Assembly: GCA_017546705.1 (NCBI GenBank) | Contig: JAFYSB010000008.1 | Coordinates: 4,741-68,740 of the forward strand | DNA: 64,000 bases | Direction of reading: 5' to 3' | Origin: Paludibacteraceae bacterium | Lineage (GTDB): Bacteria; Bacteroidota; Bacteroidia; Bacteroidales; Paludibacteraceae | Shown: one piece after another, positions 1 through 64,000 of the stretch | How positions within the stretch are numbered: the stretch's first letter is position 1 | How the letters are laid out: each line of letters opens with the position of its first letter | The notes under the pieces: model-generated | Database searches by the model: none | What the model saw: the letters and a program-made list of their open reading frames with translations, nothing else | What the model was told of the DNA's origin: nothing | Position numbers and translations under genes: made by a program

Positions 1-1974
1 GCTATTACTTCTGTTCAATTTACATGTACTGCAGAAGGAGACGCTCAGTATGGTCCTGGTTGTTTCACAGTTGCTGACGGTAGCTATACCTATTCAGGAG
101 CAGTAGGTACATGGACAGGTAGCGCAACTGAGATTACCTTCTCTGCAACTACTAACCAAGTGCGTGCTAGTCAGATCGTTGTAGCGATTGACGGCGATGT
201 AATCCCTGGCGGTGGCAATGGTGGTGGCAACGACAACGATAGTACAGGTACTGTACCTCCAGCAGAAGGCGTGATCACTTGTGCACAAGCAGTAGAGATC
301 TGCAAGGCTACTGGTGAAACTGCTACTACAGAGACATACACCATTCGTGGTTATGTAACAGAGATTAAAGAGGCTTATACCACTCAATATGGCAACGTAT
401 CTTGCTGGATGGCAGACGAAAAAGGTGGTGGGCAGGTATTTCTTGCTTTCCGTGTGAAACCAGTGAATGCAGCAGACCAAGCCGTAAAAGTAAACGATTA
501 TATTGAGGTTAAAGGTAACTTGGTAAACTATTATGGTAATACTCCAGAGACTACTGCAGGTGGTAGTATGACCATTATTACCGTAGGCGAAGAAGGTGAG
601 AAGCCAAGTTTGCCAGAAGGTTTGACTGGTGATGGAACAAAGGAGAACCCATTTACTGTAGAGGACGTACTTCTTTTGAATAACAACTTTGCTGGTCCTT
701 ATTATGTAAAAGCATTTATTGTGGGTCAAGTGAATGGTGCTTCTTTAGAGTCAGGTGCTGAGTTTGACGCTCCATTTACACCAAGTTCTAACTCAACAAC
801 AGGTGAACAATACACTTATGGTACTAACCTCATCGTAGCTTCAAGTGTTGATATTACCGATGTGGCAAAATGCGTTCCTGTGCAATTGCCTGCAGGCGAT
901 TTACGCACTAACTTCAACTTGCCAGAGAATCCAGATATGCATGGTCAAGAAGTGTTGATTTGTGGTAGTTTGCAGAAGTATTTCTCTGTTCCAGGTATCA
1001 AATCTCCAACTTCTATTGAGTTGTTAAGTGAAGTTTCTAATGTGGTGAATGTTAAAGGTATGCAATATGCAGATGCATATTATTATACAGAGGATGAAAT
1101 AGGTTATTTTGACTTTGATATGTATGTGGATGTAGATCCTGATACATACGAGTATACATATCCTGAATTGTATGTCGCAGTTAAGGCAAATAGCAAAACA
1201 GCCTTGAATGGTACATACGATTTGCTTTATGCCGGTTTGTGGACAAGTGCAAACGACTCTATTGAAATGGGTGAAGCATTAGGTACTGTAACCATTAAGA
1301 ATGTAGATACAGAGGGTAATTATTCTTTCACCGGTTCATTTGTAGGTGCAGATGGCAAGACATACAAATTCAACGATGTAATGTATGTATGGGGCTATGA
1401 TGTAGATACTGATGAAGAAATCGCATTCTCAGAGGAAAGTACAACCCCTCCAACTAACGGCGCTATCGTATTTGATGCTGATACCGATCAAGGTAATGCA
1501 ATTGTCTACACCGAAGGTGCTTCAGGACAAGAATTTACAATCACCAAAGAAGGTCTTACTATAACTGTAAGTTCTGGTCTTCTTGGCACTTATAATAATG
1601 AACACCACTACCGTATTTACAAGAACCAAACTCTGACAGTTACTTCAACTGTAGGCAATATTGCTAAGATTGAGTTTACTTGTACAGCCAATGGCGATGA
1701 GAAGTATGGTCCTGGTTGCTTCACAGCATCTACAGGTGAGTATGGTCATGATGGTGCGGCTGTAGGTACATGGACTGGTGATGCAGCTACTATTACCTTT
1801 ACAGCAAGTGCCAACCAAGTTCGTGCTACTCAAATCGTTGTAACACTTGCAAGTGCAACTGCTGTAGATAATGTAACTGTAGGTGCTACTCCTGTGAAAG
1901 TGATTGAGAATGGTCAGGTATTGATCATCCGTGGCGAGAATATCTACAATGTGCTTGGTGCACAAGTGAAGTAA
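1..1974 (+). CDS. Secreted surface protein with T9SS C-terminal sorting domain (5' end outside the window)
   Basis: Frame 1 is open from nt 1 (AITSVQFTCTAEGDAQYGPGCF...), so the ATG at 160 is internal. The C-terminus ...VIENGQVLIIRGENIYNVLGAQVK looks like a Por/T9SS CTD. A ~65-aa module (FTCTA..GPGCF..GTWTG..ITF..NQVRA.QIVV) occurs at nt 1-190 and again at ~1660-1860. A hairpin terminator follows. Confidence 0.75.
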   Translation, partial: AITSVQFTCTAEGDAQYGPGCFTVADGSYTYSGAVGTWTGSATEITFSATTNQVRASQIVVAIDGDVIPGGGNGGGNDNDSTGTVPPAEGVITCAQAVEICKATGETATTETYTIRGYVTEIKEAYTTQYGNVSCWMADEKGGGQVFLAFRVKPVNAADQAVKVNDYIEVKGNLVNYYGNTPETTAGGSMTIITVGEEGEKPSLPEGLTGDGTKENPFTVEDVLLLNNNFAGPYYVKAFIVGQVNGASLESGAEFDAPFTPSSNSTTGEQYTYGTNLIVASSVDITDVAKCVPVQLPAGDLRTNFNLPENPDMHGQEVLICGSLQKYFSVPGIKSPTSIELLSEVSNVVNVKGMQYADAYYYTEDEIGYFDFDMYVDVDPDTYEYTYPELYVAVKANSKTALNGTYDLLYAGLWTSANDSIEMGEALGTVTIKNVDTEGNYSFTGSFVGADGKTYKFNDVMYVWGYDVDTDEEIAFSEESTTPPTNGAIVFDADTDQGNAIVYTEGASGQEFTITKEGLTITVSSGLLGTYNNEHHYRIYKNQTLTVTSTVGNIAKIEFTCTANGDEKYGPGCFTASTGEYGHDGAAVGTWTGDAATITFTASANQVRATQIVVTLASATAVDNVTVGATPVKVIENGQVLIIRGENIYNVLGAQVK

Positions 1975-1989
1975 TTCTGATGTCCATAT

Positions 1990-2028
1990 AAAAACAAAGG
2001 CTATCCAATTTGGGTAGCCTTTGTTTTT
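1990..2028 (+). terminator. Intrinsic terminator hairpin (A-tract/T-tract, potentially bidirectional)
   Basis: AAAAACAAAGGCTA-loop-TAGCCTTTGTTTTT lies 16 nt after the stop at 1974. Confidence 0.75.
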
Positions 2029-2067
2029 GTTTAGTGAACGCGGCAGGTCGCTACAGTTTAGTGTTTA
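2029..2067. repeat. GTTTAGT-hairpin-GTTTAGT composite repeat, copy A
   Basis: Sequence gtttagtgaacGCGGcaggtCGCtacagtttagtgttta. It overlaps the stop of the minus-strand ORF 2065..2412. Confidence 0.8.
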
Positions 2068-2412
2068 TTGTTGTGTGGTGAAGCGTACTTGCTCGCGGCA
2101 AAAGCGGAACTCAACTGGGCAGTACTTGAAGCCTCGTTCGTTGGTGACAGGTGTGCCCCAAAACAGGTAGGCATGCTGTCCGCGGCGTACATAAGCACCC
2201 TCTTCTTTCCATTGCTCGTAGGTCTTTAGCTCCGCATCCACAAGGTTGTAGCACTCGCGCAGCAGTTGGTTGCAGGTAAATTTGCTGCGACCAGCAGCTT
2301 TGGCCATTTCGACTAAACCATTGGTAATGGTACGAAGGTGAGCACGATAGTCTTGCATTTTGGATGATTGGTTGGTGGTGAAGGTATTCACCTTGTTGGT
2401 AGTAGTTGTCAT
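2065..2412 (-). CDS. Small hypothetical protein, possibly ArdC/DUF1738-N-like
   Basis: 115-aa ORF. The segment TYEQWKEEGAYVRRGQHAYLFWGTPV weakly resembles the ArdC N-terminal ssDNA-binding motif (by eye only). The stop lies inside repeat copy A. Confidence 0.45.
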   Translation of the reverse strand: MTTTTNKVNTFTTNQSSKMQDYRAHLRTITNGLVEMAKAAGRSKFTCNQLLRECYNLVDAELKTYEQWKEEGAYVRRGQHAYLFWGTPVTNERGFKYCPVEFRFCREQVRFTTQQ

Positions 2413-2567
2413 AATCTTGAAAAAAAATGAAAGTGAATATTATATTGGGTTGGCTATGATTTGCATCCAGATGAGGATACTATACATGTTGCTGAAAAAG
2501 TCCTTTGCAGTGTCTTGCAGTGTGGGTTGGTTGAAGTTAAATTCGAGTTGCATAATAGTTAAATTTT

Positions 2568-2620
2568 AGACCGCTTTGCTGTTAGAAGTTAGACCGCTTT
2601 GCTGTCAGACCGCTCACAGA
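2568..2620. repeat. Direct repeats AGACCGCTTTGCTGT (x2) plus a degenerate third copy
   Basis: Copies at 2568-2586, 2591-2609 and 2607-2620, located in the leader region upstream of the minus-strand gene 2065..2412. A related copy is at 49954-49972. Confidence 0.7.
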
Positions 2621-2657
2621 GCTCGCTGTCGGAGTTTGTATTTTTTGTTTGACGGTG

Positions 2658-2665
2658 CAAAGGTA
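2658..2665 (-). promoter_or_regulatory. Candidate Bacteroidota -7 promoter box (TACCTTTG on the minus strand)
   Basis: The plus strand reads CAAAGGTA. It matches TAnnTTTG and lies ~245 nt upstream of the ATG at 2412, which implies a long leader. Confidence 0.4.
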
Positions 2666-2700
2666 CTATAGTAGACTGCTAAAACTTGTCAGTATCTAAG

Positions 2701-2738
2701 AAAAAATGCACTTTTTTTTGAGAAAAGTGCATTTTTTT
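2701..2738 (-). terminator. Hairpin terminator downstream of the WYL gene
   Basis: AAAAAATGCACTTTT-loop-AAAAGTGCATTTTTTT, a perfect stem flanked by A and T tracts. Confidence 0.7.
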
Positions 2739-2795
2739 GTTTAGTGGACGCGGTAAACCGCTACGGTTTAGGGTTTAGAGGCTGGGTTTAAGTTT
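2739..2795. repeat. GTTTAGT-hairpin-GTTTAG composite repeat, copy B
   Basis: Sequence gtttagtggacGCGGtaaaCCGCtacggtttagggtttagagg..., immediately 3' of the stop at 2799. Confidence 0.8.
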
Positions 2796-2798
2796 ACC

Positions 2799-3701
2799 TT
2801 AAACACAGTACATCTCGTAGGCTTTTTGGGCTTCGTTGCGGAAGATGGCTACCAACTCTTCTGGTTCGCGCACGCGGATATCCGTGCCGTGGGTGCGAAG
2901 TTCTTGTATGAAATCAAGAGTAGGGGCAATATAATATTCGAAGAATGTGTTGCCGTGGAATTGGCGAAGTTCCTTTTGCGAATCGTGCAAAGGCAAGAGA
3001 CGAAGGAACTGTGTGGAAGCGGGTGTTGCTTCGATGATGACTTTGGTAGGTGTTGCGTTGCGGAATACACCATAGTATGGGGCGAAGAATGTTTTGGCAT
3101 CAAACTTCTTAGGATAGATGAAGTTTTGGTCAGTAGGACGCATCGTTTGTACGCGATCCAGGGCATAGATGCGTGTTTCGTTAGGATGTGTGGATGGGCA
3201 ACCCGCTACATACCATCGCTGCTTGAAAACCTTGAGGCAGTAGGGCGACAGGGTCAATTCGTACTGCTCTTGGCGGTTGAAACTGTGGTAGGTGAGTTGC
3301 AGTTGCGTGCGGTGGCGAATAGCATCTACAATGAGACTAAGGTACTGCGTGCCTTCAGGGATATCTTCGTAGAGAACGCAGTCGGTGATGTCCTTGGCTT
3401 GGTCCATCATGGAGTGAACAGCCATGGCATTGAGGAACCATTGGCGTGTGCCACCAGATATATCGTCCTTATTCTCAATGTAATAGACATTACCGCGCGA
3501 CTTACTGCAACGGATGTCTACATCAAAAATCTCTTGTATCTCCTCCTTGTAGCGGTGGAACTTACGTTCGGGGAACTCCTCTTCGTGATTATCGTTGTAG
3601 CGGCAATGTGCCCAACGGCGGTTGATGTCATCGCGGGTGAGATTGCCCGATGCAATGGTGTCGATGAGCCAGAAATAAACGTTTACTTGATGTGCGGCCA
3701 T
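2799..3701 (-). CDS. WYL-domain transcriptional regulator
   Basis: 300 aa. N-terminal HTH-like region. The central QRWYVAGC...RIYALDRV is a WYL-domain signature. There is a C-terminal extension typical of HTH-WYL-WCX regulators. Confidence 0.7.
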   Translation of the reverse strand: MAAHQVNVYFWLIDTIASGNLTRDDINRRWAHCRYNDNHEEEFPERKFHRYKEEIQEIFDVDIRCSKSRGNVYYIENKDDISGGTRQWFLNAMAVHSMMDQAKDITDCVLYEDIPEGTQYLSLIVDAIRHRTQLQLTYHSFNRQEQYELTLSPYCLKVFKQRWYVAGCPSTHPNETRIYALDRVQTMRPTDQNFIYPKKFDAKTFFAPYYGVFRNATPTKVIIEATPASTQFLRLLPLHDSQKELRQFHGNTFFEYYIAPTLDFIQELRTHGTDIRVREPEELVAIFRNEAQKAYEMYCV

Positions 3702-3707
3702 AATTGT

Positions 3708-3735
3708 GTTTAGTCTTTAGAGTTTAGTGTTTAGA
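3708..3735. repeat. GTTTAGT-type heptamer run, copy C (no hairpin)
   Basis: Sequence gtttagtctttagagtttagtgtttaga. It contains the stop codon of the U32 gene (3724-3726) and encodes its last residues (..SKH). Confidence 0.7.
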
Positions 3736-5460
3736 GATGCGCATTTCGCAGTTTTTACAGTCGAACTCGAGGGACAGGCGTGTGCCGTTTTGCAAACGGA
3801 GATAGCGAGGTTCGTTTGCCATAGGGTTGATCTTGCGGCAATGACCTAACTCATGGAGTATGCAGTATTTGCAGGTCATGAGGGCAGTTGGCAGTTGGCA
3901 GTTGACAGTTGACAGTTGACAGTTGGCAGTTCTTATCTCGCATATGCTCGAACGATCACTCGCAGAGCTCGTGTACGATAGTTGAGCGTTGACAGTTGAT
4001 GGTTTGTTAATGACCTCTCTGCGCCATTGGTTGAGTTGGCTGGTTGGAATGAAATATGGGAAAGTGTCGGAGCATGGCTGTTCGTTAGCAAAGACTTGGA
4101 CGTCTTTGGCTACGAAATCCGTATCTCCGAGTTTACTAAGTTGCTGAACGATAGTTTGTAATGCGCGCTGTGGGTTGGTGGCTGGTTGATGCTCAGCCAC
4201 GAAAGTAGCGCTGTAATCTCCTATTGTCAAACGATAACCATCTGCTATAGCCTCAAAGCGAATTGCTGTAGGTATTTTGCGTTCAGCACGAAGCGAACGC
4301 AGAAATTCGTTGTCGAGATTGCGGTATAAGTTAGTGCCGACTTTGGGAAGCGATCCTCCTGACCTCCCTTCAAGGGAGGATGGTTGAAGGTTGGGATAAA
4401 TCCAGTCGCCTTCTATGCGGTTGATAGCGAAACCTTTGTCACCATAGCAAATGCCGTCACCATTGTGGAGGGTAATGCCATGCGCAAGTTCTACGCAGAT
4501 GGCGTTGTGTCGGGTAGCAATGACCTTACCAATCTTCTCGCCAGTGGATTTAGGTGTTTGCCAATTGGCCATGTTGGGGGTGCGACCATGCAAGAAGTAG
4601 TCGGTTTGTCCGCGGTGGAAGGTTTTAGCAGGGTTTGGAGTAAAGTCGTAATGATAGACGGATGGAGTAGATGCCTGTGCCAATGCAGGGTTGCTATCTA
4701 TCAGTTGGTCAAGCAATTGGCGATAGTATGCAACGATGTTGGTGACATAATCGCGGTCTTTTAATCGACCTTCAATCTTGAAAGTGGTCACGCCTGCCTC
4801 TATCATCTGAGCCAGGTGCTGGCTGCGGTCCATATCTTGGAGCGAGAGTAGGTAACGTTGGTGGATAGGGGCGCCATGGATATCCAGAATCTCATTGCCA
4901 TTTTTGTCGAGCAGGTCGTATCGTTGTCGGCATAGTTGTGCGCAACATCCGCGGTTGGCACTACGATCCATGAGTGCCTCAGAGAGGTAACAACGGCCAC
5001 TATAGCTCACGCATAAGGCACCGTGGACAAAGGCCTCGAGTTCGATGGACCCCTCCAACTCCCCTTCAAGGGGAGAGTTTTGTATAGTGTAGTTGATTTC
5101 TCTGATTTGGTCAATGGATAGTTCGCGGGCGAGAACTACGCGGCGGAAGCCCAATTGCTGCAAATGAAGTACTTGCTCAGGGGTACGATTGTCGCATTGT
5201 GTAGAGGCATGCAGGCGAATGGGAGGAAGGTCGTAGTTGAGGAGGTTGAGGTCTTGGATGATGAGTGCATCCACTCCCACCTTATATAACTCGTGCGCGA
5301 GCGCACACGCGCGAGGATATTCGTCGTCGTGGAGTAGGGTGTTGAGCGTTACAAGTACCTGAGCACCAAAGCGATGGGCGTATAGGACCAATTCGGCGAT
5401 GTCTTCTAAGGAGTTGCCTGCTGCTTGGCGCGCACCGAACTCGGGCGCACCGATATACAC
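3724..5460 (-). CDS. U32-family peptidase (YegQ/RlhA-like), repeat-riddled and without a canonical start codon for its conserved N-terminus
   Basis: U32 signature EAFVHGALCVSYSGRCYLSE. The conserved N-terminus SILAPARDLEVGIAAIQAGADAV continues in frame upstream of the ATG at 5460 to ~5535, and there is no ATG/GTG/TTG before an in-frame TGA. At least three in-frame repeat insertions are present. Confidence 0.8.
   Translation of the reverse strand: MYIGAPEFGARQAAGNSLEDIAELVLYAHRFGAQVLVTLNTLLHDDEYPRACALAHELYKVGVDALIIQDLNLLNYDLPPIRLHASTQCDNRTPEQVLHLQQLGFRRVVLARELSIDQIREINYTIQNSPLEGELEGSIELEAFVHGALCVSYSGRCYLSEALMDRSANRGCCAQLCRQRYDLLDKNGNEILDIHGAPIHQRYLLSLQDMDRSQHLAQMIEAGVTTFKIEGRLKDRDYVTNIVAYYRQLLDQLIDSNPALAQASTPSVYHYDFTPNPAKTFHRGQTDYFLHGRTPNMANWQTPKSTGEKIGKVIATRHNAICVELAHGITLHNGDGICYGDKGFAINRIEGDWIYPNLQPSSLEGRSGGSLPKVGTNLYRNLDNEFLRSLRAERKIPTAIRFEAIADGYRLTIGDYSATFVAEHQPATNPQRALQTIVQQLSKLGDTDFVAKDVQVFANEQPCSDTFPYFIPTSQLNQWRREVINKPSTVNAQLSYTSSASDRSSICEIRTANCQLSTVNCQLPTALMTCKYCILHELGHCRKINPMANEPRYLRLQNGTRLSLEFDCKNCEMRISKH
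3885..4000. repeat. CAGTTGA/CAGTTGG heptamer arrays flanking a ~47-nt core, inside the U32 CDS
   Basis: Array 3885-3931 (about 7 units) and array 3979-4000. Translated on the minus strand as ..STVNAQL...ANCQLSTVNCQLPT. Confidence 0.85.
4354..4384. repeat. Small palindromic element (CCTCCCTTCAAGGGAGG core) inside the U32 CDS
   Basis: Divergent relative of the 30-nt element at 5048 and 49243. Encodes ..SSLEGRSGGS.. Confidence 0.6.
5048..5077. repeat. 30-nt palindromic element GACCCCTCCAACTCCCCTTCAAGGGGAGAG inside the U32 CDS
   Basis: 29/30 identical to 49243-49272 in the same plus-strand orientation. Read on the minus strand it gives NSPLEGELEGS, inserted just before the conserved EAFVHGALC motif. 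Confidence 0.85.
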
Positions 5461-5527
5461 CGCATCAGCACCCGCTTGGATGGCTGCTATACCTACCTCT
5501 AAGTCGCGGGCAGGAGCGAGGATGGAT

Positions 5528-5564
5528 ATTAATTTTGAATTATTAATTTTGAATGATGAATTAG
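5528..5564. repeat. GAATTAT-family heptamer run at the 5' end of the U32 gene
   Basis: Sequence attaattttgaattattaattttgaatgatgaattag, related to the arrays at 48471 and 49646. Confidence 0.65.
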
Positions 5565-5630
5565 CAGACCCCTCTGGCTTTCAGCCATCTCCCCTAACTT
5601 AGGGGCGAAGTCTTGGGTTAGTAATTTGGG

Positions 5631-6158
5631 TTAGCGGAGCATGTTGCTGAGTTGGTACATTACGATGCCAGCAGTGACACTGACGTTGAGCGAGTGCTTG
5701 GTGCCATACTGCGGAATTTCGATACAGCCATTAGCAGCATCAACCACCTCTTGTTGTACGCCGAATACTTCGTGCCCCATGATGATGGCAGTCTTTTGAT
5801 TTTGAGGGAGTTGCAGGTCGTTAAGCATGGTTGAACCATGTGCCTGCTCGATGGCATAGACGGTGTAACCATCGGCTTGTAGCGCTTTGACTGCATCTAA
5901 AGTATGCTCGAAATAACGCCAGTCCACAGTGAGCTCTGCACCGAGGGCTGTCTTGTGGATCTCGTTGTTGGGTGGGCAGCAGCATATACCGCATAGCCAT
6001 ACACCTTGCAGGCAAAATGCGTCTGCTGTGCGGAAGACAGCGCCAATATTGTGTTGGCTGCGGACATTATCGAGTACCACAATGAGAGGTACTTTCTTAG
6101 CTTCGTGGAATGCCTCTGGGGTGAGGCGGTTCATCTCTTGTATAGTAGTCTTTTGCAT
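5631..6158 (-). CDS. TrmH/SpoU-family RNA 2'-O-methyltransferase
   Basis: 175 aa. Motifs NIGAVFRTADAF, IIMGHEVFGV and IEIPQYGTKHSLNVSVTAGIVMY. Confidence 0.85.
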   Translation of the reverse strand: MQKTTIQEMNRLTPEAFHEAKKVPLIVVLDNVRSQHNIGAVFRTADAFCLQGVWLCGICCCPPNNEIHKTALGAELTVDWRYFEHTLDAVKALQADGYTVYAIEQAHGSTMLNDLQLPQNQKTAIIMGHEVFGVQQEVVDAANGCIEIPQYGTKHSLNVSVTAGIVMYQLSNMLR

Positions 6159-6179
6159 TGCTAACAGATGGGTAACGAA

Positions 6180-6234
6180 TTGTGCGTTTATTGTGCGTGT
6201 ATTGTGCGTGAATAGTGCGTCTATTGTGCGTGAA
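6180..6234. repeat. 11-bp tandem repeat x5 (TTGTGCGTGAA consensus)
   Basis: Units ttgtgcgttta ttgtgcgtgta ttgtgcgtgaa tagtgcgtcta ttgtgcgtgaa. It lies between the trmH-like start and the rimM stop, and the rimM stop is inside unit 4. Confidence 0.85.
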
Positions 6235-6730
6235 AGATAAAGGGTAAGCAGATAGTTAGTAGTTTGTTTTCTTGATCGATGTCGATGATGAAATCTTCAT
6301 GGAGTGGAAGAAGTTGGTCGTTGTCGAGTGTGATGAGTGTGTTGATGGTGGTCTCATCTACGTGTATGATAGTGCCGAGTTCGCCTTGGTCGGTGTCGAG
6401 TACGCGGTAGCCCGTGAGACTCTGCCAAGTAGGTAATAGTTCGTCGTCTTCGCTGAGGTTGGACGCGAGCATATAAGCTTGACAACCAATGAGTTGCTGC
6501 GCCGATTGCTCGTCGTTGATACGATCGAGTTGGAAGATAAGCGAATCGCTACCTTTGCCGCGCCAATCGAGTACGCGGAAGGGAACGAGGATATTGTCGA
6601 TGTTGAGGATGAGGAAGGTAGCCTCTGCGTTGTCCCAATATTCGTTGGTGGTAAGGCATTGAATTTCACCACGTTTGCCGTGTGTGCGGGTGATGCGACC
6701 AATGGATATTACTTGTTCGGTTGTGATCAT
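6221..6730 (-). CDS. rimM: 16S rRNA processing protein RimM
   Basis: 169 aa. N-terminal ISIGRITRTHGKRGEI and a PRC-barrel-like C-terminal half. 4-nt overlap with the upstream helicase gene. Confidence 0.8.
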   Translation of the reverse strand: MITTEQVISIGRITRTHGKRGEIQCLTTNEYWDNAEATFLILNIDNILVPFRVLDWRGKGSDSLIFQLDRINDEQSAQQLIGCQAYMLASNLSEDDELLPTWQSLTGYRVLDTDQGELGTIIHVDETTINTLITLDNDQLLPLHEDFIIDIDQENKLLTICLPFIFHAQ

Positions 6731-9700
6731 TGTATGGAGTGAATAGTTTGTAATGCGTTGTAGATGATATAGCCCTCGGTGGTGTAGCCCATTTGGCGGA
6801 GTAATGAGATGTAGTCACGCACCTGCTCGAGGTGGGATGTGGGTTGTTCGTGTCCGAACTTATAGTCGATGACAATGGCATGTTTCCCGCTAATCATCAC
6901 ACGATCAGGGCGTTGCATATTGCCCGAAGGGGTGATGATGTCTTGTTCGGATAGAATGGTATATTGGTTGGAGAACCAATCGTGGTGGTTCTCACGCGCG
7001 ATAAGTTCTTGTAGCTTTTGTAACTGTTGGCGCATCTCTTGTGCTTGATTATCAGTAACTTGACCTTGTCTGATAAGTTTAGCAAGTGTAGGTTCGGCAT
7101 CGTCCCATGTGCGGATATATGATAGCCATAGGTGCATGAGAATACCCAAATCAACGGTTGCAAGCGGTGTGTCAGGAGCAAAATCATCTTCTGCTCGGCT
7201 GCGTAGTGTGAGGCGCGAGCGGATAGGTTCTGCGATATATGTAGCAGGATAGGTAGTCGTAGTTTCTGGTTTGAGTGGAGGAAGCGGGGCTGGTGTGCCT
7301 TCCGCTGGTTTGCAGTAGGTGAGTTGGTCATTGAGTAGGTCTTTGTAGAGCGCAAATACCTCTGCTCCCACACTATGGGCGGAGCGGCTATTGAGTTGTC
7401 CGTAGATGTATAGACGGTACTTAGGACGTGTGATGGCTACGTATGTAAGGTTTAGATTATCAATGGTTTGTGCTAACTTGTCTTGAATATACTCGTTCGT
7501 AAAATGTGATTGTAGCAGTTTCTTAGATGGATGTACAGCCACCAGAGGCAACTGATTGAATGGCGGTGTTTGAGGTACGCACCAGATGATATCGCTTGCT
7601 CGTTCTTTGGTGAGTTCCCATGTAAAGAATGGGATGAATACGATGTCAAACTCCAAGCCTTTGCTGCTATGAATGGTCATGATACGTATGGTATCGGCTG
7701 TTTGGGATGCCGCAATGGTTTTGTTTTTACCTTTTCGTTCCCAATATTCAAGAAACGCTTTTCGGTCCGCTACACGACTTTTGGTGAATTGATAGATGAG
7801 GTCTTGGAAAGCGGTTAAGTATGGTGCAACTCCTTCTTGCTGAGTGAGTTGTAGTAGGTTGATAAGCGTTTGAACTTGCTCGTAAAGAGGTAAGTGCTGG
7901 GCTTGAAGTATGCTGTTGGTTTGCTCGGGAGTGAGTTGCCCGTAAGTTTGATGGATGTATGCTTGGTCGATGGTGTTGAGTTGAGTGTTGTCCTGTTTGA
8001 GCAAGTTGATGAGAAGTTGTATGGCTGGATGCGAACCAATTTGTAGGCCTTCGGATGATTGCACATTATAGCCCTTGCTGATGAGGAAATGGGCAAGATT
8101 GATAGCCTCGTGGGTGTAGCGAACTAACAACGTAACTCGCTTTAGTTCAATGCCTTCTTGAAGGAAAGATTGTAGTTGGAGGTGCAAGTTGTTGAGGGTT
8201 TGCTCTTCTGCATCATTGCCATCGAAGAACTGCATATGGAAATAGCCAGCATAGTTTTTGGCTGGCTCTTGGTGCATGTATGCGGGATCAAATATGTAGT
8301 AAATGTCTGTTCCTAAATCAGGTTGATTGTATTTGTCGCATATGTTCTTCGCAACGTGCGTGGTGAATTGCTGTATGAGTTTTTCGTTTTCCTCGATGAT
8401 GACCGGTGCTGTGCGCCAGTTGTGAGGCATGTGGTATGCTTTGTGGCTGGGAAACTGCTCGTGGAGATGCTTGAGCAGACTCCAGTCGGAGTTGCGGAAA
8501 CGATAGATACTTTGCTTGACATCACCCACGATGAGGTTGTCAGCTTGATAGCTCTCGCTTTCTCGAATGAGCGGCATGAAGTTTTCCCATTGCAATGCGC
8601 TGGTATCTTGAAACTCATCAATCATATAGTGACGAAAGTACTGTCCGAAGCGTTCGTAGATGAATGGTGTATCTTGTCCGTCGATGATTTGGTGTACTAA
8701 TTGGTTGGTTTCGGATATAGGCAAACGCCCCAGATTGCGATTGGTATCCTCGATTTGCTTTGCCACATCTTGCAGGATTCCTAATGTGTAGAGGTGTGGA
8801 AGAATCGCTTTGGCAGTCGCGTAATCTTGCGCAGATGTACCTGTACATAATTCGTTGAGCGATAGGAATATAGGAGCAAGTTGCTGCTCGTAGATAGCGA
8901 GCAGGATCTGTTGTTCATCTTTGGTAGTCTTGCCCTTAACGAAGATGCTGGCTGGATTGTCGAGGATATTGAAGAATGTCTTGCCCATATTACCCATTAG
9001 CCATTCTTCTGGTGATTTTTGGAATGCTTTGAGTATGTTGGTTTGCCAGCCTTGTTGGGTGGAAAATATGGCAGTTGCTTGCGTAAGCAGTTGCGCTACG
9101 GCTTGCTCTTTATCCTGGCATATTTGCAACAGATTGGAGCGATATTGTCGCATAAAACTCTTGTCGGAGAAGACTTGTTGCAACTCGGGCATTCGTAATA
9201 TGACTTGTTCGCGGAGCAGTTGCTTGGCAAAACCCTTGATTGCACTATTGGGATTCCATTGGTGGTCATCATCAATGTTCTTCTGAATGAAATCCATCAT
9301 CCATTCTATGAGGTCCTTGTCATCGCTATGTTCTTGTCGGATACGCTTGAAGATGTCATCCACTGCCTGCTGAATCATCTCGTCGCCGTCTAGCGAGAGG
9401 TCGTATGTGGCAGAAAGTCCGAGCTCCCGAGCAAAAGTGCGGATGACTTGTTGGAAGAACCCATCGATGGTGGAGACAGAAAAGCGTGTGTAGTCTTGTA
9501 AGATTCCCACCAGCAAGTGCTGCGCACGTTGTTGAATCTGCTCTTTGGTTAAATTCAATGTGGCATCTTGGCAAAAATCCTTGATATAGTCGGATTGGTT
9601 AGGGGCGGTGGATAGGGTATATAACTCGCGTAGGATGCGCTCCTTCATCTCGGCAGTGGATTTTTTTGTGAAGGTTACAGCCAAGATTCGACTATGTGGA

Positions 9701-9810
9701 AGTCGCTTATCATCAACGCCTTGCGTGTCGCGAAGCAACATGCGCAGGTATTCGCGTGTGAGGGCAAAAGTCTTGCCACTTCCAGCAGAGGCGTTGTAGA
9801 TGGAGAGCAT
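6727..9810 (-). CDS. UvrD/AddA-like ATP-dependent helicase with C-terminal PD-(D/E)XK nuclease motif
   Basis: 1027 aa. Walker A NASAGSGKTFALT. Motifs DEFQDTS, VGDVKQSIYRFR, TIHSSKGLEF. C-terminal RPDRVM...AIVIDYKFG. Confidence 0.8.
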   Translation of the reverse strand: MLSIYNASAGSGKTFALTREYLRMLLRDTQGVDDKRLPHSRILAVTFTKKSTAEMKERILRELYTLSTAPNQSDYIKDFCQDATLNLTKEQIQQRAQHLLVGILQDYTRFSVSTIDGFFQQVIRTFARELGLSATYDLSLDGDEMIQQAVDDIFKRIRQEHSDDKDLIEWMMDFIQKNIDDDHQWNPNSAIKGFAKQLLREQVILRMPELQQVFSDKSFMRQYRSNLLQICQDKEQAVAQLLTQATAIFSTQQGWQTNILKAFQKSPEEWLMGNMGKTFFNILDNPASIFVKGKTTKDEQQILLAIYEQQLAPIFLSLNELCTGTSAQDYATAKAILPHLYTLGILQDVAKQIEDTNRNLGRLPISETNQLVHQIIDGQDTPFIYERFGQYFRHYMIDEFQDTSALQWENFMPLIRESESYQADNLIVGDVKQSIYRFRNSDWSLLKHLHEQFPSHKAYHMPHNWRTAPVIIEENEKLIQQFTTHVAKNICDKYNQPDLGTDIYYIFDPAYMHQEPAKNYAGYFHMQFFDGNDAEEQTLNNLHLQLQSFLQEGIELKRVTLLVRYTHEAINLAHFLISKGYNVQSSEGLQIGSHPAIQLLINLLKQDNTQLNTIDQAYIHQTYGQLTPEQTNSILQAQHLPLYEQVQTLINLLQLTQQEGVAPYLTAFQDLIYQFTKSRVADRKAFLEYWERKGKNKTIAASQTADTIRIMTIHSSKGLEFDIVFIPFFTWELTKERASDIIWCVPQTPPFNQLPLVAVHPSKKLLQSHFTNEYIQDKLAQTIDNLNLTYVAITRPKYRLYIYGQLNSRSAHSVGAEVFALYKDLLNDQLTYCKPAEGTPAPLPPLKPETTTTYPATYIAEPIRSRLTLRSRAEDDFAPDTPLATVDLGILMHLWLSYIRTWDDAEPTLAKLIRQGQVTDNQAQEMRQQLQKLQELIARENHHDWFSNQYTILSEQDIITPSGNMQRPDRVMISGKHAIVIDYKFGHEQPTSHLEQVRDYISLLRQMGYTTEGYIIYNALQTIHSIQ

Positions 9811-9823
9811 GGATGGTAAACGT

Positions 9824-10285
9824 TTAGTTGGTGATACGGAGAGTTAATCCCGTGGCTGTTTGTTGTGTGAGCGCTTGGTATTTGCGGAGCGGTTCGCGAG
9901 TGATCCCTTTGGTAGGTACAGCATAGCCGTAGCCCAAATCGAAATGTTCGTCACAAAGCGGACACACGGCATATAGTCCGTCGATTGCTACAGGCCTTTT
10001 GGGTTTAAGGCAATGTGGGCAGCATAGGTCGGCTGCATGATAGTGTCCATCCATGCCGACCCATATTAGTAGGCCTGCGTAGCCGATGTATTCGCGCTCG
10101 AATTTGTGTTCGGTAATGGTCATGGTTTGGAAACCATTGTCGATGATGAAATGTGGATGCTCACGTGTGATGTACAGGTTGTAACTCACAGGTACATTGG
10201 GTACGGATGAACGAAAATTGGTATCTTCGCAGCCGATGCCAAGACATGCAATGAGCAATAATATGATGCTATGGCGTTTCATCAA
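9824..10285 (-). CDS. Lipoprotein with a Rieske-like Cys/His motif
   Basis: 153 aa. Signal peptide and lipobox LIACLGIGC. CPH-x19-CDEH resembles Rieske CxH...CxxH ligands. Confidence 0.4.
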   Translation of the reverse strand: MMKRHSIILLLIACLGIGCEDTNFRSSVPNVPVSYNLYITREHPHFIIDNGFQTMTITEHKFEREYIGYAGLLIWVGMDGHYHAADLCCPHCLKPKRPVAIDGLYAVCPLCDEHFDLGYGYAVPTKGITREPLRKYQALTQQTATGLTLRITN

Positions 10286-10752
10286 TTGACATCATGCAAT
10301 TCTACTGTGAAAATCAGTGTAGAGTAGGGGGGGATATGGCTGCTTGTGCCTTCAGTACCAGCACCTTTTACACCATATCCTAATGAATATGGGATATATA
10401 GTTCATAGATGCCATATTTCTCCATTTTTTTTAGACCTTCGCTGAAACCAGGTACAAAACTGTTGACATAGCCTGAGTAATTCTCGTTGGCATCAAACGC
10501 ATAACCATTGATTAGTTCGCCTGCATAACTGATAGTTACCATTTTAGCATCATCAGGACGGGCATAATTAGGCAATCCTGGTTCAATACACTTGTATTGC
10601 AATCCAGTGGGGGTTGTTATAACTCCCTCTTGTTGAGCATTTTGAATGAGCCATAGTTCGTTTTGTGCTTTCCAATCAAGCCAATCGTTTTGTTTGCAGC
10701 TGCAGAATGCTACTAAGCAGACTAGCAGTAATATTATTTTATTTTTCTTCAT
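10282..10752 (-). CDS. FKBP-type peptidyl-prolyl cis-trans isomerase (lipoprotein)
   Basis: 156 aa. Lipobox AFCSC. FKBP-like VTISYAGELINGYAFD, PGFSEGLKKM, IPYSLGYG. Confidence 0.8.
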   Translation of the reverse strand: MKKNKIILLLVCLVAFCSCKQNDWLDWKAQNELWLIQNAQQEGVITTPTGLQYKCIEPGLPNYARPDDAKMVTISYAGELINGYAFDANENYSGYVNSFVPGFSEGLKKMEKYGIYELYIPYSLGYGVKGAGTEGTSSHIPPYSTLIFTVELHDVN

Positions 10753-10780
10753 ATGCTTTAAATTCTAAACGTATCAATCA

Positions 10781-11947
10781 TCATTGCGCTAACCACAAAC
10801 TTGGGTTCAAAATAGAGCGGTCTTTGTAGAGTTGGAAATATAGCTCCGTTTTGTTATCTTCGTTGGCATCTGTGTAAATGGTGCCAATAGATTGTTTTGC
10901 TGTCACTTTGTCGCCTTGCTTGACGTTGATGGATTTAAGTGGCGAATATACGGTACGGTAGTTACCATGTTGGATAATCACCGCATAATTGCCATTCATT
11001 TGTGCGCACCATGTCACCTCTCCCTCATAGATGGCTCGCGCGGCACCACCTTGAACGGTTTGGAGGTAAATACCCTTGTTGTCTATTGTCACGTGCTCAT
11101 GCACAGGGTGCTTGTGCTTGCCGAAATATCCGCTAATATAGCCCTTCTCCACAGGCCATGGCATACGTCCTTGGTTGGCCTCAAATCCACCAGCAATGAG
11201 TTGTTGCCCTTTGGTAAGCGTGGTAGTGGTGCGTACTTGCTTGGCAATCATTTCCTCAATTTTCTTGTTGAGTGCATCTGCTTTCTTTTGTTGCTCTTTT
11301 TGCTTAGCAAGCAGATCTTTCTCTTGTTTCTTGAGTGACTGTAGCATGTTCTTCTGCTTACGCTCGTCGCTACTCAATTTCTCTTGTTCGCGTTTTTGCT
11401 TTTTGAGTGCACTGGTACGGTCGTCGCGACGTTGTACGAGTAGATTGTTTTGTATGTCGATGTCCGTTTGTAAGCTTTCGATTTGTCGTACTTGCTGTTT
11501 GCGATAAGCAGCAAACTCTTGCATGTAGCGAATGCGGCGTATCAACTGCTGAAAATTTTCTGCAGAAAGCAGGAAATATAGTGGCGATTGCTGGATATCG
11601 GCGTAGTGTGTCTCACGTACTAGTCGTGCATAATCGGCTTTGCATGCCTCTAATTGCTCTTGCAAATCAGCACGCTTGGCACGTAGCTGCCCCATCTCGC
11701 CATTCAGTCCGCTAATCTCTGACTGGATGGAGTTGATGAGTTTTTTACGGGTTTTGATATCGTTGTTGAGTAGGTTGAGTTTGTTGACAGTAGCGGTTTC
11801 GTTTTGCTTGGTTTGCTTGAGCATTTTGCTTGTTTCTTCCAACTGCTGTTGCAGTTCACGCTGCTGCTTTTGCAACTCCTTCACACTCTGGGCAGGTAGC
11901 ACCAATGCTATCAAGAGGAGTATATGTATGATGCCTATTTTTTTCAT
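10781..11947 (-). CDS. M23/LytM-family peptidase with N-terminal coiled coil (EnvC-like)
   Basis: Start placed at MKKIGIIHILL (signal peptide), overlapping the upstream stop by 4 nt. A long Q/K/E-rich coiled coil is followed by a LytM domain (AVIIQHGNYRTVYSPL...QGDKV). Confidence 0.75.
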   Translation of the reverse strand: MKKIGIIHILLLIALVLPAQSVKELQKQQRELQQQLEETSKMLKQTKQNETATVNKLNLLNNDIKTRKKLINSIQSEISGLNGEMGQLRAKRADLQEQLEACKADYARLVRETHYADIQQSPLYFLLSAENFQQLIRRIRYMQEFAAYRKQQVRQIESLQTDIDIQNNLLVQRRDDRTSALKKQKREQEKLSSDERKQKNMLQSLKKQEKDLLAKQKEQQKKADALNKKIEEMIAKQVRTTTTLTKGQQLIAGGFEANQGRMPWPVEKGYISGYFGKHKHPVHEHVTIDNKGIYLQTVQGGAARAIYEGEVTWCAQMNGNYAVIIQHGNYRTVYSPLKSINVKQGDKVTAKQSIGTIYTDANEDNKTELYFQLYKDRSILNPSLWLAQ

Positions 11948-12477
11948 AAGGGTAATATGTCGCGCAGGGATACTTGTTTGTATTTCTGTAAATCCAATCG
12001 TTTGGGTGTATTTAGTGTGTCGTATTCTCGTTGTGAGAACTTGCACGTAATCCGAATTGTATGATTTCCAAATGAGAAGTCTATTTGATTTTTCTGGTCC
12101 TTTTCGGGTGTAATAGGTGCGCTGACGAAGTCTTGAATGAGGCGGAATGATGGCTTCGGACTTACCTGATTAGCAAACATATTGTATGCAATCACAGTAT
12201 ATCGTCGGTTCATCTTGTCCACTAGGATTACACTGTCTTTGGTGGCTTCCATACGTAGCATTTCTATTCCAAGCATAGGTTGTAAGGATAGTATGATCAA
12301 CTCATTGCGCCACATCTGTATTGAACACCCCATAGTGTATTTATGCTGATCTAGCTCCAAGGTTGCGCTTGCTTTTTGGCTCAACGTCTGATAGCGATGA
12401 GGCTGTGTTTGTCGCTGTGTTCCGCAAGAGGACAAGAGCAGAGCTAGCATTGCTATTATGGGAATGATGCGTTTCAT
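11944..12477 (-). CDS. Lipoprotein, DUF4292-like (assigned from size and gene context)
   Basis: 177 aa. Lipobox LLLSSCG. It sits between the TPR protein and the M23 peptidase. Confidence 0.5.
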   Translation of the reverse strand: MKRIIPIIAMLALLLSSCGTQRQTQPHRYQTLSQKASATLELDQHKYTMGCSIQMWRNELIILSLQPMLGIEMLRMEATKDSVILVDKMNRRYTVIAYNMFANQVSPKPSFRLIQDFVSAPITPEKDQKNQIDFSFGNHTIRITCKFSQREYDTLNTPKRLDLQKYKQVSLRDILPL

Positions 12478-13490
12478 AATTTCAACTTTTTCAATATCGC
12501 TTTGTAGTGCATTGTAATCTCCTCTTTAGCTTCATCTGTGGCGTTCTCCAGTGCGCGCTGAATATAGAAAAATGCCGTCTGATAGTCGCCTTTCTTATAC
12601 ATGATCCATGCGTAGGTGTCTAAGTAGGTTGGGTTGCTTGGCTCTTGCATGATGGTGGTGCGCGACAATGATTCCGCCTGATCTAAATCTGTGTTGGATA
12701 AGCATAGGTGCCATGCTAAGTTATTCATCAGCATTAAGTTGCGTGAATCAAATCGCAGCAAAGCAGTGTATGCCTCAATCATTTTCTCTGAGGGCTGATG
12801 CGTTTGCTCGTACAACTGTGCGCGAAATACCTGAAACTGCACATCGTTAGGGTCTTCCTCAAGATAGCGCTCCACTTCGTAGATGGCTTGTTTGCTATTT
12901 TTCATCAGCGCATTGAGCCGGTAGCGTTGCATGGCGCTCATGGCGTTGTAACCCACAATAGAATCTAGTCGATCTTGTAGTGCCAATGCCTTTTTGTAGT
13001 CGCCTATATGTACGTATGCCTTTTGCAGCATGCCTTGTACATTTTCATCTTTTAGTTTGGTTTTTGCGACCATCTCTAGGTTTTGTATGGCATTTTTTTT
13101 CTGCTTTTTATCTTCGCTATTCAGCAGGTACAATGTGTATTGATACCAATATTCGTTAGGATCTAGTTCGAAAGCCCTACGGAAATATCCTATCGCTTCT
13201 GCCTTCTGATCGAATGCATCCAAGAATACGCCCATGTAGTTGTTGACTGTTGCATTGTTAGGATTGAGTGCATAGCAAAATTGCGTTAGCTCCCATGCAG
13301 GCAGAATATCCTCTTTTTGTATTAGGCGTTGTGCTTCGTAGAAATAATACAGAAACTGTTGCTCTTCTTCTACACTGAGTGTGTCTTTTTCAGCCGGTTT
13401 AGCATGCACACTACTCAGCGTTGCTCCCGATAGCAACACCCATACAATCAGCCATATGTATCTCGTTTTACTCAAGTGGTAAATGGTCAA
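12474..13490 (-). CDS. Tetratricopeptide-repeat protein
   Basis: 338 aa. Signal peptide, then repeated A..Y....G.Y..A...F..AL..DP-type TPR units. Confidence 0.75.
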   Translation of the reverse strand: MTIYHLSKTRYIWLIVWVLLSGATLSSVHAKPAEKDTLSVEEEQQFLYYFYEAQRLIQKEDILPAWELTQFCYALNPNNATVNNYMGVFLDAFDQKAEAIGYFRRAFELDPNEYWYQYTLYLLNSEDKKQKKNAIQNLEMVAKTKLKDENVQGMLQKAYVHIGDYKKALALQDRLDSIVGYNAMSAMQRYRLNALMKNSKQAIYEVERYLEEDPNDVQFQVFRAQLYEQTHQPSEKMIEAYTALLRFDSRNLMLMNNLAWHLCLSNTDLDQAESLSRTTIMQEPSNPTYLDTYAWIMYKKGDYQTAFFYIQRALENATDEAKEEITMHYKAILKKLKL

Positions 13491-13498
13491 AATACATT

Positions 13499-13933
13499 TT
13501 ATTTCACACCGCTATGTCCAAATCCGCCAGCACCACGCTGGGTTTCACTTAGGACTTGTACTTGCTCTAATTCGGGTTGCTCATGTTGAGCAATCACCAT
13601 TTGGCAGATGCGTTCTCCTGGCTCAATGGTCTGTGGTTCGTTACTTAGGTTGATGAGTATCACGCCAATTTCCCCGCGATAGTCTGCATCAATGGTGCCT
13701 GGTGTGTTGAGCACGGTTAGTCCACGCTTGAGCGCTAGTCCGCTACGCGGACGAATTTGCGCCTCATAGCCTATAGGCAGTTCGATGTACAAACCTGTTG
13801 GCAATAGTTTACGCTCTAATGGTTGCAAGGTCACTGGCTCTGCCAAGTGGCAACGGATATCCATTCCTGCTGCCTGTGCACTCTCGTATCGTGGCAGTGG
13901 GTTATTGCTCTTGTTGATGATTTTTATAGTCAT
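13499..13933 (-). CDS. dut: dUTP diphosphatase
   Basis: 144 aa. Motifs [33 protein letters not shown]. Confidence 0.9.
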
Positions 13934-13938
13934 AATTT

Positions 13939-14553
13939 TTAGTATTCGTTTGACTTTTGGTTTAATACATGAAACGCTTGCTTAACTTGTTCACAATCTT
14001 CGAAGATGATACCGCGAATGCCAACTTGCTCCCCTGCTATGATGTTTTCTTTTCGGTCGTCGATGAAGACGCACTCTTCTGCCTTCAGTCCATAACGCTC
14101 AAGCAATATTTTGTAGATACGCAAATCGGGTTTGGCTATCAGTTCTTCTCCAGACATTACGATGCCGTCCATCATGCTAAAGGCTTCATACTTGTCTTTT
14201 ATCATTGGAAATGTTTCGTGCGACCAATTGCTCAATCCATATACTTTATAGCCAGCATTTTTTAGTTCGCATATCCACTCTTTCATACCAGGAACTTCTC
14301 CGTTAAGCATGTCTTCCCATCGTTCCCAATACATGCGTATTTCCGTTTCCCACTCAGGATATTCGGCTACTTTCTCAGCTACAGATTCAGCGAAAGATTT
14401 ACCTAAATCGGTTTGGTTGTTCCATTCCCATGTGCAGATATTATCCACGAACCAGTCTGTTTTCTCTTTACTGCCGAAGTGAGTGTCGTAGAGATTATGT
14501 TGACTCCAATACACTAACACGCATCCGAAGTCGAAAATCACATTTTTGATCAT
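13939..14553 (-). CDS. HAD-superfamily hydrolase
   Basis: 204 aa. N-terminal [10 protein letters not shown] (motif I-like), LSNW (motif II), FIDD (motif IV). Confidence 0.65.
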
Positions 14554-14556
14554 TTT

Positions 14557-15435
14557 CTAAAAACGCTTCTTTACTAATACTTTTAATCCCTCTTCTACGA
14601 TTTTTACGTGCAATTCTGCAGGCATTGTGATAGGCGTACCATCGATGTGCATTGGACCTTCGCTCTCGCGCTTGAGAGTCAGTTCTTTAGCACGAATCGT
14701 ATTCATGTGCAATTTCTCGTCGATATTCTTAGTAAAGAGGCTTAATGCCAATCCAGCTGCAGCGGTCATTGGGAACTCGCTTACGATTGCTACATCCAAC
14801 CAACCATCTTGCACACTGGCTTTTGGTGCGATATAGGCATCGTAGCCCCATTGTCCTGCATTGGCGAAACTCACCAAAAACGCTGTGGTGGTTTGGTCAA
14901 TCCCATCGCCTGTGAGGTGGTAAGTCTCAGGCTTGTATTGGAATAGGTCTTTGAATATAGTCTGCACATATCCTTTAAGCCCGCGATTGGTATCAGAGAA
15001 TTTCTCAGCCACTACGGCATCAAATCCTACACCGCAAGTGGAGAAAAAGGGCTGGTCATTTACCATGCCATAGTCTACGTTGATAACCTCACTGCTATTC
15101 AGCATCTCAATAGCACGATTCATACGTGTAGAAATGTCTAGATGCCGAGCAAATCCATTACCGCTACCATTTGGAATGATGCCGAGCGCAGTATTTGTGC
15201 CAATTAATCCAGTCGCTACTTCGTTTACCGTGCCGTCACCGCCGACAGCTACTACCGCATAGTACCCCTCTAAGGCGAAGTGCTGTGCTAGTTGTGTGGC
15301 GTGTCCAGCATATTCTGTAACTACCACGGTAGGTGAAAACTGTTGTAGATCCAAAAGTTCACGAATCAATTTGCCCACGCGATTTTTCGCTTTTGTTCCC
15401 GAGATGGGATTGACTATAAATGCTATATTCTTCAT
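14557..15435 (-). CDS. Diacylglycerol/lipid kinase family protein (YegS-like)
   Basis: 292 aa. DAGK catalytic motif VAVGGDGTVNEV and GSGNGFA. Confidence 0.8.
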   Translation of the reverse strand: MKNIAFIVNPISGTKAKNRVGKLIRELLDLQQFSPTVVVTEYAGHATQLAQHFALEGYYAVVAVGGDGTVNEVATGLIGTNTALGIIPNGSGNGFARHLDISTRMNRAIEMLNSSEVINVDYGMVNDQPFFSTCGVGFDAVVAEKFSDTNRGLKGYVQTIFKDLFQYKPETYHLTGDGIDQTTTAFLVSFANAGQWGYDAYIAPKASVQDGWLDVAIVSEFPMTAAAGLALSLFTKNIDEKLHMNTIRAKELTLKRESEGPMHIDGTPITMPAELHVKIVEEGLKVLVKKRF

Positions 15436-15487
15436 ATTTGTTTATCGTTTTCTTGTTGTGGTTTGTATATTCATACAAATTATCGCG

Positions 15488-15495
15488 CAAAGGTA
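15488..15495 (-). promoter_or_regulatory. -7 promoter box TACCTTTG for the lipid kinase operon
   Basis: The plus strand reads CAAAGGTA within gcgCAAAGGTAcaaaaaaaa, 53 nt upstream of the ATG at 15435. Confidence 0.55.
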
Positions 15496-15661
15496 CAAAA
15501 AAAATGCGATATATGCAAATTTTTTGGTTGAAAGTTGCAAGAAAAGTTCAAAGGCGGTATGTGAGTGATAGTCCATCTTTTATTTTAACTATATAAAGCT
15601 AAAAAACGTATCGAAAATGGATTTTCTGCAATGATTGTTTGCATATGTGCGTTTTTTTATG

Positions 15662-15669
15662 TAATTTTG
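15662..15669 (+). promoter_or_regulatory. -7 promoter box TAATTTTG for the histidine kinase gene
   Basis: Matches TAnnTTTG, 24 nt upstream of the ATG at 15693. This argues against the ORF-track start at 15639. Confidence 0.5.
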
Positions 15670-15692
15670 CCGAGAAATCAAATTTAAGGTCA

Positions 15693-16850
15693 ATGAATAA
15701 GTTAAATTCTAGTGCGTTGAGTGTTGTAATTACGTTACTACTGATTGTAGTTGTAATTGTCAGTTCGCTTGTTACCACTAATATTGTCCAACAATTAGAG
15801 GCTGAAGAGCAGAAGAAAATTGAACTTTGGGCGGAGGCTACACGCCAATTTAGTTTGGCAGATGAGGATGATAATGTGGATTTAATTTTACGGATATTGG
15901 AGGGTAATACTACCATCCCTGTTTATATGGTAGATATGAATTACAATCTGCTTCTGTCGCGAAATGTATTAGAGCCCAAGAACGATATAGATGCTTTTTA
16001 TGTTGAGAAAATCAATAAATTGCGTGCTACACAGGAACCGATAGAGGTACGTGTTTCCAACGAGGTGATGCAATACATATATTATGAGCCATCTTCTACT
16101 TTGCGTTGGCTATCGTACTTTCCTTATATTCAGCTGATTGTTATGCTTGCTCTTGCGGGATTAGCAGCTATCGCTCTGCTGATGGTACAACGCAGTGAAA
16201 AAAATAGTCTATGGGTAGGACTCTCCAAAGAAACAGCTCACCAACTCGGCACACCAATCTCCTCACTCAACGCGTGGAACGAACTGCTGAAAGCGACCTA
16301 TCCTGATGACCCGCTACTTCCACAGATGGATGAAGATATACGTCGATTGCAGATGATAGCCGAGCGTTTTTCCAAAATTGGTTCGCAACCCACATTGGAG
16401 CAACATGAGGTGTTGCCTGTGCTGCAAACAGCAATGGATTATATGCGCACGCGAACATCTAGTAAAATAATATACACGCTCCACGCGGAAGAAGCAGAAC
16501 ATTGTCAAGCGATGCTCTGCGTGCCATTATTTGAATGGGTGATTGAAAATATCTGCAAAAATGCCATTGATTCAATGGATGGTAAAGGCAGTATCACTAT
16601 CAGTTTGCAACATGCTGATAACCATCTCTATATTGATATTGCTGACACTGGTAAGGGAATTGACAGGAGAAATTTCAAACGTATTTTTACCCCAGGTTAT
16701 ACTAGCAAGAAACGCGGTTGGGGGTTAGGCTTAAGTTTAGGCAAGCGTATTATCGAGAATTACCATCGAGGCAAACTCTTCGTGAAGCAATCGCAATTGG
16801 GCATCGGTTCGACCTTCCGCATCATTCTCAAACAATCCAAAGACTGTTGA
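15693..16850 (+). CDS. Sensor histidine kinase (orphan, no adjacent response regulator)
   Basis: Two TM segments. H-box ETAHQLGTPISSL, N-box ENICKNAIDS, G1 DTGKGI, G2 GWGLGLSL. Confidence 0.8.
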   Translation: MNKLNSSALSVVITLLLIVVVIVSSLVTTNIVQQLEAEEQKKIELWAEATRQFSLADEDDNVDLILRILEGNTTIPVYMVDMNYNLLLSRNVLEPKNDIDAFYVEKINKLRATQEPIEVRVSNEVMQYIYYEPSSTLRWLSYFPYIQLIVMLALAGLAAIALLMVQRSEKNSLWVGLSKETAHQLGTPISSLNAWNELLKATYPDDPLLPQMDEDIRRLQMIAERFSKIGSQPTLEQHEVLPVLQTAMDYMRTRTSSKIIYTLHAEEAEHCQAMLCVPLFEWVIENICKNAIDSMDGKGSITISLQHADNHLYIDIADTGKGIDRRNFKRIFTPGYTSKKRGWGLGLSLGKRIIENYHRGKLFVKQSQLGIGSTFRIILKQSKDC

Positions 16851-17588
16851 ACCTGAACCCGACATCGCTGTATACACGGCGCCTGCATCTAGTAGGCGCT
16901 GTTTTATTTGTGCGATTTCAGGGTAAAGCGGGAACACTGTTTGTTCGAAATCGTTGACCAGTAACGAACGCATATCTACTAACGCCTTACCATCTGCCAA
17001 TGCTCGTATGATTAATCCTTCTACCTCAGGATGGCGAATAATTCCACTATAAGCCTCTCTGGTCGATACACCGCAGTTGGGCTTGATCATTACCAAACGT
17101 AAGCCATTCAAATCCAAAGAAATGGGAGTAAGTTTGTCACCAATACCTTCGGCATAGCAAGGGGTGTTGTAAATAAAGAAGGGGCAGTCCGCTCCTAAGG
17201 AGCGTACCTCCTCTGCTAATTGCTGCTGACTCAAACCAAGTGCAAAAATTGCGTTCAAAGCTATCGCCATGTGAGCAGCATCACTACTGCCACCACCAAG
17301 ACCAGCACCAAAAGGAATATACTTTTTGAAACGTATCTTCACATCACCAATCTTCGGGTATTTCGCTCGCATACGCTGATAGCACTTGATAATCAAATTA
17401 TCTTCCGCAGGGCAATCTACTGCAAGTCCCTCTTGGACAAAATTAAAATGATCTGCGGCTTCCACTTCCAACTCATCATGCAAACCTACGATAGGATAGA
17501 AGATGGTTTCCAGATCGTGATAACCATCTTCGCGCTTACGCACTACGCGCAAACCGATATTAATTTTGCAATTGGGAAAAAGTTTCAA
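16737..17588 (-). CDS. ispE: 4-diphosphocytidyl-2-C-methyl-D-erythritol kinase
   Basis: 283 aa. KINIGLRVVRKREDGYHDL and the GHMP motif PFGAGLGGGSSDAA. The 3' end overlaps the convergent kinase gene by 114 nt. Confidence 0.85.
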   Translation of the reverse strand: MKLFPNCKINIGLRVVRKREDGYHDLETIFYPIVGLHDELEVEAADHFNFVQEGLAVDCPAEDNLIIKCYQRMRAKYPKIGDVKIRFKKYIPFGAGLGGGSSDAAHMAIALNAIFALGLSQQQLAEEVRSLGADCPFFIYNTPCYAEGIGDKLTPISLDLNGLRLVMIKPNCGVSTREAYSGIIRHPEVEGLIIRALADGKALVDMRSLLVNDFEQTVFPLYPEIAQIKQRLLDAGAVYTAMSGSGSTVFGLFENDAEGRTDAQLRLLHEEFASMVILDNTLA

Positions 17589-17599
17589 TGTTTCGAGGA

Positions 17600-18457
17600 T
17601 TAAACGGTATCCATAAAGGATTTTTGCACCTTATTGAATACCACAATACCGATTGCCAAAAGCACTACCATAAAGCCGAAGCTATAACCCAGCATCCACC
17701 AATCATGGTTGCCCACACCCAGCATTCCATATTTGAAGAACTCTACAATACCTGTTAGCGGGTTAAGTTGCATCACAAGACGCAACTTCTCGTTGGTGAT
17801 GGTAGAAAGAGGATAAATCACTGGTGTAGCATACATCCATAGACTAACGAAGAAACTCAGGAGCAACTGTAAATCACGGTATTTGGTAGTCATACTTGAG
17901 AATAGAATACCGAATCCTAATGCTAATCCAGCTAACATAGCCACCAATACAGGCAAGAGTAGCGCATACCAATTAGGTTGAATAACAGCATCTGTGAAGA
18001 TAATATAATATAGGTATACGATTAGGAAGAGGCTAAATTGTATGCCAAAGCGCACTAAGTTGCTAATCACATCGCTCAGCGGAGTCACCAAACGAGGAAA
18101 ATATACTTTGCCGAAGATACCAGCATTGGATACAAAGGTATTGGATGTCTTGGTTAGACAGTCAGCAAAATACTGCCAAAAACTGATACCTGCTAAATAA
18201 AAGAGTGGCTGAGGCAAACCGTCGGTAGAAATTTTTGCGATGCCACCGAATACCACCATATACATGACAGTAGTCATCATGGGTTGAATCACAAACCAAA
18301 GAGGACCAAGGATGGTTTGCTTATATTGTGTGATAATATTGCGCTTTACAAATAACGTCATCAAATCGCGATAACGCCAAATCTCCTTGAAATCAACTGA
18401 TAAAAGACTATCTTTTGGACGTATCTCTGTCGTCCATTTTTCTTGAGTTTCTGCCAT
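17600..18457 (-). CDS. ABC-2-type transporter permease (Wzm/TagG-like)
   Basis: Six predicted TM helices and an ABC-2 layout. Start moved to MAETQEKW because the -7 box (18476-18483) overlaps the upstream ATG. Confidence 0.7.
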   Translation of the reverse strand: MAETQEKWTTEIRPKDSLLSVDFKEIWRYRDLMTLFVKRNIITQYKQTILGPLWFVIQPMMTTVMYMVVFGGIAKISTDGLPQPLFYLAGISFWQYFADCLTKTSNTFVSNAGIFGKVYFPRLVTPLSDVISNLVRFGIQFSLFLIVYLYYIIFTDAVIQPNWYALLLPVLVAMLAGLALGFGILFSSMTTKYRDLQLLLSFFVSLWMYATPVIYPLSTITNEKLRLVMQLNPLTGIVEFFKYGMLGVGNHDWWMLGYSFGFMVVLLAIGIVVFNKVQKSFMDTV

Positions 18458-18475
18458 AATTACGAAAATTTGCTG

Positions 18476-18483
18476 CAAAGGTA
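18476..18483 (-). promoter_or_regulatory. -7 promoter box TACCTTTG for the ABC-2 permease gene
   Basis: The plus strand reads CAAAGGTA, 19 nt upstream of the ATG at 18457. Confidence 0.55.
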
Positions 18484-18515
18484 CACTTTTTTTTGCAAAT
18501 GTGCAAATTTATTTG

Positions 18516-18523
18516 TACCTTTG
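18516..18523 (+). promoter_or_regulatory. -7 promoter box TACCTTTG for the DUF349/ftsE-like operon
   Basis: Context tttgTACCTTTGtcgcg, 49 nt upstream of the ATG at 18572. It is divergent from the box at 18476, with the palindrome TTTGCAAATGTGCAAA between the two. Confidence 0.55.
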
Positions 18524-18571
18524 TCGCGAAATTTATGAACCCCGCTCGAAAGGGCGTAACTTTTTACGATT

Positions 18572-20056
18572 ATGGCAAATGAAAAACAACAGTTCGTGGA
18601 CGAACTAAAGGAACTACTACAAAAGAATGTAGCGGAAGTGAAGGAACAAGTAGAAGTGCTGAAAACACAATTCTACCGTCAGTATCATCAAGAATTAGAG
18701 GCGCAGAAGAAGGCCGCATTCGAGGCTGCTGAGGCAGCGGGCGAAATGCTAGAGAACTGGTTGCCATCTATTGATGAACTGGAGCAAGAGTTCCGTGAAC
18801 TGTTGAATACATATAAGCAACGTCGTGCAGAATTGCAAAAGCAAATCGAAGAAGAGCAGGCACAAAACTTGCTGCGCAAAGAGAATATCCTGGTTCAAAT
18901 GAAGGAGTTAGCTGATGCTGAGACCGCAGATGTGATGGATAATCTAAAGAAAATGCGCGAGTTGCAAGCTGAGTGGAAGACGATAGGGGCTGTACCTGCA
19001 ACCAAAACTCAAGAGATTTGGAAGAATTATCAACAATATCAAGAACGTTTCTATGATCTTGTGAAGATAAATATAGAACTTCGTGATTTGGACTTCAAGA
19101 AAAACCTTGAGATGAAAACCCTCCTTTGCGAAGCTGCGGAGAAATTGCAAGAGAATCCAAATATTGTAGAGGCGAATCGTGCGTTGCAACAGTTGCATGA
19201 TGAGTGGGCTGAGATTGGTCCTGTGGCTCGCGAGTTGCGAGAAGATATTTGGAATCGCTTTAAACAAGCAAGTAGCGTAATCAACAAAAAGCATCAAGCT
19301 TATTTTGATGAACTTCACGCTAAAGAGAATGAAAATTTAGAGAAGAAGCAAGCCTTGATTGCACAAATTAAGGAACTGGATGTAACGAAATTGAAATCCA
19401 ATAAGCAATGGGATGAGGCTACTGAGAAGGTACAAGCTATCCAACAAGAGTGGCGCACCATTGGTTTTGCTCCTAAGAAACAAAATCAAGCAGTCTATAA
19501 TGAGTACCGCGAACTTTGCGAGGCATTCTTCAAAGCAAAAACCGCTTTCTACAAAGGTATGCGCGATGAGTTTAGTGAGAATTTGAAGAAGAAACGCGAA
19601 CTTGTTGAAGCTGCAGAGGCATTGAAAGATAGCATTGATTGGACGGAAACTACCAACAAACTTATCGAATTGCAACAACAATGGAAGAAGGTTGGTCCTG
19701 TAGCTCGCAAATATTCTGACGAACTTTGGAAGAAGTTTACCGCTGCTTGCGATGCTTTCTTTGAGGCGAAACGAGAGGCTACCAAGGAACTTCGCGAGCA
19801 ATATGCTCAAAAGCGTGCAGAAGCGAAAGAGCGTTGGAACAAGAAGGTGGATGGTATGAATGATCGTCAAAAATTGATTCGTATGTACGAGAATCTTGTG
19901 CAAGAAATCAAGACGGCAGAGAACAATATCCTCTTCTTTACAGGAAAAAGTAAGTCAGGCAACAAGTTGGTGGATGATATGCGCAAGAAGATTGATGTCC
20001 TCAAGAGCCAACTCAATGACCTTGAGAACAAAATCAACCAAATGGATGCAGAATGA
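18572..20056 (+). CDS. DUF349 domain-containing protein
   Basis: 494 aa. Repeated ~75-aa helical units each carrying W..IG.V/A (EWKTIGAVP, EWAEIGPVA, EWRTIGFAP, QWKKVGPVA). Confidence 0.75.
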   Translation: MANEKQQFVDELKELLQKNVAEVKEQVEVLKTQFYRQYHQELEAQKKAAFEAAEAAGEMLENWLPSIDELEQEFRELLNTYKQRRAELQKQIEEEQAQNLLRKENILVQMKELADAETADVMDNLKKMRELQAEWKTIGAVPATKTQEIWKNYQQYQERFYDLVKINIELRDLDFKKNLEMKTLLCEAAEKLQENPNIVEANRALQQLHDEWAEIGPVARELREDIWNRFKQASSVINKKHQAYFDELHAKENENLEKKQALIAQIKELDVTKLKSNKQWDEATEKVQAIQQEWRTIGFAPKKQNQAVYNEYRELCEAFFKAKTAFYKGMRDEFSENLKKKRELVEAAEALKDSIDWTETTNKLIELQQQWKKVGPVARKYSDELWKKFTAACDAFFEAKREATKELREQYAQKRAEAKERWNKKVDGMNDRQKLIRMYENLVQEIKTAENNILFFTGKSKSGNKLVDDMRKKIDVLKSQLNDLENKINQMDAE

Positions 20057-20718
20057 GTGAACTCATCAAATATAAAGGTGTAGAGATTTGTCAGGATGAG
20101 CAGATTGTGCTGACAGATGTCAACTTGACCATTTCTTCTGGTGAAATGGTATATCTGTTGGGACGTGTGGGTAGTGGTAAGTCTAGTTTTATGAAAACCA
20201 TCTACGCTGAGTTGTCTATCGAAGGGGCTGAAGCAACTGCTTTAGACTATGACTTATTGAAACTTCGTCGCCGCGATATCCCGTATCTGCGCAGAAAGGT
20301 TGGGGTGGTGTTCCAAGATTTCCAGTTGTTGGTAGATCGCAATGTGGAAGAGAACTTGATGTTTGTGCTAAAAGCCACAGGATGGAAGGATAAACAGGCC
20401 ATGAAGAATAATATCTACGATGTACTCAAGCAAGTAGGTATGGAGGAAAAGGCATACAAAATGCCTTACCAACTTTCTGGCGGAGAACAACAACGTGTGG
20501 TGATTGCTCGTGCCTTGTTGAACGCACCTGGATTAATTCTCGCAGATGAACCAACGGGTAATCTTGACCCTGAGACTGGTAAGGGAATTATGGAATTACT
20601 CTATAGCATTAGCCAAGCGGGTATGACGGTTATTATGTCCACGCACAACCATACTTGGCCCGAGCAATATCCAGGACGTAAACTGCAATTTGCTGACGGA
20701 AAGATAGCAGAGCTATGA
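20053..20718 (+). CDS. ftsE: FtsE-like ABC transporter ATP-binding protein
   Basis: 221 aa. Walker [10 protein letters not shown], signature LSGGEQQR, Walker [17 protein letters not shown] overlap with the upstream gene. Confidence 0.75.
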
Positions 20719-20820
20719 TTATTTGACCACTGCTTATTGCATTCTCTGTTGGGTGGCATATAGGCAGTAAAATCCTAATAAGTTGCGGCAAGATTATAAA
20801 AGAAACACAATCATCAAAAC

Positions 20821-20859
20821 AAAAAACGCATTTCTCTTGCAGATGTGCGTTTTTTTTTG
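20821..20859 (+). terminator. Hairpin terminator
   Basis: AAAAAACGCA-loop-TGCGTTTTTTTTT, directly abutting the next promoter box. Confidence 0.6.
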
Positions 20860-20867
20860 TACCTTTG
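20860..20867 (+). promoter_or_regulatory. -7 promoter box TACCTTTG for the Omp85 gene
   Basis: Context ttttttttgTACCTTTGcggg. It overlaps the ORF-track ATG at 20865, so the real start must be downstream. Confidence 0.55.
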
Positions 20868-20903
20868 CGGGCTGAATATATTATGCGTATGCGCGGGCGA
20901 AAT

Positions 20904-23153
20904 ATGGATAGGAAAATGATGGCATTGAAGATGCTGTCTGTGTTGGTGTGTGTTAACATGTTGGTTGCTTGCAATACGACTAAGTTTGTACCCGAAGGTA
21001 AATACCTACTGAATGATGTGAAAGTGCGTGTGGAGGATACAAAGGCTGTGACTTCATCTGAACTGATGAAATACGTGCAACAGAAACAAAATACGGAGAT
21101 TCTAGGTTTTTGGAAACTGCAACTAGATATATATAATACCGCTTCTGCGGACACTACCAAATGGACAAGCAAGAATGCGCGAAAAATAGGCGAGGCACCA
21201 GTGGTGTTTGATGCAGAATTGGCGGATGCGAGTTGTACGCAGTTGCAACGCGCGATGAACAATAAGGGCTACTTCCGTACGCAAGTGGATACGACAATGG
21301 CTGTGAAGGACCGCAAAGTGAATCTGGTGTACCACGTGACAGCCGATAAACCATATATGATTCGTAAATATTCAGTGAATTTGCCTCAATCGGATTTAAA
21401 GTTGATTGCTACTAACTCACGCGCGCTAGTTGGTAATGGTATGCAGTTTGATGCAGATGTGCTGAATGAGGAGCGTCGTCGGGTATCAAGTGCCATGCGC
21501 AGAAGAGGGTATTTCTATTTCGATCAAGAGTTGTTGCGCTTTGAGGCAGATAGTACGCGTGGCAAAGGTGAGATAGATGTGACGATGAAGTTGCACGATT
21601 ATCTGAAAGAGTTGCCTGCCGAAGAACAGGAAAAGATATTTCGTAAGTATCGTATCGCCCATGTGCATTTTCATTTGGATTATGATCCTTCGCGCCTTCC
21701 TGATACTGAAGAGATGTCTTCGAAGTCGAAGGATGGTTTTGTGTTTACGTGGGTCGGCAAACAGTTGCTTCGTGATAACGTGTTGAAGCGTCACTGTCCG
21801 ATTGAACCAGGCGATATGTACAACGAGCGCATGGTGGAACGAGCTTATACGCGCTTCAATCAATTGGCACCTGTTAAGTATGTGGATATAAGTTTTGAAC
21901 CTATATCAGCGGATGAATTGGATTGTCATATTGTACTTTCGCGAGGCAAGTTGCATACAGTATCAGCGGAGATTGAGGGTACGTATTCGGCTGGCGATTG
22001 GGGTGTTGCAGCAGGAGTGGGATATGTGAATCGAAATCTATTTCGTGGTGCGGAAGAACTATCTGTAAATGGTCGTGCAAGCTATGAGTGGCGACAAAAT
22101 GGCGGTCGTGCCATTGAAGCAAAAGCTGCTGCTGGAATGAAGTTTCCCAATCTGGTATCATTGGATTTGAGTTATGACTTCCAAAATCGTCCCGATGAAT
22201 ATACACGCTCCATTTTTGGTGCTGGATTAAATTATACGATCCGTCAGCCACGTGTCGGATTGGAGCATCAGTTCCGATTTGTGGATATTAGTTATGTGTA
22301 TTTGCCTTGGGTGAGTGATATTTTTCGTGACCAGTTTTTGCAATCGACAAATATCTTGAAGTACTCCTACGAGAACCATTTTATCGTAGGTCTAGGCTAC
22401 TCAGGTAACTATAGTTCGTATCGTGCCAGTCGGCCAAACAGTTCGTATTGGAATGTGAATTACAATATTGAGACAGCAGGTAACTTGCTACGTGCATTGG
22501 CGAAACCATGTGGGTTTTCAGTGGATACATTGTCGGGAAATTATATTTTTCTCAATACGCAGTTTGCACAATTCGCAAAGGCCGATTTGTCGGTAACCTA
22601 TAATCAGATGCTTCATCCGAAACATCGATTGGTATTTCATGCCGATTTGGGCGTTGCAGTGCCCTATGGTAATTCACAAACGATACCCTTTGAGAAGCGC
22701 TATTTCGCAGGAGGTGCGAATAGTGTGCGTGGTTGGTCAGCTCGTACATTGGGACCTGGTGGATATAAGGGTAATGGCAAGTTGATTGACTTCAACAACC
22801 AATCGGGTGATATTCGTATGAATTTGAATGTGGAATATCGTGCAAAGGTGTGGTCGATTTTTGAGTTAGCTGCTTTCTTTGATGCAGGAAATATATGGAC
22901 CATATTTGACTATGAAGCGCAACCCAATGGTGTGTTCCGCTTCGGTGAGTTTTACAAGCAAATCGCTTTGGCGTATGGTGTGGGTGTGCGTTTGGACTTC
23001 TCATTCTTTATTTTCCGTTTGGACTTTGGCGTGAAATTGTATGACCCAGCATTACGCTATGATGGTTCGGGTAAGCAGTGGCGCACCGTAGGAAACGGCT
23101 TGAATTGGGCAGATGATATGGCATTCCATATTGCGATAGGATACCCATTTTAG
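20904..23153 (+). CDS. BamA/TamA-family (Omp85) outer-membrane protein
   Basis: Start chosen at MDRKMMALKMLSVLVCVNMLVAC (20883 is also possible). POTRA-like N-terminal region and a C-terminal surface-antigen barrel ending ...FHIAIGYPF. Confidence 0.75.
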   Translation: MDRKMMALKMLSVLVCVNMLVACNTTKFVPEGKYLLNDVKVRVEDTKAVTSSELMKYVQQKQNTEILGFWKLQLDIYNTASADTTKWTSKNARKIGEAPVVFDAELADASCTQLQRAMNNKGYFRTQVDTTMAVKDRKVNLVYHVTADKPYMIRKYSVNLPQSDLKLIATNSRALVGNGMQFDADVLNEERRRVSSAMRRRGYFYFDQELLRFEADSTRGKGEIDVTMKLHDYLKELPAEEQEKIFRKYRIAHVHFHLDYDPSRLPDTEEMSSKSKDGFVFTWVGKQLLRDNVLKRHCPIEPGDMYNERMVERAYTRFNQLAPVKYVDISFEPISADELDCHIVLSRGKLHTVSAEIEGTYSAGDWGVAAGVGYVNRNLFRGAEELSVNGRASYEWRQNGGRAIEAKAAAGMKFPNLVSLDLSYDFQNRPDEYTRSIFGAGLNYTIRQPRVGLEHQFRFVDISYVYLPWVSDIFRDQFLQSTNILKYSYENHFIVGLGYSGNYSSYRASRPNSSYWNVNYNIETAGNLLRALAKPCGFSVDTLSGNYIFLNTQFAQFAKADLSVTYNQMLHPKHRLVFHADLGVAVPYGNSQTIPFEKRYFAGGANSVRGWSARTLGPGGYKGNGKLIDFNNQSGDIRMNLNVEYRAKVWSIFELAAFFDAGNIWTIFDYEAQPNGVFRFGEFYKQIALAYGVGVRLDFSFFIFRLDFGVKLYDPALRYDGSGKQWRTVGNGLNWADDMAFHIAIGYPF

Positions 23154-23202
23154 GAGAACCATTAGACAAATTGGACCAATTAGGCTAATTAGTAAATCGG
23201 AC

Positions 23203-23826
23203 ATGCTAAAAGCATATTGCATAGAAGGAGTTGTGGAAGCGGGTTGCGATGAAGCAGGACGCGGACCATTGGCAGGGAGTGTGTTTGCTGCTGCGGTGGT
23301 GCTTGAGCCGAAATTGATAGAACAAGAGCAGCATCGCGAATGGTTAGAACTACTCAATGATTCGAAGCAGCTCTCCGAGAAAGAGCGTCGGTTTCTTCGC
23401 CCGAAGATAGAACAATATGCTACAGCATGGGCAGTCGTGGAAGTGACGGCGGAGGAGATTGACCAAATCAACATCCTGAAAGCATCCATTATTGGTATGC
23501 AACGCGCATTGGATAACTTGACTATCACACCTCAGCATATCCTGGTGGATGGCAACAAATGGAAACCCTATATACCCGCAGGACAAGTGATGGAAGTCCC
23601 TGCACGCACAGTGGTCAAAGGTGATGGTAAATACCTATCCATAGCGGCAGCGAGTGTGCTGGCTAAGACTTATCGAGATGAGTATATGCTACGCTTGCAT
23701 GAGGAGTATCCGCAGTATCATTGGGATACAAATATGGGCTATCCTACCAAAGCGCACTATGAGGCAATACGGCAGTATGGCATCACGCCTTACCACCGCA
23801 AGACATTCAAACTAAATAAGCCTTAA
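23203..23826 (+). CDS. rnhB: Ribonuclease HII
   Basis: 207 aa. GCDEAGRGPLAGSVFAAAV, LNDSKQLS, and DGN...KGD...SIAAASVLAK. Confidence 0.9.
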   Translation: MLKAYCIEGVVEAGCDEAGRGPLAGSVFAAAVVLEPKLIEQEQHREWLELLNDSKQLSEKERRFLRPKIEQYATAWAVVEVTAEEIDQINILKASIIGMQRALDNLTITPQHILVDGNKWKPYIPAGQVMEVPARTVVKGDGKYLSIAAASVLAKTYRDEYMLRLHEEYPQYHWDTNMGYPTKAHYEAIRQYGITPYHRKTFKLNKP

Positions 23827-23851
23827 ATCCCTTGTTCGTTACTTGCTAATT

Positions 23852-23884
23852 ACGGCAACGACACGGCAACGACACGGCAACGAG
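23852..23884. repeat. 11-bp tandem repeat x3 (ACGGCAACGAC)
   Basis: Units acggcaacgac acggcaacgac acggcaacgag, in the intergenic region between rnhB and sppA. Confidence 0.85.
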
Positions 23885-23930
23885 AAAAGACTTTAATGAG
23901 AGATAATAAACGCTTTAATGTAAGAAAAAA

Positions 23931-25679
23931 ATGGCAATTTTTGTAAAAAAAGAGGGCGAACCTCGTAAAAAAATGGGTTGCTTAGGCAAAACCCTTATCG
24001 GTATTGGTGTGTATTTTGGTTTTTGTTTCCTTTTGGGTGCGTTGATGGGCGATATGATGTCCACACCAACCACTAAATTGGAGGAGAATACCATCTATCG
24101 TATTGATTTGAAAGGTAATTTAGTAGAGCAAGTGGGAGAAGAGAATCCATTGGACGCCATCATGGGTGAATTGTATGGTCAAACTACTACCACCGTCGGC
24201 TTGAGTGATCTGCTCAGCAATATCGCATTGGCGAAGGACAACGACAAGGTGTTGGGTATCTACCTCAAGGGAGGCTCACTGGCTGCGGGACCAGCTTGTG
24301 CAAAGGCACTCCGCGATGCGCTGCTAGACTTCAAACAATCAGGCAAATTCATTATCGCTTATTCTGATTCGTATTCACAAACCAATTACTATATCGCTTC
24401 TGTAGCAGATAAGATTTTCTTCAATCCAGTTGGTTCGTTGACTTGGGATGGATTGAGCGCACAAAAAGAGTACTACACCCGTCTCTTCGATAAGATTGGC
24501 ATTGAGATGCAAATCCTCAAGGTGGGTACTTTCAAATCGGCTGTTGAACCATATTTCCGCACTTCGATGTCAGAGGCAGACCGCAAACAAACCGAGCAAT
24601 ATCTCGGTGGTATATGGAGCGAGATGAAAGCGGCAGTAGGACAAAGTCGCGAAATCACTCCTGAACAATTACACGCATACGCAGACGAATGTATGTCGCT
24701 GCAACCACAAGAGAAATACCTCACCTATAAATTGGTGGACTCATTGGTGTATATCCAAGAGATGGACAGCATTTTGCGTACCTATGCAGGCACCAAAGAC
24801 TATAAGCAGCTGTCTAACAGCAAGATGACTAGTGTAGAGCGCAGCAAGATTGATGCAACAGACAAGGTGGCAGTCTTGTACGCAGAAGGTGCTATCGTGG
24901 ACGCGGGTACAGATGGCATTGTAGAGGGTAAAATCTTGAAAACAATCAAGAAAATCTACAATGACGATGATGTGAAAGCAGTAGTTTTCCGTGTGAATAG
25001 CCCTGGTGGTAGTGCTGACGCAAGTGAGCAGATTTGGCATGCAATGAAGATGTTGCAAGATAAGGGTCTTCCTGTAGTGGTTTCTATGGGCGACTATGCG
25101 GCATCTGGAGGCTACTATATCTCTTGCAACGCCGATTATATCTATGCGGAACCTACTACACTCACTGGTTCAATTGGTATCTTTGGTACAGTGCCTAACT
25201 TCAATAAACTCCGCGAAAAAGTAGGTTTGGATATTGATGGCGTATCTACCAATAAACATTCTGCCTTGAATGTCAATGCAGTTTACAAAGGTATGAACCC
25301 ACAGGAGATGGCACTCATGCAAAATATGGTGGAGCGTGGCTATGACCTCTTTACTCGTCGTTGCGCCGATGGTCGCGGTATGACACAAGATGAAATCAAG
25401 AAGATTGGCGAGGGTCGTGTATGGCTTGGTAAAGATGCTTTGGAGATTGGCTTAGTGGATAGTCTGGGTAATATCAACGATGCTGTTGCGAAAGCAGTGG
25501 AGTTGGCAGAATTGGGTGAGTATCAATTGGCTACCTATCCAGAGAAGACCGACCCATTTGAGAAACTCATCAAAATGTTTGACCCTACCACACCAGAGGA
25601 ACGCCTCGTAATGAAGGTACGTGAGTTTGCTTCTAAACCACGTATTATGGCATTGATGCCTGAAGTGACAATACAATAA
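23931..25679 (+). CDS. sppA: Signal peptide peptidase SppA, 67K type
   Basis: 582 aa. N-terminal TM and two S49 domains. Catalytic-region motif GDYAASGGYYIS. Confidence 0.85.
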   Translation: MAIFVKKEGEPRKKMGCLGKTLIGIGVYFGFCFLLGALMGDMMSTPTTKLEENTIYRIDLKGNLVEQVGEENPLDAIMGELYGQTTTTVGLSDLLSNIALAKDNDKVLGIYLKGGSLAAGPACAKALRDALLDFKQSGKFIIAYSDSYSQTNYYIASVADKIFFNPVGSLTWDGLSAQKEYYTRLFDKIGIEMQILKVGTFKSAVEPYFRTSMSEADRKQTEQYLGGIWSEMKAAVGQSREITPEQLHAYADECMSLQPQEKYLTYKLVDSLVYIQEMDSILRTYAGTKDYKQLSNSKMTSVERSKIDATDKVAVLYAEGAIVDAGTDGIVEGKILKTIKKIYNDDDVKAVVFRVNSPGGSADASEQIWHAMKMLQDKGLPVVVSMGDYAASGGYYISCNADYIYAEPTTLTGSIGIFGTVPNFNKLREKVGLDIDGVSTNKHSALNVNAVYKGMNPQEMALMQNMVERGYDLFTRRCADGRGMTQDEIKKIGEGRVWLGKDALEIGLVDSLGNINDAVAKAVELAELGEYQLATYPEKTDPFEKLIKMFDPTTPEERLVMKVREFASKPRIMALMPEVTIQ

Positions 25680-25685
25680 TACAGA

Positions 25686-26708
25686 ATGAAATTCTTATTG
25701 GCTCCCATAGCATGGATTTATGGTTTCGTCGTATGGCTTCGTAATTTGCTATACGACGACCATATCCTGCATTCTACTCAGGTTAGCATACCTACCATTT
25801 GTGTGGGCAATCTTGCTGTAGGCGGAACAGGCAAAACACCAATGGCAGAGTACTTGATTTCTTTGCTCTCATCTGATTATAAGGTAGCGCTTCTTTCGCG
25901 TGGCTATGGGAGAAAAACAAAAGGCTTTCGTATTGCTAATGAGCATGATACAGCACAAACTATTGGTGATGAACCAATGCAAATCCACACCCATTTCCCC
26001 GATATACCTGTGGCTGTATGCGCCGACCGTGTGAAGGGCGTGAAACGTTTACAACAGTTGTATCCTGATTTGCAATGTGTAATCCTCGATGATGCGTACC
26101 AGCACCGCAAGTTGCGTTGCGGATTCTATGTGCTACTTACGCCTTATGACTGCCTATATACCAATGATCATCTGTTGCCATGGGGTAGGTTGCGCGATTT
26201 GCCTAATCAGAGTCACCGAGCCAATGTGGTGGTAGTGACTAAATGTCCGTCTCAAATGCAACCGATTGACAGACGAATAGTGAGCAATGCGTTGCATTTG
26301 GCATCGTACCAGCATTTGGTTTATTCTTCAATCGGTTATGCACCAATAGCATTGAATGGAACACCATTGCTTGTTACGGGCATTGCTAATCCGTTGCCAT
26401 TATTAGAGCATTTGAAAGCACAATGTCCAGATACCGAGTTGCTTGCATTTCCAGATCACCATGTGTTTACGAAACATGATATCGCTCAGATCATGCACAA
26501 AGCAGAACAATATAGCTGTGTTGTAACCACAGAAAAAGATTATATGCGTTTATTACAGACTCCATTGGTTGAACAGTTGGGTAACAAATTGCAAGTATTA
26601 GCTATTCAAACGGATTTGGGTATTGACAAAGAAGCTTTTGATCGTCAAATCCTTCTCTACGTCAGTGAGAATAACCGCAAGCTGTCAACTATTAACTGTC
26701 AACTGTAA
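25686..26708 (+). CDS. lpxK: Tetraacyldisaccharide 4'-kinase with a repeat-encoded C-terminal tail
   Basis: 340 aa. P-loop VGNLAVGGTGKTP. The last residues ..KLSTINCQL come from the heptamer array. Confidence 0.85.
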   Translation: MKFLLAPIAWIYGFVVWLRNLLYDDHILHSTQVSIPTICVGNLAVGGTGKTPMAEYLISLLSSDYKVALLSRGYGRKTKGFRIANEHDTAQTIGDEPMQIHTHFPDIPVAVCADRVKGVKRLQQLYPDLQCVILDDAYQHRKLRCGFYVLLTPYDCLYTNDHLLPWGRLRDLPNQSHRANVVVVTKCPSQMQPIDRRIVSNALHLASYQHLVYSSIGYAPIALNGTPLLVTGIANPLPLLEHLKAQCPDTELLAFPDHHVFTKHDIAQIMHKAEQYSCVVTTEKDYMRLLQTPLVEQLGNKLQVLAIQTDLGIDKEAFDRQILLYVSENNRKLSTINCQL

Positions 26709-26722
26709 ATTGTCAACTGTCC
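26682..26722. repeat. TCAACTG heptamer array (reverse orientation of the CAGTTGA family)
   Basis: Sequence ctgtcaactattaactgtcaactgtaaattgtcaactgtcc. It spans the lpxK stop and ends 3 nt before the next ATG (26726). Confidence 0.8.
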
Positions 26723-26725
26723 ATC

Positions 26726-28564
26726 ATGAACATCATATCACTCTTAAAACGCTTTGTACCGCCATATCGTTGGCAAGTGGCAGCAAACCTATTTTTCAAT
26801 ATCCTCTCTACGATATTGTCGCTATTCTCATTTGCTACGATTATCCCCGTCTTGCAGATTCTATTTGGCCTTTCAGAGTTGGAGGTTGCTTATACACCTT
26901 TGTCGGATGCTGCCACTATGCAAGAAACAATCAATGTTTTGAAGAATAATTTGTATTATTTCTTGCAGACACAAATTGATACCCATGGTGCGCAATCTGT
27001 ATTGTTACTATTAGGAGCTTGCTTGGTGCTTCTCACGGGTTTCAAGTGCCTCACCGCATGGCTTGCGAACTATTTCATGGTGCCTATACGCACGGGCGTG
27101 CTACGCGACCTGCGCGCGCAATTGTATAAGAAGGTGGTCAGTTTGCCTATCGGTTTCTTTACTGAAGAGCGCAAAGGTGATGTCATGTCGCGCATGACTA
27201 ACGATGTGAATGAGGTGGAGGCGAGTATCATGTCCACATTGGATATGCTATTCAAAGATCCCATCATGATTCTAGTTTATCTCATCACGCTCTTTACTAT
27301 CTCGTGGCAACTCACGCTGTTTGTGCTCGTGTTATTACCTATAGCGGGTTTGTTGATTGGACGTATCGGTCGTTCACTCAAACGTGCTTCTACCAAAGGT
27401 CAAGAACAAAATGCTGAGATTCTTACCCAAATAGATGAAACATTAGGTGGTCTACGTGTAGTTAAAGCCTTCAATGCTGAGGGCAAACTCACCCATCGTT
27501 TTCTCCATCTCATCAATGCCACACGTGCTACGTTCAACCGTATCAACCGCCGCTACTATTTGGCGCACCCTGTATCGGAGTTCTTTGGTACGGCACTCAT
27601 TGCCATTCTCCTATGGTTTGGCGGTACGCTGATCTTGGGTGACCATTCCTCTATTGACGCGGCTACATTCATCTATTACCTCGTGATTTTCTATTCCATT
27701 ATCAATCCTGCCAAAGACCTCAGCAAAGCCACTTATGGCATACGCCGTGGTATGGCTTCGTTGGAGCGAATAGATAAGATACTTAATACGGAAAGCAATA
27801 TTCGTATAGCGGAAAATCCAAAGCAAATAGCAGATTTTCAGTCGGTTATTCGTTATGAGGATGTCTGCTTCTCCTATCAAGCTGATCGCCCTGTGCTCAA
27901 GCATATTAATCTGGATATTCAGAAAGGGCAAACCATTGCTTTGGTAGGGCAATCAGGTAGTGGAAAGACAACAATGGCTGACTTACTACCACGCTTCTAT
28001 GACACTACTGCTGGGCGTATCACTATCGATGGTATAGACATACGAGAACTCAAGACTTTTGACCTTCGTGCCCTTATGGGCAATGTCAATCAGGAGGCGA
28101 TTCTCTTTAATGATACGTTCTATAACAATATTACATTTGGTGTAGAGTCTGCTACGATGGATGAGGTGCGCCATGCTGCGCGTATTGCTAATGCCGATGA
28201 CTTTATCATGGCGACGCCAGACCAATACCAAACGACGATTGGTGACCGAGGCTCACGCCTCAGCGGTGGACAACGCCAACGTATATCCATCGCACGTGCT
28301 ATACTTAAGAATCCACCAATTCTGATTTTGGATGAAGCTACTTCTGCGTTGGATACCGAATCGGAGAAACTAGTACAAGAGGCACTGGAGAATCTAATGA
28401 AGGACCGCACCACGCTGGTAGTAGCGCATCGCTTAAGTACTATTCGTAAGGCTGATCTTATTTGTGTGTTACATGAAGGACAAATCGTAGAAAGAGGTAC
28501 ACACGATGAGTTGTATGCTCTCAATGGTTATTACCGCAAACTAGTTGATATGCAGCAAGAGTAA
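26726..28564 (+). CDS. ABC transporter permease/ATP-binding protein (MsbA-like lipid exporter)
   Basis: 612 aa. Six TM helices. Walker A GQSGSGKTT, LSGGQRQR, ILILDEATSALD. Confidence 0.8.
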   Translation: MNIISLLKRFVPPYRWQVAANLFFNILSTILSLFSFATIIPVLQILFGLSELEVAYTPLSDAATMQETINVLKNNLYYFLQTQIDTHGAQSVLLLLGACLVLLTGFKCLTAWLANYFMVPIRTGVLRDLRAQLYKKVVSLPIGFFTEERKGDVMSRMTNDVNEVEASIMSTLDMLFKDPIMILVYLITLFTISWQLTLFVLVLLPIAGLLIGRIGRSLKRASTKGQEQNAEILTQIDETLGGLRVVKAFNAEGKLTHRFLHLINATRATFNRINRRYYLAHPVSEFFGTALIAILLWFGGTLILGDHSSIDAATFIYYLVIFYSIINPAKDLSKATYGIRRGMASLERIDKILNTESNIRIAENPKQIADFQSVIRYEDVCFSYQADRPVLKHINLDIQKGQTIALVGQSGSGKTTMADLLPRFYDTTAGRITIDGIDIRELKTFDLRALMGNVNQEAILFNDTFYNNITFGVESATMDEVRHAARIANADDFIMATPDQYQTTIGDRGSRLSGGQRQRISIARAILKNPPILILDEATSALDTESEKLVQEALENLMKDRTTLVVAHRLSTIRKADLICVLHEGQIVERGTHDELYALNGYYRKLVDMQQE

Positions 28565-28568
28565 GGAT

Positions 28569-28602
28569 AAAAAAACGAATGCCATCGCATAATCGTTTTT
28601 TT
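28569..28602. terminator. Bidirectional terminator hairpin between convergent genes
   Basis: AAAAAAACGA-loop-TCGTTTTTTT, between the stops at 28564 (+) and 28635 (-). Confidence 0.7.
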
Positions 28603-28634
28603 ATGATTAGTTATGTAGGCTCGATAGTAATCCG

Positions 28635-31274
28635 TTATTTTCCGCCAACTAATTTCTTAATTTCGCTTAGTTTGTTCAGTGCCTCCAAAGGAGTTAGATT
28701 ATTGATGTCCAAAGTCTTCACTTCATCACGAATCTGCTCCAATACAGGGTCGTCCAATTGGAAGAAACTGAGCTGCATGCCGCTTGGTGCGCTGACCGAT
28801 GCTTTGCCACTACCGATTGTTGGCGATGAGGCTATAGGCGATTGGCTATGGTCATTTTCTAAGTCTTTCAATATCTGATTCGCACGCTGAATAATCGACG
28901 ACGGCATACCTGCTAGTTTTGCTACATGGATACCAAAACTATGCTCCGAGCCACCGCGCACCAACTTACGCATGAAGATTACCTTTCCGTTGGCCTCGCG
29001 CACCGACACATTGTAGTTGCGTATGCGCTGGAAACTCTCCTCCATCTCATTGAGCTCGTGGTAGTGGGTCGCAAACAATGTTTTCGCATGCCCCTTTTGT
29101 TCGTGGATATACTCCACAATTGCCCAAGCAATGGAGATACCATCATAGGTGCTGGTACCGCGACCCAACTCGTCGAAGAGCACTAGACTGCGCTCGCTGA
29201 GGTTGTTCAAGATACTTGCTGCCTCGTTCATCTCCACCATAAAGGTACTCTCACCTAATGATATATTATCGCTTGCACCCACGCGCGTGAAGATCTTATC
29301 TACTACACCAATGCTAGCGCTTTCCGCAGGTACGAAGCTACCCATCTGTGCCATCAGCACAATGAGTGCTGTTTGGCGGAGTAGGGCAGATTTACCTGCC
29401 ATATTCGGACCCGTGATGATGATAATCTGCTGCCCATTGTTGTCCAATAGCACATCGTTAGGCACGTACTCCTCATCCATTGGCAATTGCTTTTCAATCA
29501 CAGGGTGACGACCTTGGCGGATATCAATCACCAGACTATCGTTGATAGCAGGACACACATACTTATTCTCCACCGCCACACGCGCAAAGCCCATCAAGCA
29601 GTCCATCTGCGCAATCACGTTGGCATCCATCTGCATTTGTGGTACATACTCGGTCAATGCCAACATCAGTTCGGTGTAAAGACGTGTCTCAATGATCTGA
29701 ATCTGTCCTTCCGCATTGAGAATCTTATCTTCGTATTCTTTGAGCTCTTGTGTGATATAGCGCTCGGCATTCACCAAGGTCTGCTTGCGAATCCATGTCT
29801 CTGGCACTTGATCTTTGTAGGTGTTGCGCACTTCCAAATAATAGCCAAACACATTGTTGTATCCTATCTTAAGCGACTGAATACCAGTAGCATCTATCTC
29901 TCGTTGCTGTATTTGCAAGAGGCGTTCTTTGCCATGGGCTTGTATGTCGCGCAGCTCGTCCAATTCGGTATTTACACCACGTGCAATGGTATTTGGACGA
30001 CCCTGTACGGCAGGCGGATCAGGAGTAATCTCACGTTGGATTCTCGCGCACATCTCGCTGCACAGACTGAGTTGTTCGCCGAGCAAACGCAAGTACGAAT
30101 TATCGGTTGCGCTCTCACAAATCTGCTTGATAGGCGCAATGCACTGTAGTGCCACACTCAGTTGTACCATCTCGCGAGGGGATATTCTGCCTGTAGAAAT
30201 CTTGCCCACAATTCGCTCCATATCCATGATTCGCTCTAAGTTCTCACGAATAATCTCGCGCTCCTCTGGATGGCGGAATAAGTATTCTACTACCGTCTGA
30301 CGGTTGCGAATCGCACGCACATCCTTCAGTGGGAATGCCAACCAACGATGCAGCAGTCGTCCGCCCATTGGCGTAGTCGTGCGGTCAATGATATCATATA
30401 GCGTAGTGCTATTCTCGCGTTGTCCGCTCAATAGCTCCAAGTTGCGAATCGTGAAGCGGTCCATCCATACGAACTTATCCTCTTCAATGCGACTAAGATG
30501 CTGAATATGACCATTTTGCAGGTGTTGTGTGGCATCTAGGTAGTGTAATATAGCACCTGCTGCTATCACGCCTTCAGGCAATTGCTCCACGCCGAAGCCT
30601 TTCAAGTTCTGCACCTGAAACTGCTTGGTCAGTCTATCCATCGCAGCATCGTGGGTCATCATCCAGTCGTCCAACTCAAAGGTGAAGTATTTGCTTCCAA
30701 AAGCCGCTTCAAACACTTGCTTCTTGCCGCGCAAATACAATACTTCCTTAGGCGCAAAGTTTACCAACAGTTTGTCAATATAATCGCTTGTGCCTTGTGC
30801 AACGAGAAACTCGCCCGTAGATATGTCCAAGAACGAAACACCCACTTCGCGTTTGCCAAAGTTTACACATGCCAACCAGGTGTTCTCCTTTTGTTGCAAT
30901 GTAGTATCCGAATAACTCACACCAGGCGTAACCAATTCTGTCACACCGCGTTTTACGAGTTTCTTAGTCAGTTTAGGGTCTTCTAATTGGTCACAGATAG
31001 CCACACGCAACCCTGCTCGTACTAGTTTAGGCAGATAGGTGTCTAGCGCATGGAATGGGAAGCCCGCCATCTCTAAGGCTTTAGCTTCTTTGCTCGCACC
31101 GTTGCTACGATGCGTAAGCGTGATATTTAGAATCTTACTTGCTCGAACCGCATCTTCAGCGTATGTCTCATAGAAATCGCCACAGCGAAACAGCAATACC
31201 GCATCAGGGTATTGGTTCTTTATCTCGCGAAACTGTCGCATCATTGGGGTTTCTGCTGCGTCTATCTTTGCCAT
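28635..31274 (-). CDS. mutS: DNA mismatch repair protein MutS
   Basis: 879 aa. N-terminal TPMMRQF, Walker [26 protein letters not shown]. Confidence 0.95.
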
Positions 31275-31302
31275 ATATTTTTGTTCGTTTTAAAAATCTA
31301 AA

Positions 31303-33792
31303 CTATTTTATTCTTACATCAATCTTCAAGTTGAACATACGTCCTGTAAGGTAGTTCGGACTAGCCCATTGCAAACCATCGGCGGCGGTGACCCAATAGT
31401 AACTATTCACATTCTTCCAGCCAATCAAGTTGAATACATCAAACTGTACGCTCCAACTATCCACGTGTTTGCTCTTCTTCATCCATTTGTCGGTATCGGC
31501 TGAGAATGTGCGACTGGCACCTATATCAATACGTTTGTAATCACCCATATGTCCTAGATAACGCATCTCTTCTCGGCGAGGATAACCAAAAGGTAAACCT
31601 TCGCTCCAGATGAACTTGAGGTGCAACTTGTATTGAGGCAATTGGGGTAGGTAGTCTTGGAAATATACTGTAAGGTTATAACGTTGCTCCTGTGGAGTAG
31701 GAATCCAGCCAAGATTATGCTTGTCGTCTGTGAAACGCATACGGCTGCGCATGGTGGAGAAACTAATCCAAGAATCGGCACCTGGTGCCAACTCACCAAA
31801 GAGCTTCAAGTCTAAGCCAACGGTATAGCCCTCGCTATCATTTTTACCCGAGTAGCGCACGCGCACGTTATCCACGGTGTAGCTCTCCATGCGGTCCATA
31901 TATTTGCCATACGCCTCGGCGGTGAACTTAAACGGACGTCCCCACGCACGGAAGTAATAGTCGGTACCGAGTACCAATTGATACGAGCGTTGCGCTTTGA
32001 GTTGGTCGTTCAGGTGAATGCGATACACGCCATTCTCGTCTTGGTAGGTTTGGCGCAACTCCTTGTAGAATGGTGCTTGGTAATACACACCCGTTGCCAC
32101 GCGGAACGTGAAATCGCGCTTCCAGCCTGGCATCCATACCACGCTCACGCGAGGGGATGGAAGCACCTCATTGGTAAAAGTCCAGTAGTTGAGGCGCATA
32201 CCTGCGGTTAAGAATACTTTGCCTTGCTCCGTGCTCCAGCGATAGGTATTTTGCGCATAGGCTTGCAGGCGACCGTTCAGCATGCGTGTGGTACCTTTCA
32301 TGGCGTAGTAGAGTGCCATCTCTTGCTCTATATTAGGCAGACTATAACCCATGGAATCGCGCCACTCCCACTCGCTGATGCGGTCGTTGATCATCTCCAA
32401 TTGTCCACTCACGCCCCATTTCAAGGTGTTCTCACCGCGTTTCCATTCGCCTGTGTGAGCAAGTGTTATCATGCTGGCTTGCAGGGTGTTGCGTGCGTGT
32501 TCGTGGAACTCACCCTTGCCGAGTAGGTTTTGGTTGCCTTCCGGGGTGGTGATTTCGTTGTTGGCATTACCACCATGGTTACTCTCTTCGCCACTCATAT
32601 CTTGCTGGCGAAGCATGTATTCGCTGCGGATATCGTATGTCTCTTGTTCGTGGGTGTAGAATCCACTCAAATCCACGCCTACTTTCACTTCTGGATGTAC
32701 TTTGCCGTATGCGCTCAGTGCAGCAAAGGCAGTGCGGAACATATCTTTTTCCTTGCCCTCGTAGTAAATGGTGTTCTTCACTGCGTTTTGCATACCACCA
32801 AAGCTTGTGACTGATGAGTCAGGAGTAAACTCGTAGCTATTCTGCGAGAAGTTGCCCATCAATCGAATCTCCCAATCACGTTGTTTGCCTACCTTCCACG
32901 TCATCTGCGTTTGATAGTCCACGAAGTTGGGCTTGTAGTTGCCTTTGGTGTCCAATGCACCGAGCATGTATTTGGATGTCTTATAGCGAATGCCGTGCAT
33001 TTGACTCTGCAAACTATCTCCCCAACCTAGGTAGGCGCTTGCACCTAAGATACTGATGTTCAGATGAGATTCTAATTGAGTAGGACGTTTGTAGCGAATA
33101 TCTAATACCGACGACATCTTGTCGCCATACATGGCATCAAATCCACCTGCGGAGAAGTCCACGCTCTCCACCATGTCGGCATTCACGAAGCTCAATCCCT
33201 CTTGTTGTCCGCTACGGATAAGCAATGGACGATGTACCTCTAAGCCATTGACATATACCGAGTTTTCGTCGTAGGTGCCACCACGCACATTGTACTGGCT
33301 ACTCATCTCGTTGTTTTGCCTTACGCCTGCAAAGGTGATAAGCAGACTCTCAATGCCGCCACCTGTGGCATCGGGCATCAATCGTGCCACGCCTATGTCG
33401 GTGCGTTCCATCGTACCTGTCTGCCGCTGAATACCACGCACGGTGATCTCGCTGAGCATCTCCTCGTTGGTAGGGAGGACTACATTCACGCCAAGCACTT
33501 GATTCTGAGTGTATAGCTGCTGACGAATAGTCTCGTAGCCCATCATGGAATATACCATGATGATGGTGTCGCCCATCTCGATGGTGAGGTCGTAATAGCC
33601 GTTTTGATTGGTGGTAGTACCGTTGGTGGTACCCTCTACATACACGTTCGCTAACTCAATGCCGCGGTTATCCGAATCGAGTACATAACCAAATACGCGC
33701 ACCTGAGGCACTTTAGCCCAAGTGACCAATGAAAAAAACAGCAGGCAAAGGATTATGCCTATGGTTCTTGTTATGTGATTTGATAGATACAT
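31303..33792 (-). CDS. TonB-dependent receptor-like outer-membrane protein with CarboxypepD_reg N-terminal domain
   Basis: Start moved to MYLSNH (the -7 box at 33816-33823 lies inside the longer ORF). RVFGYVLDSDNRGIELANVYVEGT is a carboxypeptidase-regulatory-like fold, followed by a plug and a large barrel. Confidence 0.75.
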   Translation of the reverse strand: MYLSNHITRTIGIILCLLFFSLVTWAKVPQVRVFGYVLDSDNRGIELANVYVEGTTNGTTTNQNGYYDLTIEMGDTIIMVYSMMGYETIRQQLYTQNQVLGVNVVLPTNEEMLSEITVRGIQRQTGTMERTDIGVARLMPDATGGGIESLLITFAGVRQNNEMSSQYNVRGGTYDENSVYVNGLEVHRPLLIRSGQQEGLSFVNADMVESVDFSAGGFDAMYGDKMSSVLDIRYKRPTQLESHLNISILGASAYLGWGDSLQSQMHGIRYKTSKYMLGALDTKGNYKPNFVDYQTQMTWKVGKQRDWEIRLMGNFSQNSYEFTPDSSVTSFGGMQNAVKNTIYYEGKEKDMFRTAFAALSAYGKVHPEVKVGVDLSGFYTHEQETYDIRSEYMLRQQDMSGEESNHGGNANNEITTPEGNQNLLGKGEFHEHARNTLQASMITLAHTGEWKRGENTLKWGVSGQLEMINDRISEWEWRDSMGYSLPNIEQEMALYYAMKGTTRMLNGRLQAYAQNTYRWSTEQGKVFLTAGMRLNYWTFTNEVLPSPRVSVVWMPGWKRDFTFRVATGVYYQAPFYKELRQTYQDENGVYRIHLNDQLKAQRSYQLVLGTDYYFRAWGRPFKFTAEAYGKYMDRMESYTVDNVRVRYSGKNDSEGYTVGLDLKLFGELAPGADSWISFSTMRSRMRFTDDKHNLGWIPTPQEQRYNLTVYFQDYLPQLPQYKLHLKFIWSEGLPFGYPRREEMRYLGHMGDYKRIDIGASRTFSADTDKWMKKSKHVDSWSVQFDVFNLIGWKNVNSYYWVTAADGLQWASPNYLTGRMFNLKIDVRIK

Positions 33793-33815
33793 GCACAATA
33801 TCCCAATTAAACGCG

Positions 33816-33823
33816 CAAAGGTA
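33816..33823 (-). promoter_or_regulatory. -7 promoter box TACCTTTG for the TonB-dependent receptor gene
   Basis: The plus strand reads CAAAGGTA, 24 nt upstream of the ATG at 33792. Confidence 0.55.
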
Positions 33824-33865
33824 CGGAAAAATTTGCATATACGCAAGTATTGAGTGCTTTTTTTA

Positions 33866-33930
33866 GGTGAAAGGGGAAAACTGGAAGGTTAAAAGTGAAA
33901 GGTTAAAGGTTAAAGGTTAGAGGTGAAAGG
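33866..33930. repeat. AGGTTAA heptamer array (~9 units)
   Basis: Units aggtgaa aggggaa aactgga aggttaa aagtgaa aggttaa aggttaa aggttag aggtgaa. It contains the stop (33917-33919) of the minus-strand gene. Confidence 0.85.
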
Positions 33931-34333
33931 CGTGGATTTTTGTACGAAGTATGAGGTAAACGATGCCTAATGCAATGATTATCCAAAGTACAATGGTGCA
34001 GCGTTTGTAGAATGGTGGTATATAGCGCTCAGGGGGGTGTTCTACTACGCGGTCACGATACTCCACGACGTGGATCGTGTCCGCTATAGTTGACAGTTGA
34101 CAGTTGAGAGTTGACAGTTGTTTGTCGCGATAAACTTCCTTCGTGATAAAGACTGTATCGTGGACTATGCGCTCGCGATAGACAATGCTGTCGTGGATAG
34201 TTGACAGTTGAGAGTTGACAGTTGACAGTTGGGAAACGCTGTTGTGATGTACACTGTCAATAGTACACTGTACACTGTCAAGGCTTTTGCATGAAGCAAG
34301 GAATACAAGGAAAAGGAGACAAAGATAACGCAT
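33917..34333 (-). CDS. Small lipoprotein with a C-terminal TM anchor (unimolecular-spanin-like topology), carrying two heptamer-array insertions
   Basis: Start at MRYLCLLFLVFLASC (lipobox). C-terminal TM CTIVLWIIIALGIVYLIL. Internal QLSTVNSQLST and QLSTLNCQLST are encoded by arrays at 34198-34232 and 34087-34120. Confidence 0.55.
   Translation of the reverse strand: MRYLCLLFLVFLASCKSLDSVQCTIDSVHHNSVSQLSTVNSQLSTIHDSIVYRERIVHDTVFITKEVYRDKQLSTLNCQLSTIADTIHVVEYRDRVVEHPPERYIPPFYKRCTIVLWIIIALGIVYLILRTKIHAFHL
34087..34232. repeat. Two CAGTTGA heptamer arrays (34087-34120 and 34198-34232) inside a CDS
   Basis: Sequences tagttgacagttgacagttgagagttgacagttg and tagttgacagttgagagttgacagttgacagttgg. Confidence 0.85.
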
Positions 34334-34350
34334 GACGAGATTATGTTTAA

Positions 34351-34507
34351 AAGACAATTATTGTCAATTTTGACGTCAATTAGTATCAATTTTTTTTAAC
34401 AAAAATACGCTCGTGCCGAGCTACAAAAATATATATAAATCGAAGAACCCATTTTTGTTTTTGCCCATAAGAATGCAGCACACTGCATTAGTGAGCAAAA
34501 CAAAAAT
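34351..34507 (-). promoter_or_regulatory. Repeated terminator-promoter module, copy 1
   Basis: ~160 nt similar to 36084-36240. It has a nested hairpin (TTTTTGTTTTTGC..AATGCAG-loop-CTGCATT..GCAAAACAAAAA) followed on the minus strand by TAnnTTTG-like boxes (TATTTTTG twice), and lies upstream of the ATG at 34333. Confidence 0.55.
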
Positions 34508-34544
34508 ATGATCATTGAAGATAAAGACGAAACCTGTTTCGCCT

Positions 34545-35144
34545 TTAAGAGGAGGAACGGCGGTGAGCAAAAGCCGCGGAGCGGATTTCTTTCTCGCAAG
34601 CACATTCCGACGAAGGGCAAGGAGTATTGTAGCCATACTCAGTACCAGGACGAAAGTCAGTGACTTCGAGGATGATCTCTTCATGGGATTGCGTTTCTAA
34701 TAGGAGGTTAGTGAACTTGTTTTCAGTTTCGCGGTCGGGTAGCAAGATACAACCTGTAGAGTGCTTTGGTTGCTTGCCTACATGGAAGCGGATCCCTTGC
34801 CTTAACGCTCCTACTCCCTTCGGTCGAGAAATCTTATTAATCTTATCTTGCTCGCTTCGTTCGCTCGGTGTACTCCGTAATCCATTGCCACCGCTCCTCG
34901 TATCGGAATCCCGATACTCGTGCGCTGAATCTTCAGTACATACGGGAGGTATGCGTGGGACGTTCTGCACGATGGGCAGAAGGCGACGGAACTTCGGAGA
35001 CATGGTGACGGCTACATGGTAGCAGAGGGCGGGGATTTGATAGCCGACACGCTCAAGGGTGTTGCAGAACCAACGACCATTGATAATAAGGCGACCAGTA
35101 ATGGCGGAGGTTTGGGGTTGATTACGGATTAAACGGATATACAT
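34545..35144 (-). CDS. DUF5675-like protein with a ~50-aa in-frame insertion and a C-terminal extension (possibly degenerate)
   Basis: The N-terminus MYIRLIRNQPQTSAITGRLIINGRWFCNTLER...AVTMSPKFRRLLPIVQNVP and the later GIRFHVGKQPKHSTGCILL match my recollection of DUF5675. The low-complexity segment between them has no counterpart. Confidence 0.5.
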   Translation of the reverse strand: MYIRLIRNQPQTSAITGRLIINGRWFCNTLERVGYQIPALCYHVAVTMSPKFRRLLPIVQNVPRIPPVCTEDSAHEYRDSDTRSGGNGLRSTPSERSEQDKINKISRPKGVGALRQGIRFHVGKQPKHSTGCILLPDRETENKFTNLLLETQSHEEIILEVTDFRPGTEYGYNTPCPSSECACEKEIRSAAFAHRRSSS

Positions 35145-35155
35145 ACTCTTTTGGT

Positions 35156-35199
35156 GTTTAGTGAACGCGCCTTAGGCGCTACTGTTTAGTGTTTAGAGG
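35156..35199. repeat. GTTTAGT-hairpin-GTTTAGT composite repeat, copy D
   Basis: Sequence gtttagtgaacGCGCCttaGGCGCtactgtttagtgtttagagg. Confidence 0.8.
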
Positions 35200-35328
35200 T
35201 CAGGAGGGGGATTTGTAGCGGTATTTATAGTCAATGCCTCGTCGTAGTACGCCATTTGCATTGACTGACGCTTTGCGTCATTGGGCAAAGGCGACTCCTC
35301 CTCTTAAAGTCGAAAACAAGTTTCGCCT

Positions 35329-35514
35329 TTATTCTTTATACCTGTATTTATAGTCAATGCCGATGAGTGAGCCGCTGAAGGTGAGTATCTCACCGAAGGC
35401 GATGAGTACGCTGTGATGAATCTCTGCTAATGGCGGGGCAATAAACCCCGCCGTCAGCATGAGACATCCAAAGACGCACAAGACTACTGATAATGTCAAT
35501 TGAATCTTTTTCAT
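35329..35514 (-). CDS. Small two-TM membrane protein (holin-like topology)
   Basis: 61 aa. Two hydrophobic helices (LTLSVVLCVFGCLMLTAGFIA and SVLIAFGEILTFSGSLIGI) and a charged C-terminus DYKYRYKE. Confidence 0.5.
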   Translation of the reverse strand: MKKIQLTLSVVLCVFGCLMLTAGFIAPPLAEIHHSVLIAFGEILTFSGSLIGIDYKYRYKE

Positions 35515-35639
35515 GATTGCCTTTTGTTTTTCATTCCCACGGATTTCTTGTTATTCCCACGGATTTCACTGATTTGCACTGATCTTCTTTGCTATCCGTG
35601 TTAATCCGTGAGATCAGTGGGAATGTAAAAAGTGTAAAC

Positions 35640-35987
35640 TTACTTGCCGTTTGCGAGTTCCTCTTTGCAAATGTGGAAGACAAAGGCATTGAGTGTTTTG
35701 AACTTGGATTGCTTGATGAATGCCGCTTGGTCACTTGCCATGAAAGCAGGGTCTTCCAAACGTTCGCGGGTCATCTGTGCGATTGCTGCGAACTGGGTGT
35801 TCCAAGTCTTTTGGTTGTCGGTGAGTTTGACTTTCTTCATCGGGTCGCGGTAGTTGGTGTAGCAAGGCATGCTGATCATGCGCTCATTGCTAGTGGGCGC
35901 TTGTCGCATGTTGAATACGACGCTGTGTGATTTACTGAGCTTGCCGCTCAAGCCAGTGATAGGGGCTGCTAAGGTTACGTGTGCCAT
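35640..35987 (-). CDS. Small hypothetical protein (paralog family with 36402..36743 and 49700..49903)
   Basis: Start taken at MAHVTLAAPITGLSGKL. Shares the G-K-hydrophobic ... T-x-x-Q ... F-A pattern with the two other small ORFs. Confidence 0.5.
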   Translation of the reverse strand: MAHVTLAAPITGLSGKLSKSHSVVFNMRQAPTSNERMISMPCYTNYRDPMKKVKLTDNQKTWNTQFAAIAQMTRERLEDPAFMASDQAAFIKQSKFKTLNAFVFHICKEELANGK

Positions 35988-36083
35988 ATGTGTTCGGCAA
36001 TCGAACACCGAGTAAAATAATTAAAAACAAAAATTGTAGAAAATTTGACCCAAAATTATCAAAAATTTCGAAGATCGTATTTT

Positions 36084-36240
36084 AAGACAATTCACGTCAA
36101 TTAAGGCGACAATTATTGACAATTATTTTTAGGAACAAAAATACGCTTCGCTACAAAAATTAATAAAAATCAATGATCATCTTTTGTTTTTGCTCTAATG
36201 AAATGCAGCAAAGCCGCATTTGGAGAGCAAAACAAAAAAG
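36084..36240 (-). promoter_or_regulatory. Repeated terminator-promoter module, copy 2
   Basis: Similar to 34351-34507. It has the same nested hairpin (CTTTTGTTTTTGCTC..AAATGC-loop-GCATTT..GAGCAAAACAAAAAAG) and lies upstream of the ATG at 35987. Confidence 0.55.
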
Positions 36241-36293
36241 TGTTTTTTACTCGGTGCTCGGAATCCTCCATGCCGTCGGAGGGGGGGGGGAGT

Positions 36294-36406
36294 GTTTAGT
36301 GTTTAGTGAACGCGGCGTTGCCGCTACTGTTTAGTGTTTAGGGGTTAGTGTTTAGTGAACGCTCGCGGGGCGAGCTACTGTTTAGTGTTTAGTGTTTAGG
36401 GTTAGG
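36294..36406. repeat. GTTTAGT-hairpin composite repeat, copy E (two tandem units)
   Basis: Hairpins GCGGCgttGCCGC and GCTCGCgggGCGAGC, each flanked by gtttagtgtttagtgaac / tactgtttagtgtttag. It contains the stop at 36402. Confidence 0.85.
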
Positions 36407-36743
36407 AGTTGGTGATGAGGTCGCCGTTCTCGTCGTATTGGCTTTTGATCTTGCTGACTACATAGCCTAAGAGCGAACCGATACGGTGTTGCTTGCGATA
36501 AGCCGATTCGTATTTGGCACGTTGCTCAGGGTCAGCAATGATGGTACGTGCAGCCTGCGTGATCTTAGCAAAGCGTGATTGTGCTTTGAGTTGTGCCTCG
36601 GTAGGTTCCTCGTCTGATGGGTTGCAGAGTTTGCCAGTGACGGTTTTGAGGGTTTGTTTGTTGGTACGGAAGTACATGTCGGAGTGTTCGCATACTTTGC
36701 CACTCATGGTTTTGACGGTGTCGATAGGACGGATTTTTGCCAT
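36402..36743 (-). CDS. Small basic hypothetical protein (paralog family)
   Basis: 113 aa. MAKIRPIDTVKTMSGKVCEHSDMYFRT...NPSDEEPTEAQLKAQSRFAKI. Confidence 0.55.
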   Translation of the reverse strand: MAKIRPIDTVKTMSGKVCEHSDMYFRTNKQTLKTVTGKLCNPSDEEPTEAQLKAQSRFAKITQAARTIIADPEQRAKYESAYRKQHRIGSLLGYVVSKIKSQYDENGDLITNS

Positions 36744-36892
36744 AGTTATTTGTGTTCGTTTTACTCACGTTACATGTCGCGTTGCGACGTTGTTTGCCCT
36801 TAGGACGTTGTGTGCTTTGCGTTGTAGCGTGAAAGGTTAATAATGTTAGGTGTATTAGAATCCAAAATGCGCGCTTATTTCGAAATCGGGTG

Positions 36893-36900
36893 CAAAGATA
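36893..36900 (-). promoter_or_regulatory. -7 promoter box TATCTTTG
   Basis: The plus strand reads CAAAGATA, immediately downstream (minus strand) of the terminator hairpin at 36905-36928. Confidence 0.45.
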
Positions 36901-36904
36901 CAAC

Positions 36905-36928
36905 AAACCCACAGGGTTGCTGTGGGTT
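36905..36928 (-). terminator. Terminator hairpin at the end of the AT-rich operon
   Basis: AAACCCACAG-ggttg-CTGTGGGTT. On the minus strand it is followed by TTTGTTGT. Confidence 0.65.
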
Positions 36929-36991
36929 AACGTTGGTCATTGTGGGACAAAGCCCGACAAAATCGGAAAAAGTAGGAAGAGGGGGGGATTA

Positions 36992-37321
36992 TTATTGAGT
37001 GACTAGGCGAAAGCCTACCCCAGGTCCATCAGAATTAGGAAAATTATACATACAATTTGTTATTGTGTTGTATCTAGAATAATATTTATGTCCTCCACCA
37101 CGTATAACACGGTATCCCTTATGTTTCGTAGAACACCATTCACCTACATTACCAGACATATCAAACAATCCCAATTCATTTGGTTTCTTTTGGGCAACAG
37201 GATGAGTATTAATGAGATTATACCATGCAACCTCATCACGAGCGCGCCATACTTCGCCGAAGGAACCACGACCTAATTTGCGGAGAAGACGATAACGATT
37301 ATGAAATAGTGTGTCTTGCAT
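36992..37321 (-). CDS. Remnant of a Ser/Thr kinase / FGE-sulfatase (SUMF1) fusion protein, with an internal deletion
   Basis: 109 aa. Residues 8-30 (YRLLRKLGRGSFGEVWRARDE) form the kinase glycine loop. They are joined directly to an FGE-family C-terminus (NELGLFDMSGNVGEWC...RVIRGG...GVGFRLV). Confidence 0.6.
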   Translation of the reverse strand: MQDTLFHNRYRLLRKLGRGSFGEVWRARDEVAWYNLINTHPVAQKKPNELGLFDMSGNVGEWCSTKHKGYRVIRGGGHKYYSRYNTITNCMYNFPNSDGPGVGFRLVTQ

Positions 37322-37390
37322 AAATGACTTAAGAAAGAGTCACAAATAAGCGAATTAGGCATTTCGTGAAGGTGACAAATATGTTACAAT

Positions 37391-39109
37391 TTACAAGTCT
37401 TTGACAAGACGGACACTCATGCCATAATAGTGTTCTTCATAGTATTCTTTCCATTCGGTTGACCCTATGCAGAATATTAGAGGGTAGTAGGAACCATCTA
37501 CTTCATATTCTGTGGACAACCAATAATATCCAATCTCTTGATAACCATCTACTGTGGTATTATATCTATAACCTGCATTGGGCAAAAATACAGCTCCAGC
37601 TTGCTCCATACGTTCCCAAGTGTTACCCTTAAAAGATTGATATGTAGCATAATTATCTAAATTCTCATTCGAGTGAAAACCTGATTTAAAAGTAACTCCA
37701 GACGGACATATCCAATTGTCTGGCAGTATGATTAAACCATTCACACTATTTACATTAGCAATTCCACATAATTTACCAGCATTAGGGCGAGTGTATCGTA
37801 GATAATACCATTCGTCATATGTTAGTGTTCGCCATGTACCTGCAGGATCGTTACCAATCTTTTTGTTGCCCCAATCAACAAATGTAGAATAGTTGGAATT
37901 AGATGTACTTTTATTAGTTGGATTATTACCCGTTCCCCATCCAAATAGATCAATCCATCCCGTATAAGATGAACTAATATTAGCATTAGAAGCACCTATA
38001 TAGTCATATTGATTAGGAGCAAAACGCCAAGTATTAGTACTTGCCTTATATTGCAAATTTCCTGATGAGAACAGGATTTGCTTGGTTTTACTTATTGAAA
38101 ATAAATTATCTGGACGATCATCATATACAGGACGAATAGAAATTCCAGAATGACGAGTTACTCCATATTTACCGACCTCACCATCTTCAAAAAATACACA
38201 AAGTCCAAAGTATGGATGAGGATCTGCTATATCGACATATAATGAACTTGTCCAATAGTACCCAGCCTTCCCTGATTCTGCCGAATTATCTCCTTCTATA
38301 ACACCTGCAGCGGGCAAGAAAATACTCTTTCCATTGGGACCTGTTACACTATATCCATTTACTCCATTACGTGTAGTCCATTTCCATACACAATTCTCAA
38401 TGAGTTCGTCTCGCTCAGAATCAGTTGGCATACGATAAGCTCCACCTAAATTGACGTGAGCAGCATCATCTGTTGCATCGAGTTTTGTCTTATTATCAAC
38501 ATTGCCATAAGCATTAGAATAACAGTATTTATTCAACGTTGTTTTAGAACCAGAACAATACTTGTAAGTACTCCATGAATAGTATTCTTTAGGATTTACT
38601 TCACCCCAAGAATAGTATTCGCCATACTCTTCTGGATTTTCCGCTCCAAGATTACACGTTGCCCATTTTACACTTAATCCCAAATCAACATAACTACTAT
38701 GACTTGCTACAGTTTGAAAAGTATAGTGCTGTTTGTGTATTTTTGATGAATAGGCATTTGATGCCTTAAAACAAAAATAATAAGACAAATTTTCTTGTAA
38801 TCCATCAATGGTTACTGAAAAATGATTCTGTTCATCAACAGGAGTCATTTGAATGGATTGAAGTGAGATTTGTTCTCCATGATTGAAAGGTAAATCTTCT
38901 ACATTTGGTGTATAAAGAATATACAAATCATCAATAGAATACTCCGTCATTACAGCACATGAAATTGTGACTCCAGTGGCAAATGGCTCGGTATTAATTT
39001 GATATATATCGAATAAATGGTATGGCATGGAAACATTCTCTTCCACACATGTGCAAAAAAATAAAGGTATCGCAATAAGAAGCAACAACTGATTATAAAC
39101 CTTTTTCAT
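37391..39109 (-). CDS. Surface lipoprotein with two FISUMP/DUF1566-like domains
   Basis: 572 aa. Signal/lipobox IPLFFCTC. SVKWATCNLGA..YYSWGE...YRMPTDSERDELI...FLPAAG, and a second copy WRTLTYDEWYYL...FLPNAGYRY...YYWLS. Confidence 0.65.
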   Translation of the reverse strand: MKKVYNQLLLLIAIPLFFCTCVEENVSMPYHLFDIYQINTEPFATGVTISCAVMTEYSIDDLYILYTPNVEDLPFNHGEQISLQSIQMTPVDEQNHFSVTIDGLQENLSYYFCFKASNAYSSKIHKQHYTFQTVASHSSYVDLGLSVKWATCNLGAENPEEYGEYYSWGEVNPKEYYSWSTYKYCSGSKTTLNKYCYSNAYGNVDNKTKLDATDDAAHVNLGGAYRMPTDSERDELIENCVWKWTTRNGVNGYSVTGPNGKSIFLPAAGVIEGDNSAESGKAGYYWTSSLYVDIADPHPYFGLCVFFEDGEVGKYGVTRHSGISIRPVYDDRPDNLFSISKTKQILFSSGNLQYKASTNTWRFAPNQYDYIGASNANISSSYTGWIDLFGWGTGNNPTNKSTSNSNYSTFVDWGNKKIGNDPAGTWRTLTYDEWYYLRYTRPNAGKLCGIANVNSVNGLIILPDNWICPSGVTFKSGFHSNENLDNYATYQSFKGNTWERMEQAGAVFLPNAGYRYNTTVDGYQEIGYYWLSTEYEVDGSYYPLIFCIGSTEWKEYYEEHYYGMSVRLVKDL

Positions 39110-39122
39110 ATATAAAATTCAT

Positions 39123-40604
39123 TTAAAATGTCCAACCTACACCTACTTCAAATTCTAAGTAATGGAAATTAATAGTATTGACGCCCGCAGACAGAGTGAA
39201 TCCTCCCATACTTGCAATTAATCCTGCATCGACACTAACACCTGTGATTGATCCTGGAGCGCACATGATCCACTCTGATGTGCCCTCTAACTGCCAATAG
39301 AGACGCGAATGACCATATCCTAAACCAACGTACATGCCAAACATGTTATTCTCATTTCGCCACTTGACATTTCTCAAGAAGTCCATTGCAAATCCCACAT
39401 TTGCAACACATTCAGAGTTTGCAGTTTGATCTGTATAAAAAGGTATCACATACTCGTCTCCATTCCTAATCACTCCTTGTTGATTACAAGTTATTCCTTC
39501 TATCGCTTCAGGAAATATGAAGTTGCTTCTTCCTTTGACATACCAACCGAATCCGTTATACAATTGTCCGAAAGTTAATCCGATACCCCAACGTAAATTC
39601 ATTGACATTCCAGCATATCCCATCAGATAGGTGTTGATTAATACTTTGTTAGATTTAGATTTTCGAAGTGGATTTAATCTAATTTGCTGATTATTTGTAG
39701 CATATACAGTCTTTGTCTCAAACCCTTTATAACTAATCTCAATCATCGCCCCTTCTTTAGTCGCAAACATAAATTTTCCATTAGAATCTGTAATTGTTAC
39801 TTTTGATGTGCCTACCTCTGCAACAGAAGCTCCATTCAAAGGTTCTCCTGTAGTAGCATTTAATACAGTACCTTTGATGGTTTGGGTAGAGTTAGCATCC
39901 GATGTTTGAAGTGGATTTAATCTAATTTGCATATTGTTTGCAGCAGATACAATCTTTGTTTCGAAATCTTTGCAAGTCACTTCAAGCATCGTACCCTCAC
40001 TGGCCGCAAGCATAAATTTTCCATTAGAATCTGTAATTGTTACTTTTGATGTGCCTACCTCTACAATAGAAGCTCCATTCAAAGGTTCTCCTGTAGTAGC
40101 ATTTAATATAGTACCTTGGATGGTTTGAGCAGATTTTGTACTTGGCATCACGTGGTCTTCAACAGGATTGTAACATACAGCTCCATCATAAACCGCATCT
40201 GATTCTAAACGATTTAGTGAAAGTATTTGTTGTTTCTGACATCCCTCACCACAAGTAAGAACAACAGTTCCCGCTGATGATGGCACCAAAAATATCAACT
40301 CATTTTCCACTTCATCTATCTTAGATTCTGGTTGATAATGTTGCCCTAAATATAAACTTAGTTTTTCTTTGGCTGCTAGCACTTGAGTTTCATTCCCCTC
40401 TAATTTTATGCGAATCACAGCATATGCAAATTTATCATCTACATTTGGATTTTCAAAATTTTGAAAGTATTTACTATACATTGCCAATACAGATGCATAT
40501 TGCAACTTCTCAAATGGCTTTATCACTTCTAATGATTGTCCTACACACGCTATAGGAGTAAAAAGTAATACAAAGACGAATAGATATGAGTAAAAATGTT
40601 TCAT
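39123..40604 (-). CDS. Outer-membrane protein: two tandem CarboxypepD_reg-like domains plus a C-terminal beta-barrel-like region
   Basis: 493 aa. Signal peptide. There are two ~81-aa repeats (TIQGTILNATTGEPLNGASIVEVGTSKVTITDSNGKF...). The C-terminus has alternating aromatic/Gly beta-strand patterns and ends ..GVGWTF. Confidence 0.6.
   Translation of the reverse strand: MKHFYSYLFVFVLLFTPIACVGQSLEVIKPFEKLQYASVLAMYSKYFQNFENPNVDDKFAYAVIRIKLEGNETQVLAAKEKLSLYLGQHYQPESKIDEVENELIFLVPSSAGTVVLTCGEGCQKQQILSLNRLESDAVYDGAVCYNPVEDHVMPSTKSAQTIQGTILNATTGEPLNGASIVEVGTSKVTITDSNGKFMLAASEGTMLEVTCKDFETKIVSAANNMQIRLNPLQTSDANSTQTIKGTVLNATTGEPLNGASVAEVGTSKVTITDSNGKFMFATKEGAMIEISYKGFETKTVYATNNQQIRLNPLRKSKSNKVLINTYLMGYAGMSMNLRWGIGLTFGQLYNGFGWYVKGRSNFIFPEAIEGITCNQQGVIRNGDEYVIPFYTDQTANSECVANVGFAMDFLRNVKWRNENNMFGMYVGLGYGHSRLYWQLEGTSEWIMCAPGSITGVSVDAGLIASMGGFTLSAGVNTINFHYLEFEVGVGWTF
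39660..40140. repeat. 243-nt tandem duplication inside the CDS
   Basis: The strings gaagtggatttaatctaatttgc and ccattagaatctgtaattgttacttttgatgtgcctacctct recur with a 243-nt period. Confidence 0.85.
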
Positions 40605-40645
40605 TCGTTAATTATATGATATATGATACATAAGATTTTAATATA

Positions 40646-43096
40646 CTAATACATTACTCCACTTGTTATCCTGTCGTAATCACTCATTGTGAATGGGATT
40701 GCGCCCTCGCTTTCTGGATGCCAAGTACGAACTCGTATTACAGGATTTTCTGTATCCTTTGCGTCAATTAGCAAAAATAGATACCCATGATCACCATAGT
40801 TCGATGAATAATAGTCTTGTAAAAGACATATACCATACATATTACGTTGGCTACTTTGTTCCACTGATGTTTGACCAAACTTAATATTAATCCATTCTTT
40901 CTGTGTTGCACGTAAACGACTAATGTAAGCTTTTTTGGATTGTCTAGTTAATTTATAATCGTTGATAAGCATTTGACGACCATCATCAAAGGTTTCCATG
41001 CGTTTAATGACACGACCTGTGATGATTACAGCATCATCTGAGAATATTTTCTCCACATAGTCCCAATCTTGAAATGCGAAAGCAGTTTGATAATTTTCCA
41101 TAAAATGTACCAAGAGCAATTTGGATGTCTCCTCAATAGTATTGCTATACATGATATTTCGCGCAGCTCGTTCGTCCAATGCAAATTGTATACCATCTAC
41201 TTTTCCAATAGCATTGTACACTAAAATTACATTTTCAGTTACCTTTTTACCCTTGGTAAATGAAAAAGTCATTGGTAAACTTCTACATTGTACATCTTCA
41301 CCGATATGTAGATACTTACATACATCAGTAGTTATTACATGAGGATTACCATAAGACATCATTCGTTGATATTGCAAGAATCCTTTTGCAGTGAAGACAC
41401 CCTCTAATGAGGTTCTATCCATATTTTTGGTTCGAATTGCTTCTACGACCTTTAATGTTAGAGTATGATATCTTGCAGAATCTTCTCCAGTGATATAATG
41501 ATATGTTTTTTGAACTTTATCTGCCACCACGTTTTGATTGATTGCTGTTGAATACCTGTTGCCTGCAGTGTTATTTACTTGCGAAATATTATACTGCTTT
41601 TGCACCAATGGAATGGTCTTAATCGCATATTGATCGTAATTAAAATTGTATTTTTTCATTAACGTTGACAATTCTGGGTCGAAATTGGCTTCCGCTTCAT
41701 AACGATAATCTAAACGAACAAACACTTGTTGTATAGCTTTGCCATCTGGAGTAAAAATGGTTGACCAACCATCTCTTGCTCCTAAAATATCACTCCATCC
41801 CTCATTAGCATTTGCACTAAAACTAATATTACTGATAGGTTCGTTATTATATCGAAAACTCAATTTGTATTCATTAGAACTTTGAGGCATATATCCATCA
41901 CATTTGATATCCACTTTCGCTAATATATCTTTAATTGAATTTTGAATATAATCTTTTGCGTAAACACCATTATACTTGATGATATCTGAATCGCCTAAAT
42001 CTGTTAATATCAATTGCGCAGCATAAAGATATCGCAAAGCATCTCCTATCGCACATTTTTTAAGATAACCTTCCGACATACCTATGTATTCTAAGACTTT
42101 GCTTTGTCTTGAATCTCTAACGCTCGTTCCAATGAGGATTTTTTTCTCAGCTAACAATTTTTTTATCTCGTTATTCTTGTCAGTATATTCTGATGCATAA
42201 TAAGACATCTCATAGGTTTCGACAAATGTAATATATGGTTGTAATTCCTCGAGTTTCGTCTGTGCTTTTTCCCACAGAGCATAAGCCTCACTAATTCTAT
42301 CTTCCAACATATAACTATCCATGTTCTCTAACCATGCAGAACAAATATCTAATTCTCCTTTTACGTAAGGACCATAGTGTTTGAGAACATCGTTGCGCTT
42401 GATATATGCGATGGCATATGCTTCTTTTTTATACTCAATTGATTCCGCACCAATTAGTATATGTAAAGCCGTATCTTTTAAAAAATATCGCTCCATCAAG
42501 GCATGTTTAGCCTTCTCTTTTAATTTAACTCCTAATCCTTTGGCAGTGCCTTGTTCAACTTCTTCCTCTTCAGCTACGAAAAAATAAGCATTACTCTCAT
42601 ATTTCATCCATTCATCGGGACGCAGCGACACCAATCCTACTTCATCATCACCAGAGCTACCACAATGTCTAAATTCGGTAAATTCATGTTTCATCCTAGC
42701 ATCTACAGACACTTGACAAAGCACATATACTCGTACCAGTCCATTCTTTAACTGTTGGCGATAGTAGCACACTTGTCGCATGGGAATACGCATTTGCTGG
42801 ATGTACTCTAACATGTTCTCATCTCCCCATTGTGCAGCATCTTTCAGTTTATCCGTATCAACAGTTAAGCCTGTTGTTGCACTCTTTGCATTTAACAAAA
42901 TCATCGCTAACGCTTTGTTTCGTGCAGACTCTTCAGAAGTTCCTGTAGCATCAGCTCTATCATAACGATACGTAGTATTTTCTGCTTTAGGTAAAGTACG
43001 TATCCAAGTAGGTTTGGCAGCATATACGTAACCAATAAAAAGCAGTAATATGATTACGCACCATCTACGATGACCAGTAGTAAGTAAATGTGTCAT
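40646..43096 (-). CDS. Large exported protein: LPP20-like N-terminal domain, unknown middle region, NTF2/SnoaL-like C-terminal domain
   Basis: 816 aa. After the signal peptide, KPTWIRTLPKAENTTYRY...SEESARNKALA parallels the N-terminus of ORF 44826..45263. The C-terminus (FMENYQTAFAFQDWDYVEKIFSDDAVIITG...WINIKFG...) looks NTF2-like. Confidence 0.5.
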   Translation of the reverse strand: MTHLLTTGHRRWCVIILLLFIGYVYAAKPTWIRTLPKAENTTYRYDRADATGTSEESARNKALAMILLNAKSATTGLTVDTDKLKDAAQWGDENMLEYIQQMRIPMRQVCYYRQQLKNGLVRVYVLCQVSVDARMKHEFTEFRHCGSSGDDEVGLVSLRPDEWMKYESNAYFFVAEEEEVEQGTAKGLGVKLKEKAKHALMERYFLKDTALHILIGAESIEYKKEAYAIAYIKRNDVLKHYGPYVKGELDICSAWLENMDSYMLEDRISEAYALWEKAQTKLEELQPYITFVETYEMSYYASEYTDKNNEIKKLLAEKKILIGTSVRDSRQSKVLEYIGMSEGYLKKCAIGDALRYLYAAQLILTDLGDSDIIKYNGVYAKDYIQNSIKDILAKVDIKCDGYMPQSSNEYKLSFRYNNEPISNISFSANANEGWSDILGARDGWSTIFTPDGKAIQQVFVRLDYRYEAEANFDPELSTLMKKYNFNYDQYAIKTIPLVQKQYNISQVNNTAGNRYSTAINQNVVADKVQKTYHYITGEDSARYHTLTLKVVEAIRTKNMDRTSLEGVFTAKGFLQYQRMMSYGNPHVITTDVCKYLHIGEDVQCRSLPMTFSFTKGKKVTENVILVYNAIGKVDGIQFALDERAARNIMYSNTIEETSKLLLVHFMENYQTAFAFQDWDYVEKIFSDDAVIITGRVIKRMETFDDGRQMLINDYKLTRQSKKAYISRLRATQKEWINIKFGQTSVEQSSQRNMYGICLLQDYYSSNYGDHGYLFLLIDAKDTENPVIRVRTWHPESEGAIPFTMSDYDRITSGVMY

Positions 43097-43133
43097 TCTA
43101 ATGTATTTTTTACAAAATGTAATATTATTTTCT

Positions 43134-44687
43134 TTAATTTAAAACAATAAGTTGTGCTTCCTGATTATTCATGCCAGGCATGGTTTCACCTAACGGAGCA
43201 TTGATATAAGTTGGATCACATACGATATATTTGCGATTATTATATACTAAATAATCGCCTTGTACATCTTGCGTAAATGCCACGGCGGTAGCCAAGTGTC
43301 CTGGATAGTAGAGGAGTACCACATCTAATCCCATTATATCTCGTATAATGCGAGAGAAGAGAATAGAACGATCTTCGCAATCGGCATACGGATAATACAA
43401 TGTTTCAGCAGCAAAGAAAGCACGATCCTTACCCCAGATCTTATCATCGTATTCATACTCAAATGCCGTTTGCACGAAATTCAATATCTTGTTTACCGCA
43501 TCGCGTTCGCTTAAACCAACAATGGATTGTTTGAGTGCAGGATACAGACTATATTGAATGGCGTTATCTAATGGTGTATTCGCATACACTGCCCAATGCG
43601 TAGTCACATCATCATTGAAAAACGATGCGGGATAATTATTGAAGAAATCAATCGTATTCTTATTTACCACCACATTGGCTGTCACACCATATTTTGATTG
43701 CAAATGGCGTGGTGTAGTCAGTTCAGCATCCAATTTCTGCTCTTTGCGCAATTGCAAAGACAGGGTTTTCTCATTATCAAATGCTGCTTCACAAATATAC
43801 AACTCGTTTTTATTGCAATTGATAGGATAGAACTTGGTACCGTCCAATTTAAAGTAAGGCATACCCACGATGCTGTATTGGCTTGCCACCAGTACATACA
43901 ATCGCGTATCATCCATTGCCAAACGCATCCTATATCCAGATTGAGAAAGTAGGAACGCTTGCATAAATACTGCCTCGTTGGTCTTGCCATACCTTTTCTC
44001 GCTTATGGCTTGTAACATCTCCACATATCCCCAATCGCAGAGTACTAAATTCTCGCGCACAGCCAACACATTGCTTAATGTAACATCGTATGCCTCTGAC
44101 GAAAGATGGCTCCAAGCCTTGGATAATTGTTTTTCGGATAGCCCTTCCAGTTTAAAGACATCATTCGTAGGAAAACCTACTGAGATCAATGTCCCATAGA
44201 ACGATATTGCATAGGGCTCATGTGGAATCTCTGGTTTTGGCTCCACAGGAGCTATTGGCTCTGGGGCTGGTAGTGGCTGTGGCACTTCAACCACATCTTC
44301 CTTCACTAGAATCGGAGTGGATTCTTCCTGGGGTTGAGGTACTGGAGCTGGCAGTGGTTGAGGCGTAGGCTTTGGGGCATCCTCTTTAGGTAGCGGTGCT
44401 GGAGCGGGAGCTGGTGTAGGGTCCTCATAGATTACTGGAGGTTGTGGTTTCTCTTCTTCGGGTGCTACTGCTGGTTGCGCGTTCCGATGTGCCCAACTAT
44501 TTTGCATAAACTCTGCATAGCGTTGGTTTTGCTTTTTGCGGAATGCATCGAACTCTGCTTGCTTATCTTGTTTGAACTGATTAAAACGAGCGTTTTGCTG
44601 CGCTTTGTAATCCTCAAATGAACGAGATTGTGCGGAAAGAGTGGTTGCCAAGGCAACTGCACCTATCAAAGTAAAAATACGTTTCAT
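43134..44687 (-). CDS. Secreted transglutaminase-like (Cys-His-Asp) protein with coiled-coil and Pro-rich linker
   Basis: 517 aa. Signal peptide, a Q/K-rich helix and a P-rich linker (PAPAPAPLPKEDAPKPTPQPLPAPVPQP). C-terminal YADCEDRSILF...YPGHLATAV...VCDPT gives a C/H/D triad spacing. Confidence 0.6.
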   Translation of the reverse strand: MKRIFTLIGAVALATTLSAQSRSFEDYKAQQNARFNQFKQDKQAEFDAFRKKQNQRYAEFMQNSWAHRNAQPAVAPEEEKPQPPVIYEDPTPAPAPAPLPKEDAPKPTPQPLPAPVPQPQEESTPILVKEDVVEVPQPLPAPEPIAPVEPKPEIPHEPYAISFYGTLISVGFPTNDVFKLEGLSEKQLSKAWSHLSSEAYDVTLSNVLAVRENLVLCDWGYVEMLQAISEKRYGKTNEAVFMQAFLLSQSGYRMRLAMDDTRLYVLVASQYSIVGMPYFKLDGTKFYPINCNKNELYICEAAFDNEKTLSLQLRKEQKLDAELTTPRHLQSKYGVTANVVVNKNTIDFFNNYPASFFNDDVTTHWAVYANTPLDNAIQYSLYPALKQSIVGLSERDAVNKILNFVQTAFEYEYDDKIWGKDRAFFAAETLYYPYADCEDRSILFSRIIRDIMGLDVVLLYYPGHLATAVAFTQDVQGDYLVYNNRKYIVCDPTYINAPLGETMPGMNNQEAQLIVLN

Positions 44688-44825
44688 ATCATTACTGTGT
44701 ATTTACATCTATTACTTATTTTCCTCTTTTTCATCGATAAATCAAAAGAGGACAGCAATAATTTTGAGTATATAAATTAATGATTTCAATAGAATGAAAT
44801 AAGTAAAATATATACATTTATTTAA

Positions 44826-45263
44826 CTATTCACAATCCGTAAAATCATCGAATTGTGGATCCACGTTACCATAGCGTGCTACCTGCCATAAAATAGATAC
44901 ACGAACATTCATATTGACAGTGCTATTCTCAATATACTCACATGCCTTGTTAAGTTGCAATCGCACTTGTGATGGTTGAACGTTGATATTGTTAATGATA
45001 TTTTGTTTTTGTTCCTCTTCGTTTGTGTTGATATCTACAGCAACACCCAGTTTCCAACGACTTTCCTGAATTGCAGCTGCAAACGCTTTGGCATAAGCTT
45101 GTTCGTATGTTCTCGCCTCTGCCGTAGTAACTCGATAATAATACATTGCCTTTCTAGGTGCCTTAGGTAGACGTGTTAACCAAGAAGGACGAGAGGCATT
45201 GATTTGTGCCTCCAATGAAAAGGCACAAACCAATGTAAGTATGACTATTACTAATCTTTTCAT
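44826..45263 (-). CDS. LPP20-like exported protein
   Basis: 145 aa. Signal peptide. RPSWLTRLPKAPRKAMYYYRVTTAEARTYEQAYAKAFAAAI is an LPP20-type pattern. 4-nt overlap with the upstream gene. Confidence 0.5.
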   Translation of the reverse strand: MKRLVIVILTLVCAFSLEAQINASRPSWLTRLPKAPRKAMYYYRVTTAEARTYEQAYAKAFAAAIQESRWKLGVAVDINTNEEEQKQNIINNINVQPSQVRLQLNKACEYIENSTVNMNVRVSILWQVARYGNVDPQFDDFTDCE

Positions 45264-45841
45264 TTTCCTTGAGCTTCTTGCATACGCTTCATCTTATCCT
45301 CTGCAAATTTGCGGAACTCTTCACGGTTGAATTCGATTTCAAGTTCTTCGTTGCGGCTCAATTGACTGGTCAAATTTTCAATCAATTGTTGTTTTGGAAT
45401 TTGAATAGCAATCCAATACTCAAATAAACCATCTTGTAAAACGAAACCTTTTTCACAGGTTTGTTGTGCATCATTTAATTCTTTTTCTACCAAAGTTGCA
45501 AATTCGCCTTCAATAATGCTTTGTACTTTAGCAGCTTGCGCCTCGCCTGCTACATTACGGCTATAATCAGTAGATAGTCCTTGAACAAAACCTCCTAATT
45601 TCTCACGTACCATAGCCTTGGCATTTTGCAATGCTGCACGACGTGCATTTTGTTGATTAACCGCTGTTGCGGTACCTGTTCCACGGTAATAATCCGCATC
45701 GTCAAATCCATTTTCAGAACATGGAATCTCAATAGCAGTACGTTGATAACCTGGATTTTGTGCTACTTGCTGAGTTTGTTTTTGACTTCCACATGACGCA
45801 AACATACCCACTGCGAGGATTGATAAAAGAAGTTTTTTCAT
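45260..45841 (-). CDS. LPP20-family lipoprotein
   Basis: 193 aa. Lipobox MFASCG. YYRGTGTATAVNQQNARRAALQNAKAMVREKL is typical of LPP20. Coiled-coil C-terminus. Confidence 0.55.
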   Translation of the reverse strand: MKKLLLSILAVGMFASCGSQKQTQQVAQNPGYQRTAIEIPCSENGFDDADYYRGTGTATAVNQQNARRAALQNAKAMVREKLGGFVQGLSTDYSRNVAGEAQAAKVQSIIEGEFATLVEKELNDAQQTCEKGFVLQDGLFEYWIAIQIPKQQLIENLTSQLSRNEELEIEFNREEFRKFAEDKMKRMQEAQGK

Positions 45842-46019
45842 TGTTTTGTGTTTTTAATTAGTTAATATTAACATTAAGCTCATCTGATATGAGTTTTTTT
45901 CAACCAATTAGACACAAAATAAAAGCGTGAAACTTGCTCTTGCCAGTTCCACCCTTAGAGGCCTTCGCATTGCCTAATCTTATAGAACCGACAACGCGAA
46001 GCCCACGCCGAATATATAC

Positions 46020-46067
46020 TAGTTGACAATTGACAGTTAACAGTTGACAGTTAACGATTGACAATTG
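46020..46067. repeat. CAGTTGA-family heptamer array (~7 units)
   Basis: Sequence tagttgacaattgacagttaacagttgacagttaacgattgacaattg. It accounts for the spurious ORF 45900..46082. Confidence 0.85.
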
Positions 46068-46362
46068 CCCCAATGACCACACCTATTGTGTATAATAATG
46101 TCGCGTATGCGTGCCTATACACGCAATAGCAACATACAAAGATGTTGGTCTGGATAGTCTATATCCCGTAGGACATCTATCGTTGCTAAGTCCTGATAAG
46201 ATTTATAGAAAGTTGCGAAGTTTCTAAGAGTCAGAACAGAGCGCTAATAAACGCCTTTATGTATGTCTTGAAAGCCATGACTGGGGAGTTTGGTCAAACA
46301 AGTTGGCTTTCCGAGAGGAGACATCTCCCTCCCTCTAAACCCCAGCGTTGAGCTTTCGGGCG

Positions 46363-46370
46363 CAAAGGTA
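46363..46370 (-). promoter_or_regulatory. -7 promoter box TACCTTTG, ~520 nt upstream of the operon start codon
   Basis: The plus strand reads gcgCAAAGGTAcaatatttttt. The only good TAnnTTTG match I found upstream of 45841. Confidence 0.5.
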
Positions 46371-46393
46371 CAATATTTTTTGCATAAATGCAA

Positions 46394-46420
46394 GAAAATG
46401 GCGAAAAAATCGCCATTTTC
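46394..46420. terminator. Hairpin terminator downstream of the RAYT-like gene and its REP array
   Basis: GAAAATGGCGA-aaaaa-TCGCCATTTTC. Confidence 0.6.
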
Positions 46421-46421
46421 A

Positions 46422-46465
46422 GTTTAGAGGATGCGCCAGAGGCGCTATAGTTTAGAGGTTAGAGG
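46422..46465. repeat. GTTTAG-hairpin-GTTTAG composite repeat, copy F
   Basis: Sequence gtttagaggatGCGCCagaGGCGCtatagtttagaggttagagg. Confidence 0.8.
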
Positions 46466-46648
46466 CGGAGAATACTCGACTAAAGTCGAGATAATAGAAG
46501 AATATTTAGCAGAGATGTACCCGACTAGAAGTCGGGATAATGGAAGAATCTTTGGCGAGGATATTCCCAACTAGAAGTTGGGGCAATAGAAGAATATTGA
46601 ACGGAGTACCCGACTAGAAGTCGGGACAATGGAAGAATATTGACGAAT
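46466..46648. repeat. REP-like array: four ~45-bp tandem units, each with a hairpin
   Basis: Hairpins CTCGACtaaaGTCGAG, CCCGACtagaaGTCGGG, CCCAACtagaaGTTGGG and CCCGACtagaaGTCGGG, each followed by (a/c)aat(a/g)gaagaat. Stem changes are compensatory. Confidence 0.9.
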
Positions 46649-46652
46649 GGAA

Positions 46653-47789
46653 TTAGGAATGAGAGATGGAGCAAATCTCTTCTGCCATACCATTGAGAGC
46701 AACGCAGTCTTCGCGAGAGATGTGGTGCTTATCTGGGTCATGTTCCCAAGGACTGAGAATCAAGACACGACCTTCGGCGACGGCATCAAATAGCGCATCG
46801 GTGGGTTTGTAATAATCACGGAAACCATTGTCAGAAAGCACAATAAAAGGATGCTTCTCGGCAAGCAAGACAGACATAACCTCTTTCTCTTTAGGCGAAA
46901 TGAAAGGAGAGACCATAACCGTACCTTGGCGAGCAGCAAGAATACAAGCATTCATATAGTCGCGAAGTGGCTGGGTGTCGCCGTGTTGTTCTGCATCTTT
47001 AACCCACATGCTGCGCACATGGACGGGAGCGAAACATTTATTATGTAACAAGCGGATATTACCTACACCACTATATGAGCGCCCTGCAATCTCAATGCCC
47101 TCTTGCACACGGAAGAAACCTGGCATAATGCGCTTAGTAGCAAGGCGTTGGGGATTATTGATAATATACTGAATAGTGGCAGGTAATTGTCTGCGTTGTC
47201 CCATAGGACGGATATGCGGCATCTCTGTAAAAATAGGAAATAAAGCCCTATATTTTTCTTGACCAATGCGAGATGAAAGCGTGTCTGTGGTGGCTTGCAA
47301 AAGGGACAAAAGTTCGTGGTAGTTTTCCCGACTACAAGTCGTCAAACACCCCACCAATCCACGAGATTGGTCGGGGACCCCGCGGGCAATAGAAGAATTA
47401 TCAATGGGCGAATGAGATATAAGGAAGGAATAGGCACGTCCTATTTTCTTAACACCTTGCCAAAAGCCCTGCACTACACTTTTAATGCCGCGAGGCATCT
47501 TCTCACGCACATACCAGACGGCATGGATATGATCGGGCATTAAACAATAATGCAATACTTGTATTTCAGGGATTCGATTGGGGATATCCCATAACGCATT
47601 TACCAACATTCGACCTAAGGCAGTATATTCTACAGTAGCTTCTTTGGGATCATTGCCTGGGATAAGAAGCGTGCCTAAGAGCGGTTCGCGAGAGGGAATG
47701 GTGAGGGTAATATGATACAAGCCGACACCTTTCCATGTTGTGCCAGGCTCTTGCCATTGCCAGTTGTTATCGGAGTGGGAGGGCGTCAT
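46653..47789 (-). CDS. HUH/Y1 transposase-family protein (IS200/RAYT-like) with a C-terminal extension
   Basis: Start moved to MTPSHSDNNW (the -7 box at 47816-47823 lies inside the longer ORF). HUH motif LMPDHIHAVWYV. Downstream TIQYIINNPQRLATKRI matches the RAYT/COG1943 Y-x-x-x-N-P motif. About 140 extra C-terminal residues are of unknown fold. Confidence 0.65.
   Translation of the reverse strand: MTPSHSDNNWQWQEPGTTWKGVGLYHITLTIPSREPLLGTLLIPGNDPKEATVEYTALGRMLVNALWDIPNRIPEIQVLHYCLMPDHIHAVWYVREKMPRGIKSVVQGFWQGVKKIGRAYSFLISHSPIDNSSIARGVPDQSRGLVGCLTTCSRENYHELLSLLQATTDTLSSRIGQEKYRALFPIFTEMPHIRPMGQRRQLPATIQYIINNPQRLATKRIMPGFFRVQEGIEIAGRSYSGVGNIRLLHNKCFAPVHVRSMWVKDAEQHGDTQPLRDYMNACILAARQGTVMVSPFISPKEKEVMSVLLAEKHPFIVLSDNGFRDYYKPTDALFDAVAEGRVLILSPWEHDPDKHHISREDCVALNGMAEEICSISHS
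47322..47407. repeat. Interrupted REP unit inside the RAYT-like CDS
   Basis: cccgactacaagtcg + 43-nt insert + ggcaatagaagaattatcaatgg, translated in frame as ..DNSSIARGVPDQSRGLVGCLTTCSRENY.. Confidence 0.65.
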
Positions 47790-47815
47790 AAAGGGGGAAT
47801 ATTGAAATAATGGTG

Positions 47816-47823
47816 CAAAGGTA
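47816..47823 (-). promoter_or_regulatory. -7 promoter box TACCTTTG for the RAYT-like gene
   Basis: The plus strand reads CAAAGGTA, 27 nt upstream of the ATG at 47789. Confidence 0.55.
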
Positions 47824-47885
47824 GTGAAAATTTGGCAGATGAGCAAATTTTGGATAGGAAAAGTAGATGATTATAAGGGTAATGG

Positions 47886-47937
47886 ATGAGGAATACCCGA
47901 CCAGAAGTCGGGGGCATGGAAGAATGTTCAGCGAGGG
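47886..47937. repeat. REP unit upstream of the RAYT-like gene
   Basis: tacCCGACcagaaGTCGGGggcatggaagaatgttcagcgagg, in the same orientation as the 46466-46648 array. Confidence 0.8.
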
Positions 47938-48036
47938 GAAGAGCAGGGGCTTAAGAGGATTGCGGGATTTTGCCTGATAGGCTGGGGGGAGGGGATAACG
48001 TGCCAATGGGGCAAGAGGCATGTGAAAAGAAAAGCG

Positions 48037-48044
48037 TACTTTTG
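48037..48044 (+). promoter_or_regulatory. -7 promoter box TACTTTTG
   Basis: Matches TAnnTTTG, ~110 nt upstream of the ATG at 48153. Confidence 0.4.
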
Positions 48045-48152
48045 CAGCGCATTCGCAGAGCGAGTTTGAAAGGGTTAAACTGCTGGTGCGAAGCTAATAA
48101 AAAACTTAACCCAAATCGGTTATTGGATTTGGGTTTTAACAACAAACGCTTT

Positions 48153-48473
48153 ATGACAAAAAACTTGGAAAATGTGGTACGCAAGAATGTGCTGCAATTG
48201 ATTAACAAACATGACATCAACAAACAACAAATGGCATTGGAACTGGGAATGGATCCAGGACATCTGAGTCGCGTGATTAGCGGGAAAAGAAGTGTCACGA
48301 TGGAACATGTGGAGAAGTGGGCAGCGTACTTTGAGATTTCAGCCGCAGAACTGATGAGTGAACCGCATGTGAACGTGAAGTGTGGCGATGATCAGGTGAT
48401 ACGTATCGACCTGCATGTGCCGCATTACGATGCGTATATACGGCTGAAAAGAATGATACAAGAGTTGTACTAA
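48153..48473 (+). CDS. XRE-family helix-turn-helix protein
   Basis: Start chosen at MTKNLENV. NKQQMALELGMDPGHLSRVISGKRSVTMEHVEKWAAYFEISAAELM is a classic HTH_3 pattern. Confidence 0.65.
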   Translation: MTKNLENVVRKNVLQLINKHDINKQQMALELGMDPGHLSRVISGKRSVTMEHVEKWAAYFEISAAELMSEPHVNVKCGDDQVIRIDLHVPHYDAYIRLKRMIQELY

Positions 48474-48515
48474 TTATGAATTAAGAATTTTGAATTATGA
48501 AGTCTGAATATGAAG
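48471..48515. repeat. GAATTAT heptamer array spanning a start codon
   Basis: Sequence taattatgaattaagaattttgaattATGaagtctgaatatgaag. The ATG at 48497 is inside a repeat unit. Confidence 0.8.
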
Positions 48516-49549
48516 AGATCTTAGCCCGTAGGATTACTCCCGATACGACGGTGCCCCAACACGATTTTCTTTTCCGTTGGGGCGACCGCCCCTGCTTTGC
48601 TCGTGGGGAACTTGTAGCCCTCACGGGTAAAGCCAAGTCGGGCAAGACATTCGTCTGCTCAATACTGATGGCTCTGGGTGTGCGGAAGCAGATCATGGGG
48701 CTCTCACGTCTGCACGATGAGATGCTGCGCGTGGTGTGGATCGATACCGAGCAGAGCGAAGACTCGACGCACGAGATCCTGTGTCATCGTATCGGTTCGC
48801 TGATTGGGCAGGCGATACCCGATGAGCAATACTATGTGTATAACCTGCGTCGGGACAACTGGCAAGACCGCTTGCATTGGGCGGAGATGTGCATTGTGCA
48901 ACATAAGCCCGACCTGGTGATCTTTGATGGTATTCGCGATGTGGTAGGTGATATCAATAACTACTCCGAAGCACAGACGGTGCTGGATAAGTTGCTATCG
49001 CTTGCTTCATGGTCAGGAGCGTGTATTGTATGCGTGCTGCACCAGAACAAAGCGCTGGAAGACAAGACGTTGCGCGGCGCATTGGGTACGGAGTTGCAGA
49101 ACAAGAGCTACGAGACGTATGAGTGTCAGAAAGACCTGGACACGCGGTTGTTTACGTTGAAGCAGACCGCTACGCGGAAGTATGATATTGGTGCGAAGTT
49201 GGAGTTTACGGTGAGTCATGAGGGATTGCCCATATTGGAGAAGACCCCTCCAGCTCCCCTTCAAGGGGAGAGAACTGTGGGGAATGAGTATGCGCGACAA
49301 ATAAATGCTGCCACTATTGTACCGAAGGTATTTGGTAGTTTGACCAGCATGCGAGCATACGATTTTAAGCAAAAAGCGATGCGTTGTTTTCCAGAAGTGA
49401 ATTGCGAAACCGCCTACAGGGAGTTGCTGCGGCAGGCTTATCAGATGGAGCTGATTGACAAACGCAAGATCAACGACAATGAAACATATTATGACCTGCG
49501 TAGCACAAGCCAGAAGGGGCAAGTAGAGGAGATACCAAGCCTGTTTTGA
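48497..49549 (+). CDS. RecA-fold P-loop ATPase (AAA_25 / RepA-like, mobile-element-type)
   Basis: 350 aa. Walker A LTGKAKSGKTF. Walker B-like LVIFDGIRDV...CIVCVLHQNK. Carries the 30-nt palindromic element in frame (TPPAPLQGER). Confidence 0.6.
   Translation: MKSEYEEILARRITPDTTVPQHDFLFRWGDRPCFARGELVALTGKAKSGKTFVCSILMALGVRKQIMGLSRLHDEMLRVVWIDTEQSEDSTHEILCHRIGSLIGQAIPDEQYYVYNLRRDNWQDRLHWAEMCIVQHKPDLVIFDGIRDVVGDINNYSEAQTVLDKLLSLASWSGACIVCVLHQNKALEDKTLRGALGTELQNKSYETYECQKDLDTRLFTLKQTATRKYDIGAKLEFTVSHEGLPILEKTPPAPLQGERTVGNEYARQINAATIVPKVFGSLTSMRAYDFKQKAMRCFPEVNCETAYRELLRQAYQMELIDKRKINDNETYYDLRSTSQKGQVEEIPSLF
49243..49272. repeat. 30-nt palindromic element GACCCCTCCAGCTCCCCTTCAAGGGGAGAG inside the ATPase CDS
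   Basis: 29/30 identical to 5048-5077. Stem CTCCCCTT/AAGGGGAG. Confidence 0.85.
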
Positions 49550-49552
49550 ACA

Positions 49553-49631
49553 GGAGCCATGAGTCCCCCTTAGTATCATTCCCCCTATACAGGGGAATGT
49601 ATACATACTAAGAGGGTAGTCAAACGGCTCC
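49553..49631 (+). other. Nested three-stem hairpin element directly after the ATPase stop codon
   Basis: GGAGCC...GGCTCC encloses CCCCCTTAGTAT...ATACTAAGAGGG, which encloses CATTCCCC-ctataca-GGGGAATG. Confidence 0.6.
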
Positions 49632-49645
49632 GATCAAGGGGGGGA

Positions 49646-49703
49646 GAATTATGAATTAAAAATTATGAATTATGAATTAAGAATTAAGAATTTTGAATTA
49701 TGA
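49646..49703. repeat. GAATTAT heptamer array (~8 units) spanning a start codon
   Basis: Units gaattat gaattaa aaattat gaattat gaattaa gaattaa gaatttt gaattATGag. It shares the 23-mer gaattaagaattttgaattatga with 48477-48499. Confidence 0.85.
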
Positions 49704-49903
49704 GAGCGAGATTGTATGTTCCATTTGAACAACTAAAGGGCAAAATCGGTGAAGATTATTATGCCCGAGTATTGTACGGGAAACAGGTGATTCAACGATG
49801 TCCGAGACGATATAAGCCTCCTACACCAGCACAACTGGAAGCGAGAAGACGGTTTGCGGAAAAATATGGGAAAGGTAGGGGGAAAGTACTGGATGGTAAT
49901 TGA
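49700..49903 (+). CDS. Small basic hypothetical protein (paralog family)
   Basis: 67 aa. LKGKIGEDYYARVLYGKQVIQR...PPTPAQLEARRRFAEKYG. Confidence 0.45.
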   Translation: MRARLYVPFEQLKGKIGEDYYARVLYGKQVIQRCPRRYKPPTPAQLEARRRFAEKYGKGRGKVLDGN

Positions 49904-49936
49904 GTGGTAACGAAGTGGTATCGACGTGGTAACGAG
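49893..49936. repeat. 11-bp tandem repeat x4 (GTGGTAACGAN)
   Basis: Units atggtaattga gtggtaacgaa gtggtatcgac gtggtaacgag. The core GGTAACGA resembles GGCAACGA of the 23852 array. Confidence 0.8.
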
Positions 49937-49987
49937 AAAGACAGCGGGATAAAAGACCGCTTCGCTGTTAGATAGTCATAACGGTGA

Positions 49988-50206
49988 ATGAGACGAATGG
50001 AGCAAAAATTATTAAATACAAGGAGGATGAAAGCATATAGCAAAATAGAACTGGCACGGGCGGCAGGTGTGAGTGGAGAGACTTTTAGGCGATGGCTGAA
50101 GCGCGATGAAGCCTATCTGAGAGCACATCACGTGACTGCGAAAACGAAGATACTGCCACCAAAAGTGGTGAAGTATTTGTGTGAGAAGTATGATATAGAG
50201 GTATAG
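49988..50206 (+). CDS. DUF4248-like small HTH protein
   Basis: 72 aa (the start may be at the internal MKAYSKIELA). YSKIELARAAGVS..TFRRWLK...LPPKVVKYLCEKYDI matches my recollection of DUF4248. Confidence 0.55.
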   Translation: MRRMEQKLLNTRRMKAYSKIELARAAGVSGETFRRWLKRDEAYLRAHHVTAKTKILPPKVVKYLCEKYDIEV

Positions 50207-50258
50207 GGGGAATGCACGTTATCTATATTGGTGCATATCTCTAAAGCCAGAAAGCCGA

Positions 50259-51707
50259 TTACTCCACAAACTCGTAGCAGCCTGCATCGGGATGGGATTT
50301 GCGGCGGATGCCGAGGCGGTCGGTAGGATAGGAGAGCGCCACGATGCTATCCGCGATGCCGCGGGCAGGCGAGAGGGTGTCGAGTTGGAAATCGTAGTAG
50401 TGGTATTCCTTGTAGAGGTAATAGGTGTTGCGGAAGACGCATGAGTCGGAATCAGAAGCATATACATTGTTGTTGGCATATGCCTCGTGGAGCGAATCCG
50501 CGCGGAGGTAGTTGTGGGAAATGGTACCTTCGTAATACTCAGGCAATGGCGTGGCAATGAGCAGGTTGTTGGCTCTGCCACCAGTGATGATGCAATTGGT
50601 GAAGGAACTGATGGTCTTGGCGGTATTCTTGCTCAAGTTGTTGACATAGACGGCAGCCACGTCCTCTGGGAGGATATTTTGGTGGATGTTGAGATTGGTG
50701 TAAGGATAGCCATAGTAGGCAGCGATGGTGTTGTGGATGAAATCGTGCTTGCCTCCAGCGAGGTAAACGCAATAGGAAGCGCAGTTGCTGATCTCGCAAT
50801 TGACGACCTTGGCATCCATGTTTTGCACCACGAGCCCGTAGATGGAATGGTTGTGTATGCGGCTATTATGGAGATTGAGTTTTGGCAGGAGCAAGCCCGT
50901 AGCTTCGGAATAGGCATACAGTCCGATACTGCCAGAGAGGATATCTACATAATGGAGATTGTGGGTGGGTGGCAGTTGCCCTTTGGTGTGGATGAGGTAG
51001 ATACCATTCCATTGCCCAGATGCCATGCGATAGGGTACGGAGTCGAAGAGCATGTCGGTGCGGTCGCCTCGGAAAATGATGGGACGGTCGGCCGTGCCCT
51101 TGGCATTGAGGCTGCCATAGACATAAATCATTGCTCCAGCGTGCATGTAGATGGTGGCGCCAGCGTTGATAGTGAGGTTACCAGCCACGGCGATGGTGTC
51201 GTAGAGTAGGTAAGGGAGGGTGTCGCTGAGTGAGAGGCTTTGGTAGATCTTCAACCCGTTTTCGCCCTGTATCTTATTGACGTTTTGTCCGTAGGCTTGT
51301 AGGTTGACATGCTGGATGTTGCCATTGACACGGAAAGTGATATTGTCCTCGATGAACACTGGACTATTCTCTGCGAGTGGGTCGATGGATGCGCGCACGA
51401 AGAGAAAGAGACTGTCACCTCCGCGCAGGGTGATGTCGCGCAAGTGGTCTATGTTGTTCTCGCCATCTAAGTTGATGTGGAAATACTTGCCCGTTTGCAG
51501 CAAGACTTGGTCGATTAGGAGTGCATTGGCAGTAGGGTTGTACACCATTACTCGCTTGGTGGACGACCCCATGGAGGTGAAGACGGTGTCGAACAGCACG
51601 GTGTCGTGCGAGAATCGGAGCATGAGGGTAGGGTCGGTGGATAAGATATCCTGCTTACAGGACATGAATCCGACAACAGCGAGCAATATGATAAACCACT
51701 TTTTCAT
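50259..51707 (-). CDS. Lipoprotein with right-handed beta-helix-like repeats
   Basis: 482 aa. Lipobox VGFMSCK. Repeated N-x-I/V-x-G-type turns (NCEISNCASYCVYLAGG, HNSIYGLVV, TNCIITGG). Confidence 0.5.
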   Translation of the reverse strand: MKKWFIILLAVVGFMSCKQDILSTDPTLMLRFSHDTVLFDTVFTSMGSSTKRVMVYNPTANALLIDQVLLQTGKYFHINLDGENNIDHLRDITLRGGDSLFLFVRASIDPLAENSPVFIEDNITFRVNGNIQHVNLQAYGQNVNKIQGENGLKIYQSLSLSDTLPYLLYDTIAVAGNLTINAGATIYMHAGAMIYVYGSLNAKGTADRPIIFRGDRTDMLFDSVPYRMASGQWNGIYLIHTKGQLPPTHNLHYVDILSGSIGLYAYSEATGLLLPKLNLHNSRIHNHSIYGLVVQNMDAKVVNCEISNCASYCVYLAGGKHDFIHNTIAAYYGYPYTNLNIHQNILPEDVAAVYVNNLSKNTAKTISSFTNCIITGGRANNLLIATPLPEYYEGTISHNYLRADSLHEAYANNNVYASDSDSCVFRNTYYLYKEYHYYDFQLDTLSPARGIADSIVALSYPTDRLGIRRKSHPDAGCYEFVE

Positions 51708-52462
51708 TATTCGAAGTTGAAGGCGATGGATAATTCTTGGTGTGTCAATCGACGGATGGCATTGGTGTAGAAATAGTCTTGTGCCGTGAGTTGCCAGCCT
51801 TCATCCTCGGTGCGGGATGTAGGCACATGTGCGTCTAAGAAGCCAATCTTGTATTTGATTTCAGGGCAGAACTTGAACCAGCGGAAGTAGAAGTCGCAAC
51901 CGAATCCAGCGGAGACAAAGGCATCGAATGGTTGGTGCAAGATGACGGCATCTTTCTTGCGGAAGCACTCCACTTGCACGCCGCCACCGACGATCACATA
52001 GGGTCGATAGTTGGCTTCGCGCTCCGCGGACCACTTGAGGTAGAGTGGGATAGAGATCGGTATGGTGAGTACGCCAATCTTGTCGCGCAATGCCTCGGTA
52101 CTACCTTCTACATGGGTGGTGTAGCTCTTGTATTGCAATGTGCGCTCGCCGAAATGCAGTGCGGGTGTGAAGCGCAGGTTCAAATGGCGACTCAAGCGCA
52201 AATCGGCGATGAATCCTGCAGCAAAGCCCGCTCCTACGGCAGAAGATCGTAGGTGATAGACATTGCCGTTGGCCTGAGGCAATTGTAGCTGCGTCAAGCT
52301 ATCGTTTTCCTCTACGAGATAGGACAGCACGTCCAGCTCGAGGAAGAAACCGAAGTGAAGGAGCTTGTCGTCCACGTAGGGGTTGTTTTGGGCATTGGTA
52401 GCGATGCTACCCCATGCCAGAACAATGGTTAATAGGCAATATATGAGCGAGTGATGTTTCAT
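51707..52462 (-). CDS. porT: PorT-family outer-membrane beta-barrel protein (T9SS-associated)
   Basis: Start moved to MKHHSLIYCLLTIVLAWGSIATNAQ (signal peptide), because the longer ORF runs antisense-free into aroQ. The alternating beta-strand pattern, size (~250 aa) and terminal ..ELSIAFNFE fit PorT-like barrels. ATGA overlap with the aroQ stop. Confidence 0.5.
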   Translation of the reverse strand: MKHHSLIYCLLTIVLAWGSIATNAQNNPYVDDKLLHFGFFLELDVLSYLVEENDSLTQLQLPQANGNVYHLRSSAVGAGFAAGFIADLRLSRHLNLRFTPALHFGERTLQYKSYTTHVEGSTEALRDKIGVLTIPISIPLYLKWSAEREANYRPYVIVGGGVQVECFRKKDAVILHQPFDAFVSAGFGCDFYFRWFKFCPEIKYKIGFLDAHVPTSRTEDEGWQLTAQDYFYTNAIRRLTHQELSIAFNFE

Positions 52463-52890
52463 TGGTGTTGATTGATAATCCATTGTACAGCCTCTTGGTA
52501 TCCGTCGGTGCCGTGTCCGATGATGGTGTGTGCACATACGTCGGTGAGTAGGCTCACGCGCCTGAATGCTTCGCGCTGGGTGATGTCTGAGATATGTACT
52601 TCCACCACAGGCAGGCAGCAGCATGCCACCGCGTCGCGCAATGCCACGCTCGTATGCGTATATCCGCCAGCGTTGAGCACGATGCCTTGAAACGCGGGAT
52701 GGTAGCCGATTTCTTGCACGAAATCAATCAAGTCGCCCTCGTGATTGGACTGGCGATACTCGAAGTGCAGATCGGGGTAGGCACGCTGAATATCCAAGAG
52801 CACTTGCTCCATGGATTTGGTGCCGTAGATACTCGGCTCTCGCCTGCCCAGCAGGTTGAGATTAGGACCATTGATAATCGCGATACGCAT
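52459..52890 (-). CDS. aroQ: Type II 3-dehydroquinate dehydratase
   Basis: 143 aa. MRIAIINGPNLNLLGRREPSIYG, SNHEGDLID, NAGGYTHTSVALRDA, EVHISD. Confidence 0.9.
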   Translation of the reverse strand: MRIAIINGPNLNLLGRREPSIYGTKSMEQVLLDIQRAYPDLHFEYRQSNHEGDLIDFVQEIGYHPAFQGIVLNAGGYTHTSVALRDAVACCCLPVVEVHISDITQREAFRRVSLLTDVCAHTIIGHGTDGYQEAVQWIINQHQ

Positions 52891-52961
52891 ACTTTAATAA
52901 TTTCTGTTCATCCCACTGATATTGCTGATAATCACCAATTGATCAGTTGTAGAACTTGTAC

Positions 52962-54944
52962 TTATCTTGCGCCATTGACTGCTAGCAGAAACTCGTCGTT
53001 GTCGGCAGTGCGCTCCATGTATGTCTTGAGTTTCTCCATGGCTTCCACGCTGTTCATGTCGGTGAGTTGCTTGCGAATTACCCACATGCGGTTGAGCACA
53101 TCGGCAGGCAAGAGCAAGTCGTCGCGGCGAGTAGAGGAAGCAGGGATATCCACGGCAGGGAAGATGCGTTTGTTGCTGAGTTTGCGATCCAATTGCAACT
53201 CCATATTGCCCGTACCCTTGAACTCCTCAAAGATGACGTCGTCCATTTTGCTACCAGTTTCGGTCAGTGCCGTAGCGATGATGGTCAGACTACCGCCATT
53301 CTCGATGTTGCGTGCCGCACCGAAGAAGCGCTTTGGTTTGTGCAGGGCTTGCGCCTCAACACCACCAGAGAGTACCTTGCCGCTGGCAGGAGCGACCGTA
53401 TTGTAAGCGCGCGCGAGACGCGTGATACTATCTAATAAGATAACTACATCATGGCCGCATTCCACCAATCGTTTGGCCTTCTCGTGTACGATATTAGCCA
53501 CTTTCACGTGGTTCTCAGCTGGCTCGTCAAAGGTGGATGCGATCACCTCTGCCTTCACAGAGCGAGCCATGTCGGTAACCTCCTCGGGACGCTCATCGAT
53601 GAGCAAAACGATCATATATACCTCAGGGTGGTTAGCAGCAATGGCATTGGCTATCTCCTTGAGCAGCACGGTCTTACCTGTTTTAGGTTGTGCGACAATC
53701 AGTCCGCGTTGTCCCTTGCCAATAGGCGCGAAGAGGTCGATGATGCGGACCGATAGTGCATCGCTCTTATCGCCCTTGCAGAGTTTGAATTTCTCATCGG
53801 GGAAGAGCGGTGTCAGGTTCTCGAACGCAATACGCTCTTTGGCTTGGGCAGGAGCAATGCCGTTGACGCGAATCACCTCTTTCATAGGGAAATACTTGTC
53901 CGTCTCTTTAGGAGGACGGATGGTACATTCCACCGTGTCGCCAGTCTTGAGACTGTATTGACGAATCTGCTGTTGGGATACGTAGATATCGTCAGGCGAG
54001 GAGATGTAGTTGTAGTCAGCACTGCGCAAGAATCCGTAGCCGTCGGGTGCACATTCCAATGTGCCAGTAGCTATGATCGTATTTCCAAACGCCTCGACGC
54101 CTTTCTCCAATAGTTCGTCTTCGGGTTTGATGGCGTTGGTTGGCTGAATAGGAGTGAGGTCTTCACCATTAGCTAATTGCTCTTCGCGTTTGGCAATCTG
54201 CTTGGTAATCTGCGCTATACGCGCATTGATGCGTGCTTGTTTCTCCTCTTGAGTCTCTTGCTTAGGTGCGTTATTGTTGTTGGTAGGAGCTTTGTCTGGA
54301 GCGGTGTTTTCTGCTACAGGTGCTGGCTCAGCAGCAACTGGTTGTGCGGCATTTGCCTCTGCATTTTCTGCTTTTTTTGGACGCCCTTTTTTCTTCTTCG
54401 GTTTAGCGGCAGGTGCATCGGCAGCCACTTCCTCCGTAGCAGGTGTTTCTGTCGCAACTACAGGAGCTTGTTGTTTGTTGCCTTTTTTCTTTTTAGCATT
54501 GGTCTTCTCCGTTGGGGCAGGTGCTTGCTCTTGAGTTGGGGTAGGCACTTCTGCGGCAGGCGTATCAAAAATAGTGGCTTGTGCCGATATGACCGGTTTG
54601 ATAACAGGTTGTTTGGCTTGCTCCTCTTTGATTTGTTCTAGGGTGTCTTGCTCATTACCTACAGTAGCCAACACACGGTTGCTCTTGAGATTGTCCGTGT
54701 TAACTTTGGTAGGCGCAGCTTGGATGCGTGCGCGTTTGTTGCGTTTTTTCTCTTCTCCTTTAGCTTGGCGTGCTTCCTCACGCGCTTGTACTTCCGCCCC
54801 GCGTTTGTCCGCCTGAGCATCTAAGATGTCATAAATAATAGATTGCAACGAAACACTTCGGCGCACTTTGATGCCGAATGTTTCTGCAATTTCAGTCAAC
54901 TGTTCGAGCGTCATACGCCCGAGTTTCTGCATATCGTATTGCAT
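52962..54944 (-). CDS. rho: Transcription termination factor Rho with a long N-terminal low-complexity insert
   Basis: 660 aa. Rho_N, then ~250 aa of K/A/P/E/T-rich sequence, then the CSD-like RNA-binding domain. Walker [10 protein letters not shown]-terminal ..[14 protein letters not shown].. Confidence 0.95.
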
Positions 54945-55008
54945 AAAAAATGTGTAATAAAAATTCTAGAGTTTGGGAAAAGTCTTTGTTGGTCTCACAA
55001 AGACGGTG

Positions 55009-55016
55009 CAAAGGTA
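55009..55016 (-). promoter_or_regulatory. -7 promoter box TACCTTTG for rho
   Basis: The plus strand reads CAAAGGTA, 65 nt upstream of the ATG at 54944. Confidence 0.5.
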
Positions 55017-55043
55017 GTGAAAATAAATGAATCGTGCAAATTT

Positions 55044-56321
55044 TTACAACACAATTTCTTCAAAAGTGTTGATTTTTTCCTTCTTGTATGGTCCATAGAC
55101 CTTGATATAATTGTCGGTAAAGCCCGACATTTGGTCGCCTTCTTTCTTTGACTCCCACAGTACGACTGCAGTTCTGCCAGCATGCTGCGCGTAGAAGGTT
55201 GATGTTTTTTCTTCCGATACAGCATGCAAGATTTTGCTTCTGCGTTGGCGTTCGGCTTTGGGCACTACGTAGAGGTCCAGCTCTAGCATGCGTGTGTTGG
55301 CACGTTCGGAGTAGGTGAATACATGCAATTGGCTGACGTCCAATCCCTGGATGAATGTAAGATAATCTTCCCAGCAAGCCTCTGTCTCGCCGCGCACGCC
55401 GACCATGCAATCGACGCCAATAAAGGCATGGGGCATCACCTTGCGTATATGCTGTACGCGCTCGGCAAATAGTTCGCGGGTATAGCGGCGTTTCATAATA
55501 GCAAGTACCTCATTACTACCAGATTGCAGAGGAATATGGAAATGCGGAGCAAAGTGCTTGGAGTTGGCAACGAAGTCAATAATTTCATCGGTCAGAAGGT
55601 TTGGTTCGCACGATGAGATACGAACGCGGTAATCACCATCGAGTTGGTCGAATGCTCTGAGCAAATCGATGAATTGCTCTCCTGTGCTTCGTCCGAAGTC
55701 GCCGATGTTCACTCCTGTGATAATCAGCTCTTTAGCGCCTTGGTTGAGTGCTGTTTGTGCATCTATAACTACCTCTTCGATTTTCGGATTACGCGATTTA
55801 CCGCGCGCATATGGGATGGTACAATAGGTGCAGAAATAGTTGCAACCATCCTGTACCTTGATAAAACAGCGTGTTCGATCATCTGCGGAATGTACTCCGT
55901 GAAAATCATCCACTTCGCGGATTGCTGCTACGCGGATTTTGTTCTTGGTATGTGTCTCTTGAGGAGCAGTTAGGCAGGCGTGTTTTTCGATCTCTTCGAT
56001 GAGTTGTGGAATGTCGTATTTCTCGTTTTGCCCCAACACATAGTCCACGCCATCGATTTGGCTGATTTGCTCGGGTTGCAGTTGTGCATAGCAGCCGGTC
56101 ACGACGATGGTTGCATTAGGATATTTGCGATGGAGTTGATTGATTGCTTGACGGTCTTTATGATCAGCAGCATCGGTGACGCTACACGTGTTCACCACGC
56201 AGACATCTGGCACTTCGTTGAGTGTGGCACGCTGATGACCGCGCAACAAAAGCTCTTTGCCGAGAGCGCTACTCTCGGCAAAGTTTAATTTACATCCTAA
56301 TGTTACAAATCTTATCTTCAC
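55044..56321 (-). CDS. mtaB: tRNA t6A37 methylthiotransferase MtaB (radical SAM)
   Basis: 425 aa. N-terminal MTTase Cys pattern (GCKLN..C...NTCSVT). Radical SAM CNYFCTYC. TRAM-like C-terminus. Confidence 0.8.
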   Translation of the reverse strand: MKIRFVTLGCKLNFAESSALGKELLLRGHQRATLNEVPDVCVVNTCSVTDAADHKDRQAINQLHRKYPNATIVVTGCYAQLQPEQISQIDGVDYVLGQNEKYDIPQLIEEIEKHACLTAPQETHTKNKIRVAAIREVDDFHGVHSADDRTRCFIKVQDGCNYFCTYCTIPYARGKSRNPKIEEVVIDAQTALNQGAKELIITGVNIGDFGRSTGEQFIDLLRAFDQLDGDYRVRISSCEPNLLTDEIIDFVANSKHFAPHFHIPLQSGSNEVLAIMKRRYTRELFAERVQHIRKVMPHAFIGVDCMVGVRGETEACWEDYLTFIQGLDVSQLHVFTYSERANTRMLELDLYVVPKAERQRRSKILHAVSEEKTSTFYAQHAGRTAVVLWESKKEGDQMSGFTDNYIKVYGPYKKEKINTFEEIVL

Positions 56322-56356
56322 TGTTAATGCGTCCCCTGAAAGGAGGTAGGAGCGTC

Positions 56357-56518
56357 TTATTCGCCCTCAGAGAACTCGTCTTTGCCAACACCACAGAGTG
56401 GGCAAACAAAATCTGCTGGCACATCTTCCCATGCTGTTCCTGGAGCAATACCTGCCTCTTCTACACCTAATGCTGGGTCATACTCCCAACCACATACATC
56501 ACAAATATACTTTTTCAT
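56357..56518 (-). CDS. Rubredoxin
   Basis: 53-aa ORF below the ORF-track size cutoff: [53 protein letters not shown], with the CxxC...CPxCG pair. Confidence 0.85.
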
Positions 56519-56572
56519 TGTTTTACTATTTTAATTGTTAATATTTGATTCTCACCTCAATTAGTACAAAAA

Positions 56573-57109
56573 TCATGCCATAGTGCTTAGTTTTCGCAAT
56601 TCTGTAGAAGAAATATCAAAATACGGTGCATCCTTCATGAATATTATATTCGGATGATTGATATTTGTTAGTTGTTTACTACTAGCTGTTCCTCGTCGGG
56701 GATAAACGAAAATGCGATAATTATCTAGAATATATTGGTATTCACGCCATTTATCGAAGATGTGTAAGTTGTCTTCTCCGATGATGAGGGTGAAATGGTG
56801 GTCAGGATATGCAGTTTGCAATGCTCGCAACGTGTTGGCGGTGTAAGTTGGGCGCGGTAGGTGAAATTCAAAATCTGATACCACAATTCTCTTTGCTATC
56901 GCCTCGTTTCCTAATTGCTTAATCGCCTCTTTTGCCTTGTGCAATCGCTCTTGTTCATCGGCTAGTATGCTCTTGTCCTTCAATGGGTTGTTGGGCGATA
57001 CCATCATCCATACTTCGTCCAAATCGGTGTGCTCGACCACCCATTTTACCAATCCGATATGTCCAAAGTGTATCGGATTGAATGATCCGCCGTAGATGCC
57101 AATTCGCAT
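56573..57109 (-). CDS. nadD: Nicotinate-nucleotide adenylyltransferase
   Basis: 178 aa. GGSFNPIHFGH, and ISSTELR near the C-terminus. Confidence 0.9.
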   Translation of the reverse strand: MRIGIYGGSFNPIHFGHIGLVKWVVEHTDLDEVWMMVSPNNPLKDKSILADEQERLHKAKEAIKQLGNEAIAKRIVVSDFEFHLPRPTYTANTLRALQTAYPDHHFTLIIGEDNLHIFDKWREYQYILDNYRIFVYPRRGTASSKQLTNINHPNIIFMKDAPYFDISSTELRKLSTMA

Positions 57110-57118
57110 AAATCAACT

Positions 57119-57673
57119 CTACTGTTTGATTAACTCATCAAGTGCTTTTTTAGCAGTAGCCAGATTATCGTTGATGATAATGTGGTCGAAATGTGGTGCA
57201 TCTGCCATCTCTATTTCGGCTTTTGCAAGGCGTTTTTGAATCATTTCTTCGCTGGTATCTCCGCGTCCGTGTAGGCGGCGTGATAACTCCTCTACCGATG
57301 GTGGCGCGATGAAGATGGACAGTGCAGCATCACCAAAGATACGTTTGAGGTTGATGCCACCTTTTACATCAATATCAAATACAATGGTGCGTCCCGCAGA
57401 CTGAATACGATCAATCTCTGCCTTCAGAGTGCCATAATAGAGCCCCTCATACACTTGCTCGTACTCGACAAAATCATTGTTGCGGATATGTTGCTCAAAC
57501 TCCTGTAACGAGATGAAATAATACTCTTTGCCATGTTGCTCTTGCCCGCGTGGAGCTCGCGTAGTGGCAGAGATAGACAACTCATACTTGCCAGGATAAG
57601 TTTCCAACAAGTGTCTGACCATAGTCGATTTGCCCGAACCGCTGGGCGCACAAAGAATGATAATGTTTGCCAT
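57119..57673 (-). CDS. gmk: Guanylate kinase
   Basis: 184 aa. P-loop APSGSGKST, ISATTRAPR, EYEQVYEGLYYGT. Confidence 0.9.
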   Translation of the reverse strand: MANIIILCAPSGSGKSTMVRHLLETYPGKYELSISATTRAPRGQEQHGKEYYFISLQEFEQHIRNNDFVEYEQVYEGLYYGTLKAEIDRIQSAGRTIVFDIDVKGGINLKRIFGDAALSIFIAPPSVEELSRRLHGRGDTSEEMIQKRLAKAEIEMADAPHFDHIIINDNLATAKKALDELIKQ

Positions 57674-57783
57674 TGAAAAATATTTGATTTACAATTTCGG
57701 TACAAAATTACATAAAATTTTCGAATTACACAACATCGGCATAAAAAACAATATTATTTTTTGGTTATTTTCTATTTTTTTTG

Positions 57784-57791
57784 TACCTTTG
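57784..57791 (+). promoter_or_regulatory. -7 promoter box TACCTTTG for the DUF2723 gene
   Basis: Context ttttttttgTACCTTTGcaccc, 54 nt upstream of the ATG at 57845. Confidence 0.55.
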
Positions 57792-57844
57792 CACCCAAAT
57801 TGCTGAAATATGTGCCTTATGGCACGCTGAATAAATAGAATAAA

Positions 57845-60800
57845 ATGAAAAAATTCAAACTGTGGAATGCGGTTTGCGGTTGGCTTGTGTTTGCGATTGC
57901 CGCTGCAACCTATCTTTTGACGATGGAGCCAACAGCCTCATTTTGGGACTGTGGCGAGTTTATTGTAAGTGCCCATAAATTGGACGTAGGTCACCCACCC
58001 GGAGCACCATTCTTTATGCTCTTAGGTCATTTCTTCTCGCTGTTTGCGAGTGATACGGCTCATGTGGCGATGTGCGTGAATGCCCTTTCGGCATTGGCTT
58101 CTGCATTTACTATCCTATTCCTTTTTTGGACGATCACCGCTCTTGGACGCAAGTTGGTACAACCAACCAACCTCGCCAAAGGCATTGCTCTGCTGGGTGC
58201 GGGTGTTGTAGGTGCATTGGCATACACATTCTCTGACACGTTTTGGTTCTCAGCAGTGGAAGGTGAGGTATATGCATTGTCGTCCTTGTTTACAGCAGTG
58301 GTGTTCTGGCTTATCTTGAAATGGGACGAACACGCGGACGAAGAAGGATCGGATAAGTGGCTGATTCTCATAGCCTATCTTATGGGTTTGAGTATTGGTA
58401 CGCACTTGTTGAACTTGCTGACTATTCCTGCTATCGTGTTGGTCTATTACTTCCGTCGTCACGATTTCTCATGGAAGGGAGTATGCGCAGCTTTCGGTGT
58501 ATCAGTGGCTATTCTCGCAATAATCTTATATGGTATTATCCCAGGTGTGCCAACTATCGCAGGATGGTTTGAGTTGTTGTTTACGAATGTGTTAGGTTGT
58601 CCGTTCAATACGGGATTGGCAGTCTATCTGGTGCTGATGGTAGGTGCATTGGTATGGGCAATATGGGAAAGTTACAAGGTTATTGAAACCGAAGAAACTA
58701 TCAACACTCGCACTATCATCTCCTTTGTATTGGCGATGGCGTTTGCTGGTGTGCCATTCATCAAAGAGAGTGCTGTGATAGGAATTGTGCTGATTATCAC
58801 AATGTTGGTTGTACTGTTCTTGAAGAAAGATGTTATTCCCGCACGTTGGTTGAATACCATTGCTATGATGGTGACTGTGGTGGTGATTGGCTATGCTAGC
58901 TATGCAGCGATTGTGATTCGTTCGTCGGCAGATACGCCAATGGATCAAAACTCTCCTGATAATGTCTTCTCGCTGAAATACTACCTCAACCGTGAGCAGT
59001 ATGGTGACACACCATTGTTCTACGGACAGACGTACAATGCTCCTGTGAAACTTGATGTGAAGGGCAATATGTGTGTACCTGTCGAGAAGCAAGGTCATGC
59101 GCAGTATGCTCCTGCACCAGCTGGGCAAAAAGACCGCTATGTGGTAACTGGGTACAAGTCGAGCTACGAATACATGGACGAGTTTAAGATGCTCTTCCCA
59201 CGTATGCACTCTGGACAACAGCACCATGTGGATGCTTACAAGTCTTGGGCGAATGTTAAAGGCAAGAAAGTGCGCTATGACTACTGCGGACAAACAAAAA
59301 CGGATTATTGCCCAACTTTTGGTGAGAACCTCCGCTTCTTCTTTAGTTATCAGGTAAACTTTATGTATTGGCGTTACTTCATGTGGAACTTCGCTGGTCG
59401 TCAAAACGACCTCCAGTCGCATGGAGAAATTACTAAAGGACAATGGATTTCTGGTATTCCGTTTATTGATAATGCTTTGTATGGTGACCAAAGCAAATTG
59501 CCATCGGAGCTCCGTGAGAATAAGGGACATAATGTGTATTATTTCCTCCCTCTTATTCTTGGTTTGATTGGTTTGTGCTGGCAATTAGGTAAGCGCCAGA
59601 ACGAAGGTAAGAACAAGGAAGGCTATCGCTCTTTCGCGATTGTATTCCTGCTTTTCTTCCTTACAGGTTTGGCTATTGTGGTATATCTTAACCAAACACC
59701 TTATCAACCACGTGAGCGCGACTACGCGTACGCGGGATCATTCTATGCATTCTGCATTTGGATTGGACTGGGTGTGATGTCGCTTGTAGATATGCTCAAC
59801 CGCGTGGTGAAGAACGATAAGGTACGTGTTGCGATGGCTGCGGCTGTTGTGCTCGTTACGCTACTTGTTCCTGCACAAATGGCTTCGCAAAACTGGGATG
59901 ACCACGATCGTTCAAACCGCTATGCCGCACGTGACTTCGGTGCGAACTATTTGAAATCATGTGATAAAGAAGCGATTATATTCTGCAATGGTGATAATGA
60001 TACCTTCCCACTGTGGTACAACCTGGAGGTAGAGCAAGAGCGCGATGATGTGCGTGCTTGTAACTTGTCGTACCTGCAAACTGATTGGTATATTAGTCAG
60101 ATGAAGCGACCATACTACAACTCGCCAGGCTTACCAATATCATGGGAGTATAAAGACTTTATGCCAGGCAAGAACGAAGTAGTATGGGTTGAGAACCGCC
60201 TTAATGCCCCATTGGAGGTAAAGAAAGCATTCCAATTCTTGCACTCGAATGACCCACGTACAAAACGCGATGGCGAAGGATATATTCCAAGTGATCAGTT
60301 GTATGTGTTATCTCCTGATAGTCAGAAGATTAATTTTAAGAAAGCCAAACGCTTTACTCGCTCCGAAATGATGGTGATGGAGATGCTTTCAACTAACGAA
60401 TGGCAACGTCCAATCTATTTCGCTGTGACTATAGGTAGCGACTATCACTTGGGTCTTGATCCATATTTGGAACTCACTGGTTTGGCATATCGTATTACGC
60501 CAGAGCGTAGCAAAGATGGACGTCCTCGCGTGAATACAGAGGTGATGTATGATAATATGCTGCACAAGTTCAAATACGGTAATATGAATATTCCAGGCAT
60601 CTATATTGATGAGAATACGATGCGTATGTGTCGCACCCATCGTATGATGTTTATGGAGCTTGTTGAGGCGCTTTATAACGAGGGTAAGCACGATAAGTGC
60701 CTTGAGACATTGGATTTTGCTGAGAAGATGTTGCCTGGTTATAATATCCCATACGACTATACTTCTGCGACTATGGCTTCTTACTACTATCAGTTGGGCG

Positions 60801-61027
60801 AGATGGAGAAGGGTAATGCTATTATGACAAAGGTAGCAGATAATTGTGCCGAATACTTGGCATGGGGAGCGTCGTTAGATAAGGAGCATCGCGCTTCCTC
60901 ACAATCCACTACTGGACACTATATGGCAGTGATGGGGTATGTGCTCCAGAACTTTGAGCGTTACCAACAAAAAGAATTGTTTAACCATTACTACGATATT
61001 TACGTGCAATATGCTTCCATGCGATAA
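57845..61027 (+). CDS. DUF2723-family large integral membrane protein (glycosyltransferase-like)
   Basis: 1060 aa. N-terminus ...TMEPTASFWDCGEFIVSAHKLDVGHPPGAPFF is typical of DUF2723. More than 10 TM helices and a large soluble C-terminal domain. Confidence 0.75.
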   Translation: MKKFKLWNAVCGWLVFAIAAATYLLTMEPTASFWDCGEFIVSAHKLDVGHPPGAPFFMLLGHFFSLFASDTAHVAMCVNALSALASAFTILFLFWTITALGRKLVQPTNLAKGIALLGAGVVGALAYTFSDTFWFSAVEGEVYALSSLFTAVVFWLILKWDEHADEEGSDKWLILIAYLMGLSIGTHLLNLLTIPAIVLVYYFRRHDFSWKGVCAAFGVSVAILAIILYGIIPGVPTIAGWFELLFTNVLGCPFNTGLAVYLVLMVGALVWAIWESYKVIETEETINTRTIISFVLAMAFAGVPFIKESAVIGIVLIITMLVVLFLKKDVIPARWLNTIAMMVTVVVIGYASYAAIVIRSSADTPMDQNSPDNVFSLKYYLNREQYGDTPLFYGQTYNAPVKLDVKGNMCVPVEKQGHAQYAPAPAGQKDRYVVTGYKSSYEYMDEFKMLFPRMHSGQQHHVDAYKSWANVKGKKVRYDYCGQTKTDYCPTFGENLRFFFSYQVNFMYWRYFMWNFAGRQNDLQSHGEITKGQWISGIPFIDNALYGDQSKLPSELRENKGHNVYYFLPLILGLIGLCWQLGKRQNEGKNKEGYRSFAIVFLLFFLTGLAIVVYLNQTPYQPRERDYAYAGSFYAFCIWIGLGVMSLVDMLNRVVKNDKVRVAMAAAVVLVTLLVPAQMASQNWDDHDRSNRYAARDFGANYLKSCDKEAIIFCNGDNDTFPLWYNLEVEQERDDVRACNLSYLQTDWYISQMKRPYYNSPGLPISWEYKDFMPGKNEVVWVENRLNAPLEVKKAFQFLHSNDPRTKRDGEGYIPSDQLYVLSPDSQKINFKKAKRFTRSEMMVMEMLSTNEWQRPIYFAVTIGSDYHLGLDPYLELTGLAYRITPERSKDGRPRVNTEVMYDNMLHKFKYGNMNIPGIYIDENTMRMCRTHRMMFMELVEALYNEGKHDKCLETLDFAEKMLPGYNIPYDYTSATMASYYYQLGEMEKGNAIMTKVADNCAEYLAWGASLDKEHRASSQSTTGHYMAVMGYVLQNFERYQQKELFNHYYDIYVQYASMR

Positions 61028-62237
61028 TATACCAGTTTTGCTGCTAACGGGTTATCTCGGTAGCGGCAAAACTACTCTTCTTAATCGTATCCTCTCTAAT
61101 AGGAAGGGGATACGATTTGCTGTAATAGTCAATGATATAGGTGAAGTAAATATCGATGCTACGCTCATTCAGAAGGGTGGAGTAGTAGCGCAACAAGACG
61201 ATAACCTCATTGCCTTGCAAAATGGTTGTATTTGCTGTTCGCTGAAGATGGACCTTATCCAACAACTCCGTGACCTCTGTGCAGCAAATGCCTTCGATTA
61301 CATCGTTATCGAAGCTTCGGGAATATGCGAACCAGCACCTATTGCGCAGACGATTGCGTCTTACGCATCAATGGTTCCTGCTTCTTCTGCACCAGTACCC
61401 CAACTTGATGCTGTAGTATCTGTGGTTGATGCGCTTCGCTTGCGCGATGAGTTCGTTGAGAAATTGTCTGACACGTCCGACCAGTCTGACCTCTCACAAC
61501 TCGTGATCAACCAAATTGAATTCTGCAACTTAATATTATTAAATAAGGTGTCAATGGTAAGCGAAGATGAGCGAGAGCATATTCGTGCAATCATCCGCGC
61601 CATTCAGCCCAAGGCTAACATAATTGACTGCGATTATTGCGATGTACCTTTTGCTGAGATTCTAGATACTAATCTCTTTGATTTCGAGCAAGTTGCCACT
61701 TCTGCTACTTGGATACAGAAGGTGGAAGGCAATGTGGAGGAAGAACATGGTCATAAGCATCATGAGCATCATGAGCATGGTGAGCATTGTCATTGTCATC
61801 ATCATGACCATGATCACGAGTGCGATGACCCTGATTGTTGCTGCCATCATCACCACCATAATCATGGTGATGAATATGGTATTTCTACCTTCGTGTATTA
61901 TCGTCGTGAGCCAATGAGTTTGAATCGATTTGATGAGTTTGTAGCTCGCCATTGGGATAAAGGTATTATTCGTTGCAAGGGCATGTGCTATTTCGAGGAG
62001 GAGTACGATATGTGCTATCTTTTTGAGCAAGCGGGTAAGCAATTCGACCTCAAGCAGGCAGGTGCTTTCTATGCTACCATGCCCGAAGAGGAACTCATGC
62101 AGATGATGGCGCAAGATCCTATGCTGCAACGCGATTGGGATGAACGATATGGCGACCGTATGCAGAAACTTGTCTTTATCGGTCAAAACATGAATCGTGA
62201 TGCGATCACCAAGGCATTAGATGATTGCTTGGTATAG
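61011..62237 (+). CDS. COG0523/CobW-family GTPase metallochaperone with a His/Cys-rich insert
   Basis: Start chosen at MLPCDNIPVLLLTGYLGSGKTTLL (17-nt overlap with the upstream gene). CxCC motif NGCICCS. HGHKHHEHHEHGEHCHCHHHDHDHECDDPDCCCHHHHHNH. Confidence 0.8.
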   Translation: MLPCDNIPVLLLTGYLGSGKTTLLNRILSNRKGIRFAVIVNDIGEVNIDATLIQKGGVVAQQDDNLIALQNGCICCSLKMDLIQQLRDLCAANAFDYIVIEASGICEPAPIAQTIASYASMVPASSAPVPQLDAVVSVVDALRLRDEFVEKLSDTSDQSDLSQLVINQIEFCNLILLNKVSMVSEDEREHIRAIIRAIQPKANIIDCDYCDVPFAEILDTNLFDFEQVATSATWIQKVEGNVEEEHGHKHHEHHEHGEHCHCHHHDHDHECDDPDCCCHHHHHNHGDEYGISTFVYYRREPMSLNRFDEFVARHWDKGIIRCKGMCYFEEEYDMCYLFEQAGKQFDLKQAGAFYATMPEEELMQMMAQDPMLQRDWDERYGDRMQKLVFIGQNMNRDAITKALDDCLV

Positions 62238-62247
62238 TCTAACAATA

Positions 62248-62279
62248 AACAAGCGCGAACCATTGAGTTCGCGCTTGTT
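62248..62279. terminator. Bidirectional terminator hairpin between convergent genes
   Basis: AACAAGCGCGAAC-cattga-GTTCGCGCTTGTT. Confidence 0.8.
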
Positions 62280-62295
62280 GGTTAATTCTCATAAG

Positions 62296-64000
62296 TTACT
62301 TACTATTTTTCTTTTGTTCGCGGCACACATCGCATGTTCCGCAGGTGGTGGCATCGTGCTCACCGAAGTACGATAGCAATAGCTGTGATCGGCAATAGTG
62401 CTGGTTATCTGCATATTCCACCATTGCTTTGAGCTTGTTGGCATAATGCTCTTTGCGTTGTGAATAGAAATGCTCAGGTACATGAATCTCCGCTTGGCGA
62501 TTTACCGTCAATCGCAGCACATTGGCCACCGTGCGCGATACATAGGAGATTATGCGTTTCTCTGCCAATGAAACGAGCAGTTTGTGGGTGTGGTCATCGA
62601 TGTTGCGCACATACTGCAAATCGGTAAAAATGCCCGTATATTCACGCATGAGCGACTCTAATAGTGTCATTTGCGCCTCGGTCAGATTATAGTTGTCTAG
62701 TTCGCGCCGTTGCACACGAATCATTACGCGAGGTTGTATCTCTTGATCTTCATCAAACGAGAAATAGCCCATTTGACTAAGCAGATGCAGGGCAGAGTAG
62801 GTAGTCAGTATGGGCAGATGCATTTTCTGACAGAGGTCATATACATTTAGGAAGAATGTTGCGCCTAATCCACTATCTGCTCCTACGCCGAGGTAGTTGC
62901 AAGTCTTGTGATAGACCGTGTGCAAAAACTCCTCATCGGGGTAGTTATCTGCTACGCGCTTGCGGGCTTTGGCTTTATCCTGTGATGGGTCGTAGAGGAG
63001 CACCGCAAATGCCTTTTGCTCATCTCGTCCTGCGCGTCCTGCCTCTTGGAAGTATGCCTCTATTGTATCGGGCAGATCATGATGAATCACCACTCGCACA
63101 TCGGGCTTGTCGATGCCCATGCCAAAGGCATTCGTCGCCACGATGACACGGGTGGGGGTAGGCGAGACTTTGCCTCTATTGAGAGGTTCAGCTGCGCTTT
63201 GCGCTTGTTCAGAAGTCACCCCTGAACCCCTGAACTCCTGAACTCCTGAACTCCTAAATTTCTTCCACGCTTCTTGCTTCATGCTGCGCTCTTTTGAATT
63301 GAGCCCTGCGTGGTAGAAGTCAGCACTGATGTTCTTCTCTTGAAGATAGGCTGCCAATTCTTGTGCGCGCTGGCGATTGCGGACATACACAATGGCAGAA
63401 CCTGGTACCTTACTCAAAATATGTACTATCTCATCGGCTTTTTTGTTGGTTTGACGTACTACATAGCTGAGGTTTGCGCGCAGGAAACTCTTGCGCAGTA
63501 CATTCTTCTCGCGGAAGGACAACCGCTCTTGGATGTCATCCACCACCTCGGGCGTGGCGGTAGCGGTTAGTGCCAATATTGGCACTAACCCAGTCTTTAA
63601 ACTGTAGGCAGCTGTGCTGCCGTTCAGTAGCGAAGCGTCCTCTAAACCGCACGCTTTGCGTGCAACCAAATCGCGTATTTCAGCGATTTTTAGGTAACTT
63701 GGCCTAAAATCGTATCCCCATTGTGAGATGCAGTGGGCTTCGTCCACGGCGATGAGGCAGATGGGCAGACGAGCTAATCGCTCACGAAACTCCTGCGACT
63801 CTAGTCGTTCGGGGGATACGTATAGGAAATGATATGGGCCCCACATGCAGTTGTCCAATGCGGTCTTCTGCTGCTCATAGCTCATGCCCGTGTAGATGGC
63901 TGCTGCGCGAATATCACGCTTGCGCAGGTTCTCCACTTGGTCTTTCATCAAGGCAATGAGGGGTGTGATGACAAGGCATAATCCGCCCATCACCATCGTG
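62296..64000 (-). CDS. recQ: ATP-dependent DNA helicase RecQ (N-terminus outside the window), with a ~35-aa repeat-derived insertion
   Basis: Open to the window edge. Motifs VSPERL, DEAHCISQWGYDFRP, LALTATAT, VATNAFGMGIDKPDVR. RQC Zn-finger CRSQLLLSYFGE and a C-terminal CGTCDVC. Confidence 0.9.
   Translation of the reverse strand, partial: TMVMGGLCLVITPLIALMKDQVENLRKRDIRAAAIYTGMSYEQQKTALDNCMWGPYHFLYVSPERLESQEFRERLARLPICLIAVDEAHCISQWGYDFRPSYLKIAEIRDLVARKACGLEDASLLNGSTAAYSLKTGLVPILALTATATPEVVDDIQERLSFREKNVLRKSFLRANLSYVVRQTNKKADEIVHILSKVPGSAIVYVRNRQRAQELAAYLQEKNISADFYHAGLNSKERSMKQEAWKKFRSSGVQEFRGSGVTSEQAQSAAEPLNRGKVSPTPTRVIVATNAFGMGIDKPDVRVVIHHDLPDTIEAYFQEAGRAGRDEQKAFAVLLYDPSQDKAKARKRVADNYPDEEFLHTVYHKTCNYLGVGADSGLGATFFLNVYDLCQKMHLPILTTYSALHLLSQMGYFSFDEDQEIQPRVMIRVQRRELDNYNLTEAQMTLLESLMREYTGIFTDLQYVRNIDDHTHKLLVSLAEKRIISYVSRTVANVLRLTVNRQAEIHVPEHFYSQRKEHYANKLKAMVEYADNQHYCRSQLLLSYFGEHDATTCGTCDVCREQKKNSK
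63163..63267. repeat. Repeat-derived in-frame insertion in recQ, including an octamer run CCTGAACT x4-5 (63221-63260)
   Basis: Sequence cctgaacc cctgaact cctgaact cctgaact cctaaatt preceded by cagctGCGCtttGCGCttgttcag. Encodes RSSGVQEFRGSGVTSEQAQSAAEPLNRGKVSPTPT between the conserved ..AWKKF and RVIVATNAFGMGID. Confidence 0.75.

What the first reader, a model, noticed from the sequence alone, without database searches (positions are those of the whole stretch)
2029..2795. Composite heptamer-hairpin-heptamer elements (GTTTAGT family) placed exactly at the 3' ends of minus-strand genes
There are six copies (2029-2067, 2739-2795, 3708-3735, 35156-35199, 36294-36406 with two units, 46422-46465). 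They share the architecture GTTTAGT(n)-GAAC-[GC hairpin]-TAC-N-GTTTAGTGTTTAG. The hairpin sequences differ (GCGGcaggtCGC, GCGGtaaaCCGC, GCGCCttaGGCGC, GCGGCgttGCCGC, GCTCGCgggGCGAGC, GCGCCagaGGCGC) but always pair. All copies have the same orientation, and four of them contain or abut the stop codon of a minus-strand gene. On the minus strand the unit reads CTAAACA, so a run of heptamers supplies TAA in all three frames. This looks like a mobile three-frame stop plus hairpin module rather than ordinary terminators.
Basis: seen in the sequence. Interest (0 to 1): 0.62.

Follow-up and report, generated by a model that had tools for sequence, protein, structure and literature searches.

The report
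Tiny hairpin repeats in heptamer spacers
The window comes from an uncultured gut Bacteroidales bacterium (Paludibacteraceae) whose gene-to-gene spacers, and a few protein loops, carry a genus-specific family of roughly 20-base GC hairpins set inside GTTTAGN heptamer repeats; this is a REP-like insertional repeat, not a purpose-built stop signal or terminator.

Summary
The motif GTTTAGN-GRAC-[GC hairpin]-TAY-N-GTTTAG occurs six times on the + strand, with 0 expected by chance. The copy listed at 3708-3735 has heptamers only and no hairpin.

The family is not local. More than 110 loci were found, almost all in one genus-level group of herbivore-gut Paludibacteraceae MAGs. A covariance model gave 23 hits in 251 kb of same-genus DNA and 0 in 279 kb of sister genera.

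Copies lie between a stop codon and the next start codon or terminator, in either orientation (22 versus 20 after de-duplication). They almost never sit between divergent genes (1 of 55). The uniform orientation next to minus-strand genes in this window does not hold elsewhere.

Stems are 98.7% Watson-Crick, yet nearly every copy in a genome has its own stem. Units are gained and lost between strains and species. One extra unit in this window matches a unit at an unrelated locus over about 44 aligned bases.

I read it as a REP-like insertional DNA repeat living in slippage-prone heptamer arrays. The three-frame stops are real but look like a by-product. How it moves is unknown: no RAYT gene was seen in 1.1 Mb. 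Its effects on RNA are inferred, not shown.

The parts
2029..2068 (+). E1: GTTTAGT-GAAC-GCGGCAGGTCGC-TAC-A-GTTTAGT-GTTTAT. The stop codon of minus ORF 2065..2412 lies in the last heptamer.
   Evidence: 42 bits, E 4e-8. Orthologous sites range from empty (L124) to full units.
2739..2795 (+). E2: GTTTAGT-GGAC-GCGG-TAAA-CCGC-TAC-G followed by GTTTAGG/GTTTAGA-type heptamers. It fills the 3' UTR between the stop of the WYL gene (2799-2801) and the terminator.
   Evidence: The whole segment 2740-2798 is replaced by other repeats in related strains and species.
3708..3735 (+). Heptamer-only array (GTTTAGT CTTTAGA GTTTAGT GTTTAGA). It forms the spacer between the U32 peptidase stop (3724-3726) and the WYL gene ATG (3699-3701). 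It has no hairpin.
   Evidence: Some orthologues carry a hairpin unit in this same spacer (L137, L139-L141).
35156..35199 (+). E4: GTTTAGT-GAAC-GCGCC-TTA-GGCGC-TAC-T-GTTTAGT-GTTTAGA, 12 nt upstream of the ATG of minus ORF 34545..35144.
   Evidence: 55.6 bits
36294..36342 (+). E5a: a 49-nt unit with stem GCGGC-GTT-GCCGC. It is present in this window but absent from orthologues and from a related strain.
   Evidence: It is absent in L019 and L057 (alignment A4) and in run X9 (joint 36284->36345). The same unit is found at an unrelated locus, L005.
36343..36406 (+). E5b: a unit with stem GCTCGC-GGG-GCGAGC followed by trailing heptamers. The stop of minus ORF 36402..36743 lies in the last degenerate heptamer.
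   Evidence: It is conserved in L019 and L057.
46422..46465 (+). E6: a variant unit, GTTTAGA-GGAT-GCGCC-AGA-GGCGC-TAT-A-GTTTAGA-GGTTAGA.
   Evidence: 43.7 bits
63595..63663 (-). Intragenic composite in recQ. Read on the minus strand it is: hairpin GCACGCAAAGCGTGC, GGTTTAGA, mini unit GGAC-GCTTCGC-TAC, unit GAAC-GGCAGC-ACA-GCTGCC-TAC, AGTTTAAAG. It corresponds to an in-frame 24-aa insertion.
1990..2028 (.). A/T-flanked bidirectional terminator hairpin directly abutting E1 (context, not part of the repeat).
   Evidence: It is conserved in orthologues.
2701..2738 (.). A/T-flanked bidirectional terminator hairpin directly abutting E2 (context).
   Evidence: z -4.95 for the whole 3' UTR fold
46394..46420 (.). 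Terminator hairpin directly abutting E6 (context).

Best explanation
The element is a lineage-specific, REP-like dispersed DNA repeat.

Anatomy (shown). The core is about 20-24 nt: GRAC, then a GC-only stem of 2-6 bp with a 3-4 nt loop, then TAY. On the other strand this reads RTA-G...C-GTYC, which resembles a GTAG-tagged palindrome. The core sits inside tandem GTTTAGN heptamer arrays.

Behaviour (shown). It acts as an insertional entity at the DNA level. Whole units appear, disappear or are swapped at orthologous sites. At least one unit has been copied between unrelated loci. It persists only where insertions are tolerated: transcribed spacers downstream of a stop codon, in either orientation, and surface loops of proteins when the reading frame avoids its stops.

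Stop codons (shown). Both strands of the heptamer carry a stop (TAG on one, TAA on the other) with a 7-nt period. Any ORF that runs into an array is therefore closed within three repeats. That is why ORFs appear to end exactly in the element.

Inferred steps. Heptamer arrays grow and shrink by slippage. Units move either through a single-strand hairpin-specific (Y1/RAYT-like) enzyme or through gene conversion using the flanking heptamers as homology. Perfect stems are kept either by selection on the transcribed hairpin or by arm-to-arm template switching. Once transcribed, the hairpin probably acts like a REP: a barrier to 3'-to-5' exonucleases or an obstacle to ribosomes near the stop codon. 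On the GTTTAGT strand it may act as a weak terminator or attenuator. The G-free CUAAACA tracts would serve as unstructured leaders for the next cistron.
For: Real and non-random:
- Six matches against 0 expected, confirmed by covariance-model hits.

Genus-wide family:
- More than 110 loci in genome contigs, almost all in Paludibacteraceae MAGs.
- 23 covariance-model hits in 37 same-genus loci, 0 in 43 loci from other genera. None in viral contigs.

Position:
- 158 instances: 73 (-,-), 54 (+,+), 14 convergent, 2 divergent.
- After clustering orthologues: 22, 20, 5 and 1.
- The upstream stop codon and the next ATG usually lie within 0-20 nt of the element.

Polarity belongs to the DNA element, not to the transcript:
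- Loops are C-poor (9%) on the GTTTAGT strand in both orientation classes.

Structure is maintained:
- 746 of 756 stem positions are Watson-Crick.
- In the formal test 97% of cells are paired against 70% in shuffles, and 43 cells change on both sides of a pair.

Turnover and copying:
- The WYL 3' UTR and the U32-WYL spacer carry different repeats, hairpins in both orientations, or none, across 37 species.
- E5a is absent in L019, L057 and a strain in run X9, and matches a unit at the unrelated locus L005 over about 44 aligned bases.
- The E2 segment is swapped out between strains.

In-frame intragenic copies:
- Copies occur at two different recQ sites in different species.

Transcription:
- Metatranscriptome contigs span E4 and contain many paralogous copies.

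Literature parallels:
- REPs lie between unidirectional and convergent ORFs, are mostly downstream of genes, and occur inside repair genes (PMC3733652).
Against: - No Y1/RAYT homologue was found by tblastn in 1.1 Mb of genus DNA. The probes were E. coli TnpA-REP (verified against PDB 4ER8) and from-memory IS608 and IS200 TnpA sequences (not verified).
- Copies are arranged head to tail, not as the head-to-head or tail-to-tail dimers typical of REP, BIME and REPIN elements.
- Within one MAG, 21 of 24 copies have different stems or loops. Simple copy-and-paste does not predict this.
- The last G of the 'GTAG' tag is base-paired here, whereas the canonical tag is unpaired.
- Near-perfect stems despite this diversity could instead indicate direct selection for a function.
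- The metatranscriptome evidence comes from assembled contigs that may include DNA, so transcription itself is weakly supported.
- No RNA 3'-end or expression data could be obtained, so every effect on RNA is inference.
Confidence: 0.6

Rival explanations
1. The element is a selected RNA-level spacer cassette. It would combine a three-frame stop, a stable hairpin that blocks exonucleases or uncouples ribosomes, and a G-free A/C-rich leader that promotes Shine-Dalgarno-independent initiation of the next cistron.
For: - Stop codons are read from the heptamers.
- In the CUAAACA sense the ATG follows within about 9 nt. In the GUUUAGU sense an additional A-rich stretch of 10-35 nt intervenes.
- Stems are 98.7% paired despite their diversity.
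- The sense-strand fold is a clean hairpin between unstructured tracts.
- L115 and L119 carry G.U pairs only in the sense RNA.
- TAACTGA heptamers just upstream of start codons are proposed translational signals in Beggiatoaceae and some Bacteroidetes (PMC4679880).
Against: - Both orientations are equally common (22 versus 20), although the motif is not symmetric.
- Loop composition follows the DNA strand, not the transcript.
- The hairpin is dispensable. About half of the orthologous U32-WYL spacers lack any hairpin, and empty sites exist (L124, L118, L119).
- Copies occur in frame inside recQ, where no such function applies.
- The family is absent from sister genera that share the same gene order.
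Confidence: 0.22
2. The element is an intrinsic terminator or attenuator acting on the GTTTAGT strand. In this window that would mean terminating antisense transcription.
For: On the + strand, hairpin plus TACTGTTTAG passes a loose terminator consensus at 35167, 36312, 36361 and 46433.
Against: - The U-tract is interrupted and the stems are short. Two hairpins together fold at only -16.8 kcal/mol.
- E1 and E2 fail the consensus.
- In 20 of 55 clusters the transcribed strand is the other one, which has no U-tract.
- In (+,+) sites the next ATG lies 10-35 nt downstream within apparent operons.
- Canonical terminators sit immediately beside E1, E2 and E6.
Confidence: 0.07
3. The element is a DNA binding site for a chromosome-organising or replication-oriented factor. 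This would resemble gyrase or IHF binding at BIMEs, or polar motifs such as KOPS and Chi.
For: - The motif is polar.
- There is a weak link to strand composition. GC skew is positive in the element's orientation in 36 of 55 clusters, and neighbouring copies on one contig share a strand 28 times against 18.
- All six intergenic copies in this window lie on the G-rich strand.
Against: - The orientation bias is weak.
- Copies cluster in tandem and turn over rapidly.
- Copies occur inside coding sequence.
- No candidate binding protein was identified.
Confidence: 0.06

Closest known systems
REP / BIME / REPIN elements of the GTAG superfamily, with their RAYT (TnpA-REP) transposases
   Same: - Both are short GC-rich palindromes with a short conserved tag at one end (here RTAG on the reverse strand) and a short tail at the other.
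- Both have many dispersed copies.
- Both are biased to spacers between co-directional or convergent genes and lie mostly downstream of ORFs.
- Both are transcribed.
- Both occasionally occur in frame inside DNA repair genes.
- Both show complementary changes in stems (PMC3733652).
   Different: - Each copy here has its own stem sequence.
- Units are arranged head to tail rather than as inverted dimers.
- Units are embedded in heptamer tandem arrays.
- The last G of the tag is base-paired.
- No RAYT gene has been found so far.
- The 2013 survey did not report GTAG-type REPs in Bacteroidetes (PMC3733652).
Intergenic heptamer direct repeats: TAACTGA arrays of Beggiatoaceae, cyanobacteria and some Bacteroidetes, and cyanobacterial STRR
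   Same: - Both are tandem 7-nt repeats of 2-6 or more copies in intergenic DNA, often a few nucleotides upstream of start codons or overlapping the upstream stop.
- Both give stops in all three frames in one orientation.
- Paludibacter is among the reported hosts (PMC4679880).
   Different: - The heptamer is different (GTTTAGN).
- Both orientations are used here.
- The arrays here carry an inserted GC-hairpin module, which that work does not describe.
Small dispersed repeats (SDR4-6) of Nostocaceae (Elhai et al. 2008, Genome Res 18:1484). Cited from memory and through PMC5861425; the paper itself was not available.
   Same: Both are very small (about 21-27 nt) hairpin-forming repeats that behave as mobile insertions with no known transposase.
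   Different: They occur in a different phylum and have a different sequence. SDR copies are near-identical, whereas stems here differ from copy to copy. Any association with heptamer arrays in the SDR case rests on my recollection only.
Rickettsia palindromic elements (RPE) and other intragenic MITE-like repeats
   Same: Both insert in frame into protein-coding genes, adding short peptide segments at tolerated surface positions.
   Different: RPEs are 100-150 bp and have a conserved sequence. The units here are 20-70 nt and lie mostly between genes.
Rho-independent terminators
   Same: Both have a GC hairpin. On one strand a T-rich tail follows.
   Different: The T-run here is interrupted. 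Both orientations occur. True terminators lie alongside the element.

Membership tests
REP (GTAG superfamily) / REPIN-RAYT system | Short (20-40 bp) GC-rich imperfect palindrome | tested here: met
   Core of 18-24 nt with stems of 3-6 GC pairs and loops of 3-4 nt.
REP (GTAG superfamily) / REPIN-RAYT system | Conserved unpaired GTAG tetranucleotide at one end | tested here: inconclusive
   The reverse strand reads A-GTA-G[stem], with variants ATAG and GAAG. GTA is unpaired, but the final G is the first base of the stem.
REP (GTAG superfamily) / REPIN-RAYT system | High copy number, extragenic, enriched between co-directional and convergent genes, depleted between divergent genes | tested here: met
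   About one copy per 8-9 kb in the window. More than 110 loci. One divergent site among 55 clusters.
REP (GTAG superfamily) / REPIN-RAYT system | Family members share the stem sequence | tested here: not met
   76 distinct cores among 158 copies, falling into 25 stem types. 21 distinct cores among 24 copies in one MAG.
REP (GTAG superfamily) / REPIN-RAYT system | Inverted (head-to-head or tail-to-tail) dimers predominate | tested here: not met
   Clusters are head-to-tail tandems (E5, L012, L026, L066, L115, L122).
REP (GTAG superfamily) / REPIN-RAYT system | A RAYT (Y1 HUH transposase) gene flanked by the repeats | tested here: inconclusive
   No tblastn hit with E < 0.9 in 1.1 Mb of genus DNA, using verified TnpA-REP and from-memory (unverified) IS608 and IS200 probes. 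Whole genomes could not be searched.
Intergenic heptamer direct repeats (TAACTGA / STRR type) | Tandem direct 7-nt repeats in intergenic DNA, next to start codons or overlapping stop codons | tested here: met
Intergenic heptamer direct repeats (TAACTGA / STRR type) | The specific heptamer sequence (TAACTGA, or STRR1-3) | tested here: not met
   The unit is GTTTAGN.
Intrinsic terminator | Stable hairpin followed at once by an uninterrupted U-run on the transcribed strand | tested here: not met
   The tail is UACUGUUUAG on one strand and GUUCACUAAAC on the other. In this window the neighbouring genes are on the strand without the T-rich tail.
Integron attC site | Inverted core sites RYYYAAC ... 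GTTRRRY flanking an imperfect long hairpin, in cassette arrays beside an integrase | tested here: not met
   The heptamers are direct repeats, not inverted. GTTTAGT fails the GTTRRRY consensus. The flanking genes are syntenic housekeeping genes.
Described RNA families (Rfam 15) | A match at gathering score | tested here: not met
   0 matches in the window.

The most novel reading that the evidence does not exclude
The units would be transposase-independent, self-correcting palindromes. They would spread between loci by gene conversion through the flanking heptamer arrays, and keep perfect but copy-specific stems through arm-to-arm template switching. The genus would then have exapted them as a modular intercistronic spacer for its Shine-Dalgarno-less translation system, combining stops in all frames on both strands, an exonuclease-blocking hairpin and a G-free leader.
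Probability: 0.15. Interest if true: 0.7.

Novelty: new variant of a known kind. Interest (0 to 1): 0.5.

Why it matters
The finding extends REP-like hairpin repeats to Bacteroidota, where GTAG-type REPs had not been reported. It also ties them physically to the poorly understood intergenic heptamer repeats.

The family shows an unusual combination of features: uniform flanks, perfectly paired stems and a different stem in almost every copy. That combination bears on how such repeats are made and maintained.

There are practical consequences too. These repeats supply stop codons and C-terminal tails, insert peptides into proteins such as RecQ and the U32 peptidase, break metagenome assemblies, and could serve as strain markers in herbivore-gut Paludibacteraceae.

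Tried and rejected
- Phage origin: no megablast match, no copies in viral contigs, and the window carries chromosomal housekeeping genes.
- Known RNA family: none found in Rfam. No tRNA or tmRNA genes.
- Integron attC, CRISPR repeats and Bacteroidetes promoter motifs: rejected on anatomy. The heptamers are direct rather than inverted, there are no spacers, and there is no TTTG/TAnnTTTG motif.
- G.U versus A.C mismatch test for the strand on which the hairpin matters: only 10 non-Watson-Crick positions among 756, too few to decide.
- RNA evidence: only assembled contigs of metatranscriptomes were available. They show the element within RNA-derived contigs but give no strand and no RNA ends.
- Replication-linked orientation: only weak signals.
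- recQ orthologues from genome contigs: the scan was saturated with distant homologues. This was solved through the protein database and encoding contigs instead.
- RAYT search: negative in the sampled DNA.
- Four-helix-bundle gene flanked by inverted units: it proved to be a single orthologous locus, not a general association.
- Elhai et al. 2008 could not be read.
- The paired one-base indels at 35169/35177 and 2750/2758 in strain data are probably paralogous copies mapping here, not polymorphism.
Full report
**1. Observation.**
The pattern GTTTAGNGRAYGC-N4-16-GCTAYNGTTTAG matches six times, all on the + strand (2029, 2739, 35156, 36301, 36350, 46422), and none of 100 shuffles gave a match. 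GTTTAGT itself occurs 16 times against 7.3 expected.

The copy listed at 3708-3735 is four heptamers with no hairpin module. A looser structural scan and a covariance model (R1, built from alignment A2) recover the six sites with E-values from 3e-7 to 3e-11.

Four ORF stop codons do fall in or beside the heptamers (2065-2067, 2799-2801, 3724-3726, 36402-36404). E4 instead sits 12 nt upstream of a start codon. Both strands of the heptamer carry a stop, TAG on one and TAA on the other. With a 7-nt period, three repeats therefore close all three frames in either direction.

**2. Source of the window.**
The window is chromosomal Bacteroidales DNA. It encodes MutS, UvrD-like, Omp85, TonB-dependent receptor, Rho, RecQ and U32 peptidase proteins. 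It has no phage match, no tRNA genes and no Rfam family. The closest public relatives are uncultured Paludibacteraceae MAGs from ruminant and other herbivore guts.

**3. Distribution.**
Almost all are in Paludibacteraceae MAGs.

Loci fetched through the neighbouring WYL gene were not selected for the element, so they give an unbiased comparison. Model R1 finds 23 hits in the 37 loci of the same genus (80-99% protein identity, 251 kb) and none in 43 loci of other genera (41-57% identity, 279 kb). There are no copies in viral contigs. In the window the density is about one unit per 8-9 kb.

**4. Position and orientation.**
I applied a crude ORF-based gene call to 158 instances. With the GTTTAGT strand defined as +, the neighbouring genes are (-,-) in 73 cases, (+,+) in 54, convergent in 14 and divergent in 2. 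The background of intergenic regions in the same loci is 296, 232, 71 and 66.

After clustering orthologous loci into 55 clusters, the counts are 22, 20, 5 and 1. The element therefore avoids promoter-only spacers but has no preferred orientation relative to transcription. The uniform orientation in this window does not hold across loci.

Distances are very short. The upstream stop is usually within about 0-10 nt of the heptamer next to the module. The next ATG lies about 9 nt away when the mRNA reads CUAAACA, and 10-35 nt away, with an extra A-rich stretch, when it reads GUUUAGU.

In many sites, including E1, E2 and E6, the element lies between the stop codon and a canonical A/T-flanked terminator hairpin. 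It is therefore not the terminator for the neighbouring genes. On the GTTTAGT strand, hairpin plus TACTGTTTAG does pass a loose terminator consensus, so weak termination in that direction cannot be excluded.

**5. The hairpin.**
The instances were selected on their flanks only. Among them, 746 of 756 stem positions are Watson-Crick. Even so, there are 76 distinct cores and 25 stem types. Within one MAG, 21 of 24 copies differ, and the duplicates there are mostly tandem copies.

I ran a formal pair count on 33 units with 13-nt cores. This set was pre-selected for at least 4 of 5 pairs, so the result is biased upward. It gives 97% of cells paired against 70% in shuffles, 24-53% when the partner column is slid, and 43 cells changed on both sides of a pair.

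Stems are almost entirely G and C. Minimal forms with only GC-NNN-GC also exist.

Loop composition is asymmetric, with 9% C on the GTTTAGT strand. The asymmetry is the same whether that strand is sense or antisense. The polarity therefore belongs to the DNA element rather than to an RNA selected in one orientation.

As RNA in the CUAAACA sense, the fold is a clean hairpin between unstructured G-free tracts.

**6. Turnover and mobility.**
- *WYL 3' UTR.* Across 37 species, the stretch between the stop codon and the conserved terminator holds very different contents. These include the window's unit, four bare heptamers, tandem ATAGC[hairpin]GTCC units with CAATAGC heptamers, the same kind of unit in the opposite orientation (GGAC[hairpin]TATA, three copies), GTAA-tagged hairpins, other hairpin types, and 11-mers.
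- *U32-WYL spacer.* It holds bare CTAAACA repeats, other heptamers, or a hairpin unit. The last few codons and the stop of the U32 gene are read from whatever repeat is present.
- *E1 site.* It ranges from empty (L124) through minimal units to full units.
- *Strain data.* Segment 2740-2798 (E2) is replaced as a block in related strains.
- *Unit E5a.* This 49-nt unit equals seven heptamer lengths. It is missing from orthologues L019 and L057 and from the dominant strain of run X9. About 44 aligned bases of it (core plus flanks) match a unit at the unrelated locus L005. This is direct evidence for copying between loci.
- *recQ.* The window's RecQ carries a 24-aa in-frame insertion encoded by a composite of these units. 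Across the genus, two RecQ loops are hypervariable. In other species the same kind of unit (GTTTAGA, two GRAC-hairpin-TAC modules, GTTTAGA) sits in frame at the second loop.

**7. Interpretation.**
The best fit is a REP-like insertional DNA repeat living in slippage-prone heptamer arrays. It is tolerated only in transcribed, non-promoter spacers and in permissive protein loops.

The shown steps are its anatomy, distribution, lack of orientation preference, maintained pairing, turnover, copying between loci and intragenic insertion.

The inferred steps are the mobilising mechanism and all effects on RNA. For the mechanism, the candidates are a Y1/RAYT-type hairpin enzyme or gene conversion through heptamer homology. 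For the effects, the candidates are an exonuclease barrier, a ribosome obstacle 5-20 nt past the stop codon (as reported for E. coli REPs, from my own knowledge), weak attenuation on one strand, and a G-free leader for the next cistron.

No Y1 transposase was detected in 1.1 Mb of genus DNA. The TnpA-REP probe was checked and is identical to PDB 4ER8; the IS608 and IS200 probes were recalled from memory and not checked. This is a sample, not whole genomes.

Perfect stems that differ from copy to copy are not explained by plain copy-and-paste. Arm-to-arm template switching or selection on the hairpin could account for them. I could not separate these two.

**8. Comparison with known systems.**
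REPs of the GTAG superfamily share several features: size, an end tag, extragenic position between unidirectional and convergent ORFs, transcription, and intragenic copies in repair genes (PMC3733652). That survey did not report GTAG-type REPs in Bacteroidetes. The present family differs in four ways: copy-specific stems, head-to-tail arrangement, embedding in heptamer arrays and a partly paired tag. The RAYT criterion remains open.

The heptamer part resembles the TAACTGA and STRR type of intergenic repeats. Those lie near start codons, give stops in three frames, and were reported in a few Bacteroidetes including Paludibacter (PMC4679880).

The very small mobile SDR repeats of Nostoc (Elhai 2008, cited from memory and through PMC5861425) and the Rickettsia palindromic elements are further analogues, for small size and for in-frame insertion respectively.

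**9. Verdict.**
It is partly wrong: there is no orientation or strand rule, and the stop supply looks incidental. I class it as a new variant of a known kind, of moderate interest.

Noticed in passing
window 3883-3931, 5527-5563, 26682-26721, 33885-33930, 34088-34120, 34199-34231, 46023-46067, 48472-48514, 49646-49703: Many other tandem heptamer arrays with different units (GGCAGTT, TATGAAT, CTGTCAA, AAGGTTA, AGTTGAC, TTGACAA, AATTATG, GAATTAT) lie at gene junctions. Period 7 is by far the commonest short period in the window. GGCAGTT x7 is read in frame as part of the C-terminal region of the U32 peptidase.
   Followed up: partly
window 46473-46641 and 47896-47912: A 46-bp tandem repeat (3.8 copies), each copy containing the hairpin CCCGAC-TAGAA-GTCGGG, lies directly after E6. 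A further copy of the hairpin lies 1.3 kb away.
   Followed up: no
window 5050-5077, 49245-49272, 4363-4379: A second small hairpin repeat, CCCCTCCARCTCCCCTTCAAGGGGAGAG, lies in frame inside two unrelated ORFs. In the U32 peptidase it encodes SPLEGELEG, and in an AAA_25 protein it encodes PPAPLQGER. A diverged relative sits elsewhere in the U32 gene.
   Followed up: partly
window 63139-63237 (recQ, minus strand): There is a second in-frame insertion in recQ of 33 aa, built from AGTTCAGG octamer repeats plus a small GCGC hairpin. The same peptide motif (SSGVQEF) occupies the other hypervariable RecQ loop in other species.
   Followed up: partly
window about 36900-46000: A low-GC island (GC 0.34-0.40) lies between E5 and E6. 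It contains large ORFs without Pfam hits and a 243-bp tandem repeat at 39658-40127.
   Followed up: no
window 2561-2642 and 2637-2703: In related strains the 23-bp tandem repeat upstream of ORF 2065..2412 is replaced by a heptamer-like stretch, TACAGTTAACAGTTGATAGTTTACAA. The adjacent block containing a TACCTTTG motif (Bacteroidetes -7 promoter type, from my own knowledge) recruits 5-10 times the single-copy depth in metagenomes, so it is repeated in these genomes.
   Followed up: no
L080 2872-3261 (also L099, L075): A 129-aa gene that looks, from my own knowledge, like a four-helix-bundle (23S rRNA intervening-sequence type) protein lies between two inverted units; no family search was run on it. 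Its last 12 codons and its stop are encoded by the unit itself.
   Followed up: partly
window 35217-35240 and 35340-35360: The 3' end of the 61-aa membrane ORF 35329..35514 is partly duplicated just beside E4.
   Followed up: no
window 52962-54944: The Rho gene encodes 660 aa, with a long insertion between the N-terminal and RNA-binding domains. From my own knowledge this is usual for Bacteroidota.
   Followed up: no

Follow-up and report, generated by a model that had tools for sequence, protein, structure and literature searches.

The window, which is the whole 64-kb stretch of DNA analysed here, belongs to a gut or rumen-type Bacteroidales bacterium. It encodes a U32-family protein (Pfam Peptidase_U32, E=1.5e-68), whose gene has three hypervariable simple-sequence sites, and an AAA_25 P-loop ATPase (Table 1). 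Both genes carry a DNA repeat of 26-30 bases, composed of a hairpin and a mirror-image third arm, which several housekeeping genes without relation to each other contain in frame where they encode surface loops. As originally predicted, two 30-mers in plus-strand orientation are identical at 29 of 30 positions. The minus-strand U32 gene contains the first of them (copy 1) and translates it as ..QNSPLEGELEGS directly ahead of IELEAFVHGALC, and the second (copy 2) is read by the plus-strand ATPase gene as TPPAPLQGER. Copy 2 corresponds to about residues 249-258 of the ATPase, within a hypervariable linker C-terminal to the ATPase domain (residues 28-186). A search with the 30-mer that allowed three mismatches yielded just two matches, with 0.00 expected in shuffles. 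The diverged third copy could also be confirmed in the U32 gene (GATCCTCCTGACCTCCCTTCAAGGGAGGAT); it exhibits compensatory changes in its stem, and the relatives L129 and L133 have the perfect mirror arm CCCTCC. All three copies of the window lie within open reading frames (ORFs), which amounts to a low density of three in 64 kb, all of them genic, as counted in the window only.

Table 1. Host genes, repeat copies and further features of the window.
Feature	Position	Strand	Details
U32-family gene (Peptidase_U32 + DUF3656)	3724..5547	-	hosts copies 1 and 3; start codon uncertain
Copy 3	4352..4381	+	arm TCCTCC 4354-4359, one mismatch to mirror CCCTCC; loop TGA
Copy 3, hairpin		+	stem CCTCCC 4363-4368, loop TTCAA, stem GGGAGG 4374-4379
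Copy 3, translation		-	SSLEGRSGGS
Copy 1	5048..5077	+	arm CCCCTC 5050-5055, loop CAA 5056-5058
Copy 1, hairpin		+	pyrimidine stem CTCCCC 5059-5064, loop TTCAA 5065-5069, purine stem GGGGAG 5070-5075
Copy 1, translation		-	SPLEGELEG(S)
RAYT-like protein	46653..47846		HIH motif, YIINNP motif
AAA_25 P-loop ATPase gene	48497..49549	+	hosts copy 2
Copy 2	49243..49272	+	arm CCCCTC 49245-49250, loop CAG 49251-49253
Copy 2, hairpin		+	stem CTCCCC 49254-49259, loop TTCAA 49260-49264, stem GGGGAG 49265-49270
Copy 2, translation		+	TPPAPLQGE(R)
Extra 3' arm of copy 2	49277..49282	+	GTGGGG, mirror of GGGGAG, T opposite A

The 30-mer had initially been described as a palindrome. A G/C hairpin of 6-7 bp is indeed present (CTCCCC-TTCAA-GGGGAG; computed dG of about -6.9 kcal/mol as DNA for copy 1), but an arm 5' of this hairpin, CCCCTC, which mirrors the stem, had been overlooked, and because of this asymmetric arm the 30-mer is not a plain palindrome. 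Followed along the G-rich strand, a pyrimidine block and a loop precede a purine block, after which come a 3-nt loop and the mirrored purine block. The hairpin of copy 2 is flanked by a third arm at both ends (minus-strand motif match at 49254-49282 with one mismatch). When all 64 kb of the window were scanned generically for a mirror arm next to a hairpin, only these elements came up, two of them perfect and three with at most one mismatch; 200 dinucleotide shuffles gave 0.01 and 0.06 matches, respectively, and the direct-repeat control returned 0 matches in the same window. A Hamming scan provided at least four variants in which the mirror arm co-varies with the stem (arm/stem/stem: CCCCTC/CTCCCC/GGGGAG, CCCTCC/CCTCCC/GGGAGG, CCCTCTC/CTCTCCC/GGGAGAG and CCCCTCCC/CCCTCCCC/GGGGAGGG), along with an imperfect flipped one (CCTaCCCC/CCCCTCC/GGAGGGG). 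In the core family the mirror match is 6/6 and the direct match mostly just 4-5, although, as the arms are of low complexity (C runs plus one T), this distinction depends on a handful of variants. A triplex formed by the C-rich strand would require protonated cytosines. Neither an Rfam search nor a literature search by element sequence gave any relevant match.

In metagenomes the same sequence is also present in a DsbD-like gene (TPLEGEMEGS) and in an RsmE-like gene (DPSNSPSRGG). Between them, at least four genes without relation to one another (U32, ATPase, DsbD-like and RsmE-like) read the element in three frames and on two strands, which bears out a dispersed element at the nucleotide level, as three different reading frames identify it as a repeat of the DNA. 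Further in-frame hosts from other Bacteroidia are MurG (L089) and the tail of a xanthine-dehydrogenase-like gene (L067); the SPLEGE frame, used in both of these, in DsbD and at two sites of the U32 gene, is the commonest. In 328 kb of DNA from Bacteroidales all perfect motifs were located in ORFs, save one that lies 5' of the U32 start in L129. Orientation relative to transcription varies by gene. The DsbD-like gene holds an inverted element pair, and one inverted pair was recorded in L130. The GC skew of the window yielded no orientation of the copies relative to replication. With respect to coding capacity, five of the six frames of the 30-mer are open, but one minus-strand frame includes a TGA, so that the predicted lack of stops holds only in part. 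Similarly, a length that is a multiple of three is true of the stretch common to the two copies, while the real inserts vary in length by locus.

Assemblies deposited independently at ENA, JGI, NCBI and Logan speak against assembly chimeras. When genome contigs were scanned with the 17-nt core palindrome, this core turned out to be common in Proteobacteria, with three or four Bacteroidia loci among the matches listed. A proteobacterial repeat which otherwise looks unrelated has the hairpin in common with the element. Two proteobacterial copies located 3.6 kb apart (L077) were considered as transposon ends and rejected, as ordinary housekeeping genes lie between them. Viral contigs, searched by pattern and by the ATPase protein, gave no matches and thus no evidence of a phage origin.

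As derived additions of about 10 residues, the copies occupy loops of unrelated genes as well as linkers between domains. At U32 site 1, where copy 1 resides, 142 of 148 diverse representatives have 26-27 residues versus 37 in the window, which means that about 11 residues are absent from these distant proteins. Site 2, with copy 3, is typically 24-25 residues long versus 34 in the window and hence about 10 shorter. The element residues are also missing from distant RsmE orthologues. The original prediction had raised the objection that the sequence could be ancestral; as distant orthologues lack the residues, this objection does not refute it, and the element is derived. A PDB sequence search with the U32 protein gave no match at E<=1e-5. 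An AlphaFold model built from 50 close relatives reached a mean pLDDT of 56.6 and, owing to this low confidence, was used for the N-terminal barrel alone, in which the element is predicted to fall in a helix-to-strand loop. In general, the elements are located at domain borders or in loops.

A clean presence or absence of 30 nt, as had been expected among related strains, was not found. Instead, the same sites in close relatives contain other short cassettes, either heptamer arrays or other hairpins, which marks these sites as hypervariable, and many close relatives thrive with quite different cassettes or none at all. No clean empty sites were found in the relatives and no target-site duplications at the copies, whose flanks are unrelated to each other and share no common target sequence. 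The elements accordingly lack the hallmarks of MITEs and of Rickettsia palindromic elements (RPEs), namely terminal inverted repeats, target-site duplications and a size of about 70-300 bp, being only 26-30 nt long; they do exhibit the MITE/RPE trait of in-frame insertion in unrelated functional genes combined with absence from orthologues. Of the small mobile palindrome that was predicted, the dispersal and the derived state stand, but given that neither a clean 30-nt gap, nor target-site duplications, nor a transposase linked to the 30-mer in the 64-kb window could be found, mobility is something that we infer. The U32 site-1 allele is polymorphic even inside backbone clusters of <=5% divergence, alleles are incongruent with the gene backbone, and genes of otherwise 99% identity are interrupted by mosaic recombination tracts about 90 nt in length. 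The period-7 arrays serve as alternative cassettes at element sites and also occupy many intergenic spacers of the window, where they include AACTGTC-type units, close to TAACTGA. They are likewise found in frame in genes, three units giving 7 residues.

Stems are kept at synonymous sites, while loops drift. In U32 orthologues which share just 56-70% of codons at identical residues, the element codons are identical at 8/8 or 9/9 positions, and the differences within the element are confined to its 3-nt loop (TTG, TGG, TCG). Between the ATPase copies of the window and of L123, which carry the same element, the loop bases alone differ. One allele that spread recently through homologous recombination among strains, a process that clearly occurs, could account for this conservation of the arms.

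With moderate confidence, we interpret the 30-mer as a short structured repeat of the non-coding type with a triplex-motif architecture, which enters gene loops as a derived addition. Such an element would be copied between structure-prone sites by template switching associated with replication or repair, or by ectopic gene conversion, and would not spread by cut-and-paste transposition. Coding copies would survive only if they are in frame, free of stops and placed in tolerant loops, where they encode flexible peptides rich in G, P, S and E. The arms may be kept through continuing homogenisation against other copies or through selection on the DNA fold.

That the element represents a mini-transposon of the REP/REPIN type, mobilised in single-stranded form by an HUH tyrosine transposase (RAYT or IS200/IS605-like), appears rather unlikely. 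HUH tyrosine transposases recognise hairpins and leave no target duplication, which would suit a short GC hairpin of 20-40 nt without target-site duplications, and the window does encode a RAYT-like protein with a weak partial match to NCBIfam REP_Tyr_transpos (E=9.8e-5). Its gene is bordered by four copies of a hairpin repeat in a REPtron-like layout. The inverted pair in the DsbD-like gene and the record of intragenic REPs outside this phylum (Di Nocera et al., 2013, PMC3733652) point in the same direction. However, the bordering hairpins (ACCCGACTAGAAGTCGGG) are unrelated to the 30-mer and confined to that place, and the RAYT-like protein scores 22 bits against a cutoff of 80 and has no match in Pfam. 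Every copy of the element is without the tag, GTAG or CGTC, by which the REP superfamilies are defined, the flanks have no target sequence in common, and the RAYT model leaves the co-varying mirror arm unexplained. The likeness to REP/REPIN-RAYT systems consists of a hairpin repeat without target duplication and of a RAYT-like gene with flanking hairpins in the same window, whereas this gene has another hairpin, no population of REPIN doublets was seen and the copies of the 30-mer are not extragenic.

A farther-reaching version of the triplex-motif interpretation, which we consider distinctly unlikely, would regard composites of heptamer arrays with either small hairpins or elements of the triplex type throughout Bacteroidia as an active, structure-driven cassette system that repeatedly rewrites fixed permissive sites of housekeeping genes. 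Purifying selection would then act on the DNA fold of the three-arm element within ORFs, and the element, dual-coded and triplex-forming, would program local hypervariability by stalling replication or attracting repair. If true, these would be the first intrastrand-triplex repeats acting within ORFs, where they produce protein linker diversity.

The conservation of the arms at synonymous sites in diverged orthologues and the position at domain borders or in loops would also fit a nucleic-acid signal inside genes, such as an antisense terminator, a hairpin at domain borders that stabilises the mRNA or makes ribosomes pause, or a DNA site for protein binding or replication pausing. Copy 1 is even terminator-like on the antisense strand, its hairpin being followed by AGTTTTGTAT. 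Yet it is the only copy to fit, as neither copy 2 nor the copies in RsmE and DsbD have a T-run, and the antisense terminator was rejected. As the orientation to transcription is also not constant between genes and many close relatives manage well although the site holds a different cassette or none, a signal function of any of these kinds seems quite improbable. An earlier study, as cited by Holder et al. (2015, PMC4666352), found TM_ECO/PIT to be without promoter or terminator activity, and the location analysis by Holder et al. themselves gave no regulatory hint.

There might, alternatively, be no element as such but only by-products of unstable simple-sequence linkers, generated by slippage and recombination between strains, with an incidental similarity across genes. 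The hypervariable host sites full of heptamer arrays and diverse small hairpins agree with this, as do the mosaic tracts and the incongruent alleles. However, an identity of 29-30/30 nt in four unrelated genes and in different frames cannot have arisen independently, slippage yields direct or inverted repeats and not co-varying mirror repeats, and homologous recombination between strains is unable to carry a segment across non-homologous genes. The cross-gene identity largely rules out such by-products, which we regard as very improbable. That a favoured flexible linker peptide (PLEGE or PLQGE) is conserved at the protein level, by convergence or by exchange of coding segments, is hardly credible despite the linker-like composition of the peptides (rich in G, P, S and E) and the prevalence of the SPLEGE frame, as one DNA sequence yields three unrelated peptides (SPLEGELEGS, TPPAPLQGE and DPSNSPSRGG) and synonymous positions are kept, which refutes it as the primary cause, peptide properties probably acting as no more than a filter on which frames survive.

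If the interpretation as a triplex-motif repeat holds, such repeats are not a feature of proteobacterial intergenic regions alone. Their short form inside essential Bacteroidales genes, which adds about 10 residues, would mark sites of fast turnover from strain to strain. These would offer a natural system to ask if non-B DNA structures drive local hypervariability, and also by what means short repeats move in the absence of a transposase. For annotators and protein modellers it would be a warning that some loop insertions in Bacteroidales are DNA repeats and not protein features, and the element sites might be usable as markers for strain typing.

Among known repeats, the heptanucleotide TAACTGA arrays described for genomes including five Bacteroidetes (LSSR; Mrazek et al., 2007, as cited in MacGregor, 2015, PMC4679880) resemble the period-7 arrays that replace the element at its sites. 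As presented there, they are tandem arrays without a hairpin, unlike the 30-mer, which is a single structured unit. Intragenic REPs (Di Nocera et al., 2013, PMC3733652) and RPEs (reviewed in PMC10969869) are, in the accounts considered here, likewise short palindromes, located in frame within functional housekeeping genes that are unrelated to each other, presumably at loops that tolerate them, and they add about 10-50 residues. In contrast to the 30-mer, REP families carry their GTAG or CGTC tag, the first-described RPEs are, according to that review, about 150 bp long and each give one conserved peptide, whereas the 30-mer family has 26-30 nt and three frames, and no mirrored third arm is described for either group in these accounts.

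In the ITxF definition three blocks follow one another on a single strand, one of pyrimidines, one of purines that complements it by Watson-Crick pairing, and one that mirrors either, with stems of 6-15 nt and loops of 1-6 nt (Holder et al., 2015, PMC4666352). The 30-mer has these blocks (CCCCTC-caa-CTCCCC-ttcaa-GGGGAG, loops of 3 and 5 nt); the mirror persists in at least four stem variants, and orthologues vary in the loops only, as in this class. Judged by its sequence, it appears to share the architecture of intrastrand-triplex-motif repeats, although its 6-nt arms have the shortest length permitted in this class and scrambled genomes frequently contain triplex motifs of 6-7 nt (Holder et al., 2015, PMC4666352). 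The E. coli representative TM_ECO, which equals BoxC and the PIT element (Hoyne et al., 2000, as cited in PMC4666352), consists of a C-rich stem, a loop of 3-6 nt, a G-rich stem, a 3-nt loop and then another stem rich in G (5'-CCCTCNCCC N3-6 GGGNGAGGG N3 GGGNGAGGG). Its stems are better conserved than its loops, it occurs in inverted pairs, has no link to transposons, exhibits raised local variability nearby and gave no footprint in vivo (PMC4666352). Both repeats agree in the block order on the G-rich strand, the richness in G/C, the better conservation of stems than of loops, the occasional inverted pairs, the missing link to transposons and the locally hypervariable DNA. As the 30-mer differs in sequence from the TM_ECO consensus and has arms of 6 nt instead of 9 nt, it is not a member of TM_ECO/BoxC and shares its architecture only. 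Moreover, TM_ECO belongs to Proteobacteria and is "always intergenic" in E. coli MG1655 (PMC4666352), whereas the 30-mer occurs in Bacteroidota with nearly all copies in frame inside genes. The element is a repeat of a known general kind in an unusual place, namely protein-coding sequence.

The two 30-mers of the original prediction were recovered by sequence comparison in the window: copies 1 and 2 are identical at 29 of 30 positions, lie in the same plus-strand orientation and are the only two matches when up to three mismatches are allowed, compared with 0.00 expected from shuffles. Pfam domains and translations agree on their placement in a minus-strand U32 peptidase gene and a plus-strand ATPase gene, respectively, and the diverged third copy is also present in the U32 gene, with both sides of its stem changed relative to copy 1 (CTCCCC/GGGGAG to CCTCCC/GGGAGG). 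The translation of copy 1, QNSPLEGELEGS, is located immediately N-terminal of IELEAFVHGALC, and a weak AlphaFold model places it between helix 145-157 and strand 169-175 of the U32 N-terminal barrel. The hairpin of the 30-mer is modest (7-bp stem, 3-nt loop, about -6.9 kcal/mol computed as DNA). Five of its six reading frames are open, so the predicted lack of stops in both directions holds except for a TGA in one minus-strand frame.

Positions and arms of the elements and of associated repeats (window coordinates unless a locus, L, on a public contig outside the window is named; arms as third arm / pyrimidine stem / purine stem)
Feature	Position	Host	Sequence features
Copy 1	5048-5077	minus strand; Peptidase_U32 (Pfam, E=1.5e-68) + DUF3656
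Copy 2	49243-49272	plus strand; AAA_25 ATPase	TPPAPLQGER
Copy 2, extra 3′ arm	49277-49282		GTGGGG
Copy 3 (diverged)	4352-4381		GATCCTCCTGACCTCCCTTCAAGGGAGGAT; SSLEGRSGGS
Main form			CCCCTC / CTCCCC / GGGGAG
Copy 3 position in U32 (site 2); L129			CCCTCC / CCTCCC / GGGAGG
L130			CCCTCTC / CTCTCCC / GGGAGAG
L067, L089			CCCCTCCC / CCCTCCCC / GGGGAGGG
L124 (imperfect, flipped)			CCTaCCCC / CCCCTCC / GGAGGGG
Period-7 arrays	3708-3736, 3883-3931, 5527-5563, 26682-26721, 33885-33930, 34088-34231, 36291-36403, 46023-46067, 48472-48514, 49646-49703
Composite intergenic repeat	2028-2070, 2734-2790, 35150-35203, 36295-36400, 46416-46469
REPtron-like unit	46473-46641, 46653-47846 (-), 47893-47928
HTH_3 + AAA_25 gene pair	47970-49720
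Nested hairpin after ATPase stop codon	49565-49620; L123 ~7195, L124 ~10136, L125 ~1586, L126 ~11074		CCCCTTAGTAT..TTCCCC-ctataca-GGGGAA..ATACTAAGAGGG

The element is best described as a three-arm, triplex-type repeat and not as a simple palindrome. Across all aligned family members a 5′ arm is conserved which is the mirror of the pyrimidine stem, neither a direct nor an inverted copy of it, and which changes in step with the stem. In the core family this arm matches the mirror at 6/6 positions, compared with usually 4-5 for a direct repeat, and the unrelated pyrimidine hairpins used for comparison had no such arm. When the window was scanned blindly for any combination of mirror arm and hairpin, exactly these elements came up (two perfect, three with at most one mismatch; 0.01 and 0.06, respectively, in shuffles), while a direct-repeat control scan returned none. 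As copying yields direct or inverted repeats but not mirror ones, the co-variation points to a constraint spanning all three blocks. The order on the G-rich strand (pyrimidine stem, 5-nt loop, purine stem, 3-nt loop, mirrored purine stem) would allow G.G-C and A.A-T triads, with the C-rich strand as the potential pyrimidine-motif counterpart. In U32 orthologues sharing 56%, 59% and 70% of codons at identical residues, the element codons were identical in 9/9, 8/8 and 8/8 cases, with differences only in the middle of the 3-nt loop (TTG, TGG, TCG) or immediately beyond the arms. ATPase copies sharing the same element (window and L123) differ in loop bases only. Such conserved stems would fit selection on the fold and homogenisation with recent spread equally well.

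An element-specific pattern, run against public metagenome contigs, returned eight loci, six of them U32 orthologues and two new hosts. A DsbD-like thiol:disulfide protein carries the element (TPLEGEMEGS) just ahead of its DsbD_TM domain and a second variant, 25 nt away, in opposite orientation; the 16S rRNA methyltransferase RsmE translates it as DPSNSPSRGG. With the hosts in the window this makes four unrelated genes, in which one DNA sequence is translated in three frames and from two strands, most commonly as SPLEGE; the element is therefore defined at the nucleotide level and is no protein motif. In two other Bacteroidia MAGs, longer-armed copies are translated too: in L067 the copy ends a xanthine-dehydrogenase-like gene as its C-terminal tail, and in L089 it lies within MurG, adjoining in-frame GGATACG heptamers.

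The prediction that the element is inserted and not ancestral is supported by distant orthologues. Among 148 diverse U32 representatives (full-length matches, 42-60% identity), the segment from LS.. to ..GALC around the position of copy 1 (site 1) spans 26-27 residues in 142, compared with 37 in the window, and that around site 2 typically 24-25, compared with 34; each U32 copy has therefore lengthened the protein by about 10-11 residues. In RsmE orthologues with 74-79% identity (232 aa) the element residues are likewise missing, the inserts being confined to one subclade. In all ATPase relatives down to 67% identity the linker is similar in length and unrelated in sequence; here the element has taken the place of part of a pre-existing variable linker.

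Two of the checks suggested with the original prediction came out negative: orthologues from related strains do not lack exactly 30 nt, as cassettes are swapped at the same sites without a clean gap, and neither target-site duplications nor a common flanking target were visible around the copies. Site 1 differs wholesale across about 90 nt between U32 genes with 99% identity over the remainder: the window combines degenerate heptamers with the element, L121 CTACACC heptamers with another hairpin (GCGACGAAGTCGC). Four or five alternative cassettes occur there among 120 relatives, and site 2 and a third variable site (site 3) behave alike. The site-1 allele is polymorphic within backbone clusters whose members diverge by no more than 5% in amino acids, which implies frequent allele exchange or repeated insertion: the largest cluster has the element in 10 proteins, heptamer plus GCGAC in 35 and a short form in one, and the element allele is found in four such clusters. 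ATPase linkers hold either the element or period-7 arrays (NCGGATA, GAGGCGA, CAAGRAN). Among the alleles of RsmE are the 30-mer, a tandem double, a short form (GN), one reading KEAKGERREA (from its peptide sequence probably of heptamer type) and a second element variant that also occurs in the ATPase (PTPNPSLKGGE); in RsmE, 51 nt stand in place of 27 nt of the 'empty' allele. Cassettes with GCGAAGC, a very stable GNA-triloop DNA mini-hairpin, and GCGACGAAGTCGC were also seen at U32 site 3 (L128, L136, L137, L138) and site 1 (L121, L138), and linker cassettes hold GCCCGCAGGGC and GGCGGTACGCC; structure-prone DNA is therefore general to these variable sites.

Period-7 tandem arrays (GTTTAGN, CAGTTGR, GAATTAT, AAGGTTA) fill many intergenic spacers of the window and extend into genes. 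The U32 C-terminus carries NCQLSTV repeats (seven residues per three heptamers), whose number changes between strains in 21-nt steps. An array also covers the U32 start region, where relatives carry ATG: the ORF has no ATG, GTG or TTG upstream of its conserved N-terminus (..ILAPARDLEVG..; region 5460-5563), and the first canonical start, GTG 5460, would cost about 29 conserved residues. The spacer upstream (5567-5609) begins with GACCCCTC, as the element does, and has a small inserted hairpin followed by a second one, CCCCTA-act-TAGGGG; with L129 having a perfect three-arm copy at the matching position, it may be a decayed intergenic copy. The period-7 units resemble TAACTGA-type repeats reported from a few Bacteroidetes, and heptamer arrays as such are known from bacteria (MacGregor, 2015, PMC4679880; Mrazek, 2007, as cited therein).

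A composite repeat, [GTTTAGT]n-AAC-GCGxx..xxCGC-TAC-[GTTTAGT]n, often lies right after a terminator-like hairpin, and its short GC hairpin varies in sequence while keeping its pairing (GCGGCAGGTCGC, GCGCCTTAGGCGC, GCTCGCGGGGCGAGC). GAATTAT arrays lie on both sides of the HTH_3 + AAA_25 gene pair, which has weak PHROG primase/helicase-like matches and none among the viral contigs searched. Its neighbourhoods in relatives (L122, L123, L124, L126) are quite different, so the pair itself may be a small mobile module; the nested hairpin is also kept downstream of ATPase homologues of just 67-83% identity. The 17-nt hairpin of the 30-mer is, among the matches listed, the core of a conserved intergenic repeat of many Proteobacteria, Nitrospirota and Geobacter-type genomes, CC-CTCCCCTTCAAGGGGAG-GG-TTG-GGGTGGGG-AT-GGGG (L001-L120, e.g., L104 3100-3240, L006 5613-6313), with frequent inverted pairs spaced by 70-110 nt. 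Its G-rich tail would fit a GT-type third arm or a G-quadruplex; neither an Rfam match nor, by sequence, a paper was found for this repeat. The REPtron-like unit encodes a 397-aa ORF with HUH (HIH) and YIINNP tyrosine-transposase motifs, a weak, partial NCBIfam match (REP_Tyr_transpos) and no Pfam match. To one side of the ORF lies a 46-nt tandem array with the hairpin ACCCGACTAGAAGTCGGG, and to the other lies one further copy.

The finding holds up and stands on firmer ground than most. What the data show are derived additions, in frame, within loops and linkers, translation in three frames, arms that co-vary as a set of three, stems that are conserved, loops that vary and host sites that are hypervariable. 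While DNA is replicated or repaired, template switching or ectopic conversion would copy the element among structure-prone sites, as suggested by ragged borders, replacement instead of insertion, tandem duplication of a variant (L140) and the lack of a transposase link. Of the copies, those in frame, free of stops and encoding flexible peptides rich in G, P, S and E would then be retained. As Shine-Dalgarno pairing plays a small part in Bacteroidota, GGGGAG-type sequences within genes may be harmless. The core of the original idea, a small DNA repeat with genic copies retained where they are in frame, is supported; its mobility is inferred, and close strains offer no clean empty site.

The chief alternative is that an HUH enzyme transposes the element, as the window encodes a weakly matching (NCBIfam) RAYT-like protein with HIH and YIINNP motifs in a REPtron-like setting. 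However, the hairpin flanking this gene differs from the 30-mer and occurs only there. A regulatory role, for example as antisense terminator, is possible, but its fit is limited to copy 1. An assembly artefact is unlikely, as the copies on public contigs were assembled independently (ENA, JGI, NCBI, Logan). The interest of the 30-mer would grow considerably if the fold or a mechanism of cassette exchange were demonstrated.

The 30-mer matched no Rfam family, and a literature search by its sequence returned no matching paper. Rickettsia RPEs are described in a review (PMC10969869) as in-frame short palindromes of about 150 bp with conserved peptides. Intragenic REPs are also in frame and GTAG- or CGTC-tagged (Di Nocera, 2013, PMC3733652), whereas the 30-mer has neither tag. 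In bacteria, 'intrastrand triplex motifs' occur in large numbers (Holder et al., 2015, PMC4666352). Among them, TM_ECO (= BoxC = PIT element; 5′-CCCTCNCCC N3-6 GGGNGAGGG N3 GGGNGAGGG) folds as a triplex in vitro, although no footprint was obtained in vivo, and all its copies in E. coli MG1655 are intergenic. Its stems are more conserved than its loops, inverted pairs occur, and its neighbourhoods are unusually variable without a link to mobile elements (PMC4666352). With its 6-nt arms, other sequence, Bacteroidales host and location within ORFs the 30-mer element is therefore not a TM_ECO member, but on the evidence of its sequence it has the same architecture and behaviour.

Follow-up and report, generated by a model that had tools for sequence, protein, structure and literature searches.

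Dispersed heptamer repeats have been reported in bacteria since 1990, when Mazel et al. are said to have described the STRR heptamers of the cyanobacteria Calothrix and Nostoc. To our knowledge, the spread of one heptamer unit to many loci, and any function of such repeats, are still unexplained. Elhai et al. reportedly found in 2008 that the SDR elements of Nostoc punctiforme, which are 21–27 nt long, are nested in tandem heptamers. Ogata et al., writing in Science in 2000, reportedly described Rickettsia palindromic elements that are inserted in frame in many unrelated housekeeping genes, the extra peptides being tolerated. These elements are palindromic units of 100–150 bp, have a fixed length and are thought to be mobile.

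Heptamer direct repeats of the unit TAACTGA were found in marine Beggiatoaceae, some cyanobacteria and five Bacteroidetes, including Paludibacter propionicigenes (MacGregor 2015, PMC4679880). They occur in sets of 2–6 units, overwhelmingly in intergenic DNA just upstream of start codons, and a regulatory role was proposed. The unit encodes stops on one strand and is translatable on the other (LSVISYQ), which was named as a major factor for repeat location (PMC4679880). The G-rich heptamers (GGGAATC)n of Xanthomonas and (GGGGAYT)n of Nostoc form dispersed arrays of 2–26 units with variable copy number; they are enriched in non-coding DNA and depleted on the coding strand, and they fold into G-quadruplexes (Rehm 2015, PMC4692102). 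The phase-variable contingency SSRs of host-adapted pathogens (Moxon-type) have units of 1–5 nt that change in number by slippage, lie in surface and virulence genes, and make use of out-of-frame states (PMC4692102).

Here we describe arrays of the heptamer TCAACTG (CAGTTGA on the other strand) in an uncultured Paludibacteraceae bacterium of the herbivore hindgut, starting from a 64,000-nt stretch of one contig (the window). Like TAACTGA, TCAACTG is a single heptamer found genome-wide, with a sporadic, lineage-specific distribution, no predicted structure and AACTG as the core of its unit. It differs in that about half of the long arrays lie inside housekeeping ORFs, that both orientations occur there, with purging of stops, and that alleles change in steps of three units. 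As with the STRR and G-rich heptamers, the arrays are dispersed over the genome and variable in copy number. The unit TCAACTG, however, is not rich in G; it folds less well than shuffled sequence and is often found in coding DNA.

Tandem heptamers in the window

Seven tandem CAGTTGR dimers are present in the window, compared to 0.00 expected from 100 dinucleotide-preserving shuffles. The tandem arrangement is the carrier of this signal, because the lone heptamer is only mildly enriched (28 vs 17.8). TRF scored period-7 arrays at five sites (3883–3931, 26682–26721, 34088–34120, 34199–34231 and 46023–46067), with 4.7–7.0 copies (7.0 copies and 95% matches at the first), and the degenerate array at 3977–4000 was recognised by direct reading of the letters. 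All six arrays listed in the first-pass annotation, which was made from the letters of the window, are thus present, and the gene context that it gave them (U32 peptidase, LpxK tail, small lipoprotein, non-coding site) agrees with ours. The features are as follows.

3724..5460, minus strand: U32-family peptidase gene, encoding Peptidase_U32, DUF3656 and a C-terminal Cys-rich module; the inter-module linker is made of three repeat parts
3883..3931, minus strand: heptamer array of 7 units, AACTGYC on the coding (minus) strand, translated ...RTANCQLSTVNCQLPTA in the U32 linker
3932..3976, minus strand: 45-nt core, GTACACGAGCTCTGCGAGTGATCGTTCGAGCATATGCGAGATAAG on the minus strand, between the heptamers, translated ...YTSSASDRSSICEIR
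3977..4000, minus strand: degenerate 3-unit array TCAACTG TCAACGC TCAACTA, translated PSTVNAQLS
26682..26722, plus strand: heptamer array that fills the LpxK-to-MsbA-like spacer and supplies the last 7 LpxK codons (LSTINCQL)
33917..34357, minus strand: small lipoprotein gene with a lipobox, DS/T-V-x-x-R-E/D repeats, a PPERYIPPFYKRCT motif and a C-terminal TM helix
34087..34120, minus strand: heptamer array in the second variable segment of the lipoprotein, translated …DKQLSTLNCQLSTIA…
34198..34232, minus strand: heptamer array in the first variable segment of the lipoprotein, translated …VSQLSTVNSQLSTI…
46020..46067, minus strand: non-coding array with units of the TTAACTG/TCAATTG variant subfamily; it lies in the long leader that precedes an operon starting at 45841

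Read directly, three TCAACTG units encode S-T-V-N-C-Q-L whatever the frame, and three CAGTTGA units contain a TGA in all frames. The frame logic proposed earlier for the two strands is therefore correct. Where the CAGTTGA orientation is open it gives a different peptide, QLTVDSL or QLTVDS.

The LpxK gene (25686–26708, plus strand) ends ...NNRKLSTINCQL*, with a stop codon that derives from a TAA-bearing variant of the heptamer, and the following ATG is at 26726. The LpxK-tail site carries a shorter array in congener G056 and no array in G007, G012 and G013. The small lipoprotein, for which no Pfam match was found, belongs to a multi-copy family: this genome encodes at least four paralogues, and 22 of 60 congeners have homologues. 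The array at 46020–46067 is overlapped only by a chance ORF of 60 aa.

A repeat-built linker in the U32 peptidase

Across the linker, the translation of the U32 ORF (3724–5460, minus strand) reads ...INKPSTVNAQLSYTSSASDRSSICEIRTANCQLSTVNCQLPTALMTCKYC.... The first-pass annotation took this segment for an insertion of ~38 aa. It is repeat-built, but it replaces a native segment: U32 proteins of Bacteroides and Dysgonomonas have ~75 aa at the linker site that are gone from this genus, in which various repeat-built linkers bridge the gap. The segment is a repeat-built linker in place of the native one, and a plain insertion into an otherwise intact protein does not describe it. The U32 gene of several sister species is split into two ORFs at this point. 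The AlphaFold model of the protein has pLDDT <50 over residues 516–591, in a model that is poor as a whole (mean pLDDT 57.7, pTM 0.45).

The degenerate array at 3977–4000 is invariant across 41/41 related protein clusters, in which the right-hand array measures 10, 17, 24 or 45 aa (17, 15, 3 and 6 clusters, respectively). At the DNA level, conspecific alleles have 4, 7, 10 or 16 units, i.e. steps of three heptamers (7 aa).

Genome-wide census and host genes

The (TCAACTG)n family comprises about 60 clusters on 36 contigs of the 2.1-Mb genome; these and all other counts are lower bounds, as the genome is a MAG (90% complete, 82 contigs), and array lengths are those of short-read assemblies. The loci have a common repertoire of variants (TCAACTC, TAAACTG, TTAACTG and TCAATTG). 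Repeats with periods of 7, 14, 21 or 28 make up 245 of the 707 tandem repeats in the genome, and many different heptamer units are found among them. With gene calls that, beyond the Pfam-verified set, come from a crude home-made ORF scorer, 15 of 29 TRF-scored TCAACTG arrays and 61 of the 245 period-7 arrays overall are gene-interior.

The arrays are located in the gaps of operons, in the tails of genes, in linkers between domains and in loops of essential enzymes, and some lie immediately 5' of start codons. Thirteen arrays of at least 26 nt are in frame within Pfam-verified housekeeping genes, including those for SerRS, MetRS, TatD, RibBA, MnmA and YbeY, which bears out the earlier description of DNA repeats translated as STVNCQL-type peptides within genuine conserved genes. 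Pfam domains flank or span the arrays in SerRS, MetRS, UvrA, RNB, TatD, RibBA, MnmA, YbeY, DHH, HAD, M28, PulA, GH77/CBM20, DUF4293 and U32. The array lies between Pfam domains in RibBA, SerRS and U32, and lengthens the domain match in TatD (285 vs 252) and DHH (163 vs 124). An array called as in-gene in TrkH was reclassified because relatives match only downstream of it; it is probably 5' of the true start.

The presence of in-frame repeats within several unrelated housekeeping genes resembles the Rickettsia palindromic elements, but TCAACTG forms a microsatellite that is not palindromic, varies in length and has neither defined ends nor a stable hairpin. Loss of mismatch repair was rejected as the cause of instability, as MutS and MutL are present and the frames are open.

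Array orientation within genes

In-gene arrays were initially thought to be always in the open orientation. This holds in the window; in the genome-wide census by strand relative to CDS, however, 3 of 16 long in-gene arrays are stop-oriented. They are found in UvrA, in an RNase R-like (RNB) nuclease and in an IorA-like protein, and every in-frame TGA has been mutated away (to TTA, GGA, TGG or CGA in CAGTTGA-orientation genes). Stop-oriented arrays in intact genes are thus not as common as open ones: 13 gene-interior arrays of at least 26 nt are open (15 with both lipoprotein arrays) against these three, all of them TGA-purged. Across all heptamer families, 54 of 127 arrays are gene-interior if the unit is stop-free on at least one strand, compared to 7 of 118 if it is closed on both (Fisher p=6e-12). 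As gene occupancy tracks stop-freeness and the stop-oriented arrays are purged of TGA, the orientation rule is a survival filter left by purifying selection and not a targeting rule; TCAACTG persists in ORFs because it is stop-free.

The idea that the STVNCQL heptad is a selected protein motif, which many proteins would have taken up as, for example, a module rich in beta structure or containing Cys, is largely refuted. We give this idea almost no credence, even though the peptide recurs in at least 14 proteins with its frame kept and the comparable translation LSVISYQ was predicted to be beta-rich (MacGregor 2015, PMC4679880). TCAACTG is equally common in non-coding spacers, its other orientation encodes the unrelated QLTVDSL, and the orthologous sites of sister species hold unrelated peptides or nothing; moreover, the functions of the host proteins are unrelated and the number of copies varies freely.

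Length variation within genes

The TatD array also varies, encoding 10, 17, 24, 31, 38 or 45 aa among conspecific alleles; at the DNA level, alleles of 3, 6 and 15 units were found, plus an empty allele that reads QLDNPL. Length changes inside genes were seen only as multiples of three units (21 nt, 7 aa).

Replication slippage would alter the number of units here as it does in contingency SSRs. As each single-unit change of 7 nt shifts the frame, the arrays could be phase-variation loci at which a one-unit change switches the host gene or splits and fuses modules, and the position of the U32 linker, at the very point where sister species have a split gene, would suit such a role, as would the arrays that lie just upstream of start codons. 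We regard this as very unlikely. The hosts include the essential single-copy SerRS, MetRS, RibBA and YbeY, in which an off state would be lethal, and all alleles recovered from the protein collection are in frame (41/41 for U32 and about 20 for TatD). In addition, no heptamer array was found at the junction of the split U32 genes in the sister species. The arrays thus differ from contingency SSRs in having a 7-nt unit in essential enzymes and, in the protein collection, only in-frame alleles.

The 45-nt core and the flanks of the arrays

The ~47-nt core noted between the U32 arrays does lie between them, but is 45 nt long and a small dispersed repeat in its own right. This genome has three copies of it, one in the U32 linker and the others on contigs C59 and C23, all directly flanked by CAACTG / AACTGYC units. 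The core is also present in two congeners, with one copy in G034 and four in G049; once it occurs as three tandem copies. It may resemble the Nostoc SDR elements in being a very short dispersed unit embedded in heptamers. It differs from them, as far as their description goes, in its length of 45 nt and in having only three copies, one of which is translated. An RNA element was rejected as its identity: the surroundings of the three copies gave no Rfam match, the core folds no better than shuffles (z = 0.0 and -0.19) and the array region folds worse (z = +2.4).

Conserved flanks, terminal inverted repeats and target duplications were absent from 33 arrays examined with 70-nt flanks, and insertion of a MITE or transposon was rejected on these grounds. 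One array on contig C44 abuts REP-like hairpins.

Nonetheless, a small mobile element might use the arrays as preferred targets or leave them as by-products. The moving part would then be the core, or a hairpin repeat mobilised by a RAYT-like HUH enzyme (46653–47846), with the heptamers serving as landing pad or footprint, as was reportedly found for the SDR elements nested in Nostoc heptamers (Elhai et al. 2008). The direct flanking of all three core copies by heptamers, together with the two congeners that have the core, would fit such an element, as would the array at 46020–46067, about 600 nt from the RAYT-like gene, and the hairpins on C44. However, more than 55 arrays have no adjacent core or hairpin, the core does not fold (z about 0), terminal inverted repeats and target duplications are lacking, and a single target site cannot account for the many different heptamer units in the same genome. 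We therefore consider a mobile element of this kind improbable.

Orthologous sites in sister species

The unit itself is lineage-specific. (TCAACTG)3 has 125 matches in this genome, 41 in G043, 32 in G056 and 0–8 in most of 60 congeners, and (GCCAATA)3 has 2 matches here compared to 75–90 in G035, G045 and G071. The reversed-pattern control is valid for GCCAATA and uninformative for TCAACTG, a mirror repeat that read backwards is its own rotation.

Orthologous sites were located in five genomes with one chimeric query of 17 array-flanking segments. The arrays at the SerRS, MetRS, RibBA, YbeY, DUF4293, RNB and TatD sites are absent from all sister species compared, and alignments of SerRS, MetRS, RibBA, YbeY, TatD and DUF4293 confirm that the arrays were added relative to orthologues and are not ancient domains. 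In PulA, MnmA and UvrA the array stands in place of a native segment of equal length, with no gain in length, which is compatible with conversion and also with insertion followed by deletion. Other heptamers occupy the DHH site in sister species (TCAACTC in G013 and G007, TTCGCCT in G012 and CTCGCCT in G056), and the GH77 site of G056 has GCCAATA.

Could each array have arisen independently, by slippage in place from a local seed, with the common unit due to a mutational or polymerase bias? At the SerRS and TatD sites, the native sequence already has CAACTT or CAATTG (Gln-Leu) at the start of the array, and one-unit proto-arrays exist in sister species at the DHH and TatD sites; a polymerase-linked preference for 7-nt slippage was proposed by Mrazek et al. 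2007, as related in PMC4679880. On the other hand, no seed was found at the MetRS, RibBA, YbeY and DUF4293 sites in any relative compared, and other units dominate in sister species that share the polymerase family and are similar in composition. About 60 loci with one unit and the same variant repertoire are also difficult to reconcile with independent events, and we think it unlikely that transfer between loci played no part. DNA-level copying between loci is inferred because independent slippage cannot produce the same unit 60 times.

A further step may be contemplated tentatively, although we would not favour it at present. In each species a genome-specific drive might write or homogenise one heptamer at many unlinked permissive sites, through inter-locus concerted evolution or templated synthesis by a putative enzyme. 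Seen in this way, the arrays would amount to a microsatellite that propagates itself, a new class of mobile DNA that has no ends, and would not simply add up from independent slippage events. Such a drive is supported by the units found at orthologous sites, TCAACTG here as opposed to TCAACTC, TTCGCCT, CTCGCCT or GCCAATA in sister species, and by the sharing of one unit among unlinked sites in one genome.

Discussion

Taken together, the arrays very probably belong to one family of a dispersed, slippage-prone heptanucleotide microsatellite system of the STRR/TAACTGA kind, which is very active in this genus. Of the features of the STRR/TAACTGA/LSSR class, they show at least three head-to-tail copies (up to 15 units in TatD), many unlinked loci, a sporadic distribution and copy-number polymorphism between strains; the predominantly intergenic location is the one that they do not share. 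This genome is an unusually gene-invasive version of bacterial heptamer repeats.

The arrays grow and shrink among conspecific strains, with only multiples of three units seen within genes, and they take up any spacer in which arbitrary sequence is tolerated. New loci may be seeded by copying from existing arrays, through ectopic conversion or through insertion; CAACTG/CAATTG-like Gln-Leu codons are possible sites of nucleation. The STVNCQL and QLTVDS peptides would be tolerated by-products and not a selected product, although the peptide may conceivably have a structural role.

Because each single-unit slip within an essential enzyme is a frameshift, selection and mutation are cleanly separable in these repeats. 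Dozens of close species have different dominant units at the same sites, so that a tree can be used to trace how arrays were gained and lost and how units turned over, and an allelic series is already visible in conspecific metagenomes. The arrays can fuse or extend ORFs, as in the LpxK tail and the U32 linker, and a large part of the between-strain variation in protein length in these genomes has them as a main source. Annotation, the assignment of orthologues and the typing of strains will be confused by them.

Heptamer arrays in the window

Tandem dimers of the heptamer CAGTTGR occur seven times in the window vs none in 100 dinucleotide-preserving shuffles; the lone heptamer is in weak excess (28 observed vs 17.8 expected). 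The arrays and their surroundings, placed with Tandem Repeats Finder (TRF) or by direct reading of the sequence, are:

3724-5460 (-), U32 peptidase ORF with Peptidase_U32 and DUF3656 domains, reading ...REVINKPSTVNAQLSYTSSASDRSSICEIRTANCQLSTVNCQLPTALMTCKYCIL...
3883-3931, period-7 array, 7 copies, 95% matches (TRF)
3977-4000, degenerate three-unit heptamer array (direct reading)
25686-26708 (+), LpxK, C-terminus ...NNRKLSTINCQL*
26682-26721, period-7 array (TRF)
33917-34357 (-), ORF with a lipobox and two arrays inside
34088-34120, period-7 array (TRF)
34199-34231, period-7 array (TRF)
46020-46067, non-coding heptamer array (period 7 at 46023-46067 in TRF)

By direct reading, the unit TCAACTG is free of stops in every cyclic phase and encodes the peptide S-T-V-N-C-Q-L, while its complement CAGTTGA carries TGA in all three frames. 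The first-pass annotation was thus right about the positions of the arrays, this frame logic and the gene context. The stop codon of LpxK comes from a TAA-bearing variant unit, and the ATG of the downstream gene lies at 26726.

An array of the heptamer GTTTAGA (3708-3736), which has stops on both strands, spans the U32 stop codon and occupies the spacer between U32 and a WYL-domain gene (2799-3701). Read backwards, TCAACTG is a rotation of itself, so that any TCAACTG array is a perfect mirror repeat and the reversed-pattern control of our genome pattern search is uninformative.

Genome-wide distribution and host genes

All genomes compared are metagenome-assembled genomes (MAGs). The one carrying the window (2.1 Mb, 82 contigs, 90% complete, 43.6% G+C) has its nearest U32 genes in MAGs labelled Paludibacteraceae from hindgut and faeces of roe deer, sheep, buffalo, yak and cattle. 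Non-triplet tandem repeats are abundant in it: 245 of 707 TRF arrays have a period of 7, 14, 21 or 28, and 156 a period of 11, 22 or 33. At least ten heptamer families are present, the largest being AAACACT with 42 arrays and TCAACTG with 29 at the TRF threshold. The period 11/22/33 repeats form a second large class (e.g. the ACGTAGGATAT family, 14 arrays; in the window 6179-6232, 23852-23883 and 49903-49935), only 8 of the 156 being gene-interior.

The strand census that the first-pass annotation had proposed, made by fuzzy search of the whole genome for two adjacent units, found this one unit dispersed to 60 clusters on 36 contigs. Host ORFs were extracted around TCAACTG arrays of at least 26 nt and compared with Pfam; gene calls beyond this set rely on a simple ORF scorer based on codon usage. 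Thirteen such arrays lie inside genes in the open orientation: seryl-tRNA synthetase (SerRS), methionyl-tRNA synthetase (MetRS), TatD (array of 105 nt, 36 aa), RibBA, MnmA, YbeY, a DHH phosphoesterase, a HAD hydrolase, an M28 peptidase, pullulanase (PulA), a GH77/CBM20 enzyme, a DUF4293 membrane protein and U32. By Pfam, the array falls between domains in RibBA, SerRS and U32, and stretches the domain match in TatD (285 residues over 252 model positions) and DHH (163 over 124).

Two further in-gene arrays lie in the two variable segments of the small lipoprotein (33917-34357), which is a real gene: the genome has at least four paralogues, and 22 of 60 congeners have homologues. The multi-copy family (also at C55:27834-28220, C75:3892-4254 and C45:1344-1700, contigs of the same genome) comprises proteins of ~140-160 aa in which D-S/T-V/I-x-x-R-E/D strands recur; they share a conserved PPERYIPPFYKRCT motif, carry a TM helix at the C-terminus and matched nothing in Pfam. 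An array 5' of TrkH (contig C23, 41614-41655) lengthens the apparent TrkH ORF by 40 codons; relatives align only from a downstream Met, so open-strand arrays can yield spurious N-terminal extensions in annotation.

Orientation and stop codons

The first-pass annotation had every in-gene array in the open orientation, which holds in the window and fails genome-wide: long in-gene arrays, lipoprotein included, are 15 open and 3 closed (two-sided binomial p ~0.008, hand calculation). The three closed arrays are in an IorA-like gene (VVDSLQLTVDRGQLTV), UvrA (IDSLQLIVDSWQ) and an RNB nuclease (SLQLTVDSLQLKVDSGQLR), and in all of them each would-be in-frame TGA is now TTA, GGA, TGG or CGA. Other stop-orientation arrays terminate genes, an ACPS gene ending in QLTVNS* and a sulfatase in QLTVDN*. 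Equal occurrence of the stop orientation inside intact genes, which had been named as the outcome that would speak against the rule, is one that perfect arrays could never give; the exceptions match what selection predicts.

The comparison of all heptamer families in the genome is a stronger test than the 15:3 split. When the unit lacks stops on at least one strand, 54 of 127 arrays lie inside genes; when both strands carry stops, 7 of 118 do (Fisher p = 6e-12). Array origin is therefore independent of coding, and the orientation bias is a survival filter in which selection purges frame-breaking arrays.

Comparison with sister species

Fourteen array sites were compared with the orthologous sites of five congeners, and the TatD site with ~17 congeners and 11 other genomes of the same order. 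This alignment, likewise proposed earlier, showed no array at the SerRS, MetRS, RibBA, YbeY, DUF4293, RNB and TatD sites in any sister species examined, which carry a short native loop or an unrelated insert there. At DHH, HAD, UvrA, M28, GH77 and the LpxK tail, some sister species have a shorter or decayed array or another heptamer (DHH: TCAACTC in G013 and G007, TTCGCCT in G012, CTCGCCT in G056; GH77: GCCAATA-type in G056; LpxK: a shorter TCAATTG/TCAACTG array in G056). In PulA, MnmA and UvrA the array stands in place of a native segment of equal length. This species thus gained arrays after its split from the nearest sampled relatives.

The TCAACTG unit is lineage-specific: (TCAACTG)3 with at most two mismatches has 125 matches here, 41 in G043, 32 in G056 and 0-8 in most of 60 species, and (GCCAATA)3 has 2 here vs 75-90 in G035, G045 and G071. 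Together, the site and genus scans indicate permissive sites re-used genus-wide, with one dominant unit per species.

The dominant heptamer family elsewhere in the genus (e.g. G035, G045, G071, G041, G012) is (GCCAATA)n, stop-free solely on the TATTGGC strand. Another in-frame repeat, encoding SNSPKGVPYPIAERPIPYKG or SPQGVQYPIPNS, occupies the TatD loop of G007, G008 and G014 (loci L024-L026) and U32 linkers of sister species (P0052-P0078); as deduced from the peptide, it would be a CCCCAAGGGG-type palindrome at the DNA level.

Copy-number alleles

The copy-number variation that the first-pass annotation had suggested looking for is present in assembled data, at strain level, in U32 and TatD, and all length steps equal three heptamers. 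Among 41 protein clusters with at least 90% identity to the U32 protein and the same linker, the left part of the linker is constant and the right-hand array measures 10, 17, 24 or 45 residues (17, 15, 3 and 6 clusters); at the DNA level three metagenome contigs have 4, 10 and 16 units and the window 7. In TatD proteins the array measures 10, 17, 24, 31, 38 or 45 residues; an empty allele (DARMQLDNPLIAIGEIG) also occurs, and the DNA alleles have 0, 3, 6 and 15 units.

The U32 linker and its 45-nt core

In U32 proteins of Bacteroides luti, Dysgonomonas and Prevotellaceae, ~75 conserved native residues separate the DUF3656 region from the C-terminal Cys-rich module; this genus has lost that segment. 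In the 120 closest proteins the gap is spanned by linkers of 30-72 residues, whose repeats differ by lineage (STVNCQL here; LQRSD, YSEAP or SPQGVQYP elsewhere). Several sister species have the gene split in two at this position (L147-L153, L165; junction ~2410-2530 in locus coordinates): the large ORF stops after NQWRR..., and the Cys-rich module has its own ATG (~57 aa, MTCKYCIL...CKNCEM), often with a TAATG stop/start overlap (…TAATGAC…). Distant homologues encode the whole protein, including the conserved ~75-aa segment, in a single ORF. Given the lost segment, varied linkers and split genes, the repeat-built stretch is a spacer between domains that is read through and where any sequence, even a stop, is tolerated. 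A repeat-built segment does precede the Cys-rich module, as first described; rather than a simple insertion, it replaces the lost residues. The AlphaFold model of the protein is of poor quality.

The 45-nt core between the two U32 arrays (3932-3976) is a dispersed repeat, with two more copies in the genome (C59:17239-17283 and C23:45620-45664), all three adjoining heptamers. G034 has one copy and G049 four, of which three lie in tandem 59 nt apart (locus L116, contig C180). It showed no fold and matched no Rfam family. The core consists of two tandem half-units (CGAGC-n3/4-GCGAG), the second a purine-rich mirror repeat whose symmetry is perfect at C59 and C23 (GAGCGTATGCGAG) and broken by a single base in the window copy (GAGCATATGCGAG); copies vary only in the loop between the arms (RTAT, GAAA, AAAC, AAAG). 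Two shorter relatives (ATCGTTCGAGCC...GCGAGATAAGAAC) lie on contig C10 (~300-400).

Origin of the arrays and relation to known repeats

The 60 loci have a common variant set (TCAACTC, TAAACTG, TTAACTG, TCAATTG), and congeners make other units. New loci would have been seeded by copying from existing arrays, since independent slippage would not give one unit and one variant set at 60 loci. Arrays may nucleate at pre-existing CAACTT/CAATTG (Gln-Leu) codons, as the SerRS and TatD sites suggest; MetRS, RibBA and YbeY give no such hint. Loss of mismatch repair was rejected as a cause, MutS and MutL being present with open frames. We found no enzyme for dispersal; nothing ties a RAYT-like gene close to one array to the heptamers.

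TAACTGA heptamer sets are described in Beggiatoaceae, cyanobacteria and five Bacteroidetes including Paludibacter; they have stops on one strand and are translatable on the other, which shapes their distribution (MacGregor 2015, PMC4679880). Those sets are short and nearly all intergenic, whereas 13 TCAACTG arrays of at least 26 nt lie inside Pfam-checked genes. G-rich heptamers are depleted in coding DNA (Rehm 2015, PMC4692102). As Mrazek 2007 is cited in PMC4679880, heptamers are over-represented among long SSRs and in-gene SSR units are multiples of three. Our literature search found no paper on such in-gene heptamer arrays in Bacteroidales. The classic in-frame selfish repeats are the Rickettsia palindromic elements (RPEs). 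RPEs are palindromic and of fixed length, whereas the TCAACTG arrays are a non-triplet microsatellite that is RPE-like in behaviour; the TCAACTG case thus joins these two phenomena.
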